Virus record (IMG/VR): IMGVR_UViG_3300037264_007739 | Location: 1 to 64,000 of that record | Length of the DNA stretch: 64,000 nucleotides | Reading direction: 5' to 3' (one strand) | DNA from: a virus | Shown here: positions 1-64,000 of the stretch, in pieces | Layout of the letters: every line of letters begins with the position of its first letter | How positions within the stretch are numbered: position 1 is the first letter of the stretch | Made by a program: the position numbers and the translations under genes | Notes under the pieces: generated by a model | Seen by the model: the letters and a program-made list of their open reading frames with translations, nothing else | Database searches by the model: none | What the model was told of the DNA's origin: nothing

Positions 1-2
1 GT

Positions 3-314
3 ACGCTCGTTCCTCTCTGCCGATCGTGCCACGCGACTCGGCACAAACGATCGCCCAATGCGTGTGGTCGACGACCGCCACCCGGTGAACCACCACCCTT
101 ATGCGCTTGTGGTTGCGGGCTCCATGTACGGTGGAAGCGCGTTCGTGGTTGGGCGACGTATCGGAAGGGGCACGGGAACGCAAGGGTGCCGGCGGTCGCA
201 AAGCTCGAGCCTGCGCCGTTGTGCAAATGTGGCTGCAGGTTGCCTGTTTCGTTTCGCAACGGACGTGGATGGAACGAATACAAACAAGGGCACCGTCAGC
301 GGCAGAAGGAATGA
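3..314 (+). CDS. HNH endonuclease, 5'-truncated C-terminal part with two CxCGC repeats
   Basis: Not in the ORF track. Frame 3 translates as TLVPLCRSCHATRH (end of an HNH motif), then PLCACGC...W..Y..GH and PLCKCGC...W..Y..GH; TGA at 312-314. Confidence 0.7.
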   Translation, partial: TLVPLCRSCHATRHKRSPNACGRRPPPGEPPPLCACGCGLHVRWKRVRGWATYRKGHGNARVPAVAKLEPAPLCKCGCRLPVSFRNGRGWNEYKQGHRQRQKE

Positions 315-317
315 GCA

Positions 318-509
318 ATGAGCGGCGCAGCGGTCTACTACCAGGAGCTCGTGCAGATCCTCGCGGACGTGCGCGCAGCGAACGGTCAGCAAGAGGGCAG
401 CGAGGTCGACGCACTTCTCGGCGAGCTCTCGAACGTCTGGGGCCTGATGTCGCCCGCAGAGCAGGAAGCCGCTGATCCGAAGCTCAAGGCTGTGCAGGAG
501 GGCGTGTGA
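318..509 (+). CDS. hypothetical protein, 63 aa
   Basis: AAGGA SD upstream; typical codon usage; GTGA overlap with the next gene. Confidence 0.6.
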   Translation: MSGAAVYYQELVQILADVRAANGQQEGSEVDALLGELSNVWGLMSPAEQEAADPKLKAVQEGV

Positions 510-1366
510 GCGGTGGTGGGTCAACGCTGAAGCCGGTCTTCGGGATCACCAATCTGCCTCCGAATCAGACGAAGTCGAAGACGGGCGGCGCCGAGCTCCT
601 CTCGGACAAGATCATCGCGACGCTCGAAGTGAACGGCGCTCGCCTCGCGTGGTCGCGAGCGACGATCTGCCCGTGTCCAGGCTTCAACGAGCAGACACGG
701 CAGCCCGACCCGACTTGTCCGGAGTGCCGGGGTGGTGGCGTCCTGTACTTTGGGCCAAAGGACTACGTCCCTCCTGCTGAGGCCGGCACGCTCGACGATC
801 TCCAGAAGGCGCTCATCCTGAAGAACAAGGCCGCCGTGATTCGTGGTGTCATTCAGCGCGTGACGCAGGCGCAGGACTTCTACGACGTGCTCGGCAACTG
901 GGTGCGTGGCACGATGCAGGTCACCGTTCGGCCCGAGAACAAGATCGGCTACTACGATCGTCTTGTGAACATCGACTCTGAGGTCCCGTACTCGCAGATC
1001 GTCATCGCGCTCACCGATCCGACGTTGCTCGTGCCGCTGCGCTATCTCGCGACCGGCGTGAACACGATGATCGACCCGACGGGCCGGCGCTACGAGCAGG
1101 GCGAAGACTTCACCGTCAAGGACGGGCAGATCTGCTGGTATCCAGGCAAAGCACCAGTCGTGGGGACGCGGCTCTCGGTCCACTACCTCACGCATCCGAC
1201 GTGGCTCGTCGTCGACCACCCGCACGTACTGCGCGAGATCGCTCGTCGTCGAAAGCAGGTGCCGCGCATAACGCCGCTCGGCAACCCGACGCCGCTTCCG
1301 ATCCAAGCATCAGTGCGCCTCGAGTTCTTGCCGCCACGCGAGATTCCACCAGCGCCCGCATTGTAG
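506..1366 (+). CDS. putative neck/head-completion virion protein with Cys-rich Zn motif
   Basis: CPC...CPECRGGG motif and position upstream of the sheath, as in SPO1/Twort-like neck genes. Confidence 0.6.
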   Translation: MSGGGSTLKPVFGITNLPPNQTKSKTGGAELLSDKIIATLEVNGARLAWSRATICPCPGFNEQTRQPDPTCPECRGGGVLYFGPKDYVPPAEAGTLDDLQKALILKNKAAVIRGVIQRVTQAQDFYDVLGNWVRGTMQVTVRPENKIGYYDRLVNIDSEVPYSQIVIALTDPTLLVPLRYLATGVNTMIDPTGRRYEQGEDFTVKDGQICWYPGKAPVVGTRLSVHYLTHPTWLVVDHPHVLREIARRRKQVPRITPLGNPTPLPIQASVRLEFLPPREIPPAPAL

Positions 1367-1378
1367 TAGAAAGAGTCG

Positions 1379-2107
1379 ATGGTCGATGTTCAGGTCACCG
1401 TCGATGAACGAGACGCTGAGCGTCTCGCTGACAATCTGCTCGGACTCTTTGATAGCTCGGTCTTCATCGAAGCGGTTGCCGCCGTTGCGTATGCGCGGTG
1501 GGTCGAGCTCGCGTACACGACGCTCACCAAGACGCGCGACGAGTACATCGCTGGCATCAAACCGCCACAGATCACCGGCGAGAACACGGCTGTCCTCGAG
1601 CTTGAAGGGACCATCCCGAACCTCATTGAGGGTGGGGCGCCGCCGTACGATTTCCGGCAGACGCACCTCAAGGGGAAGAGCTCGCGCGTGATCGCCTTCG
1701 GGCACGAAGCACCGGGTGGCGCGGCCGGGCCATCGGCGTCACCGCTCGGCTACGCCTTTCGGCAGTCGATGGGCGAGGCGTCCGCGAAGTCCCTTGGCCG
1801 CCGCGTGGCGAAGGCGGCGAAGCAGTTGGCGCCTGGGGCGCGTCTCCGCGCTGGAATGGCGCCAACACTCAAGCCGACGCACCAGGCGGACGTCTACGCC
1901 GGGCTCCAAAAGCGTGGGCGCCCGGCAGCGGCCGGCGGTGGGAGCGCGTATCTTACCTTTCGTACATTGTCGCAGAACTCCCCGGCCGGGACGTGGATGT
2001 ACCCCGGCGTCGAGGCCCGAGACTTGTCGTCGCGCGTCCTAGATGACATGGAAACGCTGGCGCCGGCCGTGATCGATGGTGTCCTGAGCGCACTGCTTGG
2101 CGGGTAG
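1379..2107 (+). CDS. putative neck/tail-completion protein
   Basis: Synteny; C-terminal FRTLSQNSPAGTWMYPG resembles myovirus neck proteins. Confidence 0.5.
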   Translation: MVDVQVTVDERDAERLADNLLGLFDSSVFIEAVAAVAYARWVELAYTTLTKTRDEYIAGIKPPQITGENTAVLELEGTIPNLIEGGAPPYDFRQTHLKGKSSRVIAFGHEAPGGAAGPSASPLGYAFRQSMGEASAKSLGRRVAKAAKQLAPGARLRAGMAPTLKPTHQADVYAGLQKRGRPAAAGGGSAYLTFRTLSQNSPAGTWMYPGVEARDLSSRVLDDMETLAPAVIDGVLSALLGG

Positions 2108-2121
2108 AACAAAGGAAGCGA

Positions 2122-2793
2122 ATGCTCGAGCGGATCATCTTCACAGCGCTCAAGGATGGCATTGCCGAGCTCGTAGCCGATCCAAACGAGGTTCGACGGC
2201 TGTTCACCAAGCTGAAGGGGCTATCTAGGACCGAGGCGGAGAGGATTGCCGATTATCTCCGCCGGCTCCCGCCTGATGTCATCCACAACTATCCGCGCGA
2301 GGACTCGAAGTTTCCGCTCTATGCGATCGTGCTCGACGACGAGAACGAGTCGCAGAAGTTCCTCGACGATCTCGGCGGGATCGTCGACGAGGAAGAGGCT
2401 GCCGTCTTCGACGATGCGTCGCTCGAGGGCGTTTACAAGCGGACGAGCATCTTCACGTCTAGGTACAACATCTGGGTCGTCGCCGATGATCCAGATGTCA
2501 CAATCGCCTATTACCAGATCGCGAAGTACGCCCTCGGCCGGAAGCGCTCATTTTTGAAAGGCCTCGGCGTGCTCGACACGCAGTTCACCGGCGGCGATCT
2601 CGCCCCGAACATGAACTACCTGCCGGCTTACCTTTTCGTTCGGCGTCTGACGCTCACGGCGATGTTCGAGGAGCCAGTCTTCGAGGAGTTCGGCGCCCGG
2701 GTCCGCTCCGTGGCCGGCATCCACGTTGATGACGACGCGTCTATCCCTGAAATCGGCGGCGTCAACGCGCTTGTTACAGTCGTGGAAGAATGA
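2122..2793 (+). CDS. putative tail terminator / sheath stabiliser
   Basis: Synteny just upstream of the sheath; AAGGAAG SD. Confidence 0.5.
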   Translation: MLERIIFTALKDGIAELVADPNEVRRLFTKLKGLSRTEAERIADYLRRLPPDVIHNYPREDSKFPLYAIVLDDENESQKFLDDLGGIVDEEEAAVFDDASLEGVYKRTSIFTSRYNIWVVADDPDVTIAYYQIAKYALGRKRSFLKGLGVLDTQFTGGDLAPNMNYLPAYLFVRRLTLTAMFEEPVFEEFGARVRSVAGIHVDDDASIPEIGGVNALVTVVEE

Positions 2794-2807
2794 CAGAGGG
2801 ATGACAT

Positions 2808-3116
2808 ATGGCAACGACACGAAGATCTGTTCAACCTGTTGAGGAGCTTGTCCCGGACGAATACAAGGCCGTTGTTACGCCATCGGGTACGAGTGACGCC
2901 CCGAGGGCGGTGGTTGTTAATGGAGCAGAGGACACTACCGCCGCAGCCGAGCACAGGCCGGATCCGGTCTCGCTCGAAGTTTGGCTTCTGACCTCGGGCA
3001 TGAGGCCTGATCAGGCTGCCGGCTTCCGTCGGTGGGCGTCGTCGCGTAAGCTCGGGCCGCGAACGGGTCCCGAATGGGAACAAGTCCATCGTGAGTTTTT
3101 GGCGAGACCAGTGTAG
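2808..3116 (+). CDS. hypothetical virion-module protein
   Basis: GAGGG SD; small gene before the sheath, as in related myoviruses. Confidence 0.55.
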   Translation: MATTRRSVQPVEELVPDEYKAVVTPSGTSDAPRAVVVNGAEDTTAAAEHRPDPVSLEVWLLTSGMRPDQAAGFRRWASSRKLGPRTGPEWEQVHREFLARPV

Positions 3117-3152
3117 AACGTGGGCGATGACGCCCGATGGAGGATGAGGGTG

Positions 3153-3860
3153 CTAGGAGACGTGTTGCTGACGACGACGATTCGCGATTCGGCTCACCGT
3201 ACTGATCGCGACGTCGAATCGTGTCGCCAGTTCTTCGAGCGTTGTTGGCGGCGTCTTTGCGCGCTCGGCTCGAATCACGCGCACGTCCTCGTCGGTGAGC
3301 CGTCTCTTCTCTTGAGGTTTGATCAACGCGCCCTCGACATGCTTCCACGTTCGACCAGTAGCTGCGGCGCTGACTGCAACGTGGCTGACATCGAAACGCT
3401 CAGCAAGCTCAACGACCGTCACCCCTCGAGCGCGTGCAGATCGGATCGCTTTGACTCGACGCTCAGTCAGCTTCGCAAGATGCTGATCAGCGCCACGAGC
3501 GTGATTATCGCGTTCTTTCTCGTACATATCATCCATGTTGGCTTTGTCGTCGCCAATGAAGAGATGGGACGGACGAACGCAAGCGCGGTTGTCGCAGCGA
3601 TGAAGAACAAGGCTGCCGTTAGTTATCGGACCGTTCTCGAGCTCCCATGCGACGCGGTGCGCATGAAGTGTCGCAAGAATATTTCGGTCAGCCGCTGTGG
3701 TCGCGCGAACCATGCCATAGCCGTGCGGGCCGATTGTCCTATCCCAAAGCCAGCACTCGTCGGCCGTGTTCGGCGCGGTGGGGCCGCATCGATCTACTCT
3801 CGACCAGAACCATTCAGGATTCGGTCGCCACTGTCGTCGAATTGGTCCTCTGATTCCCAT
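3153..3860 (-). CDS. HNH homing endonuclease with two C-terminal HTH domains, antisense to the structural operon
   Basis: ECWLW..GYG, AHRVAWEL..GPI, VLHRCDNRACVRPSHLFIG..N; AKLTE..V..IR HTH repeated. Start at 3860 follows a promoter by 6 nt. Confidence 0.85.
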   Translation of the reverse strand: MGIRGPIRRQWRPNPEWFWSRVDRCGPTAPNTADECWLWDRTIGPHGYGMVRATTAADRNILATLHAHRVAWELENGPITNGSLVLHRCDNRACVRPSHLFIGDDKANMDDMYEKERDNHARGADQHLAKLTERRVKAIRSARARGVTVVELAERFDVSHVAVSAAATGRTWKHVEGALIKPQEKRRLTDEDVRVIRAERAKTPPTTLEELATRFDVAISTVSRIANRRRQQHVS

Positions 3861-3866
3861 GCTTAC

Positions 3867-3895
3867 GTAGTAGCATGGTCTCGTAAGGATGGCAA
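3867..3895 (-). promoter_or_regulatory. sigma70-like promoter TTGCCA-N17-TACTAC for a leaderless HNH mRNA
   Basis: Exact 17-nt spacer; ATG 6 nt after the -10; same geometry at other loci. Confidence 0.6.
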
Positions 3896-3897
3896 CC

Positions 3898-6519
3898 ATG
3901 GCTAGCACAATATTCTTTCAGGGCAAAGTCATCGCGACGCCGGGCTCGTACTCCGAGGTCGATGCGTCAGGACTCGAACAGATCGGTCTTGGCGCGACCG
4001 GCATTTGTGCGCTCATCGGCACGGCAGTCGGCGGCAAGCCGGTGTCGACGTCGTTGCAGACCTCCGAGTTCATCCGCCTGAACACGCCCGAGAAGGTCCG
4101 CCGCACGTTCCGCAGCGGCGACCTGCGCGAGGCCGGCTCGATGATCTTCGAGCCCTCGAGCGATGCTGACATCTTGGCCGGCGCGCAAGAGGTCGTCTTC
4201 ATGAAGACGAACCAAGCGACGCAGGCATCGAGGACGTTCAGCAACAGCAACGGGACGTCGCTGATCGTGGTCTCGCAGGACTACGGCGAGTTCACGAACC
4301 AGATCTCGATCCAGCATCAGGCCGGCACCAACCCCGGGACGAAGCGGATGACGGTGTCCTTCGAGGACACAACCGAGGCGGCCGACAACGTCGGCGGTTC
4401 GGACATCTTCACGCTGCGCTACACCGAGCCCAGCGCGCTCACGGGCTGGGACGCTGTCCGGGCGCAGATCCTCAACTCAGGCGTCAAGATCAATGCGACG
4501 CGCCGAGAGACGGGTCTCTCAGCCCACGTACTCGCGGCGATTACTGCCGGCGAGAATGTTCGTGTCTCCTCGAACAACGTGGGTGACACGCAGCAGATCA
4601 CTGTCTACGGCCTTGATACCGGCAACAACCCAGTGAGGGAGACGCTCCAGCTCAACGGCACGGCGCTCATCATCGGCACGCAGACTTGGAACACGGTCTG
4701 GGGCGCGTCGCTCTCGTCGCCGGCGATCGGCACCATCCTCGTTGAGGAGGACGCTGGTGCCTTCCCCGATCTCCTCTCGTTTGCTGCGGCGCAATCGACG
4801 CGCGGTCTCGTGCTCGGCTCGACGATGTTCGTCGCGAACGCGCCGCTGTCACTCGTGGCAGATGCGCCGTCCACGGCGTCCATTCTTCTGTATGGAAGAA
4901 ACGCCGCCGGCCTTGCAGCGGCCGAGCGCGTCATCCTTACGGGTACGACGTACGTTCGGACGCTGACCTCGTGGTCGCAGATCGACGTCATCGTGCTCGG
5001 CGATCTCGATTCTGTAGCGCCGCGTTTCCTGCTCATTGCAGGTACGGCAGTTCAATCGCTCAACACGACGCAGAACACGGTGAAGAAGCTCGCCGATCTC
5101 GTGAACGCCAAGAAGGTCGGCGCCGACGGCTTCACGCTCGAGCTCGTCACCGGGAACCTCTCGTTCCTCGTGGCGGATGTGGATCTCACCGCCGACGCTT
5201 CGCCGACGACGAACGCGGACATCACGCTGATCCTCCCGACGGGCTCGGACATCAAGACGGCGGTGCTCGGCTTCAAGGCGAACTTGAAGGCGATGCTCGA
5301 CTTCTACACGAGCAACTCGCAGCTCGCAGATGCCACGCGCATCGCGTTCCTGCCGAAGATCGTCGACGTCACGGTGACCGCGTTCGCGACGGTGACCGTC
5401 ACGATCGACGGCTACAACGTCTCGGGGACCGGTGGCACCATCGACGCGACGCGCGACGCGCTCATCGTGGCGATCAACAATGACCACCGCGTGAACCAGC
5501 GCGTCTTTGCCGCCTCGAACGGCGCGGGGATCGTGCGGATCACCGCGTTCACGCCGGCGGGCTTCACGTTCGCCGAGGCGGACGCGAACCTCACGAGCGC
5601 GAATATCCAGTCGACGGCGGGCGTCGGCGCGCCGCCGGACAACACCTCGCTGCCGGAGTTCCTGACGGGCGGATCGGAAGGGCTCTCGACGTTCGCCGAC
5701 TTCCAGAACGCGCTCAACCTTCTGAAGAAGGTCCGAGTGAACAGCATCGTCGTGATGACCGGCGATCCGGCTGTGCACGCCGCGCTCGACGCGCACTGCG
5801 CGTTCATGGGTGGGCTCGGGCGTTCGGAGCGCGACGGCTTCGTCGGCCTTCTCAACAGCGGTCTTACGGGCGTGCCGAATAAGACCGAGGCCAAGAGCCA
5901 GATCGTCGACATCAACTCGCGGCACATTCGCGCGTTCGCGCAGACGATCACGCGGTTCAACACCGCGGGCGAGCGCACGGACTTCTTGCCGCCGTTCCAG
6001 GCCGTCATCGCGGCTGGCATGCAGGCCGGCGCCGTGGTGGGCACATCGCTCACGCACAAGTTCGCCAACGTCCTCGACGTGAAGCAGGACGCGACCTGGA
6101 ATCCAATCGACGACACCGAGGAGATGATTCAGGCGGGCCTCTGCTTCATGGAGCGGCTCGACGGCGTTGGCCGTCGCTGGGTCCGAAATGTCACCACCTG
6201 GCTGAAGTCGAACAACATTGCCTTCATCGAGGGCTCGGTGAACCAGGCGGTGAACTTCGCCGTCTTCGAGTTCCGAACGACACTCGAGACCGTGGTCGGC
6301 AAGCGAGGCTTCGCAGGCACGATCAATGCTGCAAAGGGCGCCGCGCTCAACAAGCTCGGGCTTCTCATTGACTCAGGTTCAATCACGACGTTCCGCGCGC
6401 TCACGATGGAGCTCATCGTTGACGTGCTCGAAGTTTCGGTGGAGATCGCGCCGATCATCCCCATCAACTTCGTGAAGTCGACGATTCACCTGGTAACAAT
6501 CCGCCAGGCCGCCGCGTAA
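3898..6519 (+). CDS. contractile tail sheath protein with inserted domains
   Basis: N-terminal TPGSYSEVDAS, SQDYGEFTNQI, FLTGGSEG, C-terminal PIIPINF; upstream of the tube gene. Start may be 3889 or 3898. Confidence 0.9.
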   Translation: MASTIFFQGKVIATPGSYSEVDASGLEQIGLGATGICALIGTAVGGKPVSTSLQTSEFIRLNTPEKVRRTFRSGDLREAGSMIFEPSSDADILAGAQEVVFMKTNQATQASRTFSNSNGTSLIVVSQDYGEFTNQISIQHQAGTNPGTKRMTVSFEDTTEAADNVGGSDIFTLRYTEPSALTGWDAVRAQILNSGVKINATRRETGLSAHVLAAITAGENVRVSSNNVGDTQQITVYGLDTGNNPVRETLQLNGTALIIGTQTWNTVWGASLSSPAIGTILVEEDAGAFPDLLSFAAAQSTRGLVLGSTMFVANAPLSLVADAPSTASILLYGRNAAGLAAAERVILTGTTYVRTLTSWSQIDVIVLGDLDSVAPRFLLIAGTAVQSLNTTQNTVKKLADLVNAKKVGADGFTLELVTGNLSFLVADVDLTADASPTTNADITLILPTGSDIKTAVLGFKANLKAMLDFYTSNSQLADATRIAFLPKIVDVTVTAFATVTVTIDGYNVSGTGGTIDATRDALIVAINNDHRVNQRVFAASNGAGIVRITAFTPAGFTFAEADANLTSANIQSTAGVGAPPDNTSLPEFLTGGSEGLSTFADFQNALNLLKKVRVNSIVVMTGDPAVHAALDAHCAFMGGLGRSERDGFVGLLNSGLTGVPNKTEAKSQIVDINSRHIRAFAQTITRFNTAGERTDFLPPFQAVIAAGMQAGAVVGTSLTHKFANVLDVKQDATWNPIDDTEEMIQAGLCFMERLDGVGRRWVRNVTTWLKSNNIAFIEGSVNQAVNFAVFEFRTTLETVVGKRGFAGTINAAKGAALNKLGLLIDSGSITTFRALTMELIVDVLEVSVEIAPIIPINFVKSTIHLVTIRQAAA

Positions 6520-6552
6520 CAGGGAAGATGAAAGAGAAGCAGGAGAAGCGCC

Positions 6553-7044
6553 ATGCCGCATCAATTTCCAAAGGGTCACGTCTTCTCGGGAGCGCGGGCA
6601 CGTTTCTCGATAGCGGGAAAGGCCATCGGCTACGCTACGAACTGCACGGGGTCGGAAGAAATCCAATACGAGCCAGTCGAGGTACTCGATCACATTCAGG
6701 TGGCCGAGTTCGTGCCGGTAGGCTACCGCGTGACGTTCAGCGCGTCGCGCGTGCGCCTCATGGGCACGCAGGCCGGGATAGATTCGCTCCGCGGACTGGG
6801 TGTGTTCCCGAATCTTGGCAGCGACGACAGTAGCTTTCTCGAGAACATCCTCAACCTGATTCAGGCTGGCGATATGAATTGCCAGATCGAAGACTCGAAC
6901 CCGCAAGGCGCCGCCAAGATTTTCATGCAGCTCGAGCAGGTGGTGATTGCCAGCCACAACTGGGCGATCACACCTCGCGGCATCGTCGGCGAGGACATCA
7001 ACTTCCTCGGCGTTCGCATGAAGGACGACAACGAAGCTAACTAG
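6553..7044 (+). CDS. tail tube protein
   Basis: 163-aa beta-rich protein directly after the sheath; VFSGARA...YEPVEVL...EFVPVGY pattern; AGGAG SD. Confidence 0.85.
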   Translation: MPHQFPKGHVFSGARARFSIAGKAIGYATNCTGSEEIQYEPVEVLDHIQVAEFVPVGYRVTFSASRVRLMGTQAGIDSLRGLGVFPNLGSDDSSFLENILNLIQAGDMNCQIEDSNPQGAAKIFMQLEQVVIASHNWAITPRGIVGEDINFLGVRMKDDNEAN

Positions 7045-7073
7045 GCAGGCATTCAAATAAATGGAGGGATGAC

Positions 7074-7565
7074 ATGACGCAAACAGCAAAGCCGGAGACG
7101 CTTCAAGAGCGACTTCGCATGACCCATCTTGAGGGCGACATCGACGAGCTGAAGGAGCGAGTCGCTGCTTCAGTCTCGGTGCCAGAGGCCGCGGGAGACG
7201 CACCACCGGACGAAGAGACGTGGACCTTCCCGTTCTCGTATACCGACGCGCGAGGGCAGGTCTGGGCCGGCACGTTCACGAACGAGATCCTCGATCTCGA
7301 GAAGCAGGGCTACGTCGCGAACCTTCGCTCGCGCCTCCAAGGAGGGCAGCCGCAGGATTCGATTGACCCGTCGATCATCGAGCTGAATCTCGCGATCGCG
7401 TGGCTCGCCTACTCGCTCGTAGGGAAGAAGCCGGACTGGGCCAAGAATCTGCGCAAGATCAAGGACCCGGAGGTGGTCATGTCGCTCTACGTGAAGGCGA
7501 GGGCTCACGAAGACCGCTACTTTCGACGCACAGCGAATCCGAGCGCGAGCGAAAGCAGCGAGTGA
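7074..7565 (+). CDS. tail assembly chaperone
   Basis: Between tube and tape measure; GGAGGG SD; PDW motif near the C-terminus. Confidence 0.75.
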   Translation: MTQTAKPETLQERLRMTHLEGDIDELKERVAASVSVPEAAGDAPPDEETWTFPFSYTDARGQVWAGTFTNEILDLEKQGYVANLRSRLQGGQPQDSIDPSIIELNLAIAWLAYSLVGKKPDWAKNLRKIKDPEVVMSLYVKARAHEDRYFRRTANPSASESSE

Positions 7566-7962
7566 CGACGGCGGATCCGTCCTTCGTCGCTGGTGGGTCC
7601 GAAAGTACAACTTACCGCCGAATCATGCGCTGCTCGTGCGGCGCACGCCGGCATCGCTCATTCAGGAGATGCTCGAAGATCTTTACGCGCGTCGCGAGGA
7701 GATCGCGCATGAGCTCAAAGACGCCTCAGGTGTCGCACGCGTGCGTTTGATGGAGATGATTGAATCCATCGATCGTGCGCTCGACGATCCGAAGAAGCTC
7801 ATTGACGACGGCCCGGTGATCACGGGCGACCCGCTCGTCGACGAATGGGAGCGTGCGATCGCGCGTGGCGAGATGCCGGATCTTACGAAAGGGCTCCCAC
7901 CGAAGAGCAAGCCCAAAGGCGGGCGTGGCAGTATGACAGAGCCGCTGCCCTCTGGTAGGTAA
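7522..7962 (+). CDS. tail chaperone extension, probably reached by +1 frameshift
   Basis: Frame is open from 7495 and encodes RRWWVRKYNLPPNH upstream of the GTG at 7636; TTT CGA at 7521-7526. Confidence 0.65.
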   Translation, partial: FDAQRIRARAKAASDDGGSVLRRWWVRKYNLPPNHALLVRRTPASLIQEMLEDLYARREEIAHELKDASGVARVRLMEMIESIDRALDDPKKLIDDGPVITGDPLVDEWERAIARGEMPDLTKGLPPKSKPKGGRGSMTEPLPSGR

Positions 7963-7976
7963 CAGAGGGGACCGCG

Positions 7977-10289
7977 ATGGCAAAGGACATCAAGAACCAC
8001 CAGATCGTCGTCAACATCAAGCCCCAGATCCCGGGTGGGGCGATCAAGAATCTTGGTCAACAGCTCGCGAGCATCATCTTGAAGGAGCTCACGCCGGCGA
8101 TCACGAAGGCGATCACGGCTGGGTTCGCCGGCGCCCAAGGGCAAGTCAAACAGGCGGCTAAACAGGCCGCAGAGACGACGTCGAAGGAGCAGATCAAGGC
8201 CGTCGACCAGACCGCGACCAGGCAGAAGCGCGCCGTAAACGACGTCGAGCGGCACAGGGGTGCGCTTCGACGGCAGGAGCTCAAGTACGAAGAGAACGTC
8301 GCCAAGGCTGAGGAAACGCGCCAACGGCGAACAGCGAAGACGCGGCGTGACGCACAGATCGCGATCGAGTCTGGTGTCCAACAAGAACGCCGTCGCTTTG
8401 AGACACAAGGAGCCGCTCGCGTTCGACGCACAGCGCAGATCACGAGGGCTGCGGAAGCTGCGGACGCCGAGCTTCGCCCCGGTCGCGCTGAACAACTCGC
8501 GGCCGGGCCGCCATCGCAGTTTGCACGTGTGATGGAGCGCTTCAAGGACGACGCAGTCAAGAATCGCGCGGAGGGAAAAGAGCGCGAGGGCGCGGCCAAG
8601 GCGAAGAGCGCGGAACAGATCAAGCAGACACGCGCGGAGAGCGCGCAAGAGAGAACAGCGACGCGAGCGTTCGATACGCGTATGCAGGGCGTGCGGCGCG
8701 ACCTTCGCCGCGTTCGTGGTGCAGAGGGCGAGCTCGCGCGCATTGAGGGACTTGATGACCCACGACTTGCGGATGTCGACGCCGCTGCCGCACGTCTCGG
8801 TCGACCCGCGATGGGCGGTCGTCTTGCTCGCGCAAGACGTCTTGGGGCGATGTTCCCTGGTGCTGGCCGAGCCGCACAGGCCACGGGGCTCCCCGTCGGA
8901 CTTATGCGCGGTGGTATGGCCGCGGGCCCGATACTCGCTGGCATTGCCTCGGGGAACATGACCGCCGGTGCTGGTGGCGGTGGTGTGAGCGGCTTTCAAG
9001 CAGCCGGTCTAGCTGGCTTTGGCGGCGGGGCTGGTGCGGCTACTGCGGGACTCGGCGCGCTTGTCGGTGCTGTTGGTGCGGGCGTCGTACGTGGCATGCG
9101 TGAAGCAGCCGAACATGCGCCGGCCGCACTGAGCTTTCTTCGTGGAGTTCAAGGTCTTATGCCGGGACTCGAACCAAGTGAGCAAGGCAATCTCGAAGCA
9201 CGAACAAATCAACTTATTAGTCAGGCGATAAGCGCCTCGGCTTACGGTTTCGACCCGAACCAGGCGATCGATATCATGTCGCGTGTCCAGCGGACCCGTG
9301 GAGGTTGGCAAGACACACAAGGCATGCGCAACGCACAACATCAGGCGCTCGTCTTAAACCGCGCGTTTAATGTTGCGCCTGAGACCGTAGGCCAGATCGA
9401 GTTCGCACGCCGTCGTGGCGGTGTCGCGAACGCGCACCTTGCTGACCCATTCACGCTGACTGAATCAGCTATCGGTCTTGGCTTCCAAGGACAAGAAGAG
9501 GTCAGCGGTTTCCTCCAACGTCAAGCTGGGCTCCAGACGCGTGCGCGTGAACAAGGGACATTCTTCCAACGGGCCCCGTTCGAGAATATGCTCGAGAGTT
9601 TCTCGCCCGCAGTTGGACAATTCCAGGCCGAGAGCCTCGCGACAGGTTTCACTGGCGCGCTCCAGAACATTGCGACGCGGGGCATTGCTGGTGCGCCAAG
9701 TCCTGAGACGGGGCTCATGATGCTTCAGGCGTTTGGCGGGCTTCAACTCCCGCAGCGCGGTGGTGTGAGTGCCCAGGATATCTGGGATGCACAGCAACGA
9801 ATCGAGGCTGGAAAGTTCGATCCACAAGCGTCGATGGCGATGCTAGGTCGGTCCATCCGCGGGGCTGCTGGCGGTTCCGCCGGACTTGCGCGTGTCATGA
9901 CACAACAATTTCTTGGTGCGTTTGGAATGTCGCAAGGGCCAGGGAATATCGAATCGCTTTTTGCTGGCGGTCCTGCCGGACCGATGGCGATGGACATCGC
10001 TGGGACAATCACAAGTACAGCCGAAGCTCAGCGTGAGCTCGCAGCGCTCCGTGCGGGTGGAGGACTCGAGGGACGTGCAGGTCTGAAAGGCATTACGCTG
10101 CCACAGGTTGGTATGGCAGCAGGCGTTGAAGCTACTACTATCGCGGCAGGACTTTTGGCGATGCCTGGTTGGCAAGAGCTCAATCAGGCGTGGGCGGATA
10201 TGGCGAAGGAAGTTGCTGAGTGGGCCTCGACTATCGATAGGCTAAAGGCGCTGCCTCCAGCAGTCATCAAGCTCATGTTGGGGCATTGA
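7977..10289 (+). CDS. tape measure protein, 770 aa
   Basis: Ala/Gly/Gln-rich helical protein after the chaperones and before the baseplate hub. Confidence 0.8.
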   Translation: MAKDIKNHQIVVNIKPQIPGGAIKNLGQQLASIILKELTPAITKAITAGFAGAQGQVKQAAKQAAETTSKEQIKAVDQTATRQKRAVNDVERHRGALRRQELKYEENVAKAEETRQRRTAKTRRDAQIAIESGVQQERRRFETQGAARVRRTAQITRAAEAADAELRPGRAEQLAAGPPSQFARVMERFKDDAVKNRAEGKEREGAAKAKSAEQIKQTRAESAQERTATRAFDTRMQGVRRDLRRVRGAEGELARIEGLDDPRLADVDAAAARLGRPAMGGRLARARRLGAMFPGAGRAAQATGLPVGLMRGGMAAGPILAGIASGNMTAGAGGGGVSGFQAAGLAGFGGGAGAATAGLGALVGAVGAGVVRGMREAAEHAPAALSFLRGVQGLMPGLEPSEQGNLEARTNQLISQAISASAYGFDPNQAIDIMSRVQRTRGGWQDTQGMRNAQHQALVLNRAFNVAPETVGQIEFARRRGGVANAHLADPFTLTESAIGLGFQGQEEVSGFLQRQAGLQTRAREQGTFFQRAPFENMLESFSPAVGQFQAESLATGFTGALQNIATRGIAGAPSPETGLMMLQAFGGLQLPQRGGVSAQDIWDAQQRIEAGKFDPQASMAMLGRSIRGAAGGSAGLARVMTQQFLGAFGMSQGPGNIESLFAGGPAGPMAMDIAGTITSTAEAQRELAALRAGGGLEGRAGLKGITLPQVGMAAGVEATTIAAGLLAMPGWQELNQAWADMAKEVAEWASTIDRLKALPPAVIKLMLGH

Positions 10290-10290
10290 T

Positions 10291-11946
10291 ATGGCAGAGT
10301 CTGTCGCCAAACAAGGCTTCCAGGGTTCTGAGACCTCGCGCGTCGAGATCACTGCGTACAGCTTTGGTGATGAATCTGGTCTCTCGCGCAGCCTGATTAC
10401 GCACAGCGTGGCCTTCTCGGATGCGGGCGTGCCGCCTAGTAATGAGAAGATCGACTTTTTCGGGAAGCGACAGCACACCGAGGGTGTGCCGTATATTTCG
10501 CGCGTCACGACATCGAAGCAGTTGGGCGCGCCAGCAGGCATCTTCTCGTTTGACGTCAAGGCTGATGGAATTGGCCGCGCCGCCGTAGCAGCGCTCGCTG
10601 ACGATGATTGGGTCGACATCGTTATGACTCGGCACGGCGTCAAAACGCATGTCATGAGGGGCCAGATCGAGGACATTCGGCTGGAGTCCGTCGTGGTGGG
10701 CACCGGAGCCACTTCTGATATCATCCGCGTCTCTGGACGAGACTTTGGCCGCATCTTCGAGCTCACGCCGATCTGGTTCGATATCCTCACCGATGGCGCG
10801 CTAGGCGCAGGCGCGACGGCACGTGTGCTCGAGGCGAACAACGCGTTCTTCGCGGATCCGGCGACAACGGTAGAGTCGATCCTTTCTGGCTTTCTTCGCG
10901 AGCTCTCGAACGTCGGCCGATCGCATTGGGAGATCCCACCGTCGCTTCAGAACATCCAACGCGTCGGCGGGGGCAGTGCAGCGTTCATCGACAACGCCTG
11001 CTTCTTCGACCGGGACTTCATCAACCACCCGGCACGGGCGAACACGCTTGGACCGTCAATCTACTCGATCAACAACCAGAGCGTTTGGAACTTCGCGCTT
11101 CAGTGGGCGGACCTCGGGCTCTGCGAGATCTACACTGATCTGCTCAGTGCGCCGCTCGATATCTTTTTTCGTAGACGGACGCAAGCGAAGTTCGGTGTGG
11201 CATCAGACCGCATCGATTATGCGCCGCCGAACAACGACCTCGAACATCCTGTCGAGCTCACACCGGCGGATTCGATCATGGCAGTGGTCTTCCGGGACAG
11301 GCCGTTTCCGTCGGACACGTTCGTCGATCGGAGCAATATCGCGCTCGCAATCGAGAAGTGCGCGTGGTTCAATCGGCTCCCGCTGGTCACCGTTCCTCGT
11401 CAACACGTTACGAGCCGATCAGTTGGACGGAGCGGGGCGGAGCGGCGGAACGCCTTCTTCGTCAAACCGCGTCTCTACCATGAGCTCGCAGGCAGCTACT
11501 TCGATTTCAACCGTCCGCTCTTTCACACAGATGACATGAAACGGCACGGCATGCGCCGTATGGACACAACCTTCGTCTACACCCGCGGCGCCGACGACAA
11601 GAACCTCGCGCTCGCGGAGACGTACAAGCGGCGCATGCGCGATTATCACTGCATGAATCACCTATTCTACAACGGGACGATCACGCTTGGTTACGGACGT
11701 CCTGACATAAGAATCGGGACGCGCTTTCGGATCTCGAACGGAGATGAGGAGACGCAGGAGACCTACTACGTCGAGTCGGTCAACCACGAGTGGACATTGC
11801 GCGCTGGCCTTCGTACATCACTTGGTGTCTCCCGCGGCTGGGTCGGCTCTGACGGCTCGCTCGTTGATCAGTTGCGTGAGACTGTCCAGAGATACTTCCG
11901 CGTCTCCGAGACAGCCGAGGTCGAGACGGACGAGGCTGTAGCCTAG
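10291..11946 (+). CDS. baseplate hub protein (T4 gp27-like)
   Basis: VSGRDFG; C-terminal NGTITL...RIGTR...YYVESVNHEW...TSLGVSRG hub pattern. Confidence 0.75.
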   Translation: MAESVAKQGFQGSETSRVEITAYSFGDESGLSRSLITHSVAFSDAGVPPSNEKIDFFGKRQHTEGVPYISRVTTSKQLGAPAGIFSFDVKADGIGRAAVAALADDDWVDIVMTRHGVKTHVMRGQIEDIRLESVVVGTGATSDIIRVSGRDFGRIFELTPIWFDILTDGALGAGATARVLEANNAFFADPATTVESILSGFLRELSNVGRSHWEIPPSLQNIQRVGGGSAAFIDNACFFDRDFINHPARANTLGPSIYSINNQSVWNFALQWADLGLCEIYTDLLSAPLDIFFRRRTQAKFGVASDRIDYAPPNNDLEHPVELTPADSIMAVVFRDRPFPSDTFVDRSNIALAIEKCAWFNRLPLVTVPRQHVTSRSVGRSGAERRNAFFVKPRLYHELAGSYFDFNRPLFHTDDMKRHGMRRMDTTFVYTRGADDKNLALAETYKRRMRDYHCMNHLFYNGTITLGYGRPDIRIGTRFRISNGDEETQETYYVESVNHEWTLRAGLRTSLGVSRGWVGSDGSLVDQLRETVQRYFRVSETAEVETDEAVA

Positions 11947-11954
11947 GTGATGAC

Positions 11955-13205
11955 ATGAGCATGAAGGAGTACGTCGCGGCGCTCATGGATCATGGGGCGG
12001 TATCGCAGTCATCAATGCCGAAGATCCCAACAGATTCACTACGCGGTACGGCTGGGTATGCCATCCGCGGTGTCGTGCTGGCGACGTATTTCGTCGATGA
12101 CAAAGAGACGATCCCGAAGCCACAAGACAACGTTCCGACAGGGAATCGAAATCTGACCGGCGAAATCTTCTCGATGCCTGCGGACGGCTCTATTCATATG
12201 TACTGCGACGTCCTCGCGTACTCTAGCATAGACGGGGGCCTGGTCTGGAGGATCCCGCGTGCGCTCGTCGCGCAACCTGGTGGCGGGATGCACACAGGCG
12301 CTGTCTGGGTTCCGCGGCCGACGTCATTTCGCATCGACGGACAGATCCTCGACACCGATCGCCTCGGGACGATCAACCCCGGTATTCTGGACGGCGACCA
12401 TGTCCTCGTCGCGTTCATGGACGGTGATGAGCGCCTTCCCGTGATCATCGGGAGCGTGCCGCATCCGAGCAGGGACATCGGCAATGAGGAGAAGGACCAG
12501 ACGAGCACGCTCCCCGAGTCCGTGAAGGCGCAGTCGACACGACTCAAGAAGGCCGACGGGTTCCCGCGGCTGATGAAGCATCACGGCGTCGTGTGGGGCG
12601 TCGACAAGGAGGGGAATTATGTCATCGACGCGACCCGTGCGCATGCGGGCAAGCTCGACGACAAGGGCCGGGAGCCGAAGCTGCCGTCCGACCCGCCGAC
12701 GAGCTCGAACGTCGACGTCCCAGCGACGAGCGGGAACATCAACATCAAGCTCCGTGCAGGGCTGAAGGCGCGTATCTCGGTCAGCACCGACCCGGTCAAG
12801 CCGACCGATCCTGCGACGGAGGAGGCGTTCTTCGAGCTCGAGGACGGCATCGTCACGATCGCGGTGAAGAACAAGAGCGCGGGCGGGACGCCGACGCTGG
12901 TCAAGATCGAGGACAACAAGGTCACCGTCACGACGCAGGGTGGTGCTGGCATCGAGGTCACCGACAAGGATGGAAGCGCGAAGCTCAAGATCGGCGATGG
13001 TGCGATGCACGCGGCGATCGTCGAGCATCTCGAAGCGATGTGGAACCGCTTCATGAACGATAAGCTCACGCCGTGGAACGCGCAGGGCGCAACGGGCACG
13101 ACGTTCGTCACGGCGCTGGGTCCGGCGTTCCAGGTCGTGCCGCTCATGCCTGAGCCGTGGGACCCGACGATCAACTCTACGAAGGTCTCCCTCCCTGACG
13201 GCTAG
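11955..13205 (+). CDS. baseplate central spike (gp5/gpV-like)
   Basis: OB-fold signature GDHVLVAFMDGDERLPVIIG followed by beta-strand repeats. Confidence 0.8.
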   Translation: MSMKEYVAALMDHGAVSQSSMPKIPTDSLRGTAGYAIRGVVLATYFVDDKETIPKPQDNVPTGNRNLTGEIFSMPADGSIHMYCDVLAYSSIDGGLVWRIPRALVAQPGGGMHTGAVWVPRPTSFRIDGQILDTDRLGTINPGILDGDHVLVAFMDGDERLPVIIGSVPHPSRDIGNEEKDQTSTLPESVKAQSTRLKKADGFPRLMKHHGVVWGVDKEGNYVIDATRAHAGKLDDKGREPKLPSDPPTSSNVDVPATSGNINIKLRAGLKARISVSTDPVKPTDPATEEAFFELEDGIVTIAVKNKSAGGTPTLVKIEDNKVTVTTQGGAGIEVTDKDGSAKLKIGDGAMHAAIVEHLEAMWNRFMNDKLTPWNAQGATGTTFVTALGPAFQVVPLMPEPWDPTINSTKVSLPDG

Positions 13206-13212
13206 ATGACAT

Positions 13213-13764
13213 ATGCCGCTGAACGTTCTCACGTTGACGACCGAGCTCCGGAAGTTCATGGACCCAGACTTCGACGAGTTCGTCACGAACGACCCAGCGT
13301 TGTTCGACCCGGTCGTCTTTCCAACACCAGAAGAACGGCTCGATGAGCATGCGCGGCTTCTCAAGGACGACGCGCAGTACAAGGCGGATCGGTGGACGAC
13401 GGCTTATGACACATATATGGGCGAGATCTCACTGCCGGCGCCGCCGACGAACGCCCCTGCGGCAGAGGTGGCACTCAACGGCGCGCTCGTCGCGTACTTC
13501 AGCATCCCGAAGACGCCGATCAGCGTCGTCACCGATCTCATCGGTTTCGTCGCGACGTTCCCGATCTACACCAACCTGCTCGTGTTCCCGAACTTTGCGC
13601 CTGGGACGCCGCCGATCCCGCCAACGGGGCCGATCCTCCCCCCGCTTGCCGTGCCAGCACCAGCAGCAGGCATTTGCGCGGCCATGGCAGCCGCCTTTCA
13701 CGCCTGGACCATCACGAACAACCGAGTTCCTATTCCACCCGGCCCGCCCGTCCCGTTCGCATGA
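13213..13764 (+). CDS. hypothetical Pro-rich baseplate-region protein
   Basis: Follows the spike gene; typical codon usage. Confidence 0.55.
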   Translation: MPLNVLTLTTELRKFMDPDFDEFVTNDPALFDPVVFPTPEERLDEHARLLKDDAQYKADRWTTAYDTYMGEISLPAPPTNAPAAEVALNGALVAYFSIPKTPISVVTDLIGFVATFPIYTNLLVFPNFAPGTPPIPPTGPILPPLAVPAPAAGICAAMAAAFHAWTITNNRVPIPPGPPVPFA

Positions 13765-13825
13765 ACGCCGGGCTTTCCAGAGAGCGGCAAGTCGAGCAAG
13801 ATGGCGCCACTCGTGAGGTGATGCA

Positions 13826-15709
13826 GTGGCGGTATCGATTATCGACATCGCGAAGGAGAAGGCACGTCAGGAGAGCGGTGACGACAAGAAGTTCTTCAAG
13901 TCGTTCGTCTACTTCTTCGAGCTCGATGTCCCTGCGGAGGCCCTTGAGGGTGTCTTAGGAGCCGCAGGTGGTGTCACATCGATGCTCTTCCCGTTGATGT
14001 TGAATCCACAGAGCATCTCGGTTTCGGAGCCCTACGCCCTGACCGTGACGCCAACTGTCGACGGTGGTCTCTTCCTCGAAGAGAACGGCGTCCTCGCGCG
14101 GACTATCACCATCGAAGGACACACCGGCTTCAAGCCACGCCCTATGCGTGGATCAGGTGTGGCCCTCTCTGAGTTCTTCAAGACCGACGTCCTTTCATTT
14201 GACCGGCGTGGGGTATTTTCGCCGCTTGCGCTCTCGGGACAGCGACACTTCCAATTTCTCCAGGATCGCGTCTTTAGGACATATGCAGAGCTCAAGCGTG
14301 ACCCGGCGACGTCGCGGCTCACGAGACTTGCTTTTCACAACGTCAAGGACGACGAGCACTGGTTGGTCGCGCCGATTCGTTTCGATATGCGGCGCAATGC
14401 TGCCGACTCGCGCTTCACGTATCGATACTCGATTGAGCTGCTCGCCTACAACATCGCGAAGAAGCGCGAGGATGAGTTCGTCACCGAGGACAAGAGCTGG
14501 CTCGACAAGATCAAGGATACGATCCAGGACATCAAGAACACCGTCGATTCGATTATCGCGGTTATCGAGGACGTACAACAGTTTGTGCGGGAGCTCGAAC
14601 AACTTGTCACCGGGGTCATCTCACTCCTCAACAAGGTCAGCGAAATCCTGAATGCCGCAGTCGACTTCATCAGTGGTGTCGCCGACTTTATCGCCGCGCC
14701 GTTTCAGGCACTCATTGATGTCGTTCGCGGACTCGATGAGACGATCGAGCGCATGATCGCGCTACCCGATCAGTTTCGAGATACGATCACGCATACGTTC
14801 CGGCAATTGGGGGACGCCCTCCTTAATTTCGGCGCCCACAAGGATGTGTTCGCTTCGCCCGCGCAGCAAAGAATTGCCAAGCTCAATTCATTGAGCACGA
14901 TCGGTACGTCAACGAGCGACACGGCGCTCGCCGATGCCGAAGCTAACCCACCCAAGACGCTGCGCGCTACCGGCAAACTTGGAACGAAGCCCATGCCTGG
15001 CGATCGTATCCGCGCCGATGCTTCACGCGGGGCGACGCGTGCGCCCGCGTTCTCGAGCGCTATCGAGTACGTTGTCAGCTCGACGGACACTCTTCAAAGC
15101 CTTGCAGCGCGCTTCCTCGGCGGCGCGAAAAACTGGCGTCTCATTGCCGCGCTCAATGATCTCGCTCCGCCGTACATCTCGGAGAGCCCGTTGCCTCGGA
15201 CGGTTCGACCGGGCGGGCATATCTTGATCCCCTCGCGCGCTCGTGCGCCGCTTGCGAGTCCGAACGCCGCCGTTCTTGGTGCGACACGTGAGGTCTCACT
15301 TGCTGAGCGGGTTCTCGGCGTTGATCTTCGCCTCGATCCCGTTGAGGGCACGCGCGATCAGTATGATCTCGTCCTCGATCCCGCATCGGGTGGGACGGAC
15401 GTCAAGCTGATAAAGGGCGTCAACAATCTCAAGCAGGCCATACGCACACGCATGATCACGGAGCAGGGGTCGAATGTGTTATACCGCCGCCTGGGGCACA
15501 AGCGCCTCATTGGGATTGGGATCCCATCTGTGGAGGATGAAGTGGTCAGACTCAGGCTCAGAGAGGCGATCGCGGCCGACCCGCGGATCGCAAACGTTGG
15601 TGCTGTACGGTTCAATGAGCCAGCTTCGCCTGACACCATCGACGTCGAGATCGACGCGACAGTGCGTGGTCTGAACGAACCGATCACTGTGTCGGCGGGT
15701 ATTTCGTAG
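13826..15709 (+). CDS. multi-domain baseplate protein: tube-initiator-like, helical, LysM, gp25-like
   Basis: LNPQSISVSEP..ITIEGHTG; LysM YVVSSTDTLQSLAARFLG..W..IAALN; GVNNLKQAI..R..TEQG...DPRI. Confidence 0.75.
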   Translation: MAVSIIDIAKEKARQESGDDKKFFKSFVYFFELDVPAEALEGVLGAAGGVTSMLFPLMLNPQSISVSEPYALTVTPTVDGGLFLEENGVLARTITIEGHTGFKPRPMRGSGVALSEFFKTDVLSFDRRGVFSPLALSGQRHFQFLQDRVFRTYAELKRDPATSRLTRLAFHNVKDDEHWLVAPIRFDMRRNAADSRFTYRYSIELLAYNIAKKREDEFVTEDKSWLDKIKDTIQDIKNTVDSIIAVIEDVQQFVRELEQLVTGVISLLNKVSEILNAAVDFISGVADFIAAPFQALIDVVRGLDETIERMIALPDQFRDTITHTFRQLGDALLNFGAHKDVFASPAQQRIAKLNSLSTIGTSTSDTALADAEANPPKTLRATGKLGTKPMPGDRIRADASRGATRAPAFSSAIEYVVSSTDTLQSLAARFLGGAKNWRLIAALNDLAPPYISESPLPRTVRPGGHILIPSRARAPLASPNAAVLGATREVSLAERVLGVDLRLDPVEGTRDQYDLVLDPASGGTDVKLIKGVNNLKQAIRTRMITEQGSNVLYRRLGHKRLIGIGIPSVEDEVVRLRLREAIAADPRIANVGAVRFNEPASPDTIDVEIDATVRGLNEPITVSAGIS

Positions 15710-15721
15710 GGAGAAAAGGCC

Positions 15722-17137
15722 GTGCCGACGCTACAGCTCCTTAGCCAAGAGCAGGTCCTCCAAAGAATGGCGACGCGTGTCATCGCGCGCACTAATCTCA
15801 CGGATCTCATTGACTCGTCGGCGATGAAGCAGATCCTCGCGGCGTTCGCGCGCGAGATCGACGACGTTTACTTTCAGCTCACACGACTGAACGACCTGTA
15901 TGACCTTCGACGCGCTGCGGGCGACGATCTCGACGCCCGCGCCAAAGAGATTCAGCCAGGGACGCTGCGCCGACTTGGTGCGCTCAAAGCCATTGGGCAG
16001 ATCGTCTTCTCGCGGTCCTCGAACACGCTCACGACGATCACGATCCCTGCTGGGACGGTGGTGAAGACCGCTGACGGCGTCTCGTTTACGACGACTGAGC
16101 AGACGCAGATCACGGCGACGTCGCCGCAGCAGATCGCAGGCCACGGAGTGGGGCGGGATTCGTCTGCGGTATCAGCTACGGCGAACACAGCAGGAGTGGC
16201 TGGCAATGTCGGGACGGGCGCGGTTGTTGCGTTCTCGTCGAAGCCACCCGGCATCACCGAAGTCACGAACGTTACGGCCTTTTCACAGGGGCGCGAGATC
16301 GAGACCGATGACGAATTTCGTGCTCGGATCCTCGATTACGTCGCCTCGCTCTCGCGCTGCACGGTCGAGGCGCTCGAGTTCCTGGTCCTGAACGTCACCG
16401 ATGATGTGAGCGGCAAACGCGTCGTCTTCAGCCACGTCTTCGAGGACCCGATCGACCGCGGCAACGTCATCATCTATATCGATGACGGCGCCGGGACCGC
16501 GGCGACGTTCGGGACGGCGATCGTAAACGAGATCGTGCTCGCACTGGCCCTCGGCGGTGAAGAGTTCCTGTTCGTCGACTCGAAGCCGATCGCGATGTCG
16601 CAAGGCTTCACGCTGACGCTCAAGCGTGGTGTCACGACGTACGCGCTGATCTCGGGCACCGATTATTACGTGAACCCGGCGAGCGGTCTTCTCTTCGTCC
16701 CCGCTCCCGGACTCGGTGGGATCATTGCCGGTGATGAAATCAGAGCTTCGTACACGCCGTTCACTGGGCTCATCCCCGTGGTGCAGAAGGTCGTCGACGG
16801 CGACCCAGCAGACCGGCTCAATTTCCCTGGTTTTCGCGCTGCGGGTGTGCTCGTTCGCGTGCTCGCGCCGCAGGTTGTCTCGTTTTCGATTACGGCGGTG
16901 TTCACCATCCTCGATGGCTTCGATCACGATACGGTCGTCGACGCCGCAGAGACAGCAGTGCAGGACTATGTGAACAATCTCGGGATCTCCGGAGATGTCA
17001 TCCGGTCGGAGCTCATCGAGCGGATCATGGAAGTCGACGGAGTCTACGACGTGAATCTGACAGCGCCGGCAGGCAATATCACTATCCTCGACGATCAGAT
17101 CGCGCGGATCGCCATCGCGAACATCAATATCAGTTAA
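15722..17137 (+). CDS. baseplate J-like wedge protein
   Basis: AGDDLD, IPAGTVVKT, GVAGNV, GREIETDDEFRARI, YVNNLGISGDV motifs. Confidence 0.9.
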   Translation: MPTLQLLSQEQVLQRMATRVIARTNLTDLIDSSAMKQILAAFAREIDDVYFQLTRLNDLYDLRRAAGDDLDARAKEIQPGTLRRLGALKAIGQIVFSRSSNTLTTITIPAGTVVKTADGVSFTTTEQTQITATSPQQIAGHGVGRDSSAVSATANTAGVAGNVGTGAVVAFSSKPPGITEVTNVTAFSQGREIETDDEFRARILDYVASLSRCTVEALEFLVLNVTDDVSGKRVVFSHVFEDPIDRGNVIIYIDDGAGTAATFGTAIVNEIVLALALGGEEFLFVDSKPIAMSQGFTLTLKRGVTTYALISGTDYYVNPASGLLFVPAPGLGGIIAGDEIRASYTPFTGLIPVVQKVVDGDPADRLNFPGFRAAGVLVRVLAPQVVSFSITAVFTILDGFDHDTVVDAAETAVQDYVNNLGISGDVIRSELIERIMEVDGVYDVNLTAPAGNITILDDQIARIAIANINIS

Positions 17138-17153
17138 TTGAGGAGTAATTTCG

Positions 17154-18191
17154 ATGATTCCTGTCAAAACTTGGTACGTCGACACGAACGTCATTCCGTC
17201 TGGAGCGAGCGCGATCGACGCCGCGACTTCACTCGCCCAGTACCAGCGAATAGTCTTGAATCGAAAGCTCTTCGTGACAGGCGCGGCCTTCTACGAGGAC
17301 GGCGTGCGCGTGCCAGACGGCAGCGGTGCGGCAGGTGCGTGGCCCGTCATTAGCAGCTCTGATGGAGTGACGGCTGGCGCAGGGGACCGCTGGTTGACGC
17401 CCGCGAACATCATCCAAGCGGCGGGAGCGCGCTCGTGGATCGTGCTGCGTTCGCCTGCCGGTTGGCTCCCAGGCGGCGCGTACGTCGAGATGCTCATCGA
17501 TGTCGTCACGTCGGCCGGGACATCAGAAGGCGTCACTATCTCAGTCGCGCCGAGCTCGAATCCCTTTGCGATCTCCGTGCTGCCTGCAACACCGCCGGCC
17601 TTACCGGCGAATGGCGTCGCGCTCGGTACGCATCAGATCTCCGAGTACACAGCGCCCGCTGACCATAAGGGCCACTTTTGGCGAAACAGTGAAGGCGACG
17701 TCATCTTGACGTCGTCGCGCAACGGAAGTGGAAACTTCGGCTCGTACATCAAATCATTGCAAGGTGAGAGCGGTGAGAGCATCTCGATCTATCCATGCAC
17801 TATAAATATGGGCCATACCTCCTTACTCGGGGCGAGCGCACTAATATACCAAAATCTTCAAGCCCCTGGGTCGACGGCGGGATGGTCCATCGACAACACA
17901 CCACGTGACGCCATCATCTGTTTTCCGTCTTCCATTACGGCGGGCCTGCCCGCGACAACCGGCTACGGAACTTCGGGCGGCCTTTCGGGACGGAACCCGA
18001 ACATGCCCATCGATCTCTTTCAGCTCGACCCGATTCTAGGGCTCTACCACGGCCGCGTGCCGGACGTACGATATGGGTCAAACTTCCAAGCAAACTTGAC
18101 GCTCGAGTCCACGGCGGACGCCTTCAAGCGTATGAACGTCGGGCAGCTCGTCTTGTTCAAGCACGATTCAGACGCGTTGCCGTCTTTGTGA
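17154..18191 (+). CDS. putative virion structural protein
   Basis: GAGGAG SD; baseplate context; beta-rich. Confidence 0.6.
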   Translation: MIPVKTWYVDTNVIPSGASAIDAATSLAQYQRIVLNRKLFVTGAAFYEDGVRVPDGSGAAGAWPVISSSDGVTAGAGDRWLTPANIIQAAGARSWIVLRSPAGWLPGGAYVEMLIDVVTSAGTSEGVTISVAPSSNPFAISVLPATPPALPANGVALGTHQISEYTAPADHKGHFWRNSEGDVILTSSRNGSGNFGSYIKSLQGESGESISIYPCTINMGHTSLLGASALIYQNLQAPGSTAGWSIDNTPRDAIICFPSSITAGLPATTGYGTSGGLSGRNPNMPIDLFQLDPILGLYHGRVPDVRYGSNFQANLTLESTADAFKRMNVGQLVLFKHDSDALPSL

Positions 18192-18199
18192 GGTAAACG

Positions 18200-18316
18200 A
18201 TGGTCTTCTTTTCAGTCCCCGATGAACCAAGCAGCCCGCTCTTCGTAGAGCGAGGACAGGCCATGGGCGACCTCGAAGAGTGCTTCTTCGTCATCGCCCT
18301 ACAGCCAGCGAATTAG
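18200..18316 (+). CDS. small protein, 38 aa (MVFFSVPDEPSSPLFVERG...)
   Basis: Not in the ORF track. GAGGT SD; fills the gap; resembles the N-terminus of 18532-19044. Confidence 0.55.
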   Translation: MVFFSVPDEPSSPLFVERGQAMGDLEECFFVIALQPAN

Positions 18317-18328
18317 GTCGAGGTTTTT

Positions 18329-18532
18329 ATGGCGTGGAATGGGAATCAGAAGGTGCACTCGAGTGGCGCGGTCGCTGATGTCGAGCAGGCGCCGGCTGGT
18401 CTGTGGTGCTACATCATTCGGAAGACGAACGCGCCCGCGTACAAGGCAGCGGACCGCGACTTCGATACGGATGCAGACGCGAGGGACGCGGTCGATGCGT
18501 TCCTCTTGGAGAGACACGGCGCGGTTGACTGA
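18329..18532 (+). CDS. hypothetical protein, 67 aa
   Basis: GAGGT SD; TGATG coupling to the next gene. Confidence 0.6.
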   Translation: MAWNGNQKVHSSGAVADVEQAPAGLWCYIIRKTNAPAYKAADRDFDTDADARDAVDAFLLERHGAVD

Positions 18533-19044
18533 TGCCGAGTCTCGAGTACATCGCAGTACCGGTCGAACCGAGTGAGGCGCTCTTTTTTGAGCGCGCACGC
18601 GGGACGATTACGTTCTGTGCGCCAGCTCCGCCGCCGCCTCCACCGATAAGCGTGTCTCCATCTATCGTGCAGCGCGACGGCGGCTACAGTGTCACGTTGG
18701 TTGGCGGCGTTTTGATCCCGGACGGCACTTATATCGTGCATGTCGGTCCGCTTGGAACTGAGGAAGACCCAGACTGCTATTCGGGTATTGAAGGCTCCGG
18801 ATCGGTTACTCCTTTTGAAGACGGTTCGGCCTCTATTGTGATCCCACCGCTTCCGGTCGGTGGCCCGTATGCGTTCACGTTGCGCCGTCTCACGGGTTCA
18901 GGTGATCCACTCATAATGACCGACCCCATTCTAACGGTGACTCCACAACATTTCCGCAGCGGCACATTTCGGCTAAGACGCTATCTGATGCCGTGGATGC
19001 GGATTGGTAACCGTTCGCTGGATCAAGTGAGGTTCCCGCAATAG
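18532..19044 (+). CDS. Ig-like (IPT/TIG-like) domain virion protein
   Basis: ISVSPSIV..DGGYSVTLVG...VIPP...GPY resembles the IPT/TIG pattern. Confidence 0.5.
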   Translation: MPSLEYIAVPVEPSEALFFERARGTITFCAPAPPPPPPISVSPSIVQRDGGYSVTLVGGVLIPDGTYIVHVGPLGTEEDPDCYSGIEGSGSVTPFEDGSASIVIPPLPVGGPYAFTLRRLTGSGDPLIMTDPILTVTPQHFRSGTFRLRRYLMPWMRIGNRSLDQVRFPQ

Positions 19045-19054
19045 GGAAGAATAT

Positions 19055-22000
19055 ATGACGGTCGGACTGCTCGAAGGACTGACGTCCTCCATCGGCGATG
19101 AGCTCACAGCGCTTTCGGGCTTCCGTTCGACGCGCACGACCGCGCTTGTCGACGTTGAAGATCGAATCCAGACCGACGTCAACAACGCCTCGAGTGTTGA
19201 TAGCGGCCTCAACATCACGTTCTCGGCGCCGATCCCCAACACCGGCCCGATCGTGATCGGTCTTCGCTTTCGGATGCTCTCTGATCCGGGGACAAACATT
19301 CTTCAGTCCGGCGTCGCGACAGTATCGGGTCTCTCGTCGGGGACGCGCGTCGTTCTTTCGGCAGGATCCTTCGCAGCAAGCGTTCAGCCCGGGCGGAAAT
19401 TCAAGATCACAACCGGCCCGCTTTCAGGAAAGACTGCGTTCATCAACAAGCGCGTCTCGAGCGTTGAGATCTTACTCGACGGTACTGGTCTCGGTAGCGA
19501 CTTCACGAACGAGAGTTGGGACGTGCTCTTCGATCTTGTGAACCGACACGCCAGGATCGCAGGCATCACATTCGCCGGCCCGAACATCACCGGGCTCGCA
19601 CTCACGCATCCACTCGGCGCCAACTTCACGACCCAGAGTTGGGAGGTCGTGCAAGACGCACCGACGACGATCCCTGTCGAAAATACACTCGATTGGGAGG
19701 CTGTCAGCGAGGCGTTTGTCGGGCCGACGCGCTACCGCTACGACTCGAAGACGCTCACGACACTCGACAGCCTTCGTGCTTCGCGCCATCTCGGTCGTGA
19801 CGGGCGCATCGTCGCGATCGCCGGAATCCTTATTGCTGACGGCGCGAAGCTCTCCGTCGATGACGGTCAGGGTGACGTCAAGACATTCGAGTTCCAAAAG
19901 ACTGCGACCGCATTTCCGGACATTCAGAACATCACGCTCAACATCACTAACCTGATGACCGCGACACAGGTTCGCGACGTGATCATCGACGGCATCGTGA
20001 ACCTCGCAGACATGAACCTTCGTGCGTTCCCGGGAACGACAACGGATGCCGTCGAGCTTCGCCACGCCATTCCTGGTGGAACAGGACGCATCGATGTCAC
20101 GGATACGGTCACGGATGCGGGTTTCCTCACCGAAGGCCCGCGTGGCATCGAAGCCGTTGTTCAGCCGCTCGAAGAGGTTATCGACTTTAGCCTAAAGCCG
20201 AGCGGCATCGACCAATATAGAAACTCGTTCATCGTCGAGCGCGCTGTCGGTGAAGAGCTCTCGACGCTCGGCCGAAACATCGGCGTCAGCCGCCCGTCGG
20301 CGCTTCAAAACGACGAGATCTTCCGGCGACTCATCGCCGCGATGGCATACGCGCCGCGAGGTACGATTCTGGCGATCGAGCTCGTGCTCGATGCGATTCT
20401 CGGGCCAGGAAACTGGGAACTTTTCGAGGATCTGACGCTCGGAAGCCTCAACCATCCGTGTGAGATCTTCTTTCGCCGGCGCGACGACAACGAGCTCAAG
20501 AGCGTTGGAAAGGCATTCCTCGACGGTGACGAGAACCGCGCGATGGCGACGGCGTCGACGCTCACGCTCGCTGCTGATCCAACACCTGGACGTGTCGAGG
20601 GCCTGCGTCTTGCTCCAGAAGGTGTCGAACGGCTCATCGCCTTCGGCTCGACGGCGACAGTCGTGCCAGGCGCAAATCAGACGGCAGCCGTCACGGGGCC
20701 TGCGGCGAGCTTTCCGACGGCTGTGAAGCCTGGTGACATCTTCTACGTCACCACCGGGCCGTACAAGGGAACGCAGGGCACGATCCAGGCACGCAACAGC
20801 GATTTCTCTCTCACACTCGGACCTCTTCGCGGATCCGAGAACATCGTCGTCACGCAGTCATTCACCGAGGTCGGATGGAAGATCGTCCGCCGACGGTCGA
20901 ACTTTCGTCACTATCGCCCGAGCGAGGAGTTCTACATCGAGCGATCTGGCGGGCCGTCGACGCAGATCTGGACCGCGCAGGGCACGCTCGCAGCAAGCGA
21001 GGCGACATACGTCACCTTCGTGACGGACACGCAGGGGCAATATCTTCAGATCGTGGACTCTGGTGGTGGTGCTGTTGCAGCCGACACGATGTTCTACCAG
21101 CACCTCGCGCGCATCGATCGCACGTCGCTCGCGTCGTTCGCCGTGCACATGAACATCGGTGCGTCCGCGGTCTTCCCAGTGGCGGGGGACAACAGCAAGC
21201 AAGCCTCCTTTCAGATCGAGGACGGCGTAAAGCTCATCATGGTCGGCATGACCTGGGACGGCGTTGGTGATGATCGAGACATCGGCTTCATCGATTCGAC
21301 AGGCGCGTACATCGGCACGCCGGTGAACGTCGACATCGCCCCTGTCTCGAACGCAACGGTGTGGAAGAACATCGAGATCGTGAAGGTTGCCGACAAGCAG
21401 GCGCTCCTACTCATTGGCGGGCACGTCGTCCAAGCTGTGCCGTACGCCTCACTCTCGGCGTCAGCGAATCGAAGGATCGCCTTCGGGGCGCAGTCGACGG
21501 GGAACTTCGGAGTGATGGTCCTGAAGGAAGTCGACTGGGGCATTATCACGCCGCGCGACTTCTGGAACGAGCGGCCCGCGAATTTCCAAACGACGGCGGC
21601 AGAGCACGTCACCGATGTGGCAGGCACATTCCGGTCGAGTGACGATGATCTACCGGTCAAGAAGCGCGTGCGCCTCTTCGATTGGAGCGCGCTCAATTCT
21701 GGCGGCGGCAACGTAAAAGGCGAATGGGAGATCGACACGTACGTGAGCGATGGCGACGTCAGCGTCACTGGGCCTAGGCTGAAGCGCGGATTATTCACGT
21801 TCGAGGACCCGTTCCGGTTCACGGGGCGCGACAACGAGAACGCGTTCACATGGCCGGATGCTCGTGGGCATTCCGTTCAGATTCTCACCGGGCCGAATGC
21901 CGGTATCTATCCAATCTCGAAGATCATCGACCCAGTAACGGGACGAGATGTCCAGGAGCCGCCGACCAACCTGAATGGGAACCCAAAGTGGCTTCGTGCT

Positions 22001-22891
22001 ATTTCAACTGATCCGACCGACGGAACGTACGGCGTTATCGCTGTGCCGTTTCCGATACCGCCAGGATTTTTGCAACCATTGAACCCGGCCATCCGCGTCT
22101 GGGGCAAGGTCGGCGGTGTTTACGTATTCGACAACTTCACTTTGATTCCTGGTTTTGGGTTGCTCTCCATATCGCCCACGTTCGACGCGGCGTCCATCGT
22201 CGCGATCGAATGCGTCGACGTCGTAAATCTTGGTGCGGGTGATGGCGTTGGCGGCAATAGAATGCCGACCTTCAGAGGCGACGTCATCGTCTTTGAGGGG
22301 CCGGAGAACACGGCGGTCACCGACCCGAACAACCGAACCGAGGTCATCCGCCTCCCCGCGGGTCAGCGGTCCTATGGAGGCCGAGAGCTCACGCGGCTGC
22401 ATGCTGCGGGCTGGACGAGCTCGAACGCGCAGCAGCTCATCCAGCGATCGCATATCGTCGTCCTCGACACCGCAGCCGGCGTCCCCGCACGCCCAAATGG
22501 CTTCGCGTTCACGGACGTTGAGGCGGATTGGCGTATCGTGCCGAACTTCCCCGTCGACCCGTCAGTGAAGGGCGAGATCGTTGACGCCGGGACCGTTGCG
22601 GGTGCAACGCTCACGCTCAGGAACAATTTGCCAATCACGCCAGTGGGCGAGTATCCGATCATGGCTGCGGCGCGAAGCCTGGTATTGTCGGCGCAGCTCC
22701 TCGACGAGAAAGAATCGAACACGTTGTTGTCTCTGCCGTCTAACTATTCGCACTATCCGTTCTACTTGGCGGACAACTTCGGTTTTGTGCGGACTGTTGT
22801 TGATCTCGTGACAGCAGCTGGTGTCATCCCCGATTTCGATCGACTATTCCGCGATGCGTCAGGCCCTCACCTGATCGGCAGAAATACGTAG
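19055..22891 (+). CDS. large baseplate wedge / fibre-attachment protein (gpI-like core plus repeats), 1278 aa
   Basis: GEELSTLGRNIGVSRP...NDEIFRRLI...RGT wedge motif; C-terminal AAGV. Confidence 0.7.
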   Translation: MTVGLLEGLTSSIGDELTALSGFRSTRTTALVDVEDRIQTDVNNASSVDSGLNITFSAPIPNTGPIVIGLRFRMLSDPGTNILQSGVATVSGLSSGTRVVLSAGSFAASVQPGRKFKITTGPLSGKTAFINKRVSSVEILLDGTGLGSDFTNESWDVLFDLVNRHARIAGITFAGPNITGLALTHPLGANFTTQSWEVVQDAPTTIPVENTLDWEAVSEAFVGPTRYRYDSKTLTTLDSLRASRHLGRDGRIVAIAGILIADGAKLSVDDGQGDVKTFEFQKTATAFPDIQNITLNITNLMTATQVRDVIIDGIVNLADMNLRAFPGTTTDAVELRHAIPGGTGRIDVTDTVTDAGFLTEGPRGIEAVVQPLEEVIDFSLKPSGIDQYRNSFIVERAVGEELSTLGRNIGVSRPSALQNDEIFRRLIAAMAYAPRGTILAIELVLDAILGPGNWELFEDLTLGSLNHPCEIFFRRRDDNELKSVGKAFLDGDENRAMATASTLTLAADPTPGRVEGLRLAPEGVERLIAFGSTATVVPGANQTAAVTGPAASFPTAVKPGDIFYVTTGPYKGTQGTIQARNSDFSLTLGPLRGSENIVVTQSFTEVGWKIVRRRSNFRHYRPSEEFYIERSGGPSTQIWTAQGTLAASEATYVTFVTDTQGQYLQIVDSGGGAVAADTMFYQHLARIDRTSLASFAVHMNIGASAVFPVAGDNSKQASFQIEDGVKLIMVGMTWDGVGDDRDIGFIDSTGAYIGTPVNVDIAPVSNATVWKNIEIVKVADKQALLLIGGHVVQAVPYASLSASANRRIAFGAQSTGNFGVMVLKEVDWGIITPRDFWNERPANFQTTAAEHVTDVAGTFRSSDDDLPVKKRVRLFDWSALNSGGGNVKGEWEIDTYVSDGDVSVTGPRLKRGLFTFEDPFRFTGRDNENAFTWPDARGHSVQILTGPNAGIYPISKIIDPVTGRDVQEPPTNLNGNPKWLRAISTDPTDGTYGVIAVPFPIPPGFLQPLNPAIRVWGKVGGVYVFDNFTLIPGFGLLSISPTFDAASIVAIECVDVVNLGAGDGVGGNRMPTFRGDVIVFEGPENTAVTDPNNRTEVIRLPAGQRSYGGRELTRLHAAGWTSSNAQQLIQRSHIVVLDTAAGVPARPNGFAFTDVEADWRIVPNFPVDPSVKGEIVDAGTVAGATLTLRNNLPITPVGEYPIMAAARSLVLSAQLLDEKESNTLLSLPSNYSHYPFYLADNFGFVRTVVDLVTAAGVIPDFDRLFRDASGPHLIGRNT

Positions 22892-22901
22892 GAGAGCAAT
22901 C

Positions 22902-24779
22902 ATGTCAGGCAAGCAGCTACTCAGAACGGAAGTTGGCGAACGCGTCGATCACCCTGACTTTGAGTTCCTCTCCGAGATCAGTCACCGAGACGCCGTCAAT
23001 CAGATTATGGAGGCGCTCGTCGTCGGCACCGACGACGTCCTCGACACCGCAGCGAATACGCATCCGAAGTTCTTCGTGCTCGGTGGCTTTCGCATGTCCG
23101 TGCCGAGCGGCGCCAATGTTCTTGTCGAAAAGGACGTGCCGAGCGGAACGTCGATTCAGCCTGGTGCTGCGATCATGGCCTTCCGTGATCGTGGCGCAGC
23201 CAAGTTCGGCGTCATCCTCTCTGGTGGTGACGCCTCTCGATTAATCGACATCACGACCTTCCCCAATGGGCTGTACGGAATCTTCGTCCGATTCGCGTTC
23301 AAGGACGATGTCGTGCAGAGCCGCCTCGTCTGGAACCCAATCACGCCGACGCCTGTCGAGACGCCACGTAGCATGCCGACGCGCAAGAGCGAGAACTGGG
23401 AGATCGCGATCGAGCTCGTGCAGCCTGGTCCAGAGTGGATGCGCATCGGCTCCGTTGACCGCGCGACGATGGTCATCACCGATGAGCGGAATTTTCTCTT
23501 CGAGGGGCGCGCGGCGAACAGCTACGCCGCAGTCGATGAGGAATGGGGCACAGCAGTCGATCGCAACAGTGACCGCGCCCTCCACGGCGCGTCCTCGATT
23601 TACAAAGCCATCCGCGGGCTCCAGCGCCAGGTGCAAGACATCATCGGCGAGACCAGCCCGAATGGGTGGTGGCGGTCGATCGAGAGAAGCCTGAAGGTCG
23701 CTCTTGTGCGGGATGGTTCGCGCACGATGCAAGGTAACTTACATCCAGACGCGACGAACACGCGAAATCTCGGTGGCGCGCTCGCGGCTTGGGCGCAGAT
23801 CTTCGTTGGCAAAATTTCACTTGGTTCGTTTTTGCTTGGTTCGGACGCCGATGCCGATCAACCGCGTGTCAGTGCCGCTTATTCTGGTGCGGCCGGGCGC
23901 GAAAAAACGCTCATGCTTTACTCAGATCGAGACGCGTCTTCAGCGTGGCCGCTCGCGATTTATCGCGCCCAAGTCGGTCTCTTCGGAGGGGCTGACGCGA
24001 TTCAATTCGTTTGGAACGCGCTCTACGCCAACGCGACCAATCTTTGGACACAGACGAACGCCGGCAATAGTCCATTGCTCATTGAGTTCGGCCGTCACGG
24101 ATTCGCAGTTTTCCGCAAGGACCCAGAGGTCGGCGCCGGTGGAACATTCACCGATATAGTTGGTCCTGCTGGATGGTCTGAGCGCGGAGCCCGATTTTTG
24201 TTCAACGGCACAACGGCGTTTTTCCACGAGCTCATAGCACCTGTACTGCGCGCCAGGGCCGGTGTCATCCACGTCGACGATGACGAGGACGACGCGCCGG
24301 CAGATCGATCTACGATAAATCTAAACGGACTTGCAGCATCGACGGCGAAGCGACACGCAATTCTCTCGAACTATGTTGCCAACACGCTCGAGCTACGCGG
24401 CGGGCTCAACGGTGATCAGGCGATCAAGATGTCCGGCCTAGGCGTCCAGCTCGCGCGAAATTGCATCGGCCAGAATGGCTTGTACGAAGAGTTCGGCCTC
24501 ATCTCCGGAACGGTGACAGCGGGGTCTATCCCCGCTGGTGGCTTCACGACTATCACGCTGACGACGGCGACCTCGCCGGCGATCAACATCGGTGATCACC
24601 TAGTTTACATTCTGCCGGATACTCAGACGGCCTTCGACAGCCTCTTCAATGTGCAAGCCAGCGTGAGTGGGGTGAACACGATCACGGTGTATCTTGGGAA
24701 CTTCTCAAGCGTGGCCAAGCCCGCCGCCAATCGAATATACAATTTTGACGTTCTCGTTCTTCGACGGGTGACAGGGTGA
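22902..24779 (+). CDS. tail fibre / receptor-binding protein
   Basis: DGSRTMQGNL.P..T..RNLG.....W fibre motif; last structural gene. Confidence 0.7.
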   Translation: MSGKQLLRTEVGERVDHPDFEFLSEISHRDAVNQIMEALVVGTDDVLDTAANTHPKFFVLGGFRMSVPSGANVLVEKDVPSGTSIQPGAAIMAFRDRGAAKFGVILSGGDASRLIDITTFPNGLYGIFVRFAFKDDVVQSRLVWNPITPTPVETPRSMPTRKSENWEIAIELVQPGPEWMRIGSVDRATMVITDERNFLFEGRAANSYAAVDEEWGTAVDRNSDRALHGASSIYKAIRGLQRQVQDIIGETSPNGWWRSIERSLKVALVRDGSRTMQGNLHPDATNTRNLGGALAAWAQIFVGKISLGSFLLGSDADADQPRVSAAYSGAAGREKTLMLYSDRDASSAWPLAIYRAQVGLFGGADAIQFVWNALYANATNLWTQTNAGNSPLLIEFGRHGFAVFRKDPEVGAGGTFTDIVGPAGWSERGARFLFNGTTAFFHELIAPVLRARAGVIHVDDDEDDAPADRSTINLNGLAASTAKRHAILSNYVANTLELRGGLNGDQAIKMSGLGVQLARNCIGQNGLYEEFGLISGTVTAGSIPAGGFTTITLTTATSPAINIGDHLVYILPDTQTAFDSLFNVQASVSGVNTITVYLGNFSSVAKPAANRIYNFDVLVLRRVTG

Positions 24780-24821
24780 CCATGTAACATGATGAGATGG
24801 ATGACATAAAGGATATAATTT

Positions 24822-25184
24822 ATGGAAGGCTTCGATTTCGGTCCATTGGTAGAGCAGCTCGTCACATGGCAGAACGGGCTCATCGTCGTCGCGTGCGGCG
24901 CGGCGATGGAGGCGTTCAAGCGCGGTCCTGGGACGCGCAAGATCGCCGAGAGCCGATGGGGCCAGGTGCTCGCGTACTACGCGCCTGTCGCGTGGGCGTG
25001 GCTCGCGCTCTTTCTACCGATCGGGCTCGCGCGTGACGGCGCCGGCGTCGGCGAAAGACTCTTGCTCGGCGTCGTGCTCGGGACAGTCACCGACTCGGCC
25101 TACGATTGGACGGTGAAGGCGCTCAGGAAGTTCCTCGGCGCGGGCGTGGCTGAGAAGTCGTCGTCGCTGTCGCTGCCGAAGTGA
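24822..25184 (+). CDS. holin
   Basis: 120 aa with about three hydrophobic segments; first gene of the lysis cluster. Confidence 0.65.
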   Translation: MEGFDFGPLVEQLVTWQNGLIVVACGAAMEAFKRGPGTRKIAESRWGQVLAYYAPVAWAWLALFLPIGLARDGAGVGERLLLGVVLGTVTDSAYDWTVKALRKFLGAGVAEKSSSLSLPK

Positions 25185-25187
25185 GCC

Positions 25188-25541
25188 ATGGTCGTCCTAT
25201 CGTTTCTGAAAAGGTACACATGGCTCGTCCTCTTTGCGATTGCAGTCGTGCTCGCAACGATCATCGCTGTCCTGTCGCGACGGAAACCAACTGACGGCCT
25301 CACAAGAGGGGCGGTGATCAAGGCCGAGCTCGCCGGCATTCGCGCCGAGGGCGAGCTCGAACGCCGGCTCGCCGCGAAGGGGGCGGAGGCCGCGAAGGCA
25401 GAGGTGGAGCGCGCCTATGAATCCGAGAAGCACGCGATGGCCGAGAGCGAGCGGAAGGAAGCCGAGGAGCTCAAGGCCGACCCGGTCAAACTCGCTGGTT
25501 TTCTTGCTAGGGCTGGCGCTCGCCGTCGCCATCGCTCCTGA
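25188..25541 (+). CDS. i-spanin (Rz-like)
   Basis: N-terminal TM helix followed by a charged coiled coil. Confidence 0.55.
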   Translation: MVVLSFLKRYTWLVLFAIAVVLATIIAVLSRRKPTDGLTRGAVIKAELAGIRAEGELERRLAAKGAEAAKAEVERAYESEKHAMAESERKEAEELKADPVKLAGFLARAGARRRHRS

Positions 25542-25971
25542 GCTCGCGCTCGCGGAATGCGACCCCAACGACCCGACGGCGTGCTCGACGCCGATCAACA
25601 AGGGCCAGGCGGCGCCGTACAGCGGCCAGCTCCTCACACCTGTCCTTGCGATCAGGCTCGGTCAGGACGCCGAGCACTGCGACGACCGCCTCGATCTCGA
25701 GCTCGCTCATACGAGCTCGCTGGCGCGCATCAGGCTCGACTACGAGAAAGCGCTCCGGGTGGTCGACGTTCGGCAGCTCACCCGCGAGCGTGACGCCTAC
25801 GAACGCGACAGGGACTTCTGGAAGGGCGAGGCGGGCCGCAAGGTCGAGCCACCTCATTGGACAGCTAGCCCGTACTTCGTCGTCCCTGTGGCCGTGCTCG
25901 CGACGCTGGGCGCGGTGTGGCTCGGCATCGAGGTCGTGAAGGCACGAGAGAAAGTTACGACCGTGCCTTGA
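25417..25971 (+). CDS. spanin-like envelope protein with signal peptide and C-terminal TM
   Basis: Overlaps the Rz-like gene in another frame; hydrophobic signal ending ALAEC; C-terminal TM; GGAG SD. Confidence 0.5.
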   Translation: MNPRSTRWPRASGRKPRSSRPTRSNSLVFLLGLALAVAIAPELALAECDPNDPTACSTPINKGQAAPYSGQLLTPVLAIRLGQDAEHCDDRLDLELAHTSSLARIRLDYEKALRVVDVRQLTRERDAYERDRDFWKGEAGRKVEPPHWTASPYFVVPVAVLATLGAVWLGIEVVKAREKVTTVP

Positions 25972-25996
25972 CACCGTGCTCGAGCAGCGTTATGAC
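25968..25996 (+). promoter_or_regulatory. sigma70-like promoter TTGACA-N17-TATGAC
   Basis: Perfect -35 at 25968-25973; -10 at 25991-25996, identical to the recombinase promoter -10. Confidence 0.7.
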
Positions 25997-26000
25997 CCCG

Positions 26001-26294
26001 CCCGCACGTAGGAACACCCAACGTGATTCCGTAGTGGCCGAAAGGCCCTCGCAGCCTGGCTGATCACTGGGCGAAGCGGTAAGCGGCGTCTGAACTGAGG
26101 AAGCGGCGCACGGCGCACGAACTCGGAAGGTGTTGGGCGCGGGACGGCGCTCGGGGCAACGTGGCTCGTCGCAGCGCAAGCTGCCAAACGAGCAGGCGAG
26201 CTCCAAGACAAGGATGTGCCGCGCGGCGACCTTGCCTCGACCCAACCTTTGAAAGCCTCGGCCCCGAAAGGGTGTCCGGGGCTTTTGATTTTTT
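26001..26294 (+). ncRNA. unassigned structured non-coding RNA, ~290 nt
   Basis: Own promoter and terminator, no credible ORF, GNRA hairpins, long-range stems whose G-U pairs work only on the + strand. Confidence 0.65.
26252..26294 (+). terminator. intrinsic terminator, possibly bidirectional
   Basis: AAAGCCTCGG...CCC GAAA GGG...CCGGGGCTTT followed by TGATTTTTT. Confidence 0.75.
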
Positions 26295-26307
26295 GGGACT
26301 CTCAGTT

Positions 26308-26946
26308 CTACCCAGCCCTCGCGGCAGCGAGAATCCGGTCCCACGCGAACGCTGGCCCGGGGTCGGTCTTGCGCGTCGGGTCCACGTTCTCGTGGCCGGT
26401 GAATCGGCCGTCGGGCGGGCCGGACACTACACCGGCGTCTCGGAGCTGCGGGAACACGGCGACGAGCGTCTTCGTGAGCGCCTCGAGCGTCACGAGCTGT
26501 TCCTCGGCGTACGCGTCCCATTGATCGCCGTTCGGCATGACGATCGCGTTCCCCTTGTGCTCGACGCCCTTGTACGTGATGAGCTTGTCGCCCTTGAGCG
26601 CGAGCTTGCCCCAGTTCTCGATCTCGATGCCGATCGATCGGTTGTTCACCTGGCCCTTCGTGCGCCACTTCGAGGTCTGCCCGCCCGCGTGCCACGTGCG
26701 ATCGGTGAGCGGCGCGAGCTGCCACGGCTCGCCGTTCTTCTTGATGATGAAGTGCGCCGACGCCGAGGAATCCTTCGAGGTGAGCCATCGGAGCGAGCCA
26801 TCGAAGCCGCCTGCGGTGTAGTGGTAGACGACGAGCTCGATGGGCTGAATGCGGCTGGCCTGAAACGCCTTCGAGTAACGGTTCGGTGTCAGGCGTCGAA
26901 ACGCCTCGGGCACCACCCATCCATCATTTGTCGGCGCGATGATCAC
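26308..26946 (-). CDS. endolysin, N-acetylmuramoyl-L-alanine amidase (Amidase_2/AmpD-like)
   Basis: VYHYTAG, SAHFII, WHAG, NNRSIGIEIEN, GHENVDPTRKTDPG. Confidence 0.92.
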   Translation of the reverse strand: MIIAPTNDGWVVPEAFRRLTPNRYSKAFQASRIQPIELVVYHYTAGGFDGSLRWLTSKDSSASAHFIIKKNGEPWQLAPLTDRTWHAGGQTSKWRTKGQVNNRSIGIEIENWGKLALKGDKLITYKGVEHKGNAIVMPNGDQWDAYAEEQLVTLEALTKTLVAVFPQLRDAGVVSGPPDGRFTGHENVDPTRKTDPGPAFAWDRILAAARAG

Positions 26947-27779
26947 GACGTCTCTTCGTCCTCGTCGTCCTCGAAGACCGCTCTGTCATCTTCGATGGGC
27001 TCCTCGCCGTCAATGGGCTCCGCACCCGTCCCGATAGAAAGGACGCGCTCCGAGGCTGGTGCTGGCGGGGTGACATATCGCCCTTCGATTATGACTGGTG
27101 CCGGCCCTGGTGTGCCTGGCGGTGTGACCGGCGCCGGCGCGCCCAGGGTCGGGACCGTCGAGTCGAGCTGTGAGCCTTCGATGGGCATACGCAGTGCGCC
27201 GGCGATCGTCAGACGCATGCTGTCGCGCCGGTGGCGAAGGATCTCCTTGGCAGCAAGCTGGAGCTCCTCGGATGAGGCACCGACATCCTCGGGGCGGAGC
27301 TGCTTTTGCTCGCCCTGGCCGGGCATGAGCTCAGCACCGACCGCCGTGGCGATACGGTCCCTGTGCTCTGTGGCCTCGAGCAGGATCTTGGCAACGCCCT
27401 CCCAGCTCTTGGGCATCACCATCTCGTCGGTGAGCTTCTCGAGCGCGAGCGACCGAATCGTCTCGAGATCGGCGAGGTCGCGCTGGCGAAGGCGACAGAG
27501 CTCGGTCCCGAGGCGCTCCTTGGCCCGGCTCTTCCACGCCGAGAAGAAGGCCGATCGCCGCTCGACCCATTGATCCTCTTTGGACCAGCGCTCGAGCGTC
27601 TTCTGGGTGACCTTCGCGAAGCGCGGGTCCTTCGACATCTCCTCGAGCGTCGGCGTCTCGTGGGTCATGTAGTAGATGCCGGCCTCGGCCCGCAGGCGTG
27701 GGTCGCCGCGAGCAGGTCCCTCGAGCTTAGTCGTCGGGGCCAGCGGCAAGGAGGTCTCGGTAGCGTTCGGCGCGCTCAT
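26943..27779 (-). CDS. terminase small subunit-like HTH protein
   Basis: N-terminal HTH TLERWSKEDQW followed by a helical region and an acidic tail. Confidence 0.5.
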   Translation of the reverse strand: MSAPNATETSLPLAPTTKLEGPARGDPRLRAEAGIYYMTHETPTLEEMSKDPRFAKVTQKTLERWSKEDQWVERRSAFFSAWKSRAKERLGTELCRLRQRDLADLETIRSLALEKLTDEMVMPKSWEGVAKILLEATEHRDRIATAVGAELMPGQGEQKQLRPEDVGASSEELQLAAKEILRHRRDSMRLTIAGALRMPIEGSQLDSTVPTLGAPAPVTPPGTPGPAPVIIEGRYVTPPAPASERVLSIGTGAEPIDGEEPIEDDRAVFEDDEDEETS

Positions 27780-27972
27780 CCTCAGTCAACGATAGCAAAG
27801 TACGAGCTGCCTGGACATCCACTTTGCGGGCGTAGAAAACCAGGCGCCCTTTGCACGGTACGAGCTGCTTGGGCGCCCCGATCTCGGAGAGCGCCCGAAG
27901 CATGTTCATGTCATCTACAATGTCGCACTCGCTCGGGTCGAGCTCGTGCGGCCCGATCCGGATGCGCCGCAT
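27727..27972 (-). CDS. hypothetical protein (MRRIRIGPHEL...)
   Basis: GAAGGGAG SD; overlaps the next gene by ~50 nt. Confidence 0.45.
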   Translation of the reverse strand: MRRIRIGPHELDPSECDIVDDMNMLRALSEIGAPKQLVPCKGRLVFYARKVDVQAARTLLSLTEDERAERYRDLLAAGPDD

Positions 27973-27985
27973 GACATCTCCCTTC

Positions 27986-28225
27986 TTACATGAAGCCTCG
28001 GTGCTTCCTCGTTCGCCCAAGGACTGCACCGTCAACCTTCTGGCCATTCCCCATGATCGCGCCGACCTTCCATTGCGCGTCGGCGCGCAAGACCTGACCG
28101 GAGGGAATTTCGACCCGGGCGTGCTCGACGCCGCACGCGCACGTCTGCTGGTCGCGCTCGGCCATCGAGACGAGGCGGTTCTCCTCGAGCCCGCAGTTCG
28201 GGCACCTGTACTCGTACATGGGCAT
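27986..28225 (-). CDS. FmdB-family zinc-ribbon protein
   Basis: MPMYEYRCPNCG...CACG. Confidence 0.8.
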   Translation of the reverse strand: MPMYEYRCPNCGLEENRLVSMAERDQQTCACGVEHARVEIPSGQVLRADAQWKVGAIMGNGQKVDGAVLGRTRKHRGFM

Positions 28226-28647
28226 CAGGTTCCTCCAACGTTCTTGAACACGACGTTCCTCTTCGGTGTGTAAAGCACGGGCGCGCCGTAGAGCAACTGC
28301 GCCCAGCGAAGGCTCGGGTCGACGATCCCTTCCTCTTCGAGGACCAGGATCCCCATCGTCATCGCCGCTTTCTGTTGCTCCTTCGTCATCACGGTGTCGT
28401 AGCCGAGCGCCTTGATCCCGCGGTCGAGCGCCTTCATCCGGTACTCGAGGTTCTCGCGAGCGCGCTGCTCAGCGACGCGCTTCTCGATGTCGATTACCTC
28501 GCAGTCGGCGCAGCGTGCGCACCGATTGTTGTACTCGTCCGGGGTGATCGCCCAGACTCGCTTGCACGAGCCGCACCTGAACGATGCGCCCTTGCCGGGC
28601 GTCCATTCGTAGAGGCCGTTCGCCGCTCGTTCGCTTGAATGGCTCAT
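28225..28647 (-). CDS. zinc-finger hypothetical protein
   Basis: CGSC...CARCADC; GAGG SD before MSHSS. Confidence 0.6.
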   Translation of the reverse strand: MSHSSERAANGLYEWTPGKGASFRCGSCKRVWAITPDEYNNRCARCADCEVIDIEKRVAEQRARENLEYRMKALDRGIKALGYDTVMTKEQQKAAMTMGILVLEEEGIVDPSLRWAQLLYGAPVLYTPKRNVVFKNVGGT

Positions 28648-28925
28648 CGACACCTCTTGATGTCCTCGAGCTCCTGCGCGTTCAAAAGGAGCGGCGGGTC
28701 CATTCGGATCTTGTGGTTCAAGATCTGCTGCTTCATGGCTTCGAGCTGTTCGAGCTTGCGATCGTCGCGCGTGCATTCGACGAGCGTGCGCGCCGCCTTT
28801 TTGTCTTCCGCGCTCATCTTGGCGAGCGGCTCTTCGATGCCGAGCTCTTCGCCGGCCCACGCCAGCGCAGCGGTGTCGCCGAGCTCGAAGAGCCGAGAAC
28901 GAAGGTCGATGTTCATGTCGCTCAC
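28644..28925 (-). CDS. hypothetical protein
   Basis: Coupled 4-nt overlaps at both ends; typical codon usage. Confidence 0.55.
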   Translation of the reverse strand: MSDMNIDLRSRLFELGDTAALAWAGEELGIEEPLAKMSAEDKKAARTLVECTRDDRKLEQLEAMKQQILNHKIRMDPPLLLNAQELEDIKRCR

Positions 28926-29332
28926 TTGAACGGATTCCAGCTCTTGTCCTTCTCGAGGATCTGGTTGATGAGCCATACGCATGCCTCCTTCATCTCGTCG
29001 ACCTCGAGCAGGTCGCTCTTGCTGCGCACGATCACTTCGCCGGCGTTCGAGCAGAGCTCGCAGACGCGGCCCTTCTGGTGAACCTTCAGTTTTGGACACG
29101 GTGCGTAGTCGACGGGGACGCCGACGCGGTGCTGCCTGTACGCCTCGATTACCTGCATCAGGATGTCGACACCGTCGGGCCACGGCAGCGCGTCGACGAG
29201 GTCTTCGGACTTCAGCATGACCCATTGGCGCTTGCTCTCGATGAGCCAGCGTTTCAGGTGGCCTGGATCCTTGATCGCGGTCGCCAGGTGGTAGGGCGTA
29301 GGTTGCGCGAGTGGTGCGTTCACCTCTGTCAC
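28922..29332 (-). CDS. hypothetical protein with Cys/His motif
   Basis: GGAGG SD; CP...H....CELC. Confidence 0.6.
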   Translation of the reverse strand: MTEVNAPLAQPTPYHLATAIKDPGHLKRWLIESKRQWVMLKSEDLVDALPWPDGVDILMQVIEAYRQHRVGVPVDYAPCPKLKVHQKGRVCELCSNAGEVIVRSKSDLLEVDEMKEACVWLINQILEKDKSWNPFK

Positions 29333-29333
29333 G

Positions 29334-29660
29334 TCAGCCTCCGATCGACGCGACTGTCGAGCCGACGAGCGTCTTTTGCACGCGTGTCACGAACGCGTTG
29401 TACGCTGCGATCTCGATCAGGCCCACGCGCATAAGCGTGGAGACGACGCCGAGCGCATTGCCGTGGTGGATGAGATACTTCGTCTCGCGGCGGCGCAGCT
29501 CGCGGACGGTGTTCTTCGCCATCGCGTCGAGTGGTGCGTCGCAGGCACGACGCGCGTTTTCGCACGCAGCGACCATCTCTTCAGCCCACCGGAGCGCCTG
29601 CTCGGGCGTCTCGATGGGCGGTGGAATCTTGAGAAGTTTTTCGGGCGTCATCCAAGGCAA
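29334..29660 (-). CDS. hypothetical protein
   Basis: Operon spacing and codon usage; start uncertain. Confidence 0.55.
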   Translation of the reverse strand: MPWMTPEKLLKIPPPIETPEQALRWAEEMVAACENARRACDAPLDAMAKNTVRELRRRETKYLIHHGNALGVVSTLMRVGLIEIAAYNAFVTRVQKTLVGSTVASIGG

Positions 29661-29722
29661 GTCTTGCCTGACGGCGTCACACGACGCAACCCGATCGATG
29701 TTGTTAGGCCGTAGCAGTGAGA

Positions 29723-30124
29723 TCAGGAACCGTAGGTCTCGACCATGTCGGCGTACGCGCCGAGGTCGACGGGCGTGGTGCCGACGGCTGACGAGACGAG
29801 CTCGATGGTGTCGCCTGACCCGACGGACACCGGCGGATTCACACCGCCCGACTTCACCACGCCGTTCGCGTCCGTGCCGAACACGAATGAGACCGACGCC
29901 TGCGAAACGCCGTTCTTATGTACCTGCACGGTGGTCGTGCCGGCCGCTTGCGATCCGAGCTTGGCGGTCAGGCCACGCAGGAGCCCAGGGCGACGGATGA
30001 GGCGCCCAGCGAGCGTCGCGGCTGCGGCTGGGACCGCGGCGAAGCCATTGAGCTCGATCGGAACTTCGGCGCTGCCCTCACGAGCGGCGCGGTCGGACGG
30101 GGATGGATTGGTCGTGGCTGCCAT
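29723..30124 (-). CDS. beta-sandwich protein resembling virion decoration proteins
   Basis: GAGGAGG SD; TTTVQVHKNG...SVGSGDTIEL pattern. Confidence 0.55.
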   Translation of the reverse strand: MAATTNPSPSDRAAREGSAEVPIELNGFAAVPAAAATLAGRLIRRPGLLRGLTAKLGSQAAGTTTVQVHKNGVSQASVSFVFGTDANGVVKSGGVNPPVSVGSGDTIELVSSAVGTTPVDLGAYADMVETYGS

Positions 30125-30161
30125 TGCGATTCCTCCTCGCGGGTGAAGACGCTCTTTCCTA

Positions 30162-30353
30162 CTAGAAGTCTTCCTCGGCGTCGAGCCCTGATGTGACAGG
30201 GACGTGCGCGAGCGGAGGTGGCCGGCGTTCGTCGCGGATCCAGAAGCGCCAGAAGACGCGGCGGTAGTTCGTGATGTAGTCGTAGTTGAACGGCGACCAA
30301 TGGAGTGGACCGAGCTTGAAGGTGAAGACGGAACGAGGCGGACGACGAGACAT
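30162..30353 (-). CDS. hypothetical protein, 63 aa
   Basis: Downstream of a TTGACA-N17-TATCAG promoter. Confidence 0.45.
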   Translation of the reverse strand: MSRRPPRSVFTFKLGPLHWSPFNYDYITNYRRVFWRFWIRDERRPPPLAHVPVTSGLDAEEDF

Positions 30354-30362
30354 GGGGGCCGC

Positions 30363-30391
30363 CTGATAGAGCACGTCTCGATCGCTGTCAA
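30363..30391 (-). promoter_or_regulatory. sigma70-like promoter TTGACA-N17-TATCAG
   Basis: Perfect -35 and 17-nt spacer; ATG 9 nt after the -10. Confidence 0.55.
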
Positions 30392-30414
30392 TGTGACATA
30401 TCAAGACCGTCGCC

Positions 30415-30445
30415 TGGCGGCCTGGAGGGGGTCTCCAGGCCGCCA
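30415..30445. terminator. perfect 13-bp hairpin
   Basis: TGGCGGCCTGGAG / CTCCAGGCCGCCA, intergenic; weak U tract. Confidence 0.5.
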
Positions 30446-30552
30446 AGCGGCAGAAGGAATGACCGTGGCGATCGGGGAGGTGTCTCCGTGCCGTGTGGCC
30501 GTCTCCATGGTGCCATTTGCGGCCTCGGAGTCAAGTGGCACGCACGCCTGCG

Positions 30553-30759
30553 CTATTCTTCGCCGTCGACGGTGAACGCATCACTGAGCGCTTCAACATC
30601 TGGCTCGATATTGGCGACGTCTGCGTCGGGGATAAAGATGTGGACTTTGATTGTATCGCCGAGCTTCGCGATAAGCTCGGCGAAGTCATCGTCAGTGAGC
30701 AGCTCGCCAGATTCTTCTTCGATCCACATCGAGCCTGAGCGCCTGAACGTCGTCAGCAT
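30553..30759 (-). CDS. acidic hypothetical protein, 68 aa
   Basis: AGGAGGG SD. Confidence 0.6.
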   Translation of the reverse strand: MLTTFRRSGSMWIEEESGELLTDDDFAELIAKLGDTIKVHIFIPDADVANIEPDVEALSDAFTVDGEE

Positions 30760-30767
30760 GTTCCCTC

Positions 30768-31535
30768 CTACGCCGTGGCCGCCGCTCGTGTCGAGGACTC
30801 GGCGCGCTGAGCGGCGACGAGGTGAAAGACCGCTGGCAGGTGCCATCGACCCGGCACGCCGACGCCCTGCGGGGCGCCCTTCCGGTTCTTCGGGCGTGCA
30901 GGCACGCCCTCGGCGTTCAGCCGATCAACGATCGCGCGGAAGCTGAGCCCGCTGCCACGCAGCTCGATGATGTAGCGGATGACCACCTGCTCGCGCTCGA
31001 GCTCGATCAAGCGTACGCCGTCGGCCGCGAGCACGAAGCCGTAGGGGACTTGTCCTGGGTTCTCGCCTCGGCGTCGCTTGGCGCGGAGCGCGGCACTGGT
31101 GCGCGCCTTGATGAGCGCCCGCTCGTAGGCGGCGAACTGGTTCATGATGCCCTTGATGAGCTCGCCTTCGGCGCCCTCGGCCTGGCCCACACCGTCGGCC
31201 GAAACGAGCTTCGCCCCGAGGCGCCGGATCTCGGCGTCGAGGAGCCCGGCGAGGGTCGCGTCGCGCGCGAGGCGGTCGAGCTTTGCCACGACGAGCGCTG
31301 ACGCCTTCGTTCGGCGGACGGCCTCGAGCGCCGCCCCGAGGCCGGGACGCTTGTCGAGCGGCGCGGCGCCGGAGACGCCCTGATCGGCGTGGACCTCGGC
31401 AACGGTCTTTCCAGACCGCGCCGCCCATTCCTCGATTGCGGCGCGCTGGGCTTCAGGGCCGAGATGTTGCTCTTCGGTCGAGACACGGAGGTAAGCGATG
31501 ACGGTGGCGTTCGTGCGGAGCTTGGTTCGACGCAT
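30768..31535 (-). CDS. serine recombinase (resolvase domain plus short recombinase domain)
   Basis: YLRVSTEEQ, D.GVSG....RPGL, KLDRLARD, ER..I..RT..AL, PYGF, GLSFRAI..RLN. Confidence 0.92.
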   Translation of the reverse strand: MRRTKLRTNATVIAYLRVSTEEQHLGPEAQRAAIEEWAARSGKTVAEVHADQGVSGAAPLDKRPGLGAALEAVRRTKASALVVAKLDRLARDATLAGLLDAEIRRLGAKLVSADGVGQAEGAEGELIKGIMNQFAAYERALIKARTSAALRAKRRRGENPGQVPYGFVLAADGVRLIELEREQVVIRYIIELRGSGLSFRAIVDRLNAEGVPARPKNRKGAPQGVGVPGRWHLPAVFHLVAAQRAESSTRAAATA

Positions 31536-31537
31536 GC

Positions 31538-31570
31538 TTATGTCATAACAACTTATGACATAAACGTCAA
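31538..31570 (-). promoter_or_regulatory. promoter TTGACG-N17-TATGAC overlaid by double operator TTATGTCATAA-CAAC-TTATGACATAA
   Basis: Perfect inverted repeat 31538-31563; ATG 6 nt after the -10. Confidence 0.75.
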
Positions 31571-31588
31571 GCGGTGGCCGAACGCCGG

Positions 31589-31789
31589 CTAAGATGACAT
31601 AAATAGATGCTCTTCGTGCCTGATAAATGGTGTGATAACGGTCGGCGCCGTCGAGGCGAGGTACTCCTGCATGCGCGTGAACGCGATCGTCGCCTCGATG
31701 TCCTCGACGATGAACTCGCTCTCGACGACCTCGGTGGTGCCGTCGGGTCGGAGGTGCTCGACCCAGCCTGTGATGACCCGCCGCTTCAT
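31589..31789 (-). CDS. hypothetical protein, 66 aa
   Basis: ATGA overlap with the upstream gene. Confidence 0.5.
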   Translation of the reverse strand: MKRRVITGWVEHLRPDGTTEVVESEFIVEDIEATIAFTRMQEYLASTAPTVITPFIRHEEHLFMSS

Positions 31790-32451
31790 CGATATGCAGA
31801 GCTCAAGAGCTTCTTGTCCTCTTCGGTGATCGTGTCCAGGCCCCAGCCCATCGCGCGCCCGCCGAAATACATGATCGAGTCCTCGAAGTCATCATGATCG
31901 AGCCCGAGCGCATGACCGAGCTCGTGCGTCGTGATCTTCTCCCACTTCGACTTGTCAGCGAGGCCGGGGAGCCCGATCTCGACGCAGCGGATGCGGCACG
32001 CCGAGTCGTAGTAGAGATGCGCGTGGCCCGGCGCTTCGACGACGCCGAGCTTCTCATCTGCCGCGCTCGCCGCGCCGTCGCTGTTGAGCCGCGTGATCAG
32101 GATGACCGGATCGCCGGGCTTCCCAGGCTCGCTGCACTTCGAGCGGTCATGTGCGTCACCGCTTCTCGGCTCACCGAGAAGTGCCTTGCCGGCGGCGTCG
32201 TTCCATTTCTTTGCGGCGGTCGCTGTGACACTGAGCCATTCAGCAGCGAGAGCGTCGAGCACGACGGGCACGGGGAGATCGCTGTAGCCCCACTTGGTGA
32301 AGCCCTTCGACGATTGGCCCTTTACACACTCGCGGATCATGAAGCCGCGATCCTCGCGCTTCACCAAGATGATCGTCACGAGAACCACCATCGCGACCGC
32401 GCCGGCGCCGAGTAGCGCGAGTGGTTTCCGGTTGCGTCTAAGCCACTGCAT
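31786..32451 (-). CDS. membrane-anchored matrixin-family (M10-like) zinc metalloprotease
   Basis: HELGHALGLDH plus Met-turn SIM; N-terminal TM; GGGAG SD. Confidence 0.85.
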   Translation of the reverse strand: MQWLRRNRKPLALLGAGAVAMVVLVTIILVKREDRGFMIRECVKGQSSKGFTKWGYSDLPVPVVLDALAAEWLSVTATAAKKWNDAAGKALLGEPRSGDAHDRSKCSEPGKPGDPVILITRLNSDGAASAADEKLGVVEAPGHAHLYYDSACRIRCVEIGLPGLADKSKWEKITTHELGHALGLDHDDFEDSIMYFGGRAMGWGLDTITEEDKKLLSSAYR

Positions 32452-32604
32452 TTTTCTTCTCCCTGTACTTCCGCGTTTCCATCCGTTGGCAGTTTTTGCA
32501 CGCGCGTCCACCGTCTGGACGGCGGTACAAATTGCTTCCGCTCAATGAATGTGCATGAAAGCGTTTGGCTGGATCTTCTCTCGGGCGCGCCATGTCGTCT
32601 CCTC

Positions 32605-32934
32605 TCAAAACTCCCACTGAGCTTCGAGCGCCCGCACCAGGAGCGCAAGAGGTGATGGCTCTGCGAGGTGCCCGAATCTGAAGCGCGCTGCTTCCTCGTC
32701 GAATTGCTCAACGACGAAACGCGCCCTCTCGGGCATGCCTTCATCTCGAAGCCGAAGTGTCTTCGCGTGCACTTCGCAAACCGCGAAGCCGTGCGCGTTC
32801 ATCACAACTGCGCCGTGCCTGCATCGATGCACGTAGTTGTACGAGACGACGACTTCACATCGACCGTCGAAGTACGATGCTTCAGGGTTCAATGTTCTCC
32901 AACGCTCTTCTGGCGTTCGTCCCTTGATTCCCAT
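32605..32934 (-). CDS. Cys/His-rich hypothetical protein
   Basis: GRC...RC...C..H motif; abuts the dNK gene. Confidence 0.55.
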   Translation of the reverse strand: MGIKGRTPEERWRTLNPEASYFDGRCEVVVSYNYVHRCRHGAVVMNAHGFAVCEVHAKTLRLRDEGMPERARFVVEQFDEEAARFRFGHLAEPSPLALLVRALEAQWEF

Positions 32935-32938
32935 ATCG

Positions 32939-33577
32939 CTAGGTCGCTTCGAGTCGTTTGACGATCCGATCGGCAAGAACGGCCGGGTCTTGAAAATCGA
33001 CGTTCCACGGAACGCGCATGACCGAAATTCCCTTCGACCAGGCGTGGTTGCCGTGCTCGATCTCCTCGAGAAGATCGTAATAGCCGGCGCGGAGGTCCCG
33101 CAGGTACTCGATCGGCACGCCGACCTCGGCGCCGCGGGCGCGTCTCTTCATGCGCTCGTACGCGGTCTCGGGCTCGACGTCGAGGAAGACAAGCAAGCTC
33201 GGCGGCCGAAGATCGGACATCATCAGATCGAAGTGCTCTTCGTAGACCTTCCAGGAGCGCTCGTCGATGTTGCCGGTTCGGGTGTGCAGCCGCGCGAAGA
33301 CGCGGTCTCCAGGCAGGCCACGATCGAGGATAGCACTCCGACCGTTCAGCGACTCGGCCACCGCGAGCTTCTGCATCCGGTATCGACGTGACATCAAGAA
33401 GAACTGCATCACGAAGGCCCAAGCCTTCGGGTCCTTGTAGAAGTCCGCGAGGAATGGATTGTCGTCGACCGGCTCGTGGTGCACGTGAGCTTTGAGGAGA
33501 TCGCCGAGCTGGTCCGAGACGGTCGTTTTGCCGGAGCCGATCAAGCCCTCGACCCAAACAACATGGCCGGTCTTCAT
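32939..33577 (-). CDS. deoxynucleoside kinase
   Basis: VEGLIGSGKTT, EPVDDNPFLADFY, LDR...DRVF, R.R..E. Confidence 0.92.
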   Translation of the reverse strand: MKTGHVVWVEGLIGSGKTTVSDQLGDLLKAHVHHEPVDDNPFLADFYKDPKAWAFVMQFFLMSRRYRMQKLAVAESLNGRSAILDRGLPGDRVFARLHTRTGNIDERSWKVYEEHFDLMMSDLRPPSLLVFLDVEPETAYERMKRRARGAEVGVPIEYLRDLRAGYYDLLEEIEHGNHAWSKGISVMRVPWNVDFQDPAVLADRIVKRLEAT

Positions 33578-33921
33578 GAGAGCGGCTTTCCGTTCGGATC
33601 GACGAGGACTGTTTCGTTCATCATGTGCGTGCCTTCGCAAGTCGGCGACCTGCACGTCGTGCACACGACGGCCTTGAAGCACTTCTCGAGCGCCTTGTAG
33701 AGCGCGAAGGCCATCGGCTCGGGCATCTTCTCGATCGCTTGATCCGTGCGAAGGACGAGCAGCGTGCCGGTCCACTCCGGGTTCTCGGAGCGCATCTTCG
33801 CATCGAGCGCGACCATCGCCTTTTGGCTATATTCGTCATCGGACCGGATGATGAGGATCTCGCGTCCCTTTAGTTCCGATAGGACGTACGTCTCGCTGTA
33901 CTTCTTGCCTGGGTTGACCAT
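33574..33921 (-). CDS. hypothetical protein
   Basis: AAGGAG SD before MVNPG; C-terminal CxxC. Confidence 0.6.
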   Translation of the reverse strand: MVNPGKKYSETYVLSELKGREILIIRSDDEYSQKAMVALDAKMRSENPEWTGTLLVLRTDQAIEKMPEPMAFALYKALEKCFKAVVCTTCRSPTCEGTHMMNETVLVDPNGKPLS

Positions 33922-33940
33922 TGTGCGTCTCCTTCTTGCT

Positions 33941-34252
33941 TCACCAGCGGTGAAGCTCGTTGTCGTCTTCCGCGAACCCGAGTATTCCTTTGTGCGATTT
34001 CCGTTGTTTGTCGAGCTCATTGTCCGATGGCTCGTCACCTTGTTCGAGCGCGATCAACACCGAGATCGCCCTGTCCTCTTCCTCGTTCCTCGATGCTTGA
34101 TAGAACGCGAGCGCCGTGAGTTTGAGCTTCTTCTCGGCCTCTTCGAGCGTCGGCCCCGTGCTCGTGAGGACAACGCTGCCATAGTGGAGCGCGGCGGCCT
34201 TGAGCATCTGCGCGATCTCGTCGAGCTTACGGTGTCTTGGTTTTGCTTCCAT
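33941..34252 (-). CDS. hypothetical protein
   Basis: Operon spacing and codon usage. Confidence 0.55.
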   Translation of the reverse strand: MEAKPRHRKLDEIAQMLKAAALHYGSVVLTSTGPTLEEAEKKLKLTALAFYQASRNEEEDRAISVLIALEQGDEPSDNELDKQRKSHKGILGFAEDDNELHRW

Positions 34253-34661
34253 GGTCGCCCCCGTTCCCGTTTGTTGGCTTGCCGAACTTCGAGAGCAGAT
34301 ATCGAAAGATGTAATCGAGCAGGCTTGATGCCTCGGGGATCGGCTTGTAACCGGTGAAGCCGAACGGCTCGAAGCGCGTGCCGATGAACTTGTCGGCGAA
34401 GACCTCGAGCGGAACGCCGTACTGGAGCGCGACCGAGAGCGTCGTCGCGAAGCCGTCCATCATGCCCGAGAGCGTCGAGCCCGCCTTCGACATCTTGATG
34501 AAGACCTCGCCGAGCGTGCCGTCTTCGTAGAGCCCGCAGCGGATGTAGCCCTCGAAGCTGCCGACCGCGAACTTGTGGACGATCCCGGCGCGCTCCGGCG
34601 GGAGCCGTTTTCGAGCTGGCGCGTGGTGCTTGTGCGCGAAGAGCGGCTGATCAATGACCAT
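34227..34661 (-). CDS. stand-alone TSCPD domain (class II ribonucleotide reductase C-terminal region, NrdJb-like)
   Basis: RKRLP.ER...HKF.VG..EGY...GLYEDG.LGEVFI..SK.GS...S.ALQYGVPL...FEP.G...S..DYIFR.L. Confidence 0.85.
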   Translation of the reverse strand: MVIDQPLFAHKHHAPARKRLPPERAGIVHKFAVGSFEGYIRCGLYEDGTLGEVFIKMSKAGSTLSGMMDGFATTLSVALQYGVPLEVFADKFIGTRFEPFGFTGYKPIPEASSLLDYIFRYLLSKFGKPTNGNGGDHGSKTKTP

Positions 34662-34708
34662 GAGGGTCTTCCTTCCTAATCCTGCTCGAGTCTCGAGTCA
34701 TCCGCCGG

Positions 34709-35842
34709 TCAGCCTCGAAGATGAGCGAACTTTGCCGCCGTCCGTAGGCCCATGGCGGTGAGCGTGCCCTCAGCCTTCAGGATCTCGTATGCGTCGGCGA
34801 GCGACGCTTGACCGAGCTCCGGATACCGAGCGCAGAGCTCGACGAAGACCGCCCATACGACCTTCGCGTCGTTGAGCGCGTCGTGGGTGACCGATAGACG
34901 ATCGCCGAGTCCCCAGCGGCGGACGGCGTCCTCGAGCCCGTGGCGCTGCTTCTCGTTCACCGCGAAGCTCTCCTGCGCATATTTGCGCTCGAAGAGGAGG
35001 ACATCGAGGAAGTCGACGTCGTCGACGGGCCCGAGCGTCTCGCCGAGCTGCCGTGTCAAGATCGGAACGTCGAACTTGCCGATGTTGTAGCCGACGAGGA
35101 CGCGCTTGCCGATGAACTCGATGAGCTCGAGTGCGATCTCGCTGAAGCTCGACGCGAAGTGGAGCTTCTCGGCGGTGAGCCCGTGGATGGACGACGCCTT
35201 CTCAGGGATCGGGATGGACGGCTTCACGTTCACCGAGACGCGCCAGCGAGCGCGCCCTTTGTCGACCTGGCAGAGGCCGATCTGGACGATCTGATCCTTC
35301 TCGGTCGAGAGCCCCGTCGTCGCGCACTTGATGATGCAGAAGTCGTTCTCGGAGATCAGCCGCGGGACCGAGCCGGTCGTGATGGTCGCTTGGCTTTGCG
35401 TCGGCGCGTTTGCGGGCGCTCGGCCTCCGTGAACGGGGCCGGGCTTTGGTCCCGACCGCGACCCAGGAGCGGAGAACTTGCGCGGAGAAGACGGAGCGCT
35501 GTGTCCGCCGCCTCCAGGTGGAGTGAGACCAGCCGGTTGAGGAGAACCGAAAAGTCCAGGGGCGACAGCCTGACCCGAGAGGCCGGTGGGCGCGGCGAGG
35601 CCGCCGTTTGCTTGATCCCAGCTCCCCGTCGTGTTCGTGACGTTCCCTTCGTCGTAGAAGTTCCGTTCGCCATTCGGGCACTCCTCCTTGAGGAGGATCA
35701 TACAGCGTTTGATGCTGCCTTCGTGCTGGCCGAACGATTCAGTCTGATGCCCGCAGCGCCCGCACGTCACCTTGACGCACGGGACCTCACGCCCCTGCTC
35801 ATTCTCGATCTCGCAGTAGTCGACTTCACACAGAACCTTCAT
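34709..35842 (-). CDS. Zn-ribbon plus DEDDh (DnaQ-like) exonuclease-fold protein with degenerate motif I
   Basis: IKCATTGL, GYNIGKFDVPIL, HDALNDA; N-terminal Cys cluster; GGAGGGG SD. Confidence 0.8.
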   Translation of the reverse strand: MKVLCEVDYCEIENEQGREVPCVKVTCGRCGHQTESFGQHEGSIKRCMILLKEECPNGERNFYDEGNVTNTTGSWDQANGGLAAPTGLSGQAVAPGLFGSPQPAGLTPPGGGGHSAPSSPRKFSAPGSRSGPKPGPVHGGRAPANAPTQSQATITTGSVPRLISENDFCIIKCATTGLSTEKDQIVQIGLCQVDKGRARWRVSVNVKPSIPIPEKASSIHGLTAEKLHFASSFSEIALELIEFIGKRVLVGYNIGKFDVPILTRQLGETLGPVDDVDFLDVLLFERKYAQESFAVNEKQRHGLEDAVRRWGLGDRLSVTHDALNDAKVVWAVFVELCARYPELGQASLADAYEILKAEGTLTAMGLRTAAKFAHLRG

Positions 35843-36063
35843 GACCCCTCCACGACGAAACGCGGCACGCCGTCTTCGTTGTTGCCCATGAACTCGACGA
35901 GAGGCCGAATCCATACAACGCTGTCGGCGAGGTTCCGGTACACGACGTGCTCAATGAGCGTCGCCTCGAGCTTACCAATCGTCACGATCTCGTAGCGCGT
36001 GCCGCGCTTCTGATGCCGGACGACCGTCCCAGGCCGGATGACCTCGACGTCAAGCAATTTCAT
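35839..36063 (-). CDS. DUF1653-like protein
   Basis: RHQKRG.RY.I......E......VVY......WIRP..EF......RF. Confidence 0.75.
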   Translation of the reverse strand: MKLLDVEVIRPGTVVRHQKRGTRYEIVTIGKLEATLIEHVVYRNLADSVVWIRPLVEFMGNNEDGVPRFVVEGS

Positions 36064-36254
36064 TTCCTCTTCTCCAACCGAACATCGAGGCCGGCGAGCT
36101 CGAGCTCTTCGTTCGCGATGTCGACGGCCGATTGCGGTACGCCGAAGACGCCGTTCTTCACGCGGCGGAGCTCGAACGCGAGCTTTGCAGCGGCTTCTTC
36201 GACGCGTGTCGCATCGTGCTCAGCTTCACGAGCAGCAGACTTCCCGTCGCTCAT
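36060..36254 (-). CDS. hypothetical protein
   Basis: GAGGAGG SD; coupled overlaps. Confidence 0.55.
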   Translation of the reverse strand: MSDGKSAAREAEHDATRVEEAAAKLAFELRRVKNGVFGVPQSAVDIANEELELAGLDVRLEKRK

Positions 36255-36505
36255 CGCCGGTCCTCCTCTACGAGCACGGCGATCACCTCTGGCTCGCCCA
36301 CGAGCTTGAACGTGTGATGCCGCTGCGCGACCTCGGCATCGGATGCCGGCGCCTTCCGCTCGATCAGATTGCGCAGCGCTCCGAGCGCAGAGTCCTTCCC
36401 CTGCTTCATGACCTGTTCGAGCCCGCAGTCGCTACCCCAGTGATCGCCGGTCGCGATCTCCAGCATGACGCGAACGCGAGCGGTCGCCTTCACCTGCTTG
36501 CTCAC
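36251..36505 (-). CDS. hypothetical protein (VSKQVKATARV...)
   Basis: GTGA overlap with the MazG gene; GAGG SD. Confidence 0.55.
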   Translation of the reverse strand: MSKQVKATARVRVMLEIATGDHWGSDCGLEQVMKQGKDSALGALRNLIERKAPASDAEVAQRHHTFKLVGEPEVIAVLVEEDRR

Positions 36506-37026
36506 GGCTGCACCTCGCCGCCGGTGACGGAGTTTTTCTTGAAGTCGCGGAGCTTCACCTTCGCCCAGACCGGTTCGGTGATCTCCATGAGCGTCCAGCC
36601 GAAGTGCTTGGCGATCGATTCGAGATCGGTGAGCACGCACAGCAAGTCCTGTTGTGCCTTTTCGGCGTGCTGCTCGGCCGATCCGCGGATCCCTTGTTCG
36701 GTCTTGAGTTGATGGTGGGCGACCGCGCCCATCGCGATGAAGATGTCCCCGAGCCAGTCTATTGGCTTGTCTGCGGGTACGGCGGCCACTTTCGGGAAGA
36801 TCGATTCGTAGTCCCAGCCGCGTTTCGTGCAGTAGTCGGCGCAGAACACGACGAAGTCGGCCAGGCTGTCACGGATGTCCTCGGTGTCCTCTCGGTCGAT
36901 GGCCCTTCCTAGCTCGCCGAGCTCCTCGATCATGCCGAGGAGCGGTTGATGCGGCTGCCCTGGGCCAAAATTCCATTCAACCCACGGGCGTTGTTCTTCT
37001 TGGAGCTGTCCAGGTGTGAGCGTCAT
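36502..37026 (-). CDS. MazG-like nucleotide pyrophosphohydrolase with a duplicated, degenerate second half
   Basis: EELGEL...D.LAD; second repeat ends W.KVK.RDF. Confidence 0.8.
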   Translation of the reverse strand: MTLTPGQLQEEQRPWVEWNFGPGQPHQPLLGMIEELGELGRAIDREDTEDIRDSLADFVVFCADYCTKRGWDYESIFPKVAAVPADKPIDWLGDIFIAMGAVAHHQLKTEQGIRGSAEQHAEKAQQDLLCVLTDLESIAKHFGWTLMEITEPVWAKVKLRDFKKNSVTGGEVQP

Positions 37027-37094
37027 GTTTTCTTCTCCATGAATAGTTCGACGTAGCCATGATCCAGAACATCGATCCTTGTCATGTCATCCCT

Positions 37095-37370
37095 CTATTC
37101 AAAATCACCGCAACTCAGAAAAAAGCCGCAGCCTTCAGTTTTGCAAGTCAGCTTGCATTTGTGTTTGGTGAGCACCTCTCCGCAGTTGGGACACCGAGCT
37201 TGCTCTCCGAAGATCTGCTCGCGCCAGGCAAGGAGCTTTTTCGCGAACTCGGCGCGCTCGCCTTCAAGGCGAAGATGCTTCGGGGTCTTCGGGTCGAGCG
37301 CGACCCGAATGAGCATTGTCGGCGTCGAAGCAAGCCGCGTCTCGAAGTCGTCTGTGGGAACGGGCTTCAC
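37095..37370 (-). CDS. small protein with C-terminal Zn finger
   Basis: CPNCG...CKLTC...CGFFLSC. Confidence 0.65.
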   Translation of the reverse strand: MKPVPTDDFETRLASTPTMLIRVALDPKTPKHLRLEGERAEFAKKLLAWREQIFGEQARCPNCGEVLTKHKCKLTCKTEGCGFFLSCGDFE

Positions 37371-38305
37371 GATCGAGCTTCCTCCTTCGAGAGCTGGCGC
37401 GAGAGCTTCCGCTTCACCGAGGTGATCGCTAGCTTCAGGACGTCGAAGTCGGCGAGCGCCTTCGTGTCGCCGTTCATGATGAAGTCTATGAGCCCGATCG
37501 CGACCTGCACTTCCTTCCCACGCTTGTCGTAGAACTCGAGCTCTTCCTTGAGGAGCTTGAGCTCGCGGCGCCCCCAGGTCTTCTTGCGCTCCGGCGGGGT
37601 GTAGTCGTGCCCGTTCTGCTGGGCCTTCACGACGTCTTTCACCTCGTGGTTCTTGGTCGCGCTGTTCTCTTTGAGCTTGACGAGAACGGCCTCTTGCTCT
37701 TCGCGCGGGACTTCGGCGAGTGCGTCGATCGAACCGATGGGCACTTCACCGGAATCGATCGCCTTCTGCGCCGCCGCCGACAGGTTGAGGAAGCGCAGGA
37801 GACTTGCGATGCGCTTCGGGCTCATGCCGCACGCCTTGGCGATCTCCTCGTTCGAGCGCCCGAGCTTGTTCACGGCGCGCACCTTCCACGCGAGCGACTT
37901 CACCGACTCGTTCTTTCGGTGCGCGTTCTCGGCGATCGCGATGAGGAGCATGTCGGCGTCGTCGCCGTGGACGAACGTCACCGGGATCTTCGCCGCCTCG
38001 GTGCCCTTGCCACGACGCGTGTTCGCCTCGATCAGGTGTCGCGTGCGCCGGCGTCCAGCGATGACCTGAACGATGAGCTTGCCACCCGAGACGCCGTTGT
38101 CGCGGCAGACGATCGGCTGGAGCACGCCGCGCTCCATGATGTCGAGGACGAGCGCTTCGTCGAGCGGGTCCTCGGCGCGAGGATCGTAGAGCACGTGCGT
38201 CTTGTCCGTAATGATCGTGAGCGCCTCCGGGTCGACGTACGTGATCGTCCCTCGGCTTGCGTCCACCCCTGCATCCTTCAACTTGTCGGCTATCGACTTG
38301 GCCAA
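37367..38305 (-). CDS. ParB/RepB/Spo0J-family protein
   Basis: DIMERGVLQPI, IAGRRR, AEN.HR, HTH; AGGAGGGG SD. Confidence 0.88.
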   Translation of the reverse strand: MAKSIADKLKDAGVDASRGTITYVDPEALTIITDKTHVLYDPRAEDPLDEALVLDIMERGVLQPIVCRDNGVSGGKLIVQVIAGRRRTRHLIEANTRRGKGTEAAKIPVTFVHGDDADMLLIAIAENAHRKNESVKSLAWKVRAVNKLGRSNEEIAKACGMSPKRIASLLRFLNLSAAAQKAIDSGEVPIGSIDALAEVPREEQEAVLVKLKENSATKNHEVKDVVKAQQNGHDYTPPERKKTWGRRELKLLKEELEFYDKRGKEVQVAIGLIDFIMNGDTKALADFDVLKLAITSVKRKLSRQLSKEEARS

Positions 38306-38318
38306 GATGTCATCCCTC

Positions 38319-38492
38319 CTATTGGATCACCGCGAGCCGACTGCGCTTCGACTCTATGATCTGTTTTTCATCCTTCGAGTACGCGGTCTCTTGAAGCTGC
38401 TCGACTTTGGATTTCGCCTTTTCGATTTCGGCTCCGGGCTTTCGCTTCGGTTCCTTCTTTGCCTTTCGTTCATTCCACGTGGTTTCGCTCAT
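38319..38492 (-). CDS. small basic protein (MSETTWNER...)
   Basis: GAGG SD and ATGA overlap. Confidence 0.5.
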   Translation of the reverse strand: MSETTWNERKAKKEPKRKPGAEIEKAKSKVEQLQETAYSKDEKQIIESKRSRLAVIQ

Positions 38493-39022
38493 CCCTCGTC
38501 CTCGCCGATTGCGCGGATCGTCTCGATGAGGCTCCCGTCCTTGTCGAGCACGACCTGGTTCTCGTGCAGAAGCTCGAGCCGCTGTTCTTTCGTCAGATGG
38601 TGCACGGTCATCTTGCTGTTCACGACGAGGTACTGGATCTTGGCCCCGGTCTCTTTGAAGTGATCCTGCGAGAGCGCGTAGAGACTTCGACGGAAGAGAC
38701 GGAGCTGCCGCTCGGGCACGGCGTCCTCGATCGCCAGGATCACCACGTCGCCATGCTGTGGCTGCACGTGGTGGATGATGGTTTGGATCATGACGCTCTG
38801 GCCTCTCGGCAATGACTTGTCTGGTTGAACCAAGTCGCAATCCTTGCTGTGCTTCCCCTGCGCGGCGTCGCAGTTACAGACCTTGTTGCGGACGACGAGG
38901 TCGATCGCTGTGTTTCGTGCCGTCGCCTTTCGACGCGTCACCGTTGGGTCATCCCCGAGCGATGATGATTTCACAGTCCGGCTCGTGCTCACCGCCGGGA
39001 CATTCTTTCTTGCCTTCGGCAC
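38489..39022 (-). CDS. hypothetical protein
   Basis: Operon spacing and codon usage. Confidence 0.6.
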   Translation of the reverse strand: MPKARKNVPAVSTSRTVKSSSLGDDPTVTRRKATARNTAIDLVVRNKVCNCDAAQGKHSKDCDLVQPDKSLPRGQSVMIQTIIHHVQPQHGDVVILAIEDAVPERQLRLFRRSLYALSQDHFKETGAKIQYLVVNSKMTVHHLTKEQRLELLHENQVVLDKDGSLIETIRAIGEDEG

Positions 39023-39024
39023 GT

Positions 39025-39234
39025 TTACCTCGTCCCAAACGGTGCTGGGAGCTCCAGCTCGATCGGCTCAGCGATGATCGCTTTGAGCTCGTCGCCGTCG
39101 ATCCAGGTTTTCTTGATCCCCGCGAGCGGCTTTTTCTCGAAGCGTTTCTGCGCCGATTCGATCGCCTCCTGCGTGATGAAGTCGCCCGTGTAGCCTCGGT
39201 GACCAACTTTCATGAGCGTGACCTCGTACTCCAC
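39025..39234 (-). CDS. hypothetical protein
   Basis: GAGG SD; tight spacing. Confidence 0.55.
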   Translation of the reverse strand: MEYEVTLMKVGHRGYTGDFITQEAIESAQKRFEKKPLAGIKKTWIDGDELKAIIAEPIELELPAPFGTR

Positions 39235-39236
39235 AG

Positions 39237-41897
39237 CTACCTCTCGATCACGAGCCAGCCGGCTGGGACTTCGTCCTTGCGCACGCCGCAGACCATCGCC
39301 TGCGTGAGCGCGCCGGTGTCGACGGCCTCCTTGATCTTCGCGAGGAGCGTCTGGAGGTTCTCAGGACTCGAGTGAAACGGCCCCAAGTCCTCGTCGTCGA
39401 GGGTGAGGAATCGCGCCGGGGCGCCCTCAGTCCACGCGAGCGCGAGCGCGACGAGAAGGCTTGCTTTCTCAGCGCCGCACATCGTGTGCCGGTTGTGGGG
39501 CCGGTTGTCGGCGCCGATCGATCGCCACTCGCAACCGCCGCCCGAGAGATCGAGCTTCGCCGTGAAGCCGACCGGCATATACTTGTTGACCGCCGTCTCG
39601 GCGCCGACCGCGACCTGCTGGAGCAAGTTTTGGAGGAGCGTCTCGGCCTCCTTCTCGAGCACCTTGGCGATTGCTTGCTCGTTCCGCTTCTCGCGGATCG
39701 TGGTCTCGAGCTGCGCCGTCATCGTGCGCATGTTCTCGGTCTCGCGGAGCGTGTCGATCTTCGCCTTGATGCTCGCGCTCGACTCCGAGATCGCCGCTGG
39801 CGCCGATGCGAGCACCTGCTGGAGCGCTTGGATTCGAGCCTGTGTCGTGGCCGCCGATCCTTTCAGGATGCCGCGCTTCGTGTCGTGACTCCCCTTCGCG
39901 CGGTCGTAGGACGACTTCTCCTGCGTGAGGCGGTCCTTCGTCTGCGCAATGTTCTGGTCGATCGTCCGAATACGCGCCTGGAGCTGCTCATGTGCCGGTC
40001 CGCGTTCTTGGATGATGGCGGCGAGCTTGTTTCGACACGCGACGGGGTCGATCTCGACGTCGAGGATCGGGAACGTCGTCGCGCTCGCTTGGATCATCGC
40101 CGCAAAGATGTCGTCGAGCGCTTGGATCCGCTTCAGTCTTGGTGCGAGAAGCGCGGCCTCGTCGACGAACTTCTGGCGCTCGACGTTCGCGTCGGCGATC
40201 GCGCCGTTCATGACCTGATCGAGCTGGGTGAATTTCTCGCCCCACTGCACGATCTCGCTATCCTGGCGGAGAAACTCGTTCGCCTGCGTCTCGAGGCCGG
40301 CGTACTCCTGCTCGGAAAGCTGGAGCTGCCGGCGTGTGCTCTCGAGGTTCTCGTACGCAACCGCCGCCTTGAATTGCTCCTCGAGCTGCGGGATGAGCTC
40401 GGCACCGGCAGCGGCCTCGGCGAGCTTCGTCTGCGCTTCCTTGAGCTGCTTGTCCGCCGCGTTTGCTTCCTTCCCGAGCGCGAGCTTCTTGGACGCCATC
40501 ACGCGGTTCATCTCGGAGAGGATCTCGGAGGCGTCGCTCGTCTTCGCCGCGACTTCTTCGATCGTCGTGCGCCAGAAGATCGTCTGATCGGAGTTGAGCC
40601 CCTTCGGCATCGGCACGCCTGCTTGATGCGCGGTGACACCGTGGCCGAAGCGCTGAAAGATCGCGCGCCGTGCCTTCACGTCGCCGACGAGGAAGTTCTT
40701 CATCGTCGTCGCAGGAAGCGCTCGGTCTCGGGCTTCCTGCCCGTCGAGCACCTTGAGTGCGCCAAAGTATTCGGGCTTCTCGGGCGGCTTCTTGCCGTCC
40801 TTCACCTCGTAGTGCGCCGACCCTGTCGTCGAGATCAGCATCGAGGAGATCTCATCGGCGCCCTCGGGCGCGTACTCCATGTAGTCCTGCGCGTGAACGC
40901 AGCCGGGCGCCTTGCCGGTGATTCCCATCTCGAAGGCGACGCGCGTCGCTGTCTTGCCGCGACGATTCCCACCGCAGACCGCCATGAGCGGCGCCAGGGC
41001 TACATCACCGTGGAGCCCCTTCAGGTTCGCCTTCATCGAATTGAAAGGCTCGATCTTCGCGGGCGCAGCCGATGTTTGAATCCCGCCGACGCTCGGCGTG
41101 AAGCCAACGCCGAGACCGAGCGGTGTCCCCATGAGGTTCGTGCCGACGTTGCCGACGTGCGCGGGCGGCGCGTGACCGTTGCCGGCCCCGTTGCTCGCAG
41201 GCGCAGCCGTCACTGGTGCGCCGAAGCCGAACGGGTCGTCCGCCGTCGCGATGGCTTCACGGTCCTGTTCGATATCGGTCTCGTCGGTCAGAACAACGCC
41301 TTCGCCTTCGTTGATCGACACGGGATCGGTCTTCGACTTCTTGGTGCTCACGGTCTTTCGTTTCGCCATGGTCATCCCTCTCTTTTCTGCTTCTGCTTTT
41401 GCGTCCCACGGTCGCATTCGCGGACCGTCGGGCGGTGGGTTCGGTGTGTAGATTACGACTGCGCTCGGGAACGTCGCCCCGCTCTCGGCGCCCTCGAATT
41501 GAATGCGGCCCTTGATGAGCCGGACCTCGGTGGCGCCGTCGACGACATGTGAAAACCACCATTGAGTGTCGGGCCGCGCCGGCACGAGCATGATGACGAC
41601 GCCCGGATGCGCGCGAACTTCGGCTTTGGCTTTTGCCATCCACGCGCCGATGCCACGTCCATATGGAGGATTCACAAATACACTGAGTATATCGCCAGCG
41701 CTCAGGTTCGATGGACCGAGCCACGGCTGCACGAGCGCGTCGTCTTTCTCGGTCCAAAAGAGCGAGCACTTCGCGTTTTCGGGCGACGCCGCCGCGTCGA
41801 GATCGAAGGAAAACTCGAGATGGAGAAGACTGAAGAGCCACGACGGCGTCGCCCAGTCCATTTTCTCGCTCGAAGTGAGCACGGCGTGACCCTTCAT
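39237..41897 (-). CDS. phage DNA N6-adenine methyltransferase in frame with an SbcC/Rad50/SMC-like ATPase
   Basis: W.TP, FDLDAAAS..NAKC, VFVNPPYG, LVPARPDT.W, GRIQF; then GGNRRGKT, long coiled coil, CGAEK, LTLDDED. Confidence 0.85.
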   Translation of the reverse strand: MKGHAVLTSSEKMDWATPSWLFSLLHLEFSFDLDAAASPENAKCSLFWTEKDDALVQPWLGPSNLSAGDILSVFVNPPYGRGIGAWMAKAKAEVRAHPGVVIMLVPARPDTQWWFSHVVDGATEVRLIKGRIQFEGAESGATFPSAVVIYTPNPPPDGPRMRPWDAKAEAEKRGMTMAKRKTVSTKKSKTDPVSINEGEGVVLTDETDIEQDREAIATADDPFGFGAPVTAAPASNGAGNGHAPPAHVGNVGTNLMGTPLGLGVGFTPSVGGIQTSAAPAKIEPFNSMKANLKGLHGDVALAPLMAVCGGNRRGKTATRVAFEMGITGKAPGCVHAQDYMEYAPEGADEISSMLISTTGSAHYEVKDGKKPPEKPEYFGALKVLDGQEARDRALPATTMKNFLVGDVKARRAIFQRFGHGVTAHQAGVPMPKGLNSDQTIFWRTTIEEVAAKTSDASEILSEMNRVMASKKLALGKEANAADKQLKEAQTKLAEAAAGAELIPQLEEQFKAAVAYENLESTRRQLQLSEQEYAGLETQANEFLRQDSEIVQWGEKFTQLDQVMNGAIADANVERQKFVDEAALLAPRLKRIQALDDIFAAMIQASATTFPILDVEIDPVACRNKLAAIIQERGPAHEQLQARIRTIDQNIAQTKDRLTQEKSSYDRAKGSHDTKRGILKGSAATTQARIQALQQVLASAPAAISESSASIKAKIDTLRETENMRTMTAQLETTIREKRNEQAIAKVLEKEAETLLQNLLQQVAVGAETAVNKYMPVGFTAKLDLSGGGCEWRSIGADNRPHNRHTMCGAEKASLLVALALAWTEGAPARFLTLDDEDLGPFHSSPENLQTLLAKIKEAVDTGALTQAMVCGVRKDEVPAGWLVIER

Positions 41898-41907
41898 CGA
41901 AGTCTCC

Positions 41908-42096
41908 CTATTTCGCCTGTCTCAAGATCGTTCGCAGATCTCCGACGTTCTCTGCGTTCTGCATGACTACGATGTCCATCCATGACGCCAAGCCGAGCCA
42001 GCCCGCAATCGCGTTGCTCGCGCGGTAAATCATCTCGCGGTCCCGAATGTTCTTCGGATCGTTTCCGTAGTGCGACCGCACCACAGCGAGCACCAT
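41908..42096 (-). CDS. hypothetical protein
   Basis: Tight operon spacing. Confidence 0.5.
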   Translation of the reverse strand: MVLAVVRSHYGNDPKNIRDREMIYRASNAIAGWLGLASWMDIVVMQNAENVGDLRTILRQAK

Positions 42097-42204
42097 TCAG
42101 AGACTTCCGTCGCGGCGGACGGCCCCTTTTCGGCTATCGAGAATCGCAGCCTTCGCAGCCTTCTTGTCTTTTGCCGTGAGCTTGAGTGTTGCCTCGCGGT
42201 TCAT
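42097..42204 (-). CDS. small basic protein, 35 aa (MNREATLKLTAKDKK...)
   Basis: Not in the ORF track. Exactly fills the gap; TGATG coupling. Confidence 0.45.
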   Translation of the reverse strand: MNREATLKLTAKDKKAAKAAILDSRKGAVRRDGSL

Positions 42205-42500
42205 CAGTAGCCTCTCAGTCCCTTCGAGCCGCCGTAGAGGCTCTCAGCGATCCCGTGGACCATCGTCCGAATCAGCTCGATCTTGTGGTCGGCAATGCTT
42301 GCGGCTTGCACTGCCGCGTTGACCGCGCTCTTGATCTTTTCGTACTTCTCATCGGGGAGCACGAGCGGTACGAGGATCTCTTCGTCGAGAACCTTTGCGA
42401 GCTCGGAGACCGCGAGCGAGAACTCGCTATGGTACGACTGCGTGATCTCGTGGATGTACGAAGGATTGAACTCCTTCGGTTGCTCGAGAACAAATTGCAT
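42204..42500 (-). CDS. hypothetical protein (MQFVLEQPKEF...)
   Basis: GGAGGG SD; TGATG coupling. Confidence 0.6.
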   Translation of the reverse strand: MQFVLEQPKEFNPSYIHEITQSYHSEFSLAVSELAKVLDEEILVPLVLPDEKYEKIKSAVNAAVQAASIADHKIELIRTMVHGIAESLYGGSKGLRGY

Positions 42501-42832
42501 CAGCCCTCCGCCTCGACATTGCCGGAGACGATCTGCCCGACCGCCATCCCGATCTCGAGGAGCTCCTCGGCGGTGTACTTCGAGCGCTCTTCGGGCGTGC
42601 CGAAGAACGGGTGCTCGGCGCCCCAGAACTCGTAGATGCGCTTGGCGACCTCGAGCGAGTAGTACCCGCTCGCGTAGCCGAGATGCTCCTTGATCACCGC
42701 TTCGGCGTGATCGCGTTCGACGCCGGTCGCTGCCATCACGAGGCCGATCTCGTGCTCGAACCACTTGGTGGCGTCTTCCTTCGATGTGCAGCGCAGCGCA
42801 CCGCGCTCGAACCATGACTTGAGATTCATCAT
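42500..42832 (-). CDS. hypothetical protein
   Basis: GAGGAG SD; LGY.SGYY...HP.FG. Confidence 0.65.
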   Translation of the reverse strand: MMNLKSWFERGALRCTSKEDATKWFEHEIGLVMAATGVERDHAEAVIKEHLGYASGYYSLEVAKRIYEFWGAEHPFFGTPEERSKYTAEELLEIGMAVGQIVSGNVEAEG

Positions 42833-43410
42833 CGATTGCTCTCCTCTTTGACGTGATTCCGAATCGACGGCCAGCTCATGAGCCGAAGCAACTTCGTGGC
42901 GCTGCCGTTCGGTGTTTGGTTGTACGAAGCGTCGAACAGAAAGGCGCGCTCGTATGCGTTCGCCGCGCTCGTCCAGCGGTGCGCCCAGGCTTCGACCGTC
43001 TCGAGCTTGTCGTCGATGAGTAGGTCGCCGTGGACACGCGCCTTCTTATTGCCGGGCACGGACATCATGTGGTCGTGCGAGATGTCGAAGTGCTTCTTGA
43101 GCCACGCACGACGGACGCCCTCCCAGTCCTTGCAGGAGTGGAATGGTGCGGTGATTGCGACGACCTCGTAGCCGATCTCGCGCAGGTGCTCGACGCCCTC
43201 ACGCGCGCCATCGAGAACGGGGATCGCGAGCCACCAGTCCGGGTCGTGCCAGAGCTTCTTGAGCTCGGCTTTTTCCTTTTCATCGAGATAGTCGCGGATC
43301 TCCCAGGTGACGATCTCGCTCGGCTTCACCCGTCCGCCGACGCAAGTGAGCGTGTGCGGCGTGAAGGCGGCGAGTACGCCGTCGACGTCGATGAGTGCGG
43401 TGCGGTTCAT
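42829..43410 (-). CDS. 5'(3')-deoxyribonucleotidase (HAD, NT5C-like)
   Basis: DVDGVLA, WL.KHF, K..V.GD.LIDD, LF...YN. Confidence 0.9.
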   Translation of the reverse strand: MNRTALIDVDGVLAAFTPHTLTCVGGRVKPSEIVTWEIRDYLDEKEKAELKKLWHDPDWWLAIPVLDGAREGVEHLREIGYEVVAITAPFHSCKDWEGVRRAWLKKHFDISHDHMMSVPGNKKARVHGDLLIDDKLETVEAWAHRWTSAANAYERAFLFDASYNQTPNGSATKLLRLMSWPSIRNHVKEESNR

Positions 43411-43604
43411 TCTGAGTCCTCTTCTCCCCGATTCGGCAGCCCGTGGTTTGCGTATCCAGTTTCGACAAGCGACTTGAGCTGATCGAATACGCGCTCTGCG
43501 TCTTCATCGAGGCTCACATTGAACGTGAATGCGCCGTCGTTGGGGTCCAAGTAGTCGATGCCGATGCATGAGCCCTTACGCCAAAGCGACTTGAAATTAT
43601 CCAT
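43407..43604 (-). CDS. hypothetical protein
   Basis: GAGGAG SD. Confidence 0.55.
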   Translation of the reverse strand: MDNFKSLWRKGSCIGIDYLDPNDGAFTFNVSLDEDAERVFDQLKSLVETGYANHGLPNRGEEDSE

Positions 43605-43833
43605 CCGTCTCCTCCTCTTGATGGGTGAAGATGCTCGGCGGCGTAATCGTGCACCGTGCGTCGTTGAGTCCGTCGGCGATGAGTTGCGCGAGATCGACGG
43701 ACTTCAGATCAGGCCGCACGTAGCGTCCGACGACGAAGTACCCGTCACCGCAGAAGGCGAGGATCCTCTCGTCGTTCCTGAGATCAGGAATCCGACGAGC
43801 GGTCTCGTCCATCTTCACGACCCGGGCACTCAT
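43597..43833 (-). CDS. hypothetical protein
   Basis: ATGA overlap with the pol gene. Confidence 0.55.
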   Translation of the reverse strand: MSARVVKMDETARRIPDLRNDERILAFCGDGYFVVGRYVRPDLKSVDLAQLIADGLNDARCTITPPSIFTHQEEETDG

Positions 43834-46800
43834 GCGTTGTCCGCCAAGTTTCTCGAGGCTTTGGCTTCAGCAAAGATCGGCATCTTCCACCCGTCGGCGC
43901 ACGTCATCTCGGTGCGCATGCACTTGTTGAAGATCTTGATCGTCTCGTCGGCACGCTCTTCGGGCACGAACGCCGCGAGGTAGTCGTGGATGTCCATGCA
44001 GAGCCCCGTGTAGCGCGACCACTTGCCGAACGGGATCTCCTCGTGGAGCCGCAGGATCGCTTCGTTCTTGATCTCGCCGGCCGCGCCTTGGATCTCGTGG
44101 TTGGGCGGCGCGTTCTTCTTGTTGGGCCCGCCAACGAAGAAGCGCTTGCGCTGCGACATGATCGGCGTCATCGCGTAGCCGTTGCGCCGAACGAAGTCGT
44201 GCACGCGACGGTGCCACCGCTTCGTCTCGGGGTGGCGCTTCTCCCAGCGCTCCTCCCACTCGGCGACGCGGGATGGCTGAAGGTTCGGGAAGACGCGCTT
44301 GCCGGTCGCCTTGTCGCGCTCGGAGCTCATCGCGGAGAAGAGCTTGTCTTCCTCGCCGCCGTAATTCTTCAAGTAACACACGCGTTTTGCGACCGTGCGG
44401 ATGTACTTCATCTCGGACTTCTCGTCCTTGGTGCCGTAGAAGTGCTTCCGCATGAACTCGCCGTAGAGCGGCATGATGTCGCTCTCGTGCTCGGCCATGA
44501 TCGTCGCCGCGTTGAGGCAGTGCGGGTCGGAGTGATCCTTCCCGTTCACGACGAGCGTCTCCTTGAAGGACCGCAGGACGTACTGATCGTCGGCGACGAC
44601 GCCGTAGATTCGGAGCTCGATCTGCTCGTAGTCGGCGCCGACGATCACGTGCCCTGGGGGCGCGATGATCATCTTGCGCATGTTCGTAGGCTTGCCGTCG
44701 ACGGTCCATCCACGCGATGGCCAGTTCTGGATCGTGGGTTCGCAGACCCAGCGGCCTCCTGGAATTACATGAATTTTCCACGTCACCGGCATCCACGAGA
44801 TCTCGGGACGCGCCGGTAGGATCTCGGCGTTGTCGATGATGACGGGGTCGAGCTGCCCGAGGCACGCGAGGAAAGCGCGCATCGCCTTCACGTCACCCTT
44901 CCAGGTGATCGTCTCGTCGTGCATCACGGTCCAGTCGTAGTGGACCTTGAGGTTGTCGATGTACGACCCTCGTAGCTTGTCGCACGCTCTGAACTCGAGC
45001 TCGGCGTTGATGAACTGCTCGGCCTGGTCGTCGACGCCGAAGTCGAGGAGCTTCATCAGTGACGGCGTCGATGACGAAGCATCGTCGCCGGGCTCCCATT
45101 CGTAGCCTTCGGTGTTGAGCGGCGGCGCATAGCCCTTCTGCCCGTAGAGGAAGTCTTTCACCTGCGGCGGCGAGCGCGGGTTGAAGTCGTTGCGCGCGAC
45201 GATCGTGCGGATCTTGTCTGTGAGCCCTCGGGTGATCTTGTTGAACTTGAGGGAGAGGTCGCCGCGCTCCTTCTCGTCGATGAAGAGGCCGAGGCGCCCC
45301 ATGTCGCGCGCGATCGGCGCGAGGTTCGAGTCGAGGCGGAACTGCGGCACGTTGCCGCACTCGACGATGCGGTTCTCGATGATTGGCTGGATCCGCATTG
45401 TGATCAGCACGTCTTTTGAGTTGTAGAGGTGTAGATCGCTGTCCTTCTCGGTGTTCTCGTCAGCTTTGTGGTCAACGTCGTGCTTCCAGAGAGGCGCCTC
45501 GGTGAATTGTCGGGCGCAGAATCCAAGGTCGTGTGGAAGGTCGTTGGAGTCGGTGTTCTTTTGCCCGACCATCGTGTCGAACCAGATCTTCGACACGTCG
45601 GTCATGAGGCCGAGACGGAGAAGAACGCCGGTGTCGAAGAGCCCGTTGTGGAATGTCAGGTGGCACGTGTCGATCGCGCGCCGAATGGCGTCCTCGACGC
45701 GCGTTCGATGCGACCGGTTCCGCCAGAACTCGCGGCCGGAGCGCCACAGGAGCGGGGCAGAGATGACGCGCTCTTGTTGTCCAATCAGAGACGAAACGGT
45801 CATGCCCATGCCGACGACGCGGATGAGGCACCGAACGCCGATCGAATCGGTCTCGATGTCGACGGTGAGCCGCGCGACGCCGGCGTTCGCTACGAACCAC
45901 GCCGAGTGCTCTTCGATAATCCGTACGCGGGTCTCGTCGTCCTCGGGCCATTTCTCGAAGTAGGCGAAGTTCGGCTCGTGCCAGTCGATCTTGTTTCCGC
46001 GCTTGGCGATATGCGCTGCCCGAGCGATGTTGTCGCGGACGACCTGCGTGTACTGCCGATTGTTCCGCATCGCGAACGCAGGATGCAGTGATGAGGCGAG
46101 GATCGTTCCGTCTGGCATGACAGCCGGTGAGCCGTGCTGCCCCTTGATCGTGGAGAGCACGGTGTTGCCCCTGGTGCTCCTGACGTTCAGCCCGTAGGAG
46201 ACGCCATAGTGATGCGCCATCGCGCGCAGAGCCTTGCCGCCGACGGCGAGCACGGTCTTCGACGCCGAGACGTTCATCTCGTAGAGCAGACGCGGCGCGC
46301 AGGCTTCGAGCGGCGAGATCTTTCGTTCAGGTGGTGGAAGACCGCGTTTCTCGGCGTCCTCGCACGCCTTCTTGTGAGCACGTGTCAGCTTCTCGAGGTA
46401 GTCGTCGAAGTCCTCTGGTGGTTGGCAGAGAATTGTGTTCGTGATCGTGCAGTCGTTCCGCGCGAGACCGCCCTGCGCGAGTGATTGATCGAGCTCGACT
46501 CCGCTTGCTCCACAGTTATGCACCACGAAGCCGTTTGCGATAAATGTTCCGGCCGTAGTCTGAATATCGACGACCTCTCTGGCGCCGTGTGTATCCTTCG
46601 ACAGGACTTCCGATTCGCTGAGTCGCGCCTCTGGTGGGCGTGATCCGAGCATTCGGACGAGATCGTTCAAGAGCCGCGTCGGCCGTGTGACGCCAAGGAA
46701 CCTCAGAGAGGCATTGAACCCACCAGCAATGTGCCGGCGTGCGCAGACGACGCCGTTCTTCCTAGACTCCTCCTTCGCGCGAAGGGAGAAACCGAGACTG

Positions 46801-47522
46801 GAGACCGCACGCTCAGCACGCGCCAGCACCGGGCCGACATTCTGCGAGAATCCGGCAATGAGCTTCGCCCTATTGGTTTTGTTCCGCTTCGAGCCTGTGA
46901 GATGGCCTTCGCCGTCGATGAAGCCAGATAGCCAGCCGGCTTCGTAACTCATGTCCTGCTGCCATGGTCGTCCGATCCAGACAATTCGTGAGGCGTGACC
47001 ACCAGGTCGCCTGGCGCGTATGAGCTGTTGAATCGTGCTCCAGCCCGCTGTGTTACTCCGCCTTCGGCAGAGCACACCATGATCGTCCGTTCCAATCAGC
47101 TCGCCATCCGCAAGCATGACCCGGGTGGTCGGACGCACGGATTTGTGGACGCCTGTAATGCGCGCAATTCTCCAGCGGCGTCCCTTCCGCTTCGTAACGC
47201 CGTAAGTTGCAGAGGTTGCATGCTCATCAATCGTGAGGATCTCATCCCCGATCTTGGCATCGCCGAGGAGGCGCCAAGTGAGATCTGCGTAAAGAACGAG
47301 TGTCTCCGGTACGAGGCAGAATGGTCTTCCTTGCTCGACTTCGTTTCGCCCCGGCGCCTCACCGATGACGGTCAGTCGCGCGTTCGGTGTGAGCTCTCCG
47401 ATGACGGGGCCGCGCCCGCAGCCAAAGAGCGGACACTCCTTGCATCTCGCACCCAGAGCGATCGCGGGTGCGTGAGCTTCATCGGCGGTCTTGGGGCGCG
47501 TAGTGAAGTTGAGCAGATCCAT
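43830..47522 (-). CDS. family A DNA polymerase with N-terminal family-4 uracil-DNA-glycosylase-like domain (SPO1-type); contains an intein
   Basis: UDG: C..CPL, IGEAPG..E...GRPF, TN...C.P, HPA. Exo: DIET, HN..FD, Y...D. Pol: ADYEQIELR, R..AK...Y...YG, IHD. Confidence 0.93.
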   Translation of the reverse strand: MDLLNFTTRPKTADEAHAPAIALGARCKECPLFGCGRGPVIGELTPNARLTVIGEAPGRNEVEQGRPFCLVPETLVLYADLTWRLLGDAKIGDEILTIDEHATSATYGVTKRKGRRWRIARITGVHKSVRPTTRVMLADGELIGTDDHGVLCRRRSNTAGWSTIQQLIRARRPGGHASRIVWIGRPWQQDMSYEAGWLSGFIDGEGHLTGSKRNKTNRAKLIAGFSQNVGPVLARAERAVSSLGFSLRAKEESRKNGVVCARRHIAGGFNASLRFLGVTRPTRLLNDLVRMLGSRPPEARLSESEVLSKDTHGAREVVDIQTTAGTFIANGFVVHNCGASGVELDQSLAQGGLARNDCTITNTILCQPPEDFDDYLEKLTRAHKKACEDAEKRGLPPPERKISPLEACAPRLLYEMNVSASKTVLAVGGKALRAMAHHYGVSYGLNVRSTRGNTVLSTIKGQHGSPAVMPDGTILASSLHPAFAMRNNRQYTQVVRDNIARAAHIAKRGNKIDWHEPNFAYFEKWPEDDETRVRIIEEHSAWFVANAGVARLTVDIETDSIGVRCLIRVVGMGMTVSSLIGQQERVISAPLLWRSGREFWRNRSHRTRVEDAIRRAIDTCHLTFHNGLFDTGVLLRLGLMTDVSKIWFDTMVGQKNTDSNDLPHDLGFCARQFTEAPLWKHDVDHKADENTEKDSDLHLYNSKDVLITMRIQPIIENRIVECGNVPQFRLDSNLAPIARDMGRLGLFIDEKERGDLSLKFNKITRGLTDKIRTIVARNDFNPRSPPQVKDFLYGQKGYAPPLNTEGYEWEPGDDASSSTPSLMKLLDFGVDDQAEQFINAELEFRACDKLRGSYIDNLKVHYDWTVMHDETITWKGDVKAMRAFLACLGQLDPVIIDNAEILPARPEISWMPVTWKIHVIPGGRWVCEPTIQNWPSRGWTVDGKPTNMRKMIIAPPGHVIVGADYEQIELRIYGVVADDQYVLRSFKETLVVNGKDHSDPHCLNAATIMAEHESDIMPLYGEFMRKHFYGTKDEKSEMKYIRTVAKRVCYLKNYGGEEDKLFSAMSSERDKATGKRVFPNLQPSRVAEWEERWEKRHPETKRWHRRVHDFVRRNGYAMTPIMSQRKRFFVGGPNKKNAPPNHEIQGAAGEIKNEAILRLHEEIPFGKWSRYTGLCMDIHDYLAAFVPEERADETIKIFNKCMRTEMTCADGWKMPIFAEAKASRNLADNA
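46515..47318 (-). mobile_element. intein with LAGLIDADG endonuclease, 268 aa
   Basis: PF|CLVPETLV...T.DH...GWLSGFIDGEG...V.DIQT...FIANGFVVHN|CGASG. Confidence 0.93.
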
Positions 47523-47546
47523 GCGATACTCGAGGCGCTGATCGTG

Positions 47547-47591
47547 AAAAGACGGGACCGGGTCGTGAGTGCGCCTCCCACGACCCGGTCC
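47547..47591 (-). terminator. 13-bp hairpin with U tract between ssb and pol
   Basis: GGACCGGGTCGTG / CACGACCCGGTCC followed by CGTCTTTT on the - strand. Confidence 0.65.
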
Positions 47592-47610
47592 TGAGCCATC
47601 CGAATCCGGA

Positions 47611-48288
47611 CTACAGGATCCCGAGCGCGCCGGTCTTCGGCGCCGACTGCTGGGGCTGCTGCGTGTTCTGCGCGCCGTTCGCGTTCGTGTTCGCCGGCTG
47701 TCCACCACCGAGGTTCAGACCGCCCGACTGGCCGCCGCTGGCTGCCGGAGCGCCGCCCGCGACCTGCGGCGGGAGGTTCCGGTGATGCTGGTTGAGCCCC
47801 TTCGACTCGGTGTACTTGCCCTTGTACGTGAAGTTCGCGATCTCGGAGTTCCACGCAGTGGAGCCGTCATCGCGCTGGAACGAGCGCGCCCGAACCTCGT
47901 AGTACACCGTCTTGCCCGTGAGCTGCGACTGGATGACGGCCGAGTCGAGGTTCTGTCCCTCGAGCGAGCGCGCCTTCGCGATCGAGTCCTCATCGGACAT
48001 CGTCTCCGAGTACACGGAGCCGACGACGTCGAGCAGACCGAGCACGTTCGGCTTCCCATCCGAGCGCAGGCCGGTGACCGGCACCCACTTCTTCGCCTTC
48101 ATGCCCTTCGCCTCGGGCTCTTCGCACCCGATCGTGAAGACGAGCATGTTGTTCTTCGACTCCTTCGCGACCGCCTCTTCGATCTTGAGGATCTTGCCGA
48201 ACGTCTTGCCCTCGAACGGGTAGAGATCGCCTCCGCCCTCGTACGGCGTGTAGTCCTTGGCTCCTGTGAAACTGATCGTAAAGCCCAC
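47611..48288 (-). CDS. single-stranded DNA-binding protein (DUF669-like)
   Basis: SKNNMLVFT OB-fold pattern; Gly/Gln tail; next to the Sak4 and nuclease genes; AGGA SD with GTG start. Confidence 0.65.
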   Translation of the reverse strand: MGFTISFTGAKDYTPYEGGGDLYPFEGKTFGKILKIEEAVAKESKNNMLVFTIGCEEPEAKGMKAKKWVPVTGLRSDGKPNVLGLLDVVGSVYSETMSDEDSIAKARSLEGQNLDSAVIQSQLTGKTVYYEVRARSFQRDDGSTAWNSEIANFTYKGKYTESKGLNQHHRNLPPQVAGGAPAASGGQSGGLNLGGGQPANTNANGAQNTQQPQQSAPKTGALGIL

Positions 48289-48386
48289 TTTGCTATCCTG
48301 CCTTTCCTTTTGTGTGTGCACACACGCCCGATACCGTTTCACGCCACCACCGCTCGGAGCCGACAGCGAGAGCGCGTTGAGATTGC

Positions 48387-49250
48387 TTACGTCGAGTAGC
48401 CGCACTCCTTGATGACGACCTCGAGTGGCTCGTATCTGAGCTCGTGGAGACGATCGATCGTGATGCCGCGGATCTTCGCGTGCTGATCGACCGGCACCTT
48501 CCATACGTGTCTTGGGCCCTTTGGCCCTGACGCTGCGCTAAGGTCGAGCGAGCCACCTCCATCCTCGAGCTGCGAGAGGAGCGAGAGGTGCGCTGCCGCG
48601 CCGATGATCTTCGACGTTCGCTGGTTCGGCATCGTCGGTCCGCCCATCTTGCCGTCGCCGCCCTCGGTGTCGTGGCAGACCATGACGAGGTTGGCGCCCA
48701 TCGAGAGGATGGTGCGGAAGCGGTCGATCACCTCGCGCGTCCATACTTGGAGAGCGCCGTGGTGCGCAGGCCCGTGTCGATTCTTCTCGACGGCGTTGCC
48801 GGCGAGGTCGCGGCCCGTGGTCATCTCGCGGATGATCTCGACGAGGAAGCGATCCCAGAACACGGAGCCCTCGTCGACGATGACGTTCCGGAAACGTGGT
48901 GGCCGCCCGGCCTCCTTGTCCTGCGAGAGCGCTCGCGTCACGTCGATGACGACCTGCTCGAACGTCTCGCGCTGCGGGACTTTGACGGGCTCGCCGTCTT
49001 TGTCGAAGCGGACGGGCGCACCGTTGACGCTGTATTGATCGACGACGACGGTCTTGAGCGGCGGCTTCTTGCCGAGCGTCTTTGCTTCGGGCTCTTTGAG
49101 CCGCGTGTTCGTGTAGAACTGATCGAGGTTCTCTTCGGACGCGACGTAGAGCGCGTCTTGAAACGCCCACAACGCCTCGGACGTCTTCCATCGGCCTGGT
49201 GGGCCGTAGACAACGAAGAAGCCTTTTCGCCCGCCGTTATTGCTTGCCAT
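48387..49250 (-). CDS. Sak4-like / AAA_24 ATPase
   Basis: VYGPPGRWKT, VIVDE.S, VMVCH; nuclease-ATPase-SSB synteny. Confidence 0.75.
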   Translation of the reverse strand: MASNNGGRKGFFVVYGPPGRWKTSEALWAFQDALYVASEENLDQFYTNTRLKEPEAKTLGKKPPLKTVVVDQYSVNGAPVRFDKDGEPVKVPQRETFEQVVIDVTRALSQDKEAGRPPRFRNVIVDEGSVFWDRFLVEIIREMTTGRDLAGNAVEKNRHGPAHHGALQVWTREVIDRFRTILSMGANLVMVCHDTEGGDGKMGGPTMPNQRTSKIIGAAAHLSLLSQLEDGGGSLDLSAASGPKGPRHVWKVPVDQHAKIRGITIDRLHELRYEPLEVVIKECGYST

Positions 49251-49500
49251 CCCTCACCTCGATCTCGATCTCGACGTCCTTCTTGAAGGACGCCGCGACG
49301 ACAACTTTCGCGAGCGCGAGCACGACTGATTGATCCGTGGCCGCCACCCAACCACGGGCCAAGCAACGATGCACGGTTCTGTTCTCGAGCATCCAAAAAA
49401 GACCGCGACGCCCTCGCTCGATGAGGAGGAAGATCGGTCTTTGCTTCGTCTTCGGTGCTTGCGCTAGCCCGTCATCATCAGACTCCCTTCCCTCCGCCAC
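49237..49500 (-). CDS. hypothetical protein
   Basis: Fills the gap between the nuclease and ATPase genes. Confidence 0.5.
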   Translation of the reverse strand: MAEGRESDDDGLAQAPKTKQRPIFLLIERGRRGLFWMLENRTVHRCLARGWVAATDQSVVLALAKVVVAASFKKDVEIEIEVRDGKQ

Positions 49501-50503
49501 TTCTCATTCCTCCAATGGTCACGATCGTCGATGGTGCTCCTGCGATCGGCTTGTGCATATCGTGCGTGCTCCGGAAGGAGCTGTTCATGATCGCCTGCTG
49601 CTCCTGCTTCGTGCCGGATGCGCAGAGATCGTGGTAGTCGCACTTGCCGTACCGCCCCCAGCACGAGGAGAAGTTCGGCGTCGGCGTCTCGCCGCGCGCG
49701 ATCTTCCCCATGATCGATCGTTCCTTTGCAACATATTCGCGCGCCGCGCGTGGCACCGCCTGATAGGCGAGCGCCGGGACCGAGATCAAGTTTCGATCGA
49801 AGTCGTACGGCGGGCGCTGCTTCACACGTTGAATGACGAACCCGCGGATCATTCGTCCGCCGAGCTTCTTCACATTGGACGGCGCACGAAGGATGTGCAG
49901 GTTCATGAGCACCTGCCAGTTCATCTTCCACTCTCCGTCGTCCTTCCACGGATCGAGCCGGTCCTTGCCCCCGTAGCCCCCGCCCGTCGACTTGTGATCG
50001 ACGATCCAGAGATCGCCATTCGACTCGATCACGAGATCCGTTCTGCACGTCACGATCTCGGAGTCGAGCGTCGAGTCCGGGCCGCCCGGATCGAGCTCGC
50101 CGATCGTCGCCTCGAACTCCTCCTCGACGAAGACCGGCTTCCACGTATCGCCCGCGAAGCGATGCTTGAACGCCTCGTAGACTTCCTTCGCAACGCGGAC
50201 GAGCTCCGGATGTCCCTCGCCGTCGTCCTCGAGCGCGTCCGAGAGCGACTTCTTGTGGAACCAGTCCGGCGGCTTCGCCATCAGCGACGCGTAGTGATAC
50301 GCGAGGCAGGTGTGGATCAGCGTGCCCTGAAGTCGGTTCGGCGGGTCGTACTTCGTGATCAGCCCGTAGACCGTGCGCAACGTCCAGAGACGCTCGCACG
50401 CCGTCGACGCAAGACGGTGCGGACCCCGCTTGCTCGAGCCGCCGTGCTGCGGCGAGGTCGACATCCGGTCCGGCGAGAGCGTAAGTGGAGTCGCGAGTGC
50501 CAT
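49478..50503 (-). CDS. Cas4/RecB-like PD-(D/E)xK exonuclease with Fe-S cysteines
   Basis: C.R, GT.IH, D.V...IVDHKS, Q..., C......C.Y..LC. Confidence 0.85.
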   Translation of the reverse strand: MALATPLTLSPDRMSTSPQHGGSSKRGPHRLASTACERLWTLRTVYGLITKYDPPNRLQGTLIHTCLAYHYASLMAKPPDWFHKKSLSDALEDDGEGHPELVRVAKEVYEAFKHRFAGDTWKPVFVEEEFEATIGELDPGGPDSTLDSEIVTCRTDLVIESNGDLWIVDHKSTGGGYGGKDRLDPWKDDGEWKMNWQVLMNLHILRAPSNVKKLGGRMIRGFVIQRVKQRPPYDFDRNLISVPALAYQAVPRAAREYVAKERSIMGKIARGETPTPNFSSCWGRYGKCDYHDLCASGTKQEQQAIMNSSFRSTHDMHKPIAGAPSTIVTIGGMRSGGGKGV

Positions 50504-50508
50504 AAGCG

Positions 50509-51126
50509 CTATCTGTGACCATGATCCTCTATCCCGGTCAAGGCAGCTTGCTTGTAGGTCAGCCCAAGCCGAATGAACCGAATCGTCTTGGGCGCAAGTC
50601 CGAAATGACGTGCGATTTCTCGCGTGGGTAGATCCGATTGCCGGATTTCCTCCGCTTGCCGGTCCGTCAGTTTCCTCTTCTCACTTCGCTTACCGCTTGT
50701 GTTCCTGCCCTTTTGGATCATGTCGTGCACGTTGTCAGTACGCGTTCCGAGGAATAGATGATCCGGATTCACACACGCCCGAACGTCGCAACGGTGCAGT
50801 ACACAGAGCCCTGATGGGACGGGTCCTTGCTGTAGCATCCAACTCACAACATGGGCTCGCCCTTTTTGCTCTGTTCGTTTTCCGATAGCGAGCACGCCGT
50901 AGCCGCTGCGGGTGATATATCCGATCCAGAGAAGGCATCCGCGCTCTGTAGGGATGTGACAGATCTTCGCTTTGATGACGAGCTCGATCGACTTCTCGAT
51001 GCGCGCGATCGCCGCACGGTTCTCTTCGAGCTGCTCTTCGACTGCCGCGCAGATCGACCCGAGGTTTCCGTTCGGGTCGACTGGGCCCAGACGCGCTTCG
51101 AGCGATTCGCGCACGCGCCCCATCAT
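50509..51126 (-). CDS. HNH homing endonuclease
   Basis: GCLLW.G...GYG, AH.VSW, VLHRCD..ACVNPDHLFLGT..DN, KLT..Q..EIR HTH. Confidence 0.88.
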   Translation of the reverse strand: MMGRVRESLEARLGPVDPNGNLGSICAAVEEQLEENRAAIARIEKSIELVIKAKICHIPTERGCLLWIGYITRSGYGVLAIGKRTEQKGRAHVVSWMLQQGPVPSGLCVLHRCDVRACVNPDHLFLGTRTDNVHDMIQKGRNTSGKRSEKRKLTDRQAEEIRQSDLPTREIARHFGLAPKTIRFIRLGLTYKQAALTGIEDHGHR

Positions 51127-53168
51127 TCGACCTCGTCGTCGTAGGCACCGAGATCGGTGTCCACGCCTTTCATCATGGCCTTGATGATCTGCGCCAAGTT
51201 CTCCTTGCCGACGCCGTGGGCGAGCGCGTTGCGCAGCTCATCGGCGCCTTTCTCGTTCACGACCTCGGCGAGCGTTCGGACCTTGGGGAGCACGATCGAT
51301 TCGATGTGCTCGTCCACGCTGCCGCGCACGATGTAATAGAGGATCGAGAGCCCGGTGATGCCGACTTCGTACGGTCGGTCTTCGGCTTGGAGGAGCGCCG
51401 CCGGCTGCCAGTGCAGATCGGCGAAGTGAACGCTCGACGCTCCTTTTAGGCTGATCGCCACCTGAACGGAGTCGATGGTCGCGACGAAGACGCCGGCCTT
51501 CGGGTGCTCGCGGAACGCACGCGCCATCTCGAAGCGCCCCTGCGGTGATGTATCGCCGTGCACAGTCCAGATCTTCGTGTCGACCTCGCGCATCCGCGAC
51601 TTGACGTCGTGCTTCTTGCACGCGGCCTCGATGGCCTTGCCCATCTTCTCGGCGGATGCACGGAGGTACACGAAGACGACGCACTTGTTTCCCTCGCCGA
51701 GCTCGCTGATGACGTTCTCGGTGACGAAGTCGACCTTCGCATCGAAGGTCTTCTTGAGAAGGGAGGCGAGCCGCGCTTCGTCATTAGACCCGCGGGGCTT
51801 CTTCGAGCCGACGTCTCCTGCGTCGACGCGCACGACCTGGCGCACCTTCGGGGGCATCTGCGACAGGATGAGATTCCTCGGGCGTTGGATCTTGAACATT
51901 GGGAGCCGCACCTTGAGCTCCGTGTCCACGTGGATGCTTCGACCGTCAGCCTTCCAGCCGTACTCGTCCTTCATGCCTTCGCAGTATCGGGCGTGGAACG
52001 CGAACGGCAGGCGATCGGTCTGCGACGTGCCGGTGAGCGCGCCTTTGCTGATCGCGTCGAGCGGGCCCCACAAGTCGCGCGTGAATCCAAAGATCGGTGT
52101 GCCAGTGAGCGCCCAGACAATGTCGAAGTTCTCGGTGACCTCGACGACGCGATCGCGCCGCGTCTGCCCCTTGCGCGACGAGTCCGTCGAGAAGCCGCGG
52201 ATCATATGCGCCTCGTCGAGGATGCCGAGGTCGAATCGGTGCGACGCGAGCACCGGCGCCCAGCCTTGCAAGTTCTCTTGCACGTGCAGCTTGCCGGCTG
52301 CATCGCTGTTCTTCTGAGCAACGAGAATGTCGTAGTTGCAGACGACGTACTTCGCGTTCTCGATCGCAGCGTGAAGCTCATCGAGGCAGAGGACACACGG
52401 CTCAATGAGCCCGCGCGTGTTCCATGATGGCGGCGCGTCATTATGCTTCGGGCACTCGGCGATCAGCGCGCCACTCACGTCCCATTCCCAGACGTACGTG
52501 TCGAAGACCTTGTAGCCGTTGGCCTGCCCGTTTCGCATCTTGCACACGGCGCAGTAGGCGTCGTCGACGCGACCGCGTGCATCGCACGTTCGGCAATAGC
52601 GCTTGGCGAAGTCGCCGGCGCGGCCTTCAAGGATCAGCGCCTCCTCCTTGAGCCACTTCGCGATCTCTTCGGCCCAGACGTACTTCGCGAGCGCCGGACA
52701 GACAACGAGCGTGCGTTTCGCGTCGACAAGGACGCTTGCTGCGAGTGCCATGGCGCTTTTTCCTGACCGCATCGGGTCGCACTGCATGGCGTAGGCGCGG
52801 CGCGCGAGGAAGAGCGCGCCCTCCTTTTGATACGGTCGAAGTTTTGCGGGGAGCTCGAGCCGGCGGTAGCGTTCGAGGCCGGGGAGTGCGGCGGCTTCGG
52901 CTTTGAGCGCCTCGTCCGACAGGTTCTCTTCGGTCGGGGGTGGCGGGCAGGGAAGGCCGAGATGCTCGGCCAGCATCGGTGCGATGTCCCAGGTGCAGGC
53001 AACGCCGCCCGGCGCCCGCGCGATACCTGGAATCGATGTCAGCTCCCGAAGGCGCGGCCAGGGGAGCTGCACGGCGAAGAACGCCGGGCGCTCTCCCCGA
53101 GCGCCGAGGGGCGGAACATAGGGCATGCCGGGGACCCTCGCATGGGGCCAGGATGTGGTCAAGGTCAT
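51123..53168 (-). CDS. SNF2-family helicase with Zn-finger insertion
   Basis: LRPYQ.EG, GKS, VVCP, NYD, LDEAH, LTGTP, QAEDR; AGGAG SD before 53168. Confidence 0.88.
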   Translation of the reverse strand: MTLTTSWPHARVPGMPYVPPLGARGERPAFFAVQLPWPRLRELTSIPGIARAPGGVACTWDIAPMLAEHLGLPCPPPPTEENLSDEALKAEAAALPGLERYRRLELPAKLRPYQKEGALFLARRAYAMQCDPMRSGKSAMALAASVLVDAKRTLVVCPALAKYVWAEEIAKWLKEEALILEGRAGDFAKRYCRTCDARGRVDDAYCAVCKMRNGQANGYKVFDTYVWEWDVSGALIAECPKHNDAPPSWNTRGLIEPCVLCLDELHAAIENAKYVVCNYDILVAQKNSDAAGKLHVQENLQGWAPVLASHRFDLGILDEAHMIRGFSTDSSRKGQTRRDRVVEVTENFDIVWALTGTPIFGFTRDLWGPLDAISKGALTGTSQTDRLPFAFHARYCEGMKDEYGWKADGRSIHVDTELKVRLPMFKIQRPRNLILSQMPPKVRQVVRVDAGDVGSKKPRGSNDEARLASLLKKTFDAKVDFVTENVISELGEGNKCVVFVYLRASAEKMGKAIEAACKKHDVKSRMREVDTKIWTVHGDTSPQGRFEMARAFREHPKAGVFVATIDSVQVAISLKGASSVHFADLHWQPAALLQAEDRPYEVGITGLSILYYIVRGSVDEHIESIVLPKVRTLAEVVNEKGADELRNALAHGVGKENLAQIIKAMMKGVDTDLGAYDDEVE

Positions 53169-53272
53169 TTCGTCGCTCCTCGTGCGAAAGTTTTCATGTG
53201 TAGGTTTGACGCGCCGGGCGCGAAGGATTTTGACCGATACGGTGTCGTTCCCGTTGCGATAGGTCGTGCCAT

Positions 53273-55132
53273 ATGGCAACGTCGCCCCCCATGACGCGAA
53301 AGAAGCCCGAGCTGACAGTCGTCGACGGCGAGAGAGACGCTGCCGACGACGCGCAGCCGAGGCCGGTCAAACGGCCGGGCCAAAAGATCGGCGACTTCAC
53401 CGTCCCATACGGGTACGAGATCTGGAGCGACGGCCTGTACACCATCTCGACGCCGACGCCCGACGACCCATCCGAGCCAAGTCTGAAGGACTGCCCAAGT
53501 CCGGCGCAGCGGACGAATCTTCGCCGGATATGTCATGAGCCAGTGTGGATCCGTCGCTTCGGACGCGTGCTCGACTCGGACGAGCAACTTCTCGAGCTCG
53601 CCTACAAGGATGCGCTCACCGGCGAGATCGTTGCCACCTGGGTCGACCGCCTCCAGATCGCCTCGAAGCAGGCGATCACAGCCCTCTCCAGGAACGGTGT
53701 CCCCGTCACCGAGGGGACCTCGATCTCCCTCATGCACTTTCTTGACGCAGCGCTCCATCTGAACGGCGGCAAGCTCGAGATCCACCAGATCGTCCGGCGA
53801 ACGGGCGCCCACGAGATCAAAGAGGGCATAGGCTGGATGATCGGCGACCGCTGGATCGGACCGATCAACACCCGTGTCGTTCCCGACCCGCGGAGCCGGG
53901 CCGACTTCTCGGACGGCTTCACTGTCTCGGGCGACGAGGATCAGTGGTTCGCGACCTTCAAGCGCGTCGCCGAGATCGGCCCGGTCGCCCGTTGGCTCAT
54001 CTACTCGGCCTTCGCCGCGCCGCTCCTGCGCTTCGTCGACGAGCGGACCTTCGTCATTCACCACTGGGGCGACTCCGGCACCGGCAAGACCGCCCTCGCG
54101 AAGTTCGCGATGAGCGCCTGGGGCGACCCGAATCGCCTGATGATGACATTCAACCGGACCAAGCTCTCCTTCACCGAGACGTTCAACTACCTCGACGACG
54201 TCCCAGTCCTCTTCGATGAGCTTCAGGTCGCGAACCGAGATGACATATTGGCGGCGATCTACTCCCTCGTGCTCGAGCAGCACCGGATGCGCGCCGGCCA
54301 GTCTGGCGGTCTCCAGGCCCGAGGCGGTGGCTGGCACACGGTCGTGCGGACCACCGGCGAGGAGGAGATCGCCGGCCGTGACGGCAAGGTCGCCGACCTT
54401 GGTGGCGCCGCCAACCGCACGATCCAGATTGGCGTGCCGGTGCTCGTGCCCGAGCAGGCCCGCGAGGTCCACAAGTGGCTCGCGAAGAGGCACTACGGCT
54501 GGGGCGCGATGCGCTTCCTCTCTCAGCTCTCGACCATCGCCGGCCTCCCAGACGGGCAAGGGAAGGCGCTCCTGACCGAGCGCTTCACCCAGATCCGTGA
54601 CGAGGTCACGGCGCGCTCGGTCTCGACGCCGACGCTCCACGCCCGCGTTGGGCAGCTCGCCGTCGTCGCCCTCGCGCAGTACCTCGCCGATCGCTGGTTC
54701 TTCTCAGCGAGCCCAGACGTCGCGCTCGAGTGCGCCATCGCCGACGCGGTCGTAGTCGCCGCCGCCCTCTCCACGGGCGAGAACCGCACGCCGCTCGCCG
54801 ACGAGGCTCTTCAGCTTCTCCACGACCACTTCGTCGGGCACAGGCACCTCTGGTTCGACCTCGCCAACGAGGCCGAGGAGAAAACCGTCAGTGAGGGGCG
54901 CCAGAAGCAGATGTTCGGCGTCCTCGCCCCAGGCGAGATCTGGCTCATCCAGCGTGAAGCCAACAACCTGCTGAAAAAGCACAGCTTTCCTCCGCGCCGT
55001 GTCTGGGCCGACCTTCGGGACCGCGGCCGGCTGCTCCTGCCGCCGAGCGCCAAAGGCACATTCGGTAGCCCGCGCAGACATGGTAGCCTCTACGCGAAGG
55101 TCTATGTCATTGATCGCGCTGGCCTTTTCTAA
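53273..55132 (+). CDS. DUF927-domain (Cch-like) replicative helicase
   Basis: H..GDSGTGKT, S.WG.P, P...DE, W......TGE, G...R, HYG. Confidence 0.85.
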   Translation: MATSPPMTRKKPELTVVDGERDAADDAQPRPVKRPGQKIGDFTVPYGYEIWSDGLYTISTPTPDDPSEPSLKDCPSPAQRTNLRRICHEPVWIRRFGRVLDSDEQLLELAYKDALTGEIVATWVDRLQIASKQAITALSRNGVPVTEGTSISLMHFLDAALHLNGGKLEIHQIVRRTGAHEIKEGIGWMIGDRWIGPINTRVVPDPRSRADFSDGFTVSGDEDQWFATFKRVAEIGPVARWLIYSAFAAPLLRFVDERTFVIHHWGDSGTGKTALAKFAMSAWGDPNRLMMTFNRTKLSFTETFNYLDDVPVLFDELQVANRDDILAAIYSLVLEQHRMRAGQSGGLQARGGGWHTVVRTTGEEEIAGRDGKVADLGGAANRTIQIGVPVLVPEQAREVHKWLAKRHYGWGAMRFLSQLSTIAGLPDGQGKALLTERFTQIRDEVTARSVSTPTLHARVGQLAVVALAQYLADRWFFSASPDVALECAIADAVVVAAALSTGENRTPLADEALQLLHDHFVGHRHLWFDLANEAEEKTVSEGRQKQMFGVLAPGEIWLIQREANNLLKKHSFPPRRVWADLRDRGRLLLPPSAKGTFGSPRRHGSLYAKVYVIDRAGLF

Positions 55133-55398
55133 AGGCGCTACCACAAGCCCCCCAGTTCACCACTTTTTTGAAGATAGACTCTAAAACTTGACAGGTAAAG
55201 GGCGATTTACTTGGGGGGTCGATCTATATATATCCTTTACGTGTGCGGTCTATACTAGTCTTTTATCTAAAAGATCTAGTAGTAGTAGTAGTAGTAGCGC
55301 GTATGTACCTGATCTACCTTTCCTTTTTCTATTACCAGAAAGGGGAAACCCCTATGGTAGCGTTTCAGTAGCCGAGGTAGCAAACCGACTGATATCTA
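55133..55398. other. AT-rich non-coding region, candidate replication origin
   Basis: Sharp drop in GC, (TAG)7, repeated GATCTA-like motifs; directly after the DUF927 gene. Confidence 0.6.
55277..55297 (+). repeat. (TAG)7 trinucleotide repeat
   Basis: Read directly from the sequence. Confidence 0.95.
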
Positions 55399-55427
55399 TT
55401 GACGATGTCGTCGACGTTATGTATTAC
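55399..55427 (+). promoter_or_regulatory. promoter TTGACG-N17-TATTAC
   Basis: 17-nt spacer; ATG at 55433 is 5 nt after the -10. Confidence 0.65.
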
Positions 55428-55432
55428 GTGTC

Positions 55433-56122
55433 ATGCCCGCAAGCGTAGAATCAATGTTCAACTTCGTCGAGATATGGAACGCTGCAACGTCCATAATGGA
55501 TGTTGCAAAGAACTACGGTATCAAGCCGCTCTCTGCGCTCGCTCGAGCGAGGCGTCTTCGCGCTACGGGATTGCCGCTCAAACAGCTCTCGGACGAGAGC
55601 CAGGCGTACGCCCTCACACATCCATCCCGCAAGCCCCCGAAGCCGGACGGTGCGGCAACCGAACCGCGCCCGCGGGGCCGCCCGCCAAACGAGTCGAAGC
55701 CCAGGACGACGTTCAACTGCCACGTGCAGACGATGGTCACCTACGAGACGTTCGGCCGACTCCTCGCCGGCGAGCGGGCGCTCTCCTCCGGGCGGGTCCG
55801 CGAGATCATCGAGCTCGGGCTCGAGGCCGAGCTTCAGCTGACTGCCGAGAGCGTCGAGGTCGAGGTCGAGGTCCCTGTCGTCGCGGCCCAAGCCGAGCAC
55901 GGTGAGTGCCTCGATTGCGACGCGCTCATTTTGACGCATCGCGCCGGGCGCACGCACTGCTGGTGCGGCGAGGACTGGCCCTGCCCGGTGCTCGGAGCCG
56001 CGCCGCTGACGCCATCGCCCGACCCCCAGGAGGGGCGCCAGGAGGCACCCGCGCTGCCTGCGCCCGCTCCGCCCGCCTTTGACCTCTTTGGGCCTACTCC
56101 GGGCCTTGGCGGTGCCTCGTGA
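55433..56122 (+). CDS. putative DNA-binding protein (HTH-like N-terminus, Cys/His C-terminus)
   Basis: F.EIWN...S..DVA...G......ARA..LR..G.PLK; C..C...H....HC.C...WPC. Confidence 0.6.
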   Translation: MPASVESMFNFVEIWNAATSIMDVAKNYGIKPLSALARARRLRATGLPLKQLSDESQAYALTHPSRKPPKPDGAATEPRPRGRPPNESKPRTTFNCHVQTMVTYETFGRLLAGERALSSGRVREIIELGLEAELQLTAESVEVEVEVPVVAAQAEHGECLDCDALILTHRAGRTHCWCGEDWPCPVLGAAPLTPSPDPQEGRQEAPALPAPAPPAFDLFGPTPGLGGAS

Positions 56123-57624
56123 GCGGCAACGGCATCATTTGGGACCGTTATCAACGAGCCGTCTTCGACGACCTCGCCCAGGGCCAGGGGCACACCGTGG
56201 TCCTGGCCCGCGCGGGGTCGGGGAAAACGACGACCATCATCGCCGGCCTCGACCATCTCCCCTCCTGGGGCACGGTGCTTCTCACCGCGTTCAACAAGGG
56301 CGTCGAGCGCGAGCTCAAGGCTCGGGCTCCGAGCCATGTTCGTGTGCGAACGCTTCACGGCCTCGGGTACAGCGCTCTTCGCCAGCATCACGGCAGTGTC
56401 GAGATCGACGAGCACAAGGGGCGGAACATCGCGTACCAGGTGCTCAACGACTACGCGAACCAGTACCGTGTGCGGATCGACATCGGCGAGCTCGCCCCGA
56501 AGCTCCGGCAGCTCTCCTCCCTGGCGAAGAACTGCCTCGCTCGTGATCTCGCCGACGTCGAGCGCATCGCCTACGCCTTCGGGCTCGATAGCTACGACTT
56601 CCCCGCGCCGTTTGCTGCACAGCTCGTGGCTGAATGTCTCAAGCGCGCCACGGCTGTCACAAAGCGCATCGACTTCGATGACATGATTTATCTCCCCGCG
56701 AAGCTCGGCGCGAATCCAAGCCCCTTCGACTTCGTGCTCGTCGACGAGCTTCAGGATGTCAATGCGGCGCAGCTCAATCTTGCTGCAAGTGCGTGCAAGG
56801 GCAGGTTTATTGGTGTTGGTGACATAAATCAGGCGATTTATTTATTCCGTGGGGCAGATGCGAACGCGATCCCTCGCACTATCCAAGAGCTCAATGCCAA
56901 GGTGCTTCCGCTCAGTGTGACATATCGGTGCCCGCTCGCCGTCATCGCGTACGTCCAGTCTAGGGTCTCAGGCATCGAAGACCTTGAGCCACGTCCAGGC
57001 GCGCCCCAGGGCGTCGTCGCCGAGCGCCGTCTCGAGGAGCTCCTCGGGCCGTTCGGTGCAAGACCTGGAGACTTCATTCTTTCCAGGCTAAACGCGCCGC
57101 TCATGCCGATCTGCATGCACTTCCTTCGACATGGCATACCGGCCGTTGTCGCTGGACGTGACATGGGGCGAAACCTCGCCGACCTCGTGAAGAAGGCAGG
57201 TGCGTACACCACACGGGATCTTCTTGGGTGGCTCGACGACCACCAACGGAAGGAGTACGAGCGCCTTCTCCAGGCCGACAAGCTCGAGCGATATGTCCAG
57301 GTCCAGGACCAGATCGACGCCGTCCGCGCCCTCACCGATGGCACGAAGCTCGCCGCCGAGGTCACCGCCGTGATCGAGACCATCTTCTCGGACGACCGAC
57401 CAACCGGAGCGGTGGTCTGCTCGACGGTGCACAAGGCAAAGGGGCTCGAGCGGGACCGGGTCTGGCTCCTCGACAACACCTTCTTCCTTTGGGACGGGAT
57501 CGAGGAGGAGAACCTTTATTATGTCGCTTGCACAAGATCTAGATCTGACCTGTATCTCGTGCCAGATGGCGTTCCGACCGCCAGTAGCATCCGCGGCCTG
57601 ATGGCGAATCACGACGTCTCTTGA
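56119..57624 (+). CDS. UvrD/Rep-family SF1 helicase
   Basis: ARAGSGKTT, AFN, TLH, VDELQD, VGD..QAIY.FRGA, YRCP, TVHKAKGLE, YVACTR. Confidence 0.93.
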   Translation: MSGNGIIWDRYQRAVFDDLAQGQGHTVVLARAGSGKTTTIIAGLDHLPSWGTVLLTAFNKGVERELKARAPSHVRVRTLHGLGYSALRQHHGSVEIDEHKGRNIAYQVLNDYANQYRVRIDIGELAPKLRQLSSLAKNCLARDLADVERIAYAFGLDSYDFPAPFAAQLVAECLKRATAVTKRIDFDDMIYLPAKLGANPSPFDFVLVDELQDVNAAQLNLAASACKGRFIGVGDINQAIYLFRGADANAIPRTIQELNAKVLPLSVTYRCPLAVIAYVQSRVSGIEDLEPRPGAPQGVVAERRLEELLGPFGARPGDFILSRLNAPLMPICMHFLRHGIPAVVAGRDMGRNLADLVKKAGAYTTRDLLGWLDDHQRKEYERLLQADKLERYVQVQDQIDAVRALTDGTKLAAEVTAVIETIFSDDRPTGAVVCSTVHKAKGLERDRVWLLDNTFFLWDGIEEENLYYVACTRSRSDLYLVPDGVPTASSIRGLMANHDVS

Positions 57625-57678
57625 CCAGATTGTTTCCAGAATCGCCAGACATGCGAGGTTAGGACACGACATATTGTC

Positions 57679-57707
57679 TTGCGTCCACTTCCAGAAACCG
57701 GTACAAC
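57679..57707 (+). promoter_or_regulatory. promoter TTGCGT-N17-TACAAC for a leaderless XRE mRNA
   Basis: ATG at 57714 is 6 nt after the -10; no SD. Confidence 0.6.
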
Positions 57708-57713
57708 TGACAC

Positions 57714-58046
57714 ATGGCAAGTAACGGCGACGCCACTGTGGTCGCGATCGATGCGGGCGGTGATGTAGAGAACGGCGAGCTCCCGGCGTCGGTCGCGCGA
57801 CTTGCAACGGCGATCCGTAAAGCGCGAGAGAAGCGTGGATGGTCACAGGCGGTGCTCGCCGAGACCGCGCACGTTTCGCACGACATCGTGCACCGGCTCG
57901 AGACCGGAAAGAGCGATGTGCTCTTCGGCGTTGCAGTCGACATCGCGCGCGTGCTGAACGTGTCGCTCGATGATGTCGCGTACACGCCGCGCGTGTCGAA
58001 GCGTGTTCGAGAAGCGGCGGAAGCCGCAGGGCAGGAGGAAGCATGA
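57714..58046 (+). CDS. XRE-family HTH transcriptional regulator
   Basis: IRKAREKRGWSQ..LAE...VS......LETG...IA..L.VSLD. Confidence 0.9.
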   Translation: MASNGDATVVAIDAGGDVENGELPASVARLATAIRKAREKRGWSQAVLAETAHVSHDIVHRLETGKSDVLFGVAVDIARVLNVSLDDVAYTPRVSKRVREAAEAAGQEEA

Positions 58047-58468
58047 AGATCCGTGATGCAGTTCAGGTCGCTGCGGAAGCCGTGCTGTCCGAGCTCCTTG
58101 TGCCGAACGCGGCCAAGGAGCTCGCGTGTCAGATCGGCGAGCGCGCCGAGACGCATGTCATCGCCGCGATCACCGGCGACGCTTCGTCCGTCACGCCTAG
58201 GGCGAAGACGGCGGCGCATGCCATCGCCAAGAAGGCGAAGGCGAAGAGGGCGGTCAAGACCAAGCCCGAAGCCAAGCCCGAAGCCAAGCGTCGCAAACCG
58301 CGCCAGCGCACGAACGGGGTGCACGCCCAACCAGCGGAGCAGGCAATGCCGCCCGTGACCGAGGGCAATGTCGTACCGATCAACGGTACGGCCTCGGTGG
58401 CAGCTCCGGTGGCAGCCCCTACGGACGAATCTGTCCAGACAGAGGGCAAGCCTGGTCTCGGCTTGTAA
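58043..58468 (+). CDS. Lys/Ala-rich hypothetical protein
   Basis: GGAGG SD; ATGA overlap. Confidence 0.6.
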   Translation: MKIRDAVQVAAEAVLSELLVPNAAKELACQIGERAETHVIAAITGDASSVTPRAKTAAHAIAKKAKAKRAVKTKPEAKPEAKRRKPRQRTNGVHAQPAEQAMPPVTEGNVVPINGTASVAAPVAAPTDESVQTEGKPGLGL

Positions 58469-58483
58469 GGGGAGGAAACGGCG

Positions 58484-58750
58484 GTGCTTCTTCAACAACT
58501 CATCGGAAAGTCAGTCAATTCAGGAAATGGACACGCACCGCGCGTCCAGAAAGCGTCCAGGAAGAAGACGCAGAGTCCCAAGGTCAAGAAGTCGGAAGAT
58601 ACCGACTCCCGCTGCGTCCAGGTCAAGTCGGCTGTCCGCCGAACCGAGAAGCGGGCTTTCGAGGAGCTGGCGATCAAGCGCGAGACGACCTTGTCAGACC
58701 TCATCAGGGACTTCTTGTTGGAGGAGGCGAAGAGCGAAGGGCTGTTGTGA
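58484..58750 (+). CDS. ribbon-helix-helix (CopG-like) regulator
   Basis: V.V...EK..FE.LA.....TLSDLIRD; GGAGG SD. Confidence 0.65.
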   Translation: MLLQQLIGKSVNSGNGHAPRVQKASRKKTQSPKVKKSEDTDSRCVQVKSAVRRTEKRAFEELAIKRETTLSDLIRDFLLEEAKSEGLL

Positions 58751-58795
58751 AGGTGGAGGGCCTGTGTCCTCGACCCTCACAGAAGGAGGGCAACG

Positions 58796-59104
58796 ATGGA
58801 TCGCAGAAATGGGCTTCCGCTCGCGCTCGTCAAGAGCGTTCCGGATTATGACATGAACCCGACGGGCCTTCCGTCCGTCGCGAGCACGAAGTGTGGCCAC
58901 TGCGGTGGCACGTTGACCGAGCGCAAGGTCGGCACCGACTACTGCTGCAAGGACGCCGAGCTCGAGACCCTCCGCTCGGTTGTCGTCGAGCTCGATCAGC
59001 GCCTCGCCGTCGAGCTCGAGGACCCCCCGCAGGATCGACACGGAGCACTATTTCTTTCGTGGGCGAAGGCGCGCGTCCGTCGTGCTCTTCGTCTTCCGTC
59101 GTGA
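58796..59104 (+). CDS. zinc-finger hypothetical protein
   Basis: CGHCGG...YCC; AAGGAGG SD. Confidence 0.6.
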   Translation: MDRRNGLPLALVKSVPDYDMNPTGLPSVASTKCGHCGGTLTERKVGTDYCCKDAELETLRSVVVELDQRLAVELEDPPQDRHGALFLSWAKARVRRALRLPS

Positions 59105-59107
59105 GGT

Positions 59108-59884
59108 TCACACGAGTCCGGCACAGCGGGCACGTAGGTCGTCGAGCGTCCCGTCGTTCACGAGGACGTGGTCGAACAGCACCTCGTCGATCCCGTCCTG
59201 CTCGGTCTCCGAGAGGTGCGCCCCGGCCATGCCGGTTAGCCCCGCCTCTGGGCGCTTGATCTTCCAGACCTCGCCGCCGGCCTCCCTGATCGCCAGCACC
59301 TCGTTGCGAAAGCGGACGTCTGAAAAGATGACGAGCTCTGTCCGCTCGATGACATAAGATGACGCGAAGTGCTCGACGTCGGCAGGACGCCGAATCCGAT
59401 GCCCGTTCGTGAGCCCCTGCGCACGACGCACACCGAGGTCGATCCACGTGTTCGCGTACCGCTCGCGCGCCCATTCTGTGCCGAGCGTTTGGAGCGCCTC
59501 TCGCGGTGTCAGGTGCGAGCAGACCTCGATGCTGAGTGGTCTCCCGCAGCGCCGGCACCGAGGATCGTCATCAGGCATCGGACCGGGCACGTGCCGCCTC
59601 GGGTAGCGCTCGTCCGGCTTGTTGCGCTCGGCTGATGGTCCCCAGAGTTGCATGTACGAGAAGTCGTAGACCTCGCGGCAGATGACCTTGAGCGGATCGG
59701 CGAGCGCCATCTGCACCGCCCGTGCCTTGAGCGCGGTCTTCTTGCGCTCCTTCGCGGCGGTCTCGTGGACGAGCACCTCGATATCGACCCACTGCCCGTC
59801 CATCCACACGGGGTGGACCGGCGCGATCATCGCCGCAACAGAATCCTTCCCGGAGCCCGCTTTTCCCAAAAGGCCGATGATCAT
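59108..59884 (-). CDS. deoxynucleoside monophosphate kinase (T4 gp1-like)
   Basis: IIGL.GKAGSGKD, ADPLK, TPRE.LQ.LGTE, SDVRF.NE, H.SE, N.GTL; CxxC insertion. Confidence 0.92.
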   Translation of the reverse strand: MIIGLLGKAGSGKDSVAAMIAPVHPVWMDGQWVDIEVLVHETAAKERKKTALKARAVQMALADPLKVICREVYDFSYMQLWGPSAERNKPDERYPRRHVPGPMPDDDPRCRRCGRPLSIEVCSHLTPREALQTLGTEWARERYANTWIDLGVRRAQGLTNGHRIRRPADVEHFASSYVIERTELVIFSDVRFRNEVLAIREAGGEVWKIKRPEAGLTGMAGAHLSETEQDGIDEVLFDHVLVNDGTLDDLRARCAGLV

Positions 59885-60058
59885 CGTCCCTCCTACCTTA
59901 GAACTCTGGTCGCGAGGCGATCTCGAGAATCGTCGCGTGCCCAACGATGCGACTACCCTCTTGCATCGGGACCACAGAGCCGATCGTTACGTGCCCCCAG
60001 AACTCCACCGTGAGCGGCTCAATGTGTATTTCTCCTTCATCACCCGGACGAAGCTCGG

Positions 60059-60442
60059 CTACTCCATCAAGCAGAACGGGCGCGGGTTCACGAAGCCGTT
60101 CCCGAAGTCATCGCTCCAGCCGTGCAGGCCATTCTGGCCGTAGCGATACCGGTCAGACCTGTCCTCCAATAACAAGTCGAAGCGATTGCACATCTCGAGG
60201 AGTAGAGGCTCGCCACCGCGCGGCACCCGAAACCAGTCGATACTCTTTTCGTTCGAGTGTGTGTGCGCAATAATTCGTCGGCCGTCCCTCTTTCGCTCGA
60301 CGTAGAGACGCTTGACCTTCCCGCCGTCATCCAACGTCCACTCCTCGGCACGCTCGAGCGCGAGACGTGAATCTTGCTCGAGTGTCGATTCGAGCTCGTC
60401 GATCGTGACTTTCCCACGGATGATACTTACGTCTTGACCCAT
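60059..60442 (-). CDS. hypothetical protein
   Basis: AAGGA SD. Confidence 0.55.
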   Translation of the reverse strand: MGQDVSIIRGKVTIDELESTLEQDSRLALERAEEWTLDDGGKVKRLYVERKRDGRRIIAHTHSNEKSIDWFRVPRGGEPLLLEMCNRFDLLLEDRSDRYRYGQNGLHGWSDDFGNGFVNPRPFCLME

Positions 60443-60469
60443 CGTATTTTTCTTCCTTTGACTCTCTAC

Positions 60470-60646
60470 TCACTCCAGCCGCTTCCACGAGCGGCGCTTC
60501 ACGATGTCCCGGATCGTGACCGGCTTGACTCGGTAGTCGACCGCGATCTTCGCGTAGCTCTCCCCCGTGGTCTCGCGTCTCGCGCGGATCGCCCGGACGT
60601 TCGCCTCGGTCAGGATCGCCGCTCCGTGTCTCGAGCCGAGTGACAT
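60470..60646 (-). CDS. stand-alone HNH-type C-terminal HTH domain, 58 aa
   Basis: Not in the ORF track. MSLGSRHGAAILTEANVRAIR...GESYAKIA.DY.V....IRDIV...SW. Confidence 0.65.
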   Translation of the reverse strand: MSLGSRHGAAILTEANVRAIRARRETTGESYAKIAVDYRVKPVTIRDIVKRRSWKRLE

Positions 60647-60676
60647 CGCCGACGGTCTCGTCTGAATCCCAGTCTG

Positions 60677-61060
60677 TCATAGCAAGAACTCCTCCACGCA
60701 GCGTCGACGGTCCGCCGCGGTCTCGCCGCACAACCTGAACATCATCACGAAGCGCCGGCGCGCCGCCTCGTCATCGCGTGCTCGCTTGAGCGCACGGATC
60801 GCCCTTCGTTCCATCTCATCGCTTCGATGCGTACGCAGGTCTTCGATACGAAATGACCGCACGATCATCGACGCCCACTGCGGCACGAAGAGCCCACGCC
60901 AGAGCTTGCGGTCTGAATCCCACGCCAAGTCTTCGGGCTCGAGCCCCTTTGCTGGCGGGTCGTCGTGCTTCTCGAGCACGCCGGCTGCCTCGTAGATCGA
61001 GGCGTGCTTATCCGAGACTTGGACCGTGTCCTCAGCTCGGTCGATCTCGGTCACCTGCAT
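60677..61060 (-). CDS. hypothetical protein, paralog of 61778-62212
   Basis: Shared F.P.WA..I...ALK.A..D...ADR...VE pattern. Confidence 0.55.
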   Translation of the reverse strand: MQVTEIDRAEDTVQVSDKHASIYEAAGVLEKHDDPPAKGLEPEDLAWDSDRKLWRGLFVPQWASMIVRSFRIEDLRTHRSDEMERRAIRALKRARDDEAARRRFVMMFRLCGETAADRRRCVEEFLL

Positions 61061-61233
61061 CTCCCGCACTCGAGCGCGGCTCCGTCCGCGATCAACTTCA
61101 AAGCGATGCGGCGCCGCTCGACGTGCTCGTCCTCGGTTTCCTCCAGGTCTCGAACGAGGAGCGACGAAAGACCGACAGCGCCGCCGCAGTAGCAGCACCA
61201 CACCTTTGGCAACGCCACCTCTTCGACGTTCAT
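61051..61233 (-). CDS. small Zn-ribbon protein
   Basis: CCYCG...CGRC; AGGA SD. Confidence 0.55.
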   Translation of the reverse strand: MNVEEVALPKVWCCYCGGAVGLSSLLVRDLEETEDEHVERRRIALKLIADGAALECGRCR

Positions 61234-61778
61234 CAGAGTCCTACGCGTTCGGCCCATTCTGCCACCGATAGCCTTTCTCCATTGAAAGTCACACGACGTG
61301 TCCACCGCTTGTTTCGCGATTGATCTCTCATCGTGGCCCAACAACAATTTCGCGGTGAATAGCCTCCGTTGTTGTTCTTCCGTTCGATTGTTGCGCCAAG
61401 CCCGGGGCGCGGCCCCATGTCAGCAAAGAAATTCTCGAACTTCGCCCATCGTTTGCAGACCTTGATTCCTCGTCCACGGTAGTCATTCTTCTCTCGGCAT
61501 CGACGATGCATCTGCACCCAGGTTTTGTACTCCAGGGAGGACTGTCCCTTTGTGGTGTGGCCGTGCGTGGTTCGGCGACGTGATGCCTCCTCTTTCATGA
61601 GGCAGCCGCATGATCGTGAAGCTCGATCGTCGCTCCGGAGCAGCGCCTCTGCGGCGACTTCCTGTATGGCGCCGCATAGACAGCGACAAGTCCAATATGT
61701 TCGTCCGTTCCGACTTGGTGCACGTTCCTTCACACACCAACGGCCGATTTGCTGCCCACGCAGATCTTTCAATCGCAC
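61233..61778 (-). CDS. HNH-type homing endonuclease
   Basis: W.C.C.CG, SCGC, Y..W..M..RC, Y.GRGI.VC.RW..FENF..DMG.RP, I.R.NN.G.Y.P.NC.WAT..Q..N. Confidence 0.85.
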   Translation of the reverse strand: MRLKDLRGQQIGRWCVKERAPSRNGRTYWTCRCLCGAIQEVAAEALLRSDDRASRSCGCLMKEEASRRRTTHGHTTKGQSSLEYKTWVQMHRRCREKNDYRGRGIKVCKRWAKFENFFADMGPRPGLGATIERKNNNGGYSPRNCCWATMRDQSRNKRWTRRVTFNGERLSVAEWAERVGL

Positions 61779-62212
61779 TAGAGCTTATCTATAGCCTTAT
61801 TGCGTGCTTTGCAACTGAACTCCACGTGGTCGCGCCACATCGATGCGTCATCGAACTTTTTTCCGCATGAGCACACCAACGTCTGCGCGAACTCTTGACC
61901 GAGCTGCTCGACGAGATCTTTGCGGTCCGCTGGGTCGATGCAGCACACGAGCGTGGTCACGATCTGCGCGACGCCTGGGTCACGCGCCGCCTTCTTGAGC
62001 GCGCACATCTTGAGCCGCTGCGAGACCTCCTCGACGGAGCAGATCGCCTCCGCCCACGCCGGTGCGAACGCTGGGGCCGAGTAGTCGTTCGACGGCACAT
62101 TCTCGACGGCGACGCCGTCCAGTCCTGCGGCCCTGATATACGACGCCGTCTGTCGACCGACCTCGATCCACCCCGGATGGGGCGGCTTCACTTCTGGTTT
62201 GCTCATCGTCAT
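61778..62212 (-). CDS. hypothetical protein with C-terminal C2H-type Zn finger
   Basis: GAGGG SD; CSCGKKF.....W..H. Confidence 0.6.
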   Translation of the reverse strand: MTMSKPEVKPPHPGWIEVGRQTASYIRAAGLDGVAVENVPSNDYSAPAFAPAWAEAICSVEEVSQRLKMCALKKAARDPGVAQIVTTLVCCIDPADRKDLVEQLGQEFAQTLVCSCGKKFDDASMWRDHVEFSCKARNKAIDKL

Positions 62213-62532
62213 CCCTCTTTCTTCTCGCCGTCGATCGTGAACGTCATCGTCACGAAGTTGACTGGCACCTTGAGCTGGATCTCGGCGTGGATCTCGTGCG
62301 CGTCCGCGCCTGGCAGCTCGACCTCGCACGCGACCAACGTCCGTGCGACCTTCGCGTCTTCTGGGTCAGCGAAGAAGTGCTGGAACCGAACGCCGTCCCA
62401 AATGCCCGCGTTGTAGCGCGAGTCCGACACCGACGACTTCGGCGCGTCGATCCACTCCGAGTGCACAGGGCGCCCAAGCTCTTCGAGCGCCTTCTTCTCG
62501 AGCTGTGAGATCTCGACCCAGCCTTCGATCAT
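62209..62532 (-). CDS. hypothetical protein
   Basis: ATGA overlaps at both ends. Confidence 0.6.
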   Translation of the reverse strand: MIEGWVEISQLEKKALEELGRPVHSEWIDAPKSSVSDSRYNAGIWDGVRFQHFFADPEDAKVARTLVACEVELPGADAHEIHAEIQLKVPVNFVTMTFTIDGEKKEG

Positions 62533-63008
62533 TTTTGCTGCGCCTTTCTGACTTCGTCGAGCATCGCGCGCTTCTCGTTCTCGAGCCGCTCGAGGTCGAT
62601 GCCTGCATACCGCGCGAGGAGCTTCATGATCGGCTCGTGAATGCAGTTCATGATGCCGTCGTTCTCGTAGCCGCAGTCCTTCTCTTTGTGCTTGTACCAG
62701 CGGCCGTTCTCGCTCTGGTGACGGAACGGGCTTGGGCAGTGGGGGTACTCGTCATTGTTGTAGGAGACGCCGTCGCCGATCGATTCGCAGTTCACCTCGT
62801 GCTTCCAGAAGCGCGCGAGCTGAATGCCGTCCTGTTGGAGCCACTCGAGGAATCGACCGAGCTCCTCGGTCTTGAGCTCCTCCTTCGCTGCGTGCAGCTT
62901 CTCGTGCTCCGGATACCGTGGCTCGGCGCAGTCCGCGCAGAACGTCGGCGCGTTCGCCCGCCACTGCGCGCCGCACTTCGTGCACTTCCAGAATCCCTCG
63001 CCGGTCAT
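62529..63008 (-). CDS. Cys-rich hypothetical protein
   Basis: CTKCG...CADC; LG.FLEWL...I..LLA.Y.GID...LE.EKR.ML pattern. Confidence 0.65.
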   Translation of the reverse strand: MTGEGFWKCTKCGAQWRANAPTFCADCAEPRYPEHEKLHAAKEELKTEELGRFLEWLQQDGIQLARFWKHEVNCESIGDGVSYNNDEYPHCPSPFRHQSENGRWYKHKEKDCGYENDGIMNCIHEPIMKLLARYAGIDLERLENEKRAMLDEVRKAQQK

Positions 63009-63232
63009 CGAACCCTCATGATCTCGGCCTTCGTGAACGTCGCCGTCTTCTCGAACTTCTCTTGGAAGTCACCGAGGTCCGCGATCTCGACGCGGAAGTA
63101 GAGCATCCCCTCCTGATAGTTCGCGCTTTCGCTACCCTGGATCTTAGCGCCCGACGAACGAAGGTCAGAACGCGCTGCCTCGAGATCGCCGGTGTGCTGC
63201 GCGCCCGACACGTGAACGTAATACTCAGTCAT
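63005..63232 (-). CDS. hypothetical protein
   Basis: GGAGG SD. Confidence 0.55.
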   Translation of the reverse strand: MTEYYVHVSGAQHTGDLEAARSDLRSSGAKIQGSESANYQEGMLYFRVEIADLGDFQEKFEKTATFTKAEIMRVR

Positions 63233-64000
63233 CGCGCGCCTCCTCTTCGAGCGCGCCCGACGCCATCGGCGGCTTGGCGCTCGGCGCGACGAGATCGATC
63301 TCCTTTGCGAGCGAGCGTGCGAGGTCGAGGATGCCGCGTCCCTTGTCGGAGGATTCGAGGATCTTCTTCATGAGCGACTGCTTGGCGTGCTGCGATCGCT
63401 TCTCGAAGGCGGTGACCTCTTCGCGCAGGTAGTCGAGCCGATCGCACGCCGCTTCGAGCTCGACGACCACGGCCTCGAGCATGCCCACAGCCTCGATCTC
63501 GCCGAGCTCGGCCGCGCTCACGTACGCCACGAACTGAGCGCCGTGCCGCCGGTCGAGATTGCCGAGCTCGAGCTTCGCGTATTCGACTCGCGAGCGCCGG
63601 GCGCGGAATCCGTTCATGAATGACGGCCGCTTCTCCTGCATCGGCTTCCGTGACGAGACCGACGAAAACGAGACGATGTGCGACGCCGTCGCGTACGAGA
63701 CTTCGACCCTCGGCACCGGCTTATCGTCGCCATCGGAGAAGGCTCGGATCATCTTCGCGAACCGCTTCTTCATGATGTCGGCGACTTCGGTCTCAATGCT
63801 TTTCGTGATCCCCAGGACTTCATCCCGAAGATTGATGCACCGCTGGCGCTCGATCTCGAACGCCTTCTCGAGCCCGGCCTTCGCCTCGTGCAGGCACAGA
63901 TCAAAGATGTCGCCCCGCGACAGCCTGATCTTGATGTCCTTCGCGTCCTGAACGACGAGCGCGCTCGTTGCTTCGCTGAGCTTCTCGGTCTTCTTCGTCA
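63225..64000 (-). CDS. coiled-coil hypothetical protein; start at or beyond the window edge
   Basis: The frame of 63225..63773 stays open to the window end (TKKTEKLSEATS...). Confidence 0.6.
   Translation of the reverse strand, partial: TKKTEKLSEATSALVVQDAKDIKIRLSRGDIFDLCLHEAKAGLEKAFEIERQRCINLRDEVLGITKSIETEVADIMKKRFAKMIRAFSDGDDKPVPRVEVSYATASHIVSFSSVSSRKPMQEKRPSFMNGFRARRSRVEYAKLELGNLDRRHGAQFVAYVSAAELGEIEAVGMLEAVVVELEAACDRLDYLREEVTAFEKRSQHAKQSLMKKILESSDKGRGILDLARSLAKEIDLVAPSAKPPMASGALEEEARDD

What the first reader, a model, noticed from the sequence alone, without database searches (positions are those of the whole stretch)
25968..26294. Stand-alone ~290-nt structured RNA with its own promoter and terminator inside the lysis cassette
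Seen: the 336-nt gap between the convergent spanin-like and amidase genes is the longest ORF-free stretch in a densely packed genome. It opens with TTGACA-N17-TATGAC (25968-25996) and closes with a terminator (26252-26294). It contains the GNRA hairpins GGCC-GAAA-GGCC (26036-26047), GCAGC-GCAA-GCTGC (26171-26184) and CCC-GAAA-GGG. It also has the long-range stems CCCAAC..TTCCG (26017-26031) with CGGAA..GTTGGG (26124-26137), GCTCGT with ACGAGC (26164-26193), and TCGGGGCAA (26151-26159) with TTGCCTCGA (26232-26240). The G-U pairs work only on the + strand. I could not match it to tRNA, tmRNA, RNase P, SRP, 6S or hammerhead consensus by eye. Inference: a novel phage ncRNA, for example a scaffold, decoy, anti-defence RNA, ribozyme or lysis regulator.
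Basis: partly seen in the sequence, partly recalled or inferred. Interest (0 to 1): 0.85.

Follow-up and report, generated by a model that had tools for sequence, protein, structure and literature searches.

The report
ORF-less promoter-terminator unit between lysis genes
A 336-base stretch with no gene, lying between two phage lysis genes, looks like a small stand-alone unit for a non-coding RNA, but nothing shows that this RNA is specially folded or conserved, so it remains a modest, unproven candidate.

Summary
The gap 25972-26307 has no frame with coding bias. It matches no protein family and no Rfam family.

Two signals hold up. The terminator at 26249-26294 is the best intrinsic terminator in the window. 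TTGACA-N17-TATGAC is one of four copies of TTGACR-N17-TATNAS in the phage. All four lie in non-coding or probably non-coding DNA, and the other three sit 5-9 nt before an ATG.

The "multi-domain structured RNA" reading does not hold up. The whole-RNA fold has z = -1.0 and ranks 81 of 637 windows. The 5' half has z = +0.46. Two of the three long-range stems have pair probability 0-0.08.

None of 3 independent syntenic relatives has this sequence. One has no gap, one has an unrelated small gene there, and one has the two genes co-directional and overlapping. The gap is also not the longest non-coding stretch.

Verdict: a plausible lineage-specific, ORF-less "moron" that makes a ~290-nt RNA. Its function is unknown and no transcript is shown. 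Interest is modest. The scan noted this stretch twice more on the same genome and on no other DNA.

The parts
25417..25971 (+). Upstream gene p184, spanin-like: last gene of the + strand structural/lysis block
   Evidence: ORF. No Pfam or PHROG family. Homologues in L002/L003, L004 and L047 share a conserved Cys after a hydrophobic N-terminal stretch and a conserved C-terminal hydrophobic segment. Reading this as a unimolecular spanin architecture is my inference.
25968..25996 (+). Promoter-like motif TTGACA-N17-TATGAC; its -35 element contains the TGA stop of p184
   Evidence: Read. It is one of 3 sites matching at least 10 of 12 consensus positions in the window (1.4 +/- 1.2 in simulations). 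It is one of 4 matches to TTGACR-N17-TATNAS (0.02 expected, 0 of 100 shuffles reach 4; that pattern was written after seeing the sites). The tool's own scan did not list it because the -10 lacks the final T.
26003..26294 (+). Candidate ~290-nt non-coding RNA; the start is inferred from the -10 element and was not observed
   Evidence: No coding bias in any frame. No PHROG hit in six frames read through stops (best E 0.012). No Rfam hit. Fold z -1.0.
26036..26047 (+). Small hairpin GGCC-GAAA-GGCC
   Evidence: Read; pair probability 0.90-0.92.
26153..26204 (+). 52-nt hairpin capped by GCAA, holding GCTCGT/ACGAGC and GCAGC/GCTGC
   Evidence: -29.5 kcal/mol, z -3.6, 0 of 200 shuffles as good (the stretch was chosen post hoc). 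Pair probability 0.85-0.93. The 100-nt window around it ranks only 179 of 2557.
26249..26294 (+). Intrinsic terminator: bulged G+C-rich hairpin with a GAAA loop, then UUUUGAUUUUUU. It ends 13 nt before the amidase stop codon.
   Evidence: -24.9 kcal/mol, z -4.0; best of 10 candidates in the window. It is weaker on the - strand (-17.7 kcal/mol; only UUU follows).
26308..26946 (-). Convergent Amidase_2 endolysin gene: last gene of the - strand block 26308-30391
   Evidence: PF01510, E 1.9e-25. PHROG amidase/endolysin families. Strand blocks.
30363..30391 (-). Second copy of the promoter-like motif (TTGACA-N17-TATCAG), at the head of the - strand block that ends with the amidase. An ATG lies 9 nt after the -10 element.
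31542..31570 (-). Third copy (TTGACG-N17-TATGAC), 6 nt before the ATG of the serine-recombinase-like ORF 30768-31535
55399..55427 (+). Fourth copy (TTGACG-N17-TATTAC), 5 nt before an ATG at 55433, at the edge of an A+T-rich non-coding stretch

Best explanation
The gap is a lineage-specific, ORF-less insertion at the exact point where the + strand structural/lysis block (3889-25971) meets a - strand block (26308-30391).

Its left edge is a host-type promoter, TTGACA-N17-TATGAC, of the same kind that precedes three genes elsewhere in this phage. Its right edge is the strongest intrinsic terminator of the window, oriented for the + strand. So it has the anatomy of a phage 'moron' (promoter, payload, terminator) whose payload is not a protein but an RNA of about 290 nt.

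That RNA would run from about 26003 to 26294. It would carry one stable 52-nt hairpin and the terminator hairpin with a U-tail. The same stretch is also the untranslated tail of the lysis operon, because nothing terminates + strand transcription before 26294.

Shown: the sequence signals, the absence of coding signal, and the absence of the element from relatives.

Inferred: that the promoter fires, that the RNA accumulates, and that it acts as a small regulatory RNA (in trans on host or phage messages, or against - strand read-through from the weakly terminated amidase gene). It is probably not a multi-domain folded RNA.
For: Promoter:
- At 9 or more of 12 consensus positions there are 13 sites in the window. 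Of these, 4 lie in the 9.6% of DNA left uncalled (binomial P about 0.03 by my arithmetic). A fifth, at 30391, overlaps only a doubtful TTG-start extension.
- The four sites with a TTGAC core all have a 17-nt spacer and a TATNA(C/G) -10 element. There are 4 matches against 0.02 expected, the backwards control gives 0, and there are no further copies in the 73-kb record.
- The a priori pattern TTGACA-N17-TA gives 2 matches against 0.31 expected; 4 of 100 shuffles reach 2.
- The other three copies stand 5-9 nt before an ATG, as promoters of leaderless or nearly leaderless genes would.
- A -10 element ending in C fits the Caulobacter RpoD consensus TTGaCgS / GCtANAWC (PMC8144410, passages seen).
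- An alphaproteobacterial host is hinted. 34 of 39 GenBank phage records with a related amidase are phages of Alphaproteobacteria, and most of the 36 genome loci are titled as Alphaproteobacteria.

Terminator.

No ORF.

Insertion-like: in L002/L003 (one phage, 100% identical over 2327 nt) the two genes' stops overlap with no gap. In L004 the slot holds a 97-aa gene of phrog_13182 (E 2e-22) on the other strand. In L047 the two genes are co-directional and overlap by 4 nt.

Strand asymmetry: 3 GNRA hairpins on + against 0 on -, and the terminator is stronger on +.
Against: - No start, end or level of any transcript was seen.
- The four-copy pattern was written after seeing the sites, so its 0.02 expectation is inflated. 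The a priori statistics are only P about 0.03-0.04.
- Three of the six letters of the -35 element come free from the stop codon TGA.
- The -10 element lacks the T at its last position that the standard sigma-70 consensus requires.
- Unlike the other three copies, this one has no ATG after it. It may therefore be the relic of a lost gene.
- The fold is no better than shuffles or than the phage's coding DNA.
- No relative or other sequence shares it: phages, 47 metagenome loci, two motif scans of viral contigs, and 401 genomes of one class with only 20-38-nt matches in 14 of them. Neither conservation nor covariation therefore supports a function.
- G+C of the gap is 64% against about 62% for the window, so there is no foreign composition.
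- No complementarity longer than 14 nt to the rest of the window.
Confidence: 0.45

Rival explanations
1. Plain convergence-zone spacer. The 336 nt are only the untranslated tail of the lysis operon. They end in a terminator that keeps + strand polymerase out of the convergent endolysin gene. The promoter match is chance and no discrete RNA is made.
For: Two transcription blocks converge here. Phages with convergent units are described with a terminator between them: tf (PMC3517423, passages) and LUZ7 (PMC9163698, passages). No terminator lies between p184 and 26249, so read-through is expected. In an RNA library, one contig with 0 differences runs from inside p184 across its stop and the whole promoter motif to 26008 (X2 record 12, 25757-26008); DNA carry-over is not excluded. 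Fold energy is ordinary. About 1.4 sites matching at least 10 of 12 positions are expected by chance in the window.
Against: Relatives manage with no spacer and no terminator at all (L002/L003), so 290 nt of filler is unexplained in a genome that is about 90% coding. The promoter-like motif shares its spacing and its unusual -10 element with three others that sit before genes.
Confidence: 0.35
2. Relic of a lost moron gene. A small, leaderless protein gene with its own promoter and terminator once sat here and has decayed beyond recognition. Promoter and terminator survive without function.
For: The same slot holds a real small gene in L004 (phrog_13182). The other three promoter copies all drive an ATG 5-9 nt downstream, and in the alignment ACG-TAG stands here where the 30391 copy has its ATG.
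Against: No frame keeps coding bias. There is no PHROG or Pfam similarity in any frame, even read through stops. tblastn of the L004 protein against the window gives nothing in the gap, and tblastx against relatives gives only E >= 0.015 noise.
Confidence: 0.12
3. One reading: a multi-domain, specifically folded RNA (scaffold, decoy, ribozyme, anti-defence RNA or switch).
For: Three GNRA-capped hairpins on the + strand against 0.52 expected, and none on the - strand. Folded alone, the 5' domain uses the proposed CCCAAC/GTTGGG + TTCCG/CGGAA closing stem as its minimum-energy structure.
Against: z -1.0 for the whole RNA and +0.46 for the 5' domain. Rank 81 of 637 windows. Two of the three long-range stems have probability 0-0.08 in the full-length ensemble. 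No Rfam family matches even at E <= 10, apart from three chance hits at E 2-8.3. There are no homologues, so no covariation.
Confidence: 0.05
4. An unrecognised small protein gene, for example the 40-aa ORF 26130-26252 (+) or the 73-aa ORF 25990-26211 (-).
For: ORFs of 31-102 aa exist in the gap.
Against: All have codon-bias scores at or below about zero. No family hit better than E 0.07. Their composition is rich in Arg, Pro and Ala, typical of off-frame G+C-rich DNA. The slot is not conserved in relatives.
Confidence: 0.03

Closest known systems
Phage morons: a promoter, a payload gene and a terminator inserted between two genes that are adjacent in related phages
   Same: It is present here and absent from relatives at the same junction. 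It is bounded by a promoter-like motif and a strong terminator.
   Different: The payload has no ORF. Its G+C does not differ from the phage's.
Intrinsic or bidirectional terminators between convergent phage transcription units: phage tf (PMC3517423) and LUZ7 (PMC9163698)
   Same: A hairpin terminator sits between a convergent gene pair at the meeting point of two blocks (papers: passages).
   Different: Here the terminator is strongly asymmetric: good on the + strand, poor on the - strand. It also stands about 280 nt after the last + strand gene, behind a promoter-like motif.
Intergenic small RNAs of Pseudomonas phage LUZ7: sRNA1-3, under 250 nt, with their own start site and terminators (PMC9163698)
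   Same: A short ORF-less unit in a phage intergenic region with a promoter and terminator (passages).
   Different: Those were seen as transcripts. This one is predicted from sequence only, and no sequence relation was tested or is expected.
PAK_P4as15, an antisense RNA associated with the endolysin gene of phage PAK_P4 (review PMC12197685, passages)
   Same: A phage RNA next to or opposite an endolysin gene, proposed to time lysis.
   Different: If termination at 26294 is efficient, this RNA ends 13 nt short of the amidase stop codon. It would therefore overlap only a read-through 3' tail of the amidase message, not its coding or start region.
Lambda 6S RNA: the short pR'-tR' transcript just upstream of the lysis genes (recalled, not read here)
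   Same: A short promoter-to-terminator transcript beside a lysis cassette.
   Different: In lambda it is the leader of the late operon and is read through by Q antitermination. Here no + strand gene follows the terminator.

Membership tests
Any Rfam 15 RNA family | Covariance-model score at or above the family's gathering threshold | tested here: not met
   0 matches in the whole window at gathering thresholds. In 25850-26400 at E <= 10 there are only three chance hits: CRISPR-DR46 at 19.8 bits against a threshold of 50, rnk_pseudo at 16 against 55, and mir-276 at 11.9 against 62. The first two lie on the terminator hairpin. ARAGORN finds no tRNA or tmRNA.
Intrinsic (Rho-independent) terminator | Stable G+C-rich hairpin directly followed by a U-run | tested here: met
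   -24.9 kcal/mol, z -4.0, followed by UUUUGAUUUUUU. Best of 10 candidates in the window.
Bidirectional terminator | Hairpin flanked by an A-tract upstream and a U-tract downstream, so that both strands terminate | tested here: inconclusive
   On the - strand the hairpin folds at -17.7 kcal/mol, z -1.9, and is followed only by UUUCAAAGG. Activity was not measured.
Sigma-70-type promoter | -35 and -10 hexamers at 16-18 nt spacing, with A at -10 position 2 and T at position 6 | tested here: not met
   6 of 6 in the -35 element, 17-nt spacer, 4 of 6 in the -10 element (TATGAC), last T missing. The tool's scan does not list it.
Caulobacter-type RpoD promoter (TTGaCgS / GCtANAWC; PMC8144410, passages) | Both motifs present with a short spacing (the paper scanned 10-19 bp), and the -10 element ends in C | tested here: inconclusive
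   TTGACAC matches 6 of 7 positions. GTTATGAC matches 6 of 8, counting N. They are 14 nt apart (my reading). The host is unknown; Alphaproteobacteria are only hinted.
Phage moron | Present between genes that are adjacent in relatives | tested here: met
   None of 3 independent syntenic relatives has the sequence, and in L002/L003 the two genes abut.
Phage moron | Payload is a protein-coding gene | tested here: not met
   No frame with coding bias or family similarity.
Phage moron | Base composition differs from the surrounding genome | tested here: not met
   Gap G+C is 64% (215 of 336), against 59-65% in 2-kb windows.
Structured non-coding RNA (generic) | Fold more stable than shuffled or background sequence | tested here: not met
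   z -1.00. Rank 81 of 637. Sub-domains at z +0.46 and -1.13.
Structured non-coding RNA (generic) | Covariation that supports the helices in homologues | not testable with these tools
   No homologue was found.
Cis-antisense RNA to the endolysin gene (PAK_P4as15-like) | Overlaps the endolysin coding or start region on the opposite strand | tested here: not met
   The terminator ends at 26294 and the amidase ORF, stop included, starts at 26308. Overlap would need read-through.
Trans-acting small RNA | Observed discrete transcript | tested here: inconclusive
   Only assembled contigs of two RNA libraries were available. Contigs cannot show starts, ends, strand or level.

The most novel reading that the evidence does not exclude
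The gap encodes a specifically folded, lineage-restricted phage RNA with its own promoter and terminator. Examples would be a decoy or anti-defence RNA, or a two-state switch that couples the end of the late operon to endolysin expression. Its fold would simply not show up in energy statistics, and its relatives would sit in contigs I could not fetch.
Probability: 0.06. Interest if true: 0.75.

Novelty: new member of a known kind. Interest (0 to 1): 0.3.

Why it matters
If the promoter fires, this is a clean natural case of a "moron" whose cargo is an RNA rather than a protein. It sits exactly where the late and the opposing transcription units of an uncultured phage collide, next to the endolysin gene. 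The phage probably infects an alphaproteobacterium. Such units are rarely annotated and could time lysis or act on the host.

The more useful by-product is the four-copy promoter family TTGACR-N17-TATNAS. Three of its copies appear to drive leaderless genes. This gives a first handle on how the phage is transcribed and hints at its host.

As it stands the finding is a prediction from one sequence, without conservation or a transcript. It does not open a long-standing question.

Tried and rejected
Known RNA families: Rfam at gathering and at permissive thresholds, and ARAGORN. Nothing found.

Homologues of the gap:
- blastn against 50,697 phage records: none.
- blastn with word size 7 against 47 metagenome loci: only 13-32-nt chance matches.
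- tblastx against the four syntenic loci: best E 0.015 in a tiny database.
- Two hairpin-motif scans of viral contigs: 0 hits each.
- 401 genomes of the class of one genome locus: 14 with 20-38-nt matches scattered over different parts of the query, none longer, and 0 of 2 in the pre-search.
- The scan's own index: only this same stretch.

Relatives through neighbouring proteins:
- Single-protein scans of viral contigs with the amidase, the 625-aa protein and the 278-aa protein, and an alignment scan, found no relative.
- tblastn of p184 against phages found none.
- The genome-contig scan gave only amidases at 38% identity or less.
This is the main hole in the report.

Expression: only Logan contigs were available.
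- In the RNA library X2, contigs cover 28 of 30 bins of 22000-30000. The bin 26005-26271 has summed contig depth 1.43, against 9.51 and 3.51 in the two flanking bins.
- In X3, only 26357-26580 and 29355-29560 are covered.
- In the DNA run X1, the gap bin holds only the main contig's depth (18.6), whereas flanking bins hold extra depth from related strains.
- The joints 25640>26524 and 25835>26952 in X1 have unknown letters between their two sides and cannot be read as deletions.

Targets: complementarity of the candidate RNA to the rest of the window is at most 14 nt, E 0.057. The host is unknown, so host targets were not searched.

Repeats: two 24-nt units 27 nt apart at 71% identity (26073 and 26100), and several 8-11-nt repeats. 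I judged them chance. There are no terminal inverted repeats of a mobile element.

Decayed-gene test: six frames read through stops as X against PHROGs, best E 0.012. Gap ORFs against Pfam and PHROGs, best E 0.07.

I ran no further search on the gap ORFs, because the slot itself is absent from relatives. Supplementary files of the papers were not opened; those of PMC9163698 may hold terminator and sRNA coordinates relevant to the comparison.
Full report
**What the window is.** The window is the first 64 kb of a 73,097-bp IMG/VR virus record, estimated 45% complete, at about 59-65% G+C. A codon-bias gene caller trained on 21 long ORFs gives 71 genes and 9.6% uncalled DNA. Genes run on the + strand from 3889 to 25971 (16 genes) and on the - strand from 26308 to 30391 (7 genes). 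The finding therefore sits exactly where two transcription blocks converge.

- The last + strand gene (25417-25971, 184 aa) has no Pfam or PHROG family. Its homologues share a conserved Cys after a hydrophobic N-terminus and a conserved hydrophobic C-terminus, so I read it as spanin-like.
- The last - strand gene (26308-26946) is an Amidase_2 endolysin: PF01510 at E 1.9e-25, plus PHROG lysis families.

- The gap is non-coding. All ORFs that touch it score negative or about zero. None matches Pfam or PHROGs better than E 0.07. Six frames read through stops as X give nothing better than E 0.012.
- The gap is not the longest non-coding stretch. My caller leaves 1007, 522, 403 and 359 nt uncalled elsewhere. 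At least the 300-nt stretch 55133-55432 is a more striking non-coding region.

**Structure.**
- The whole candidate RNA folds at -131 kcal/mol against -125.8 +/- 5.2 for shuffles (z -1.00; 34 of 200 shuffles as good). The - strand has z -0.49.
- Against the phage's own sequence, corrected for G+C, window 25998-26297 ranks 81 of 637 on the + strand. Only the 100-nt window holding the terminator stands out, ranking 23 of 2557 on + and 21 of 2557 on -.
- Sub-domains: 26003-26140 has z +0.46, 26141-26245 has z -1.13, the hairpin 26150-26207 has z -3.6 and the terminator has z -4.0. The last two stretches were picked after seeing the fold, so their z-scores flatter them.
- In the ensemble of 26003-26294 the local hairpins are solid (0.85-0.93) and the terminator is near 1.0. 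The long-range pairings have probability 0.00 (CCCAAC/GTTGGG), 0.34-0.59 (TTCCG/CGGAA) and 0.06-0.08 (TCGGGGCAA/TTGCCTCGA).
- GNRA-capped hairpins are 3 on the + strand of the gap against 0.52 expected, and 0 on the - strand. This is a mild, post hoc hint of a + strand RNA. One of the three is the terminator loop.
- Rfam gives nothing, and there is no tRNA or tmRNA.
- Conclusion: there is one good internal hairpin and a terminator, and no evidence of a multi-domain fold.

**The terminator.** It spans 26249-26294: a bulged G+C-rich stem, a GAAA loop, then UUUUGAUUUUUU. It is the best of 10 hairpin-plus-U-run sites in 64 kb on both strands. It is clearly oriented: -24.9 kcal/mol on + against -17.7 kcal/mol on -, where only UUU follows. 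It ends 13 nt before the amidase stop. It therefore stops + strand transcription just short of the convergent endolysin gene, and gives the amidase message at best a weak terminator.

**The promoter.** This part changed my reading. By the standard consensus the site is 10 of 12 but lacks the last T of the -10 element, so the tool's scan omits it.

- A relaxed scan finds 3 sites matching at least 10 of 12 positions (1.4 +/- 1.2 simulated) and 13 sites matching at least 9 of 12.
- Of the 13, four lie in uncalled DNA (24792, 25968, 31542-31570, 55399-55427). A fifth (30363-30391) overlaps only a doubtful TTG-start extension of a low-scoring ORF.
- Four of these five share TTGAC(A/G), exactly 17 nt of spacer, and TAT-N-A-(C/G). 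That is 4 matches against 0.02 expected, with 0 of 100 shuffles reaching 4, the backwards control at 0, and no further copy in the 73-kb record. This pattern was written after seeing the sites. The honest a priori figures are 2 against 0.31 for TTGACA-N17-TA (4 of 100 shuffles reach 2), and 4 of 13 sites in 9.6% of the DNA (P about 0.03, my arithmetic).
- The three sister sites stand 9, 6 and 5 nt before an ATG: the head of the - strand block, a serine-recombinase-like gene, and a + strand gene at 55433. This is what promoters of leaderless messages look like.
- A -10 element ending in C is the Caulobacter RpoD consensus (TTGaCgS / GCtANAWC; PMC8144410, passages).
- The amidase's relatives point weakly to an alphaproteobacterial host: 34 of 39 phage records and most of 36 genome loci, all at 38% identity or less.
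- The copy at 25968 differs in one respect: no ATG or GTG follows at that distance. ACG-TAG stands where the 30391 copy has ATG.

**Relatives.**
- The amidase has relatives at 80% and 78% identity (P0002, P0003).
- An alignment-based scan of metagenome contigs gave 47 loci. Four of them carry both the amidase and the p184 homologue.
- L002 and L003 are the same phage, 100% identical over 2327 nt. This leaves three independent relatives.
- In L002/L003 (amidase 64% identical) the order is the same as here, but the two convergent genes end on overlapping stops: no gap and no terminator.
- In L004 (58%) the slot is about 295 nt and holds a 97-aa gene on the amidase strand that belongs to phrog_13182, E 2e-22.
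- In L047 the p184 homologue and the amidase are co-directional and overlap by 4 nt.
- None of the three has sequence like the gap. No other collection I could search has it either.
- The element is therefore an accessory insertion in a variable slot.

**Expression.** One DNA run (probably the source) and two RNA libraries of another study hold the stretch. Only assembled contigs were available. They can show neither starts, ends, strand nor level. What may be told: in RNA library X2 a 252-nt contig identical to the window runs from 25757 to 26008, across the p184 stop and the whole promoter motif. This fits read-through from the lysis genes, if it is RNA and not carried-over DNA. The remaining details are under Tried and rejected.

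**Reading.** The anatomy is that of a moron whose payload is RNA: promoter of the phage's own type, then about 290 nt without an ORF, then the strongest terminator. It is inserted between genes that abut in a relative.
- I put 0.45 on a discrete non-coding transcript from its own promoter, acting as a small regulatory RNA or against read-through from the poorly terminated amidase message.
- 0.35 on a mere spacer/3' tail with a chance promoter match.
- 0.12 on the relic of a lost leaderless gene.
- 0.03 on a small protein.

**Comparison with known systems.**
- Terminators between convergent phage units are described for tf and LUZ7 (PMC3517423 and PMC9163698, passages only).
- LUZ7 also has an intergenic cluster of sRNAs under 250 nt with a start site and terminators.
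- An endolysin-associated antisense RNA, PAK_P4as15, is listed in a review (PMC12197685, passages).
- The moron concept and lambda's 6S RNA are recalled, not read.
- Against each of these the present element is a new instance with a twist (an RNA payload and an asymmetric terminator), not a new kind.

**Verdict.** Novelty: new member of a known kind. Interest: 0.3.

Noticed in passing
window 30363-30391 (-), 31542-31570 (-), 55399-55427 (+), with 25968-25996 (+): A four-copy promoter-like family, TTGACR-N17-TATNAS. Three copies stand 5-9 nt before an ATG, which suggests leaderless or nearly leaderless messages and a Caulobacter-type -10 element ending in C/G.
   Followed up: partly
window 55120-55440: An A+T-rich non-coding stretch in a 62% G+C phage, with a (GTA)n-like run and AT repeats. 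It is the most stably folding 300-nt window on the + strand (z -3.75, rank 1 of 637). It is significant on both strands (z -3.08 and -3.17, 0 of 100 shuffles as good). It has no Rfam hit. It could be an origin, a regulatory region or an RNA.
   Followed up: partly
window 30376-30475: A very stable hairpin on both strands (z -4.1 on +, -4.7 on -), just upstream of the 30391 promoter-like site, in the divergent region between the - strand block and the small + strand ORF 30493-30738. It may be a terminator or an operator.
   Followed up: no
window 27076-27175 (+): The most stable 100-nt window of the whole scan on the + strand (z -4.98, rank 1 of 2557). It lies inside the 278-aa gene 26943-27779 (-). 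It also contains one of the 7 TTATGAC copies (1.83 expected).
   Followed up: no
window 61202-62208 and 18533-19054: Stretches of about 1 kb and about 520 nt in which my codon-bias caller accepts no gene. These are either atypical genes or further non-coding DNA. Both are longer than the reported gap.
   Followed up: partly
L004 5702-5995 (+): In a relative, the slot after the amidase holds a 97-aa gene of phrog_13182 (unknown function, E 2e-22). The junction is therefore a variable cargo site in this phage group.
   Followed up: yes
window 24792-24819 (+): ATGAGA-N16-TATAAT (10 of 12) in the 42-nt gap before the holin-like ORF 24822-25184. Its -10 element ends 2 nt before the listed ATG, so either the start lies further downstream or the match is chance.
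   Followed up: no
window 25930-25980 (+): A hairpin closing over the end of p184 and the -35 element (GTGAAGGCACG / CGTGCCTTGAC; -19.1 kcal/mol, z -3.6, 0 of 200 shuffles as good). No U-run follows it. The RNA-library contig X2 record 12 ends 36 nt after it.
   Followed up: no
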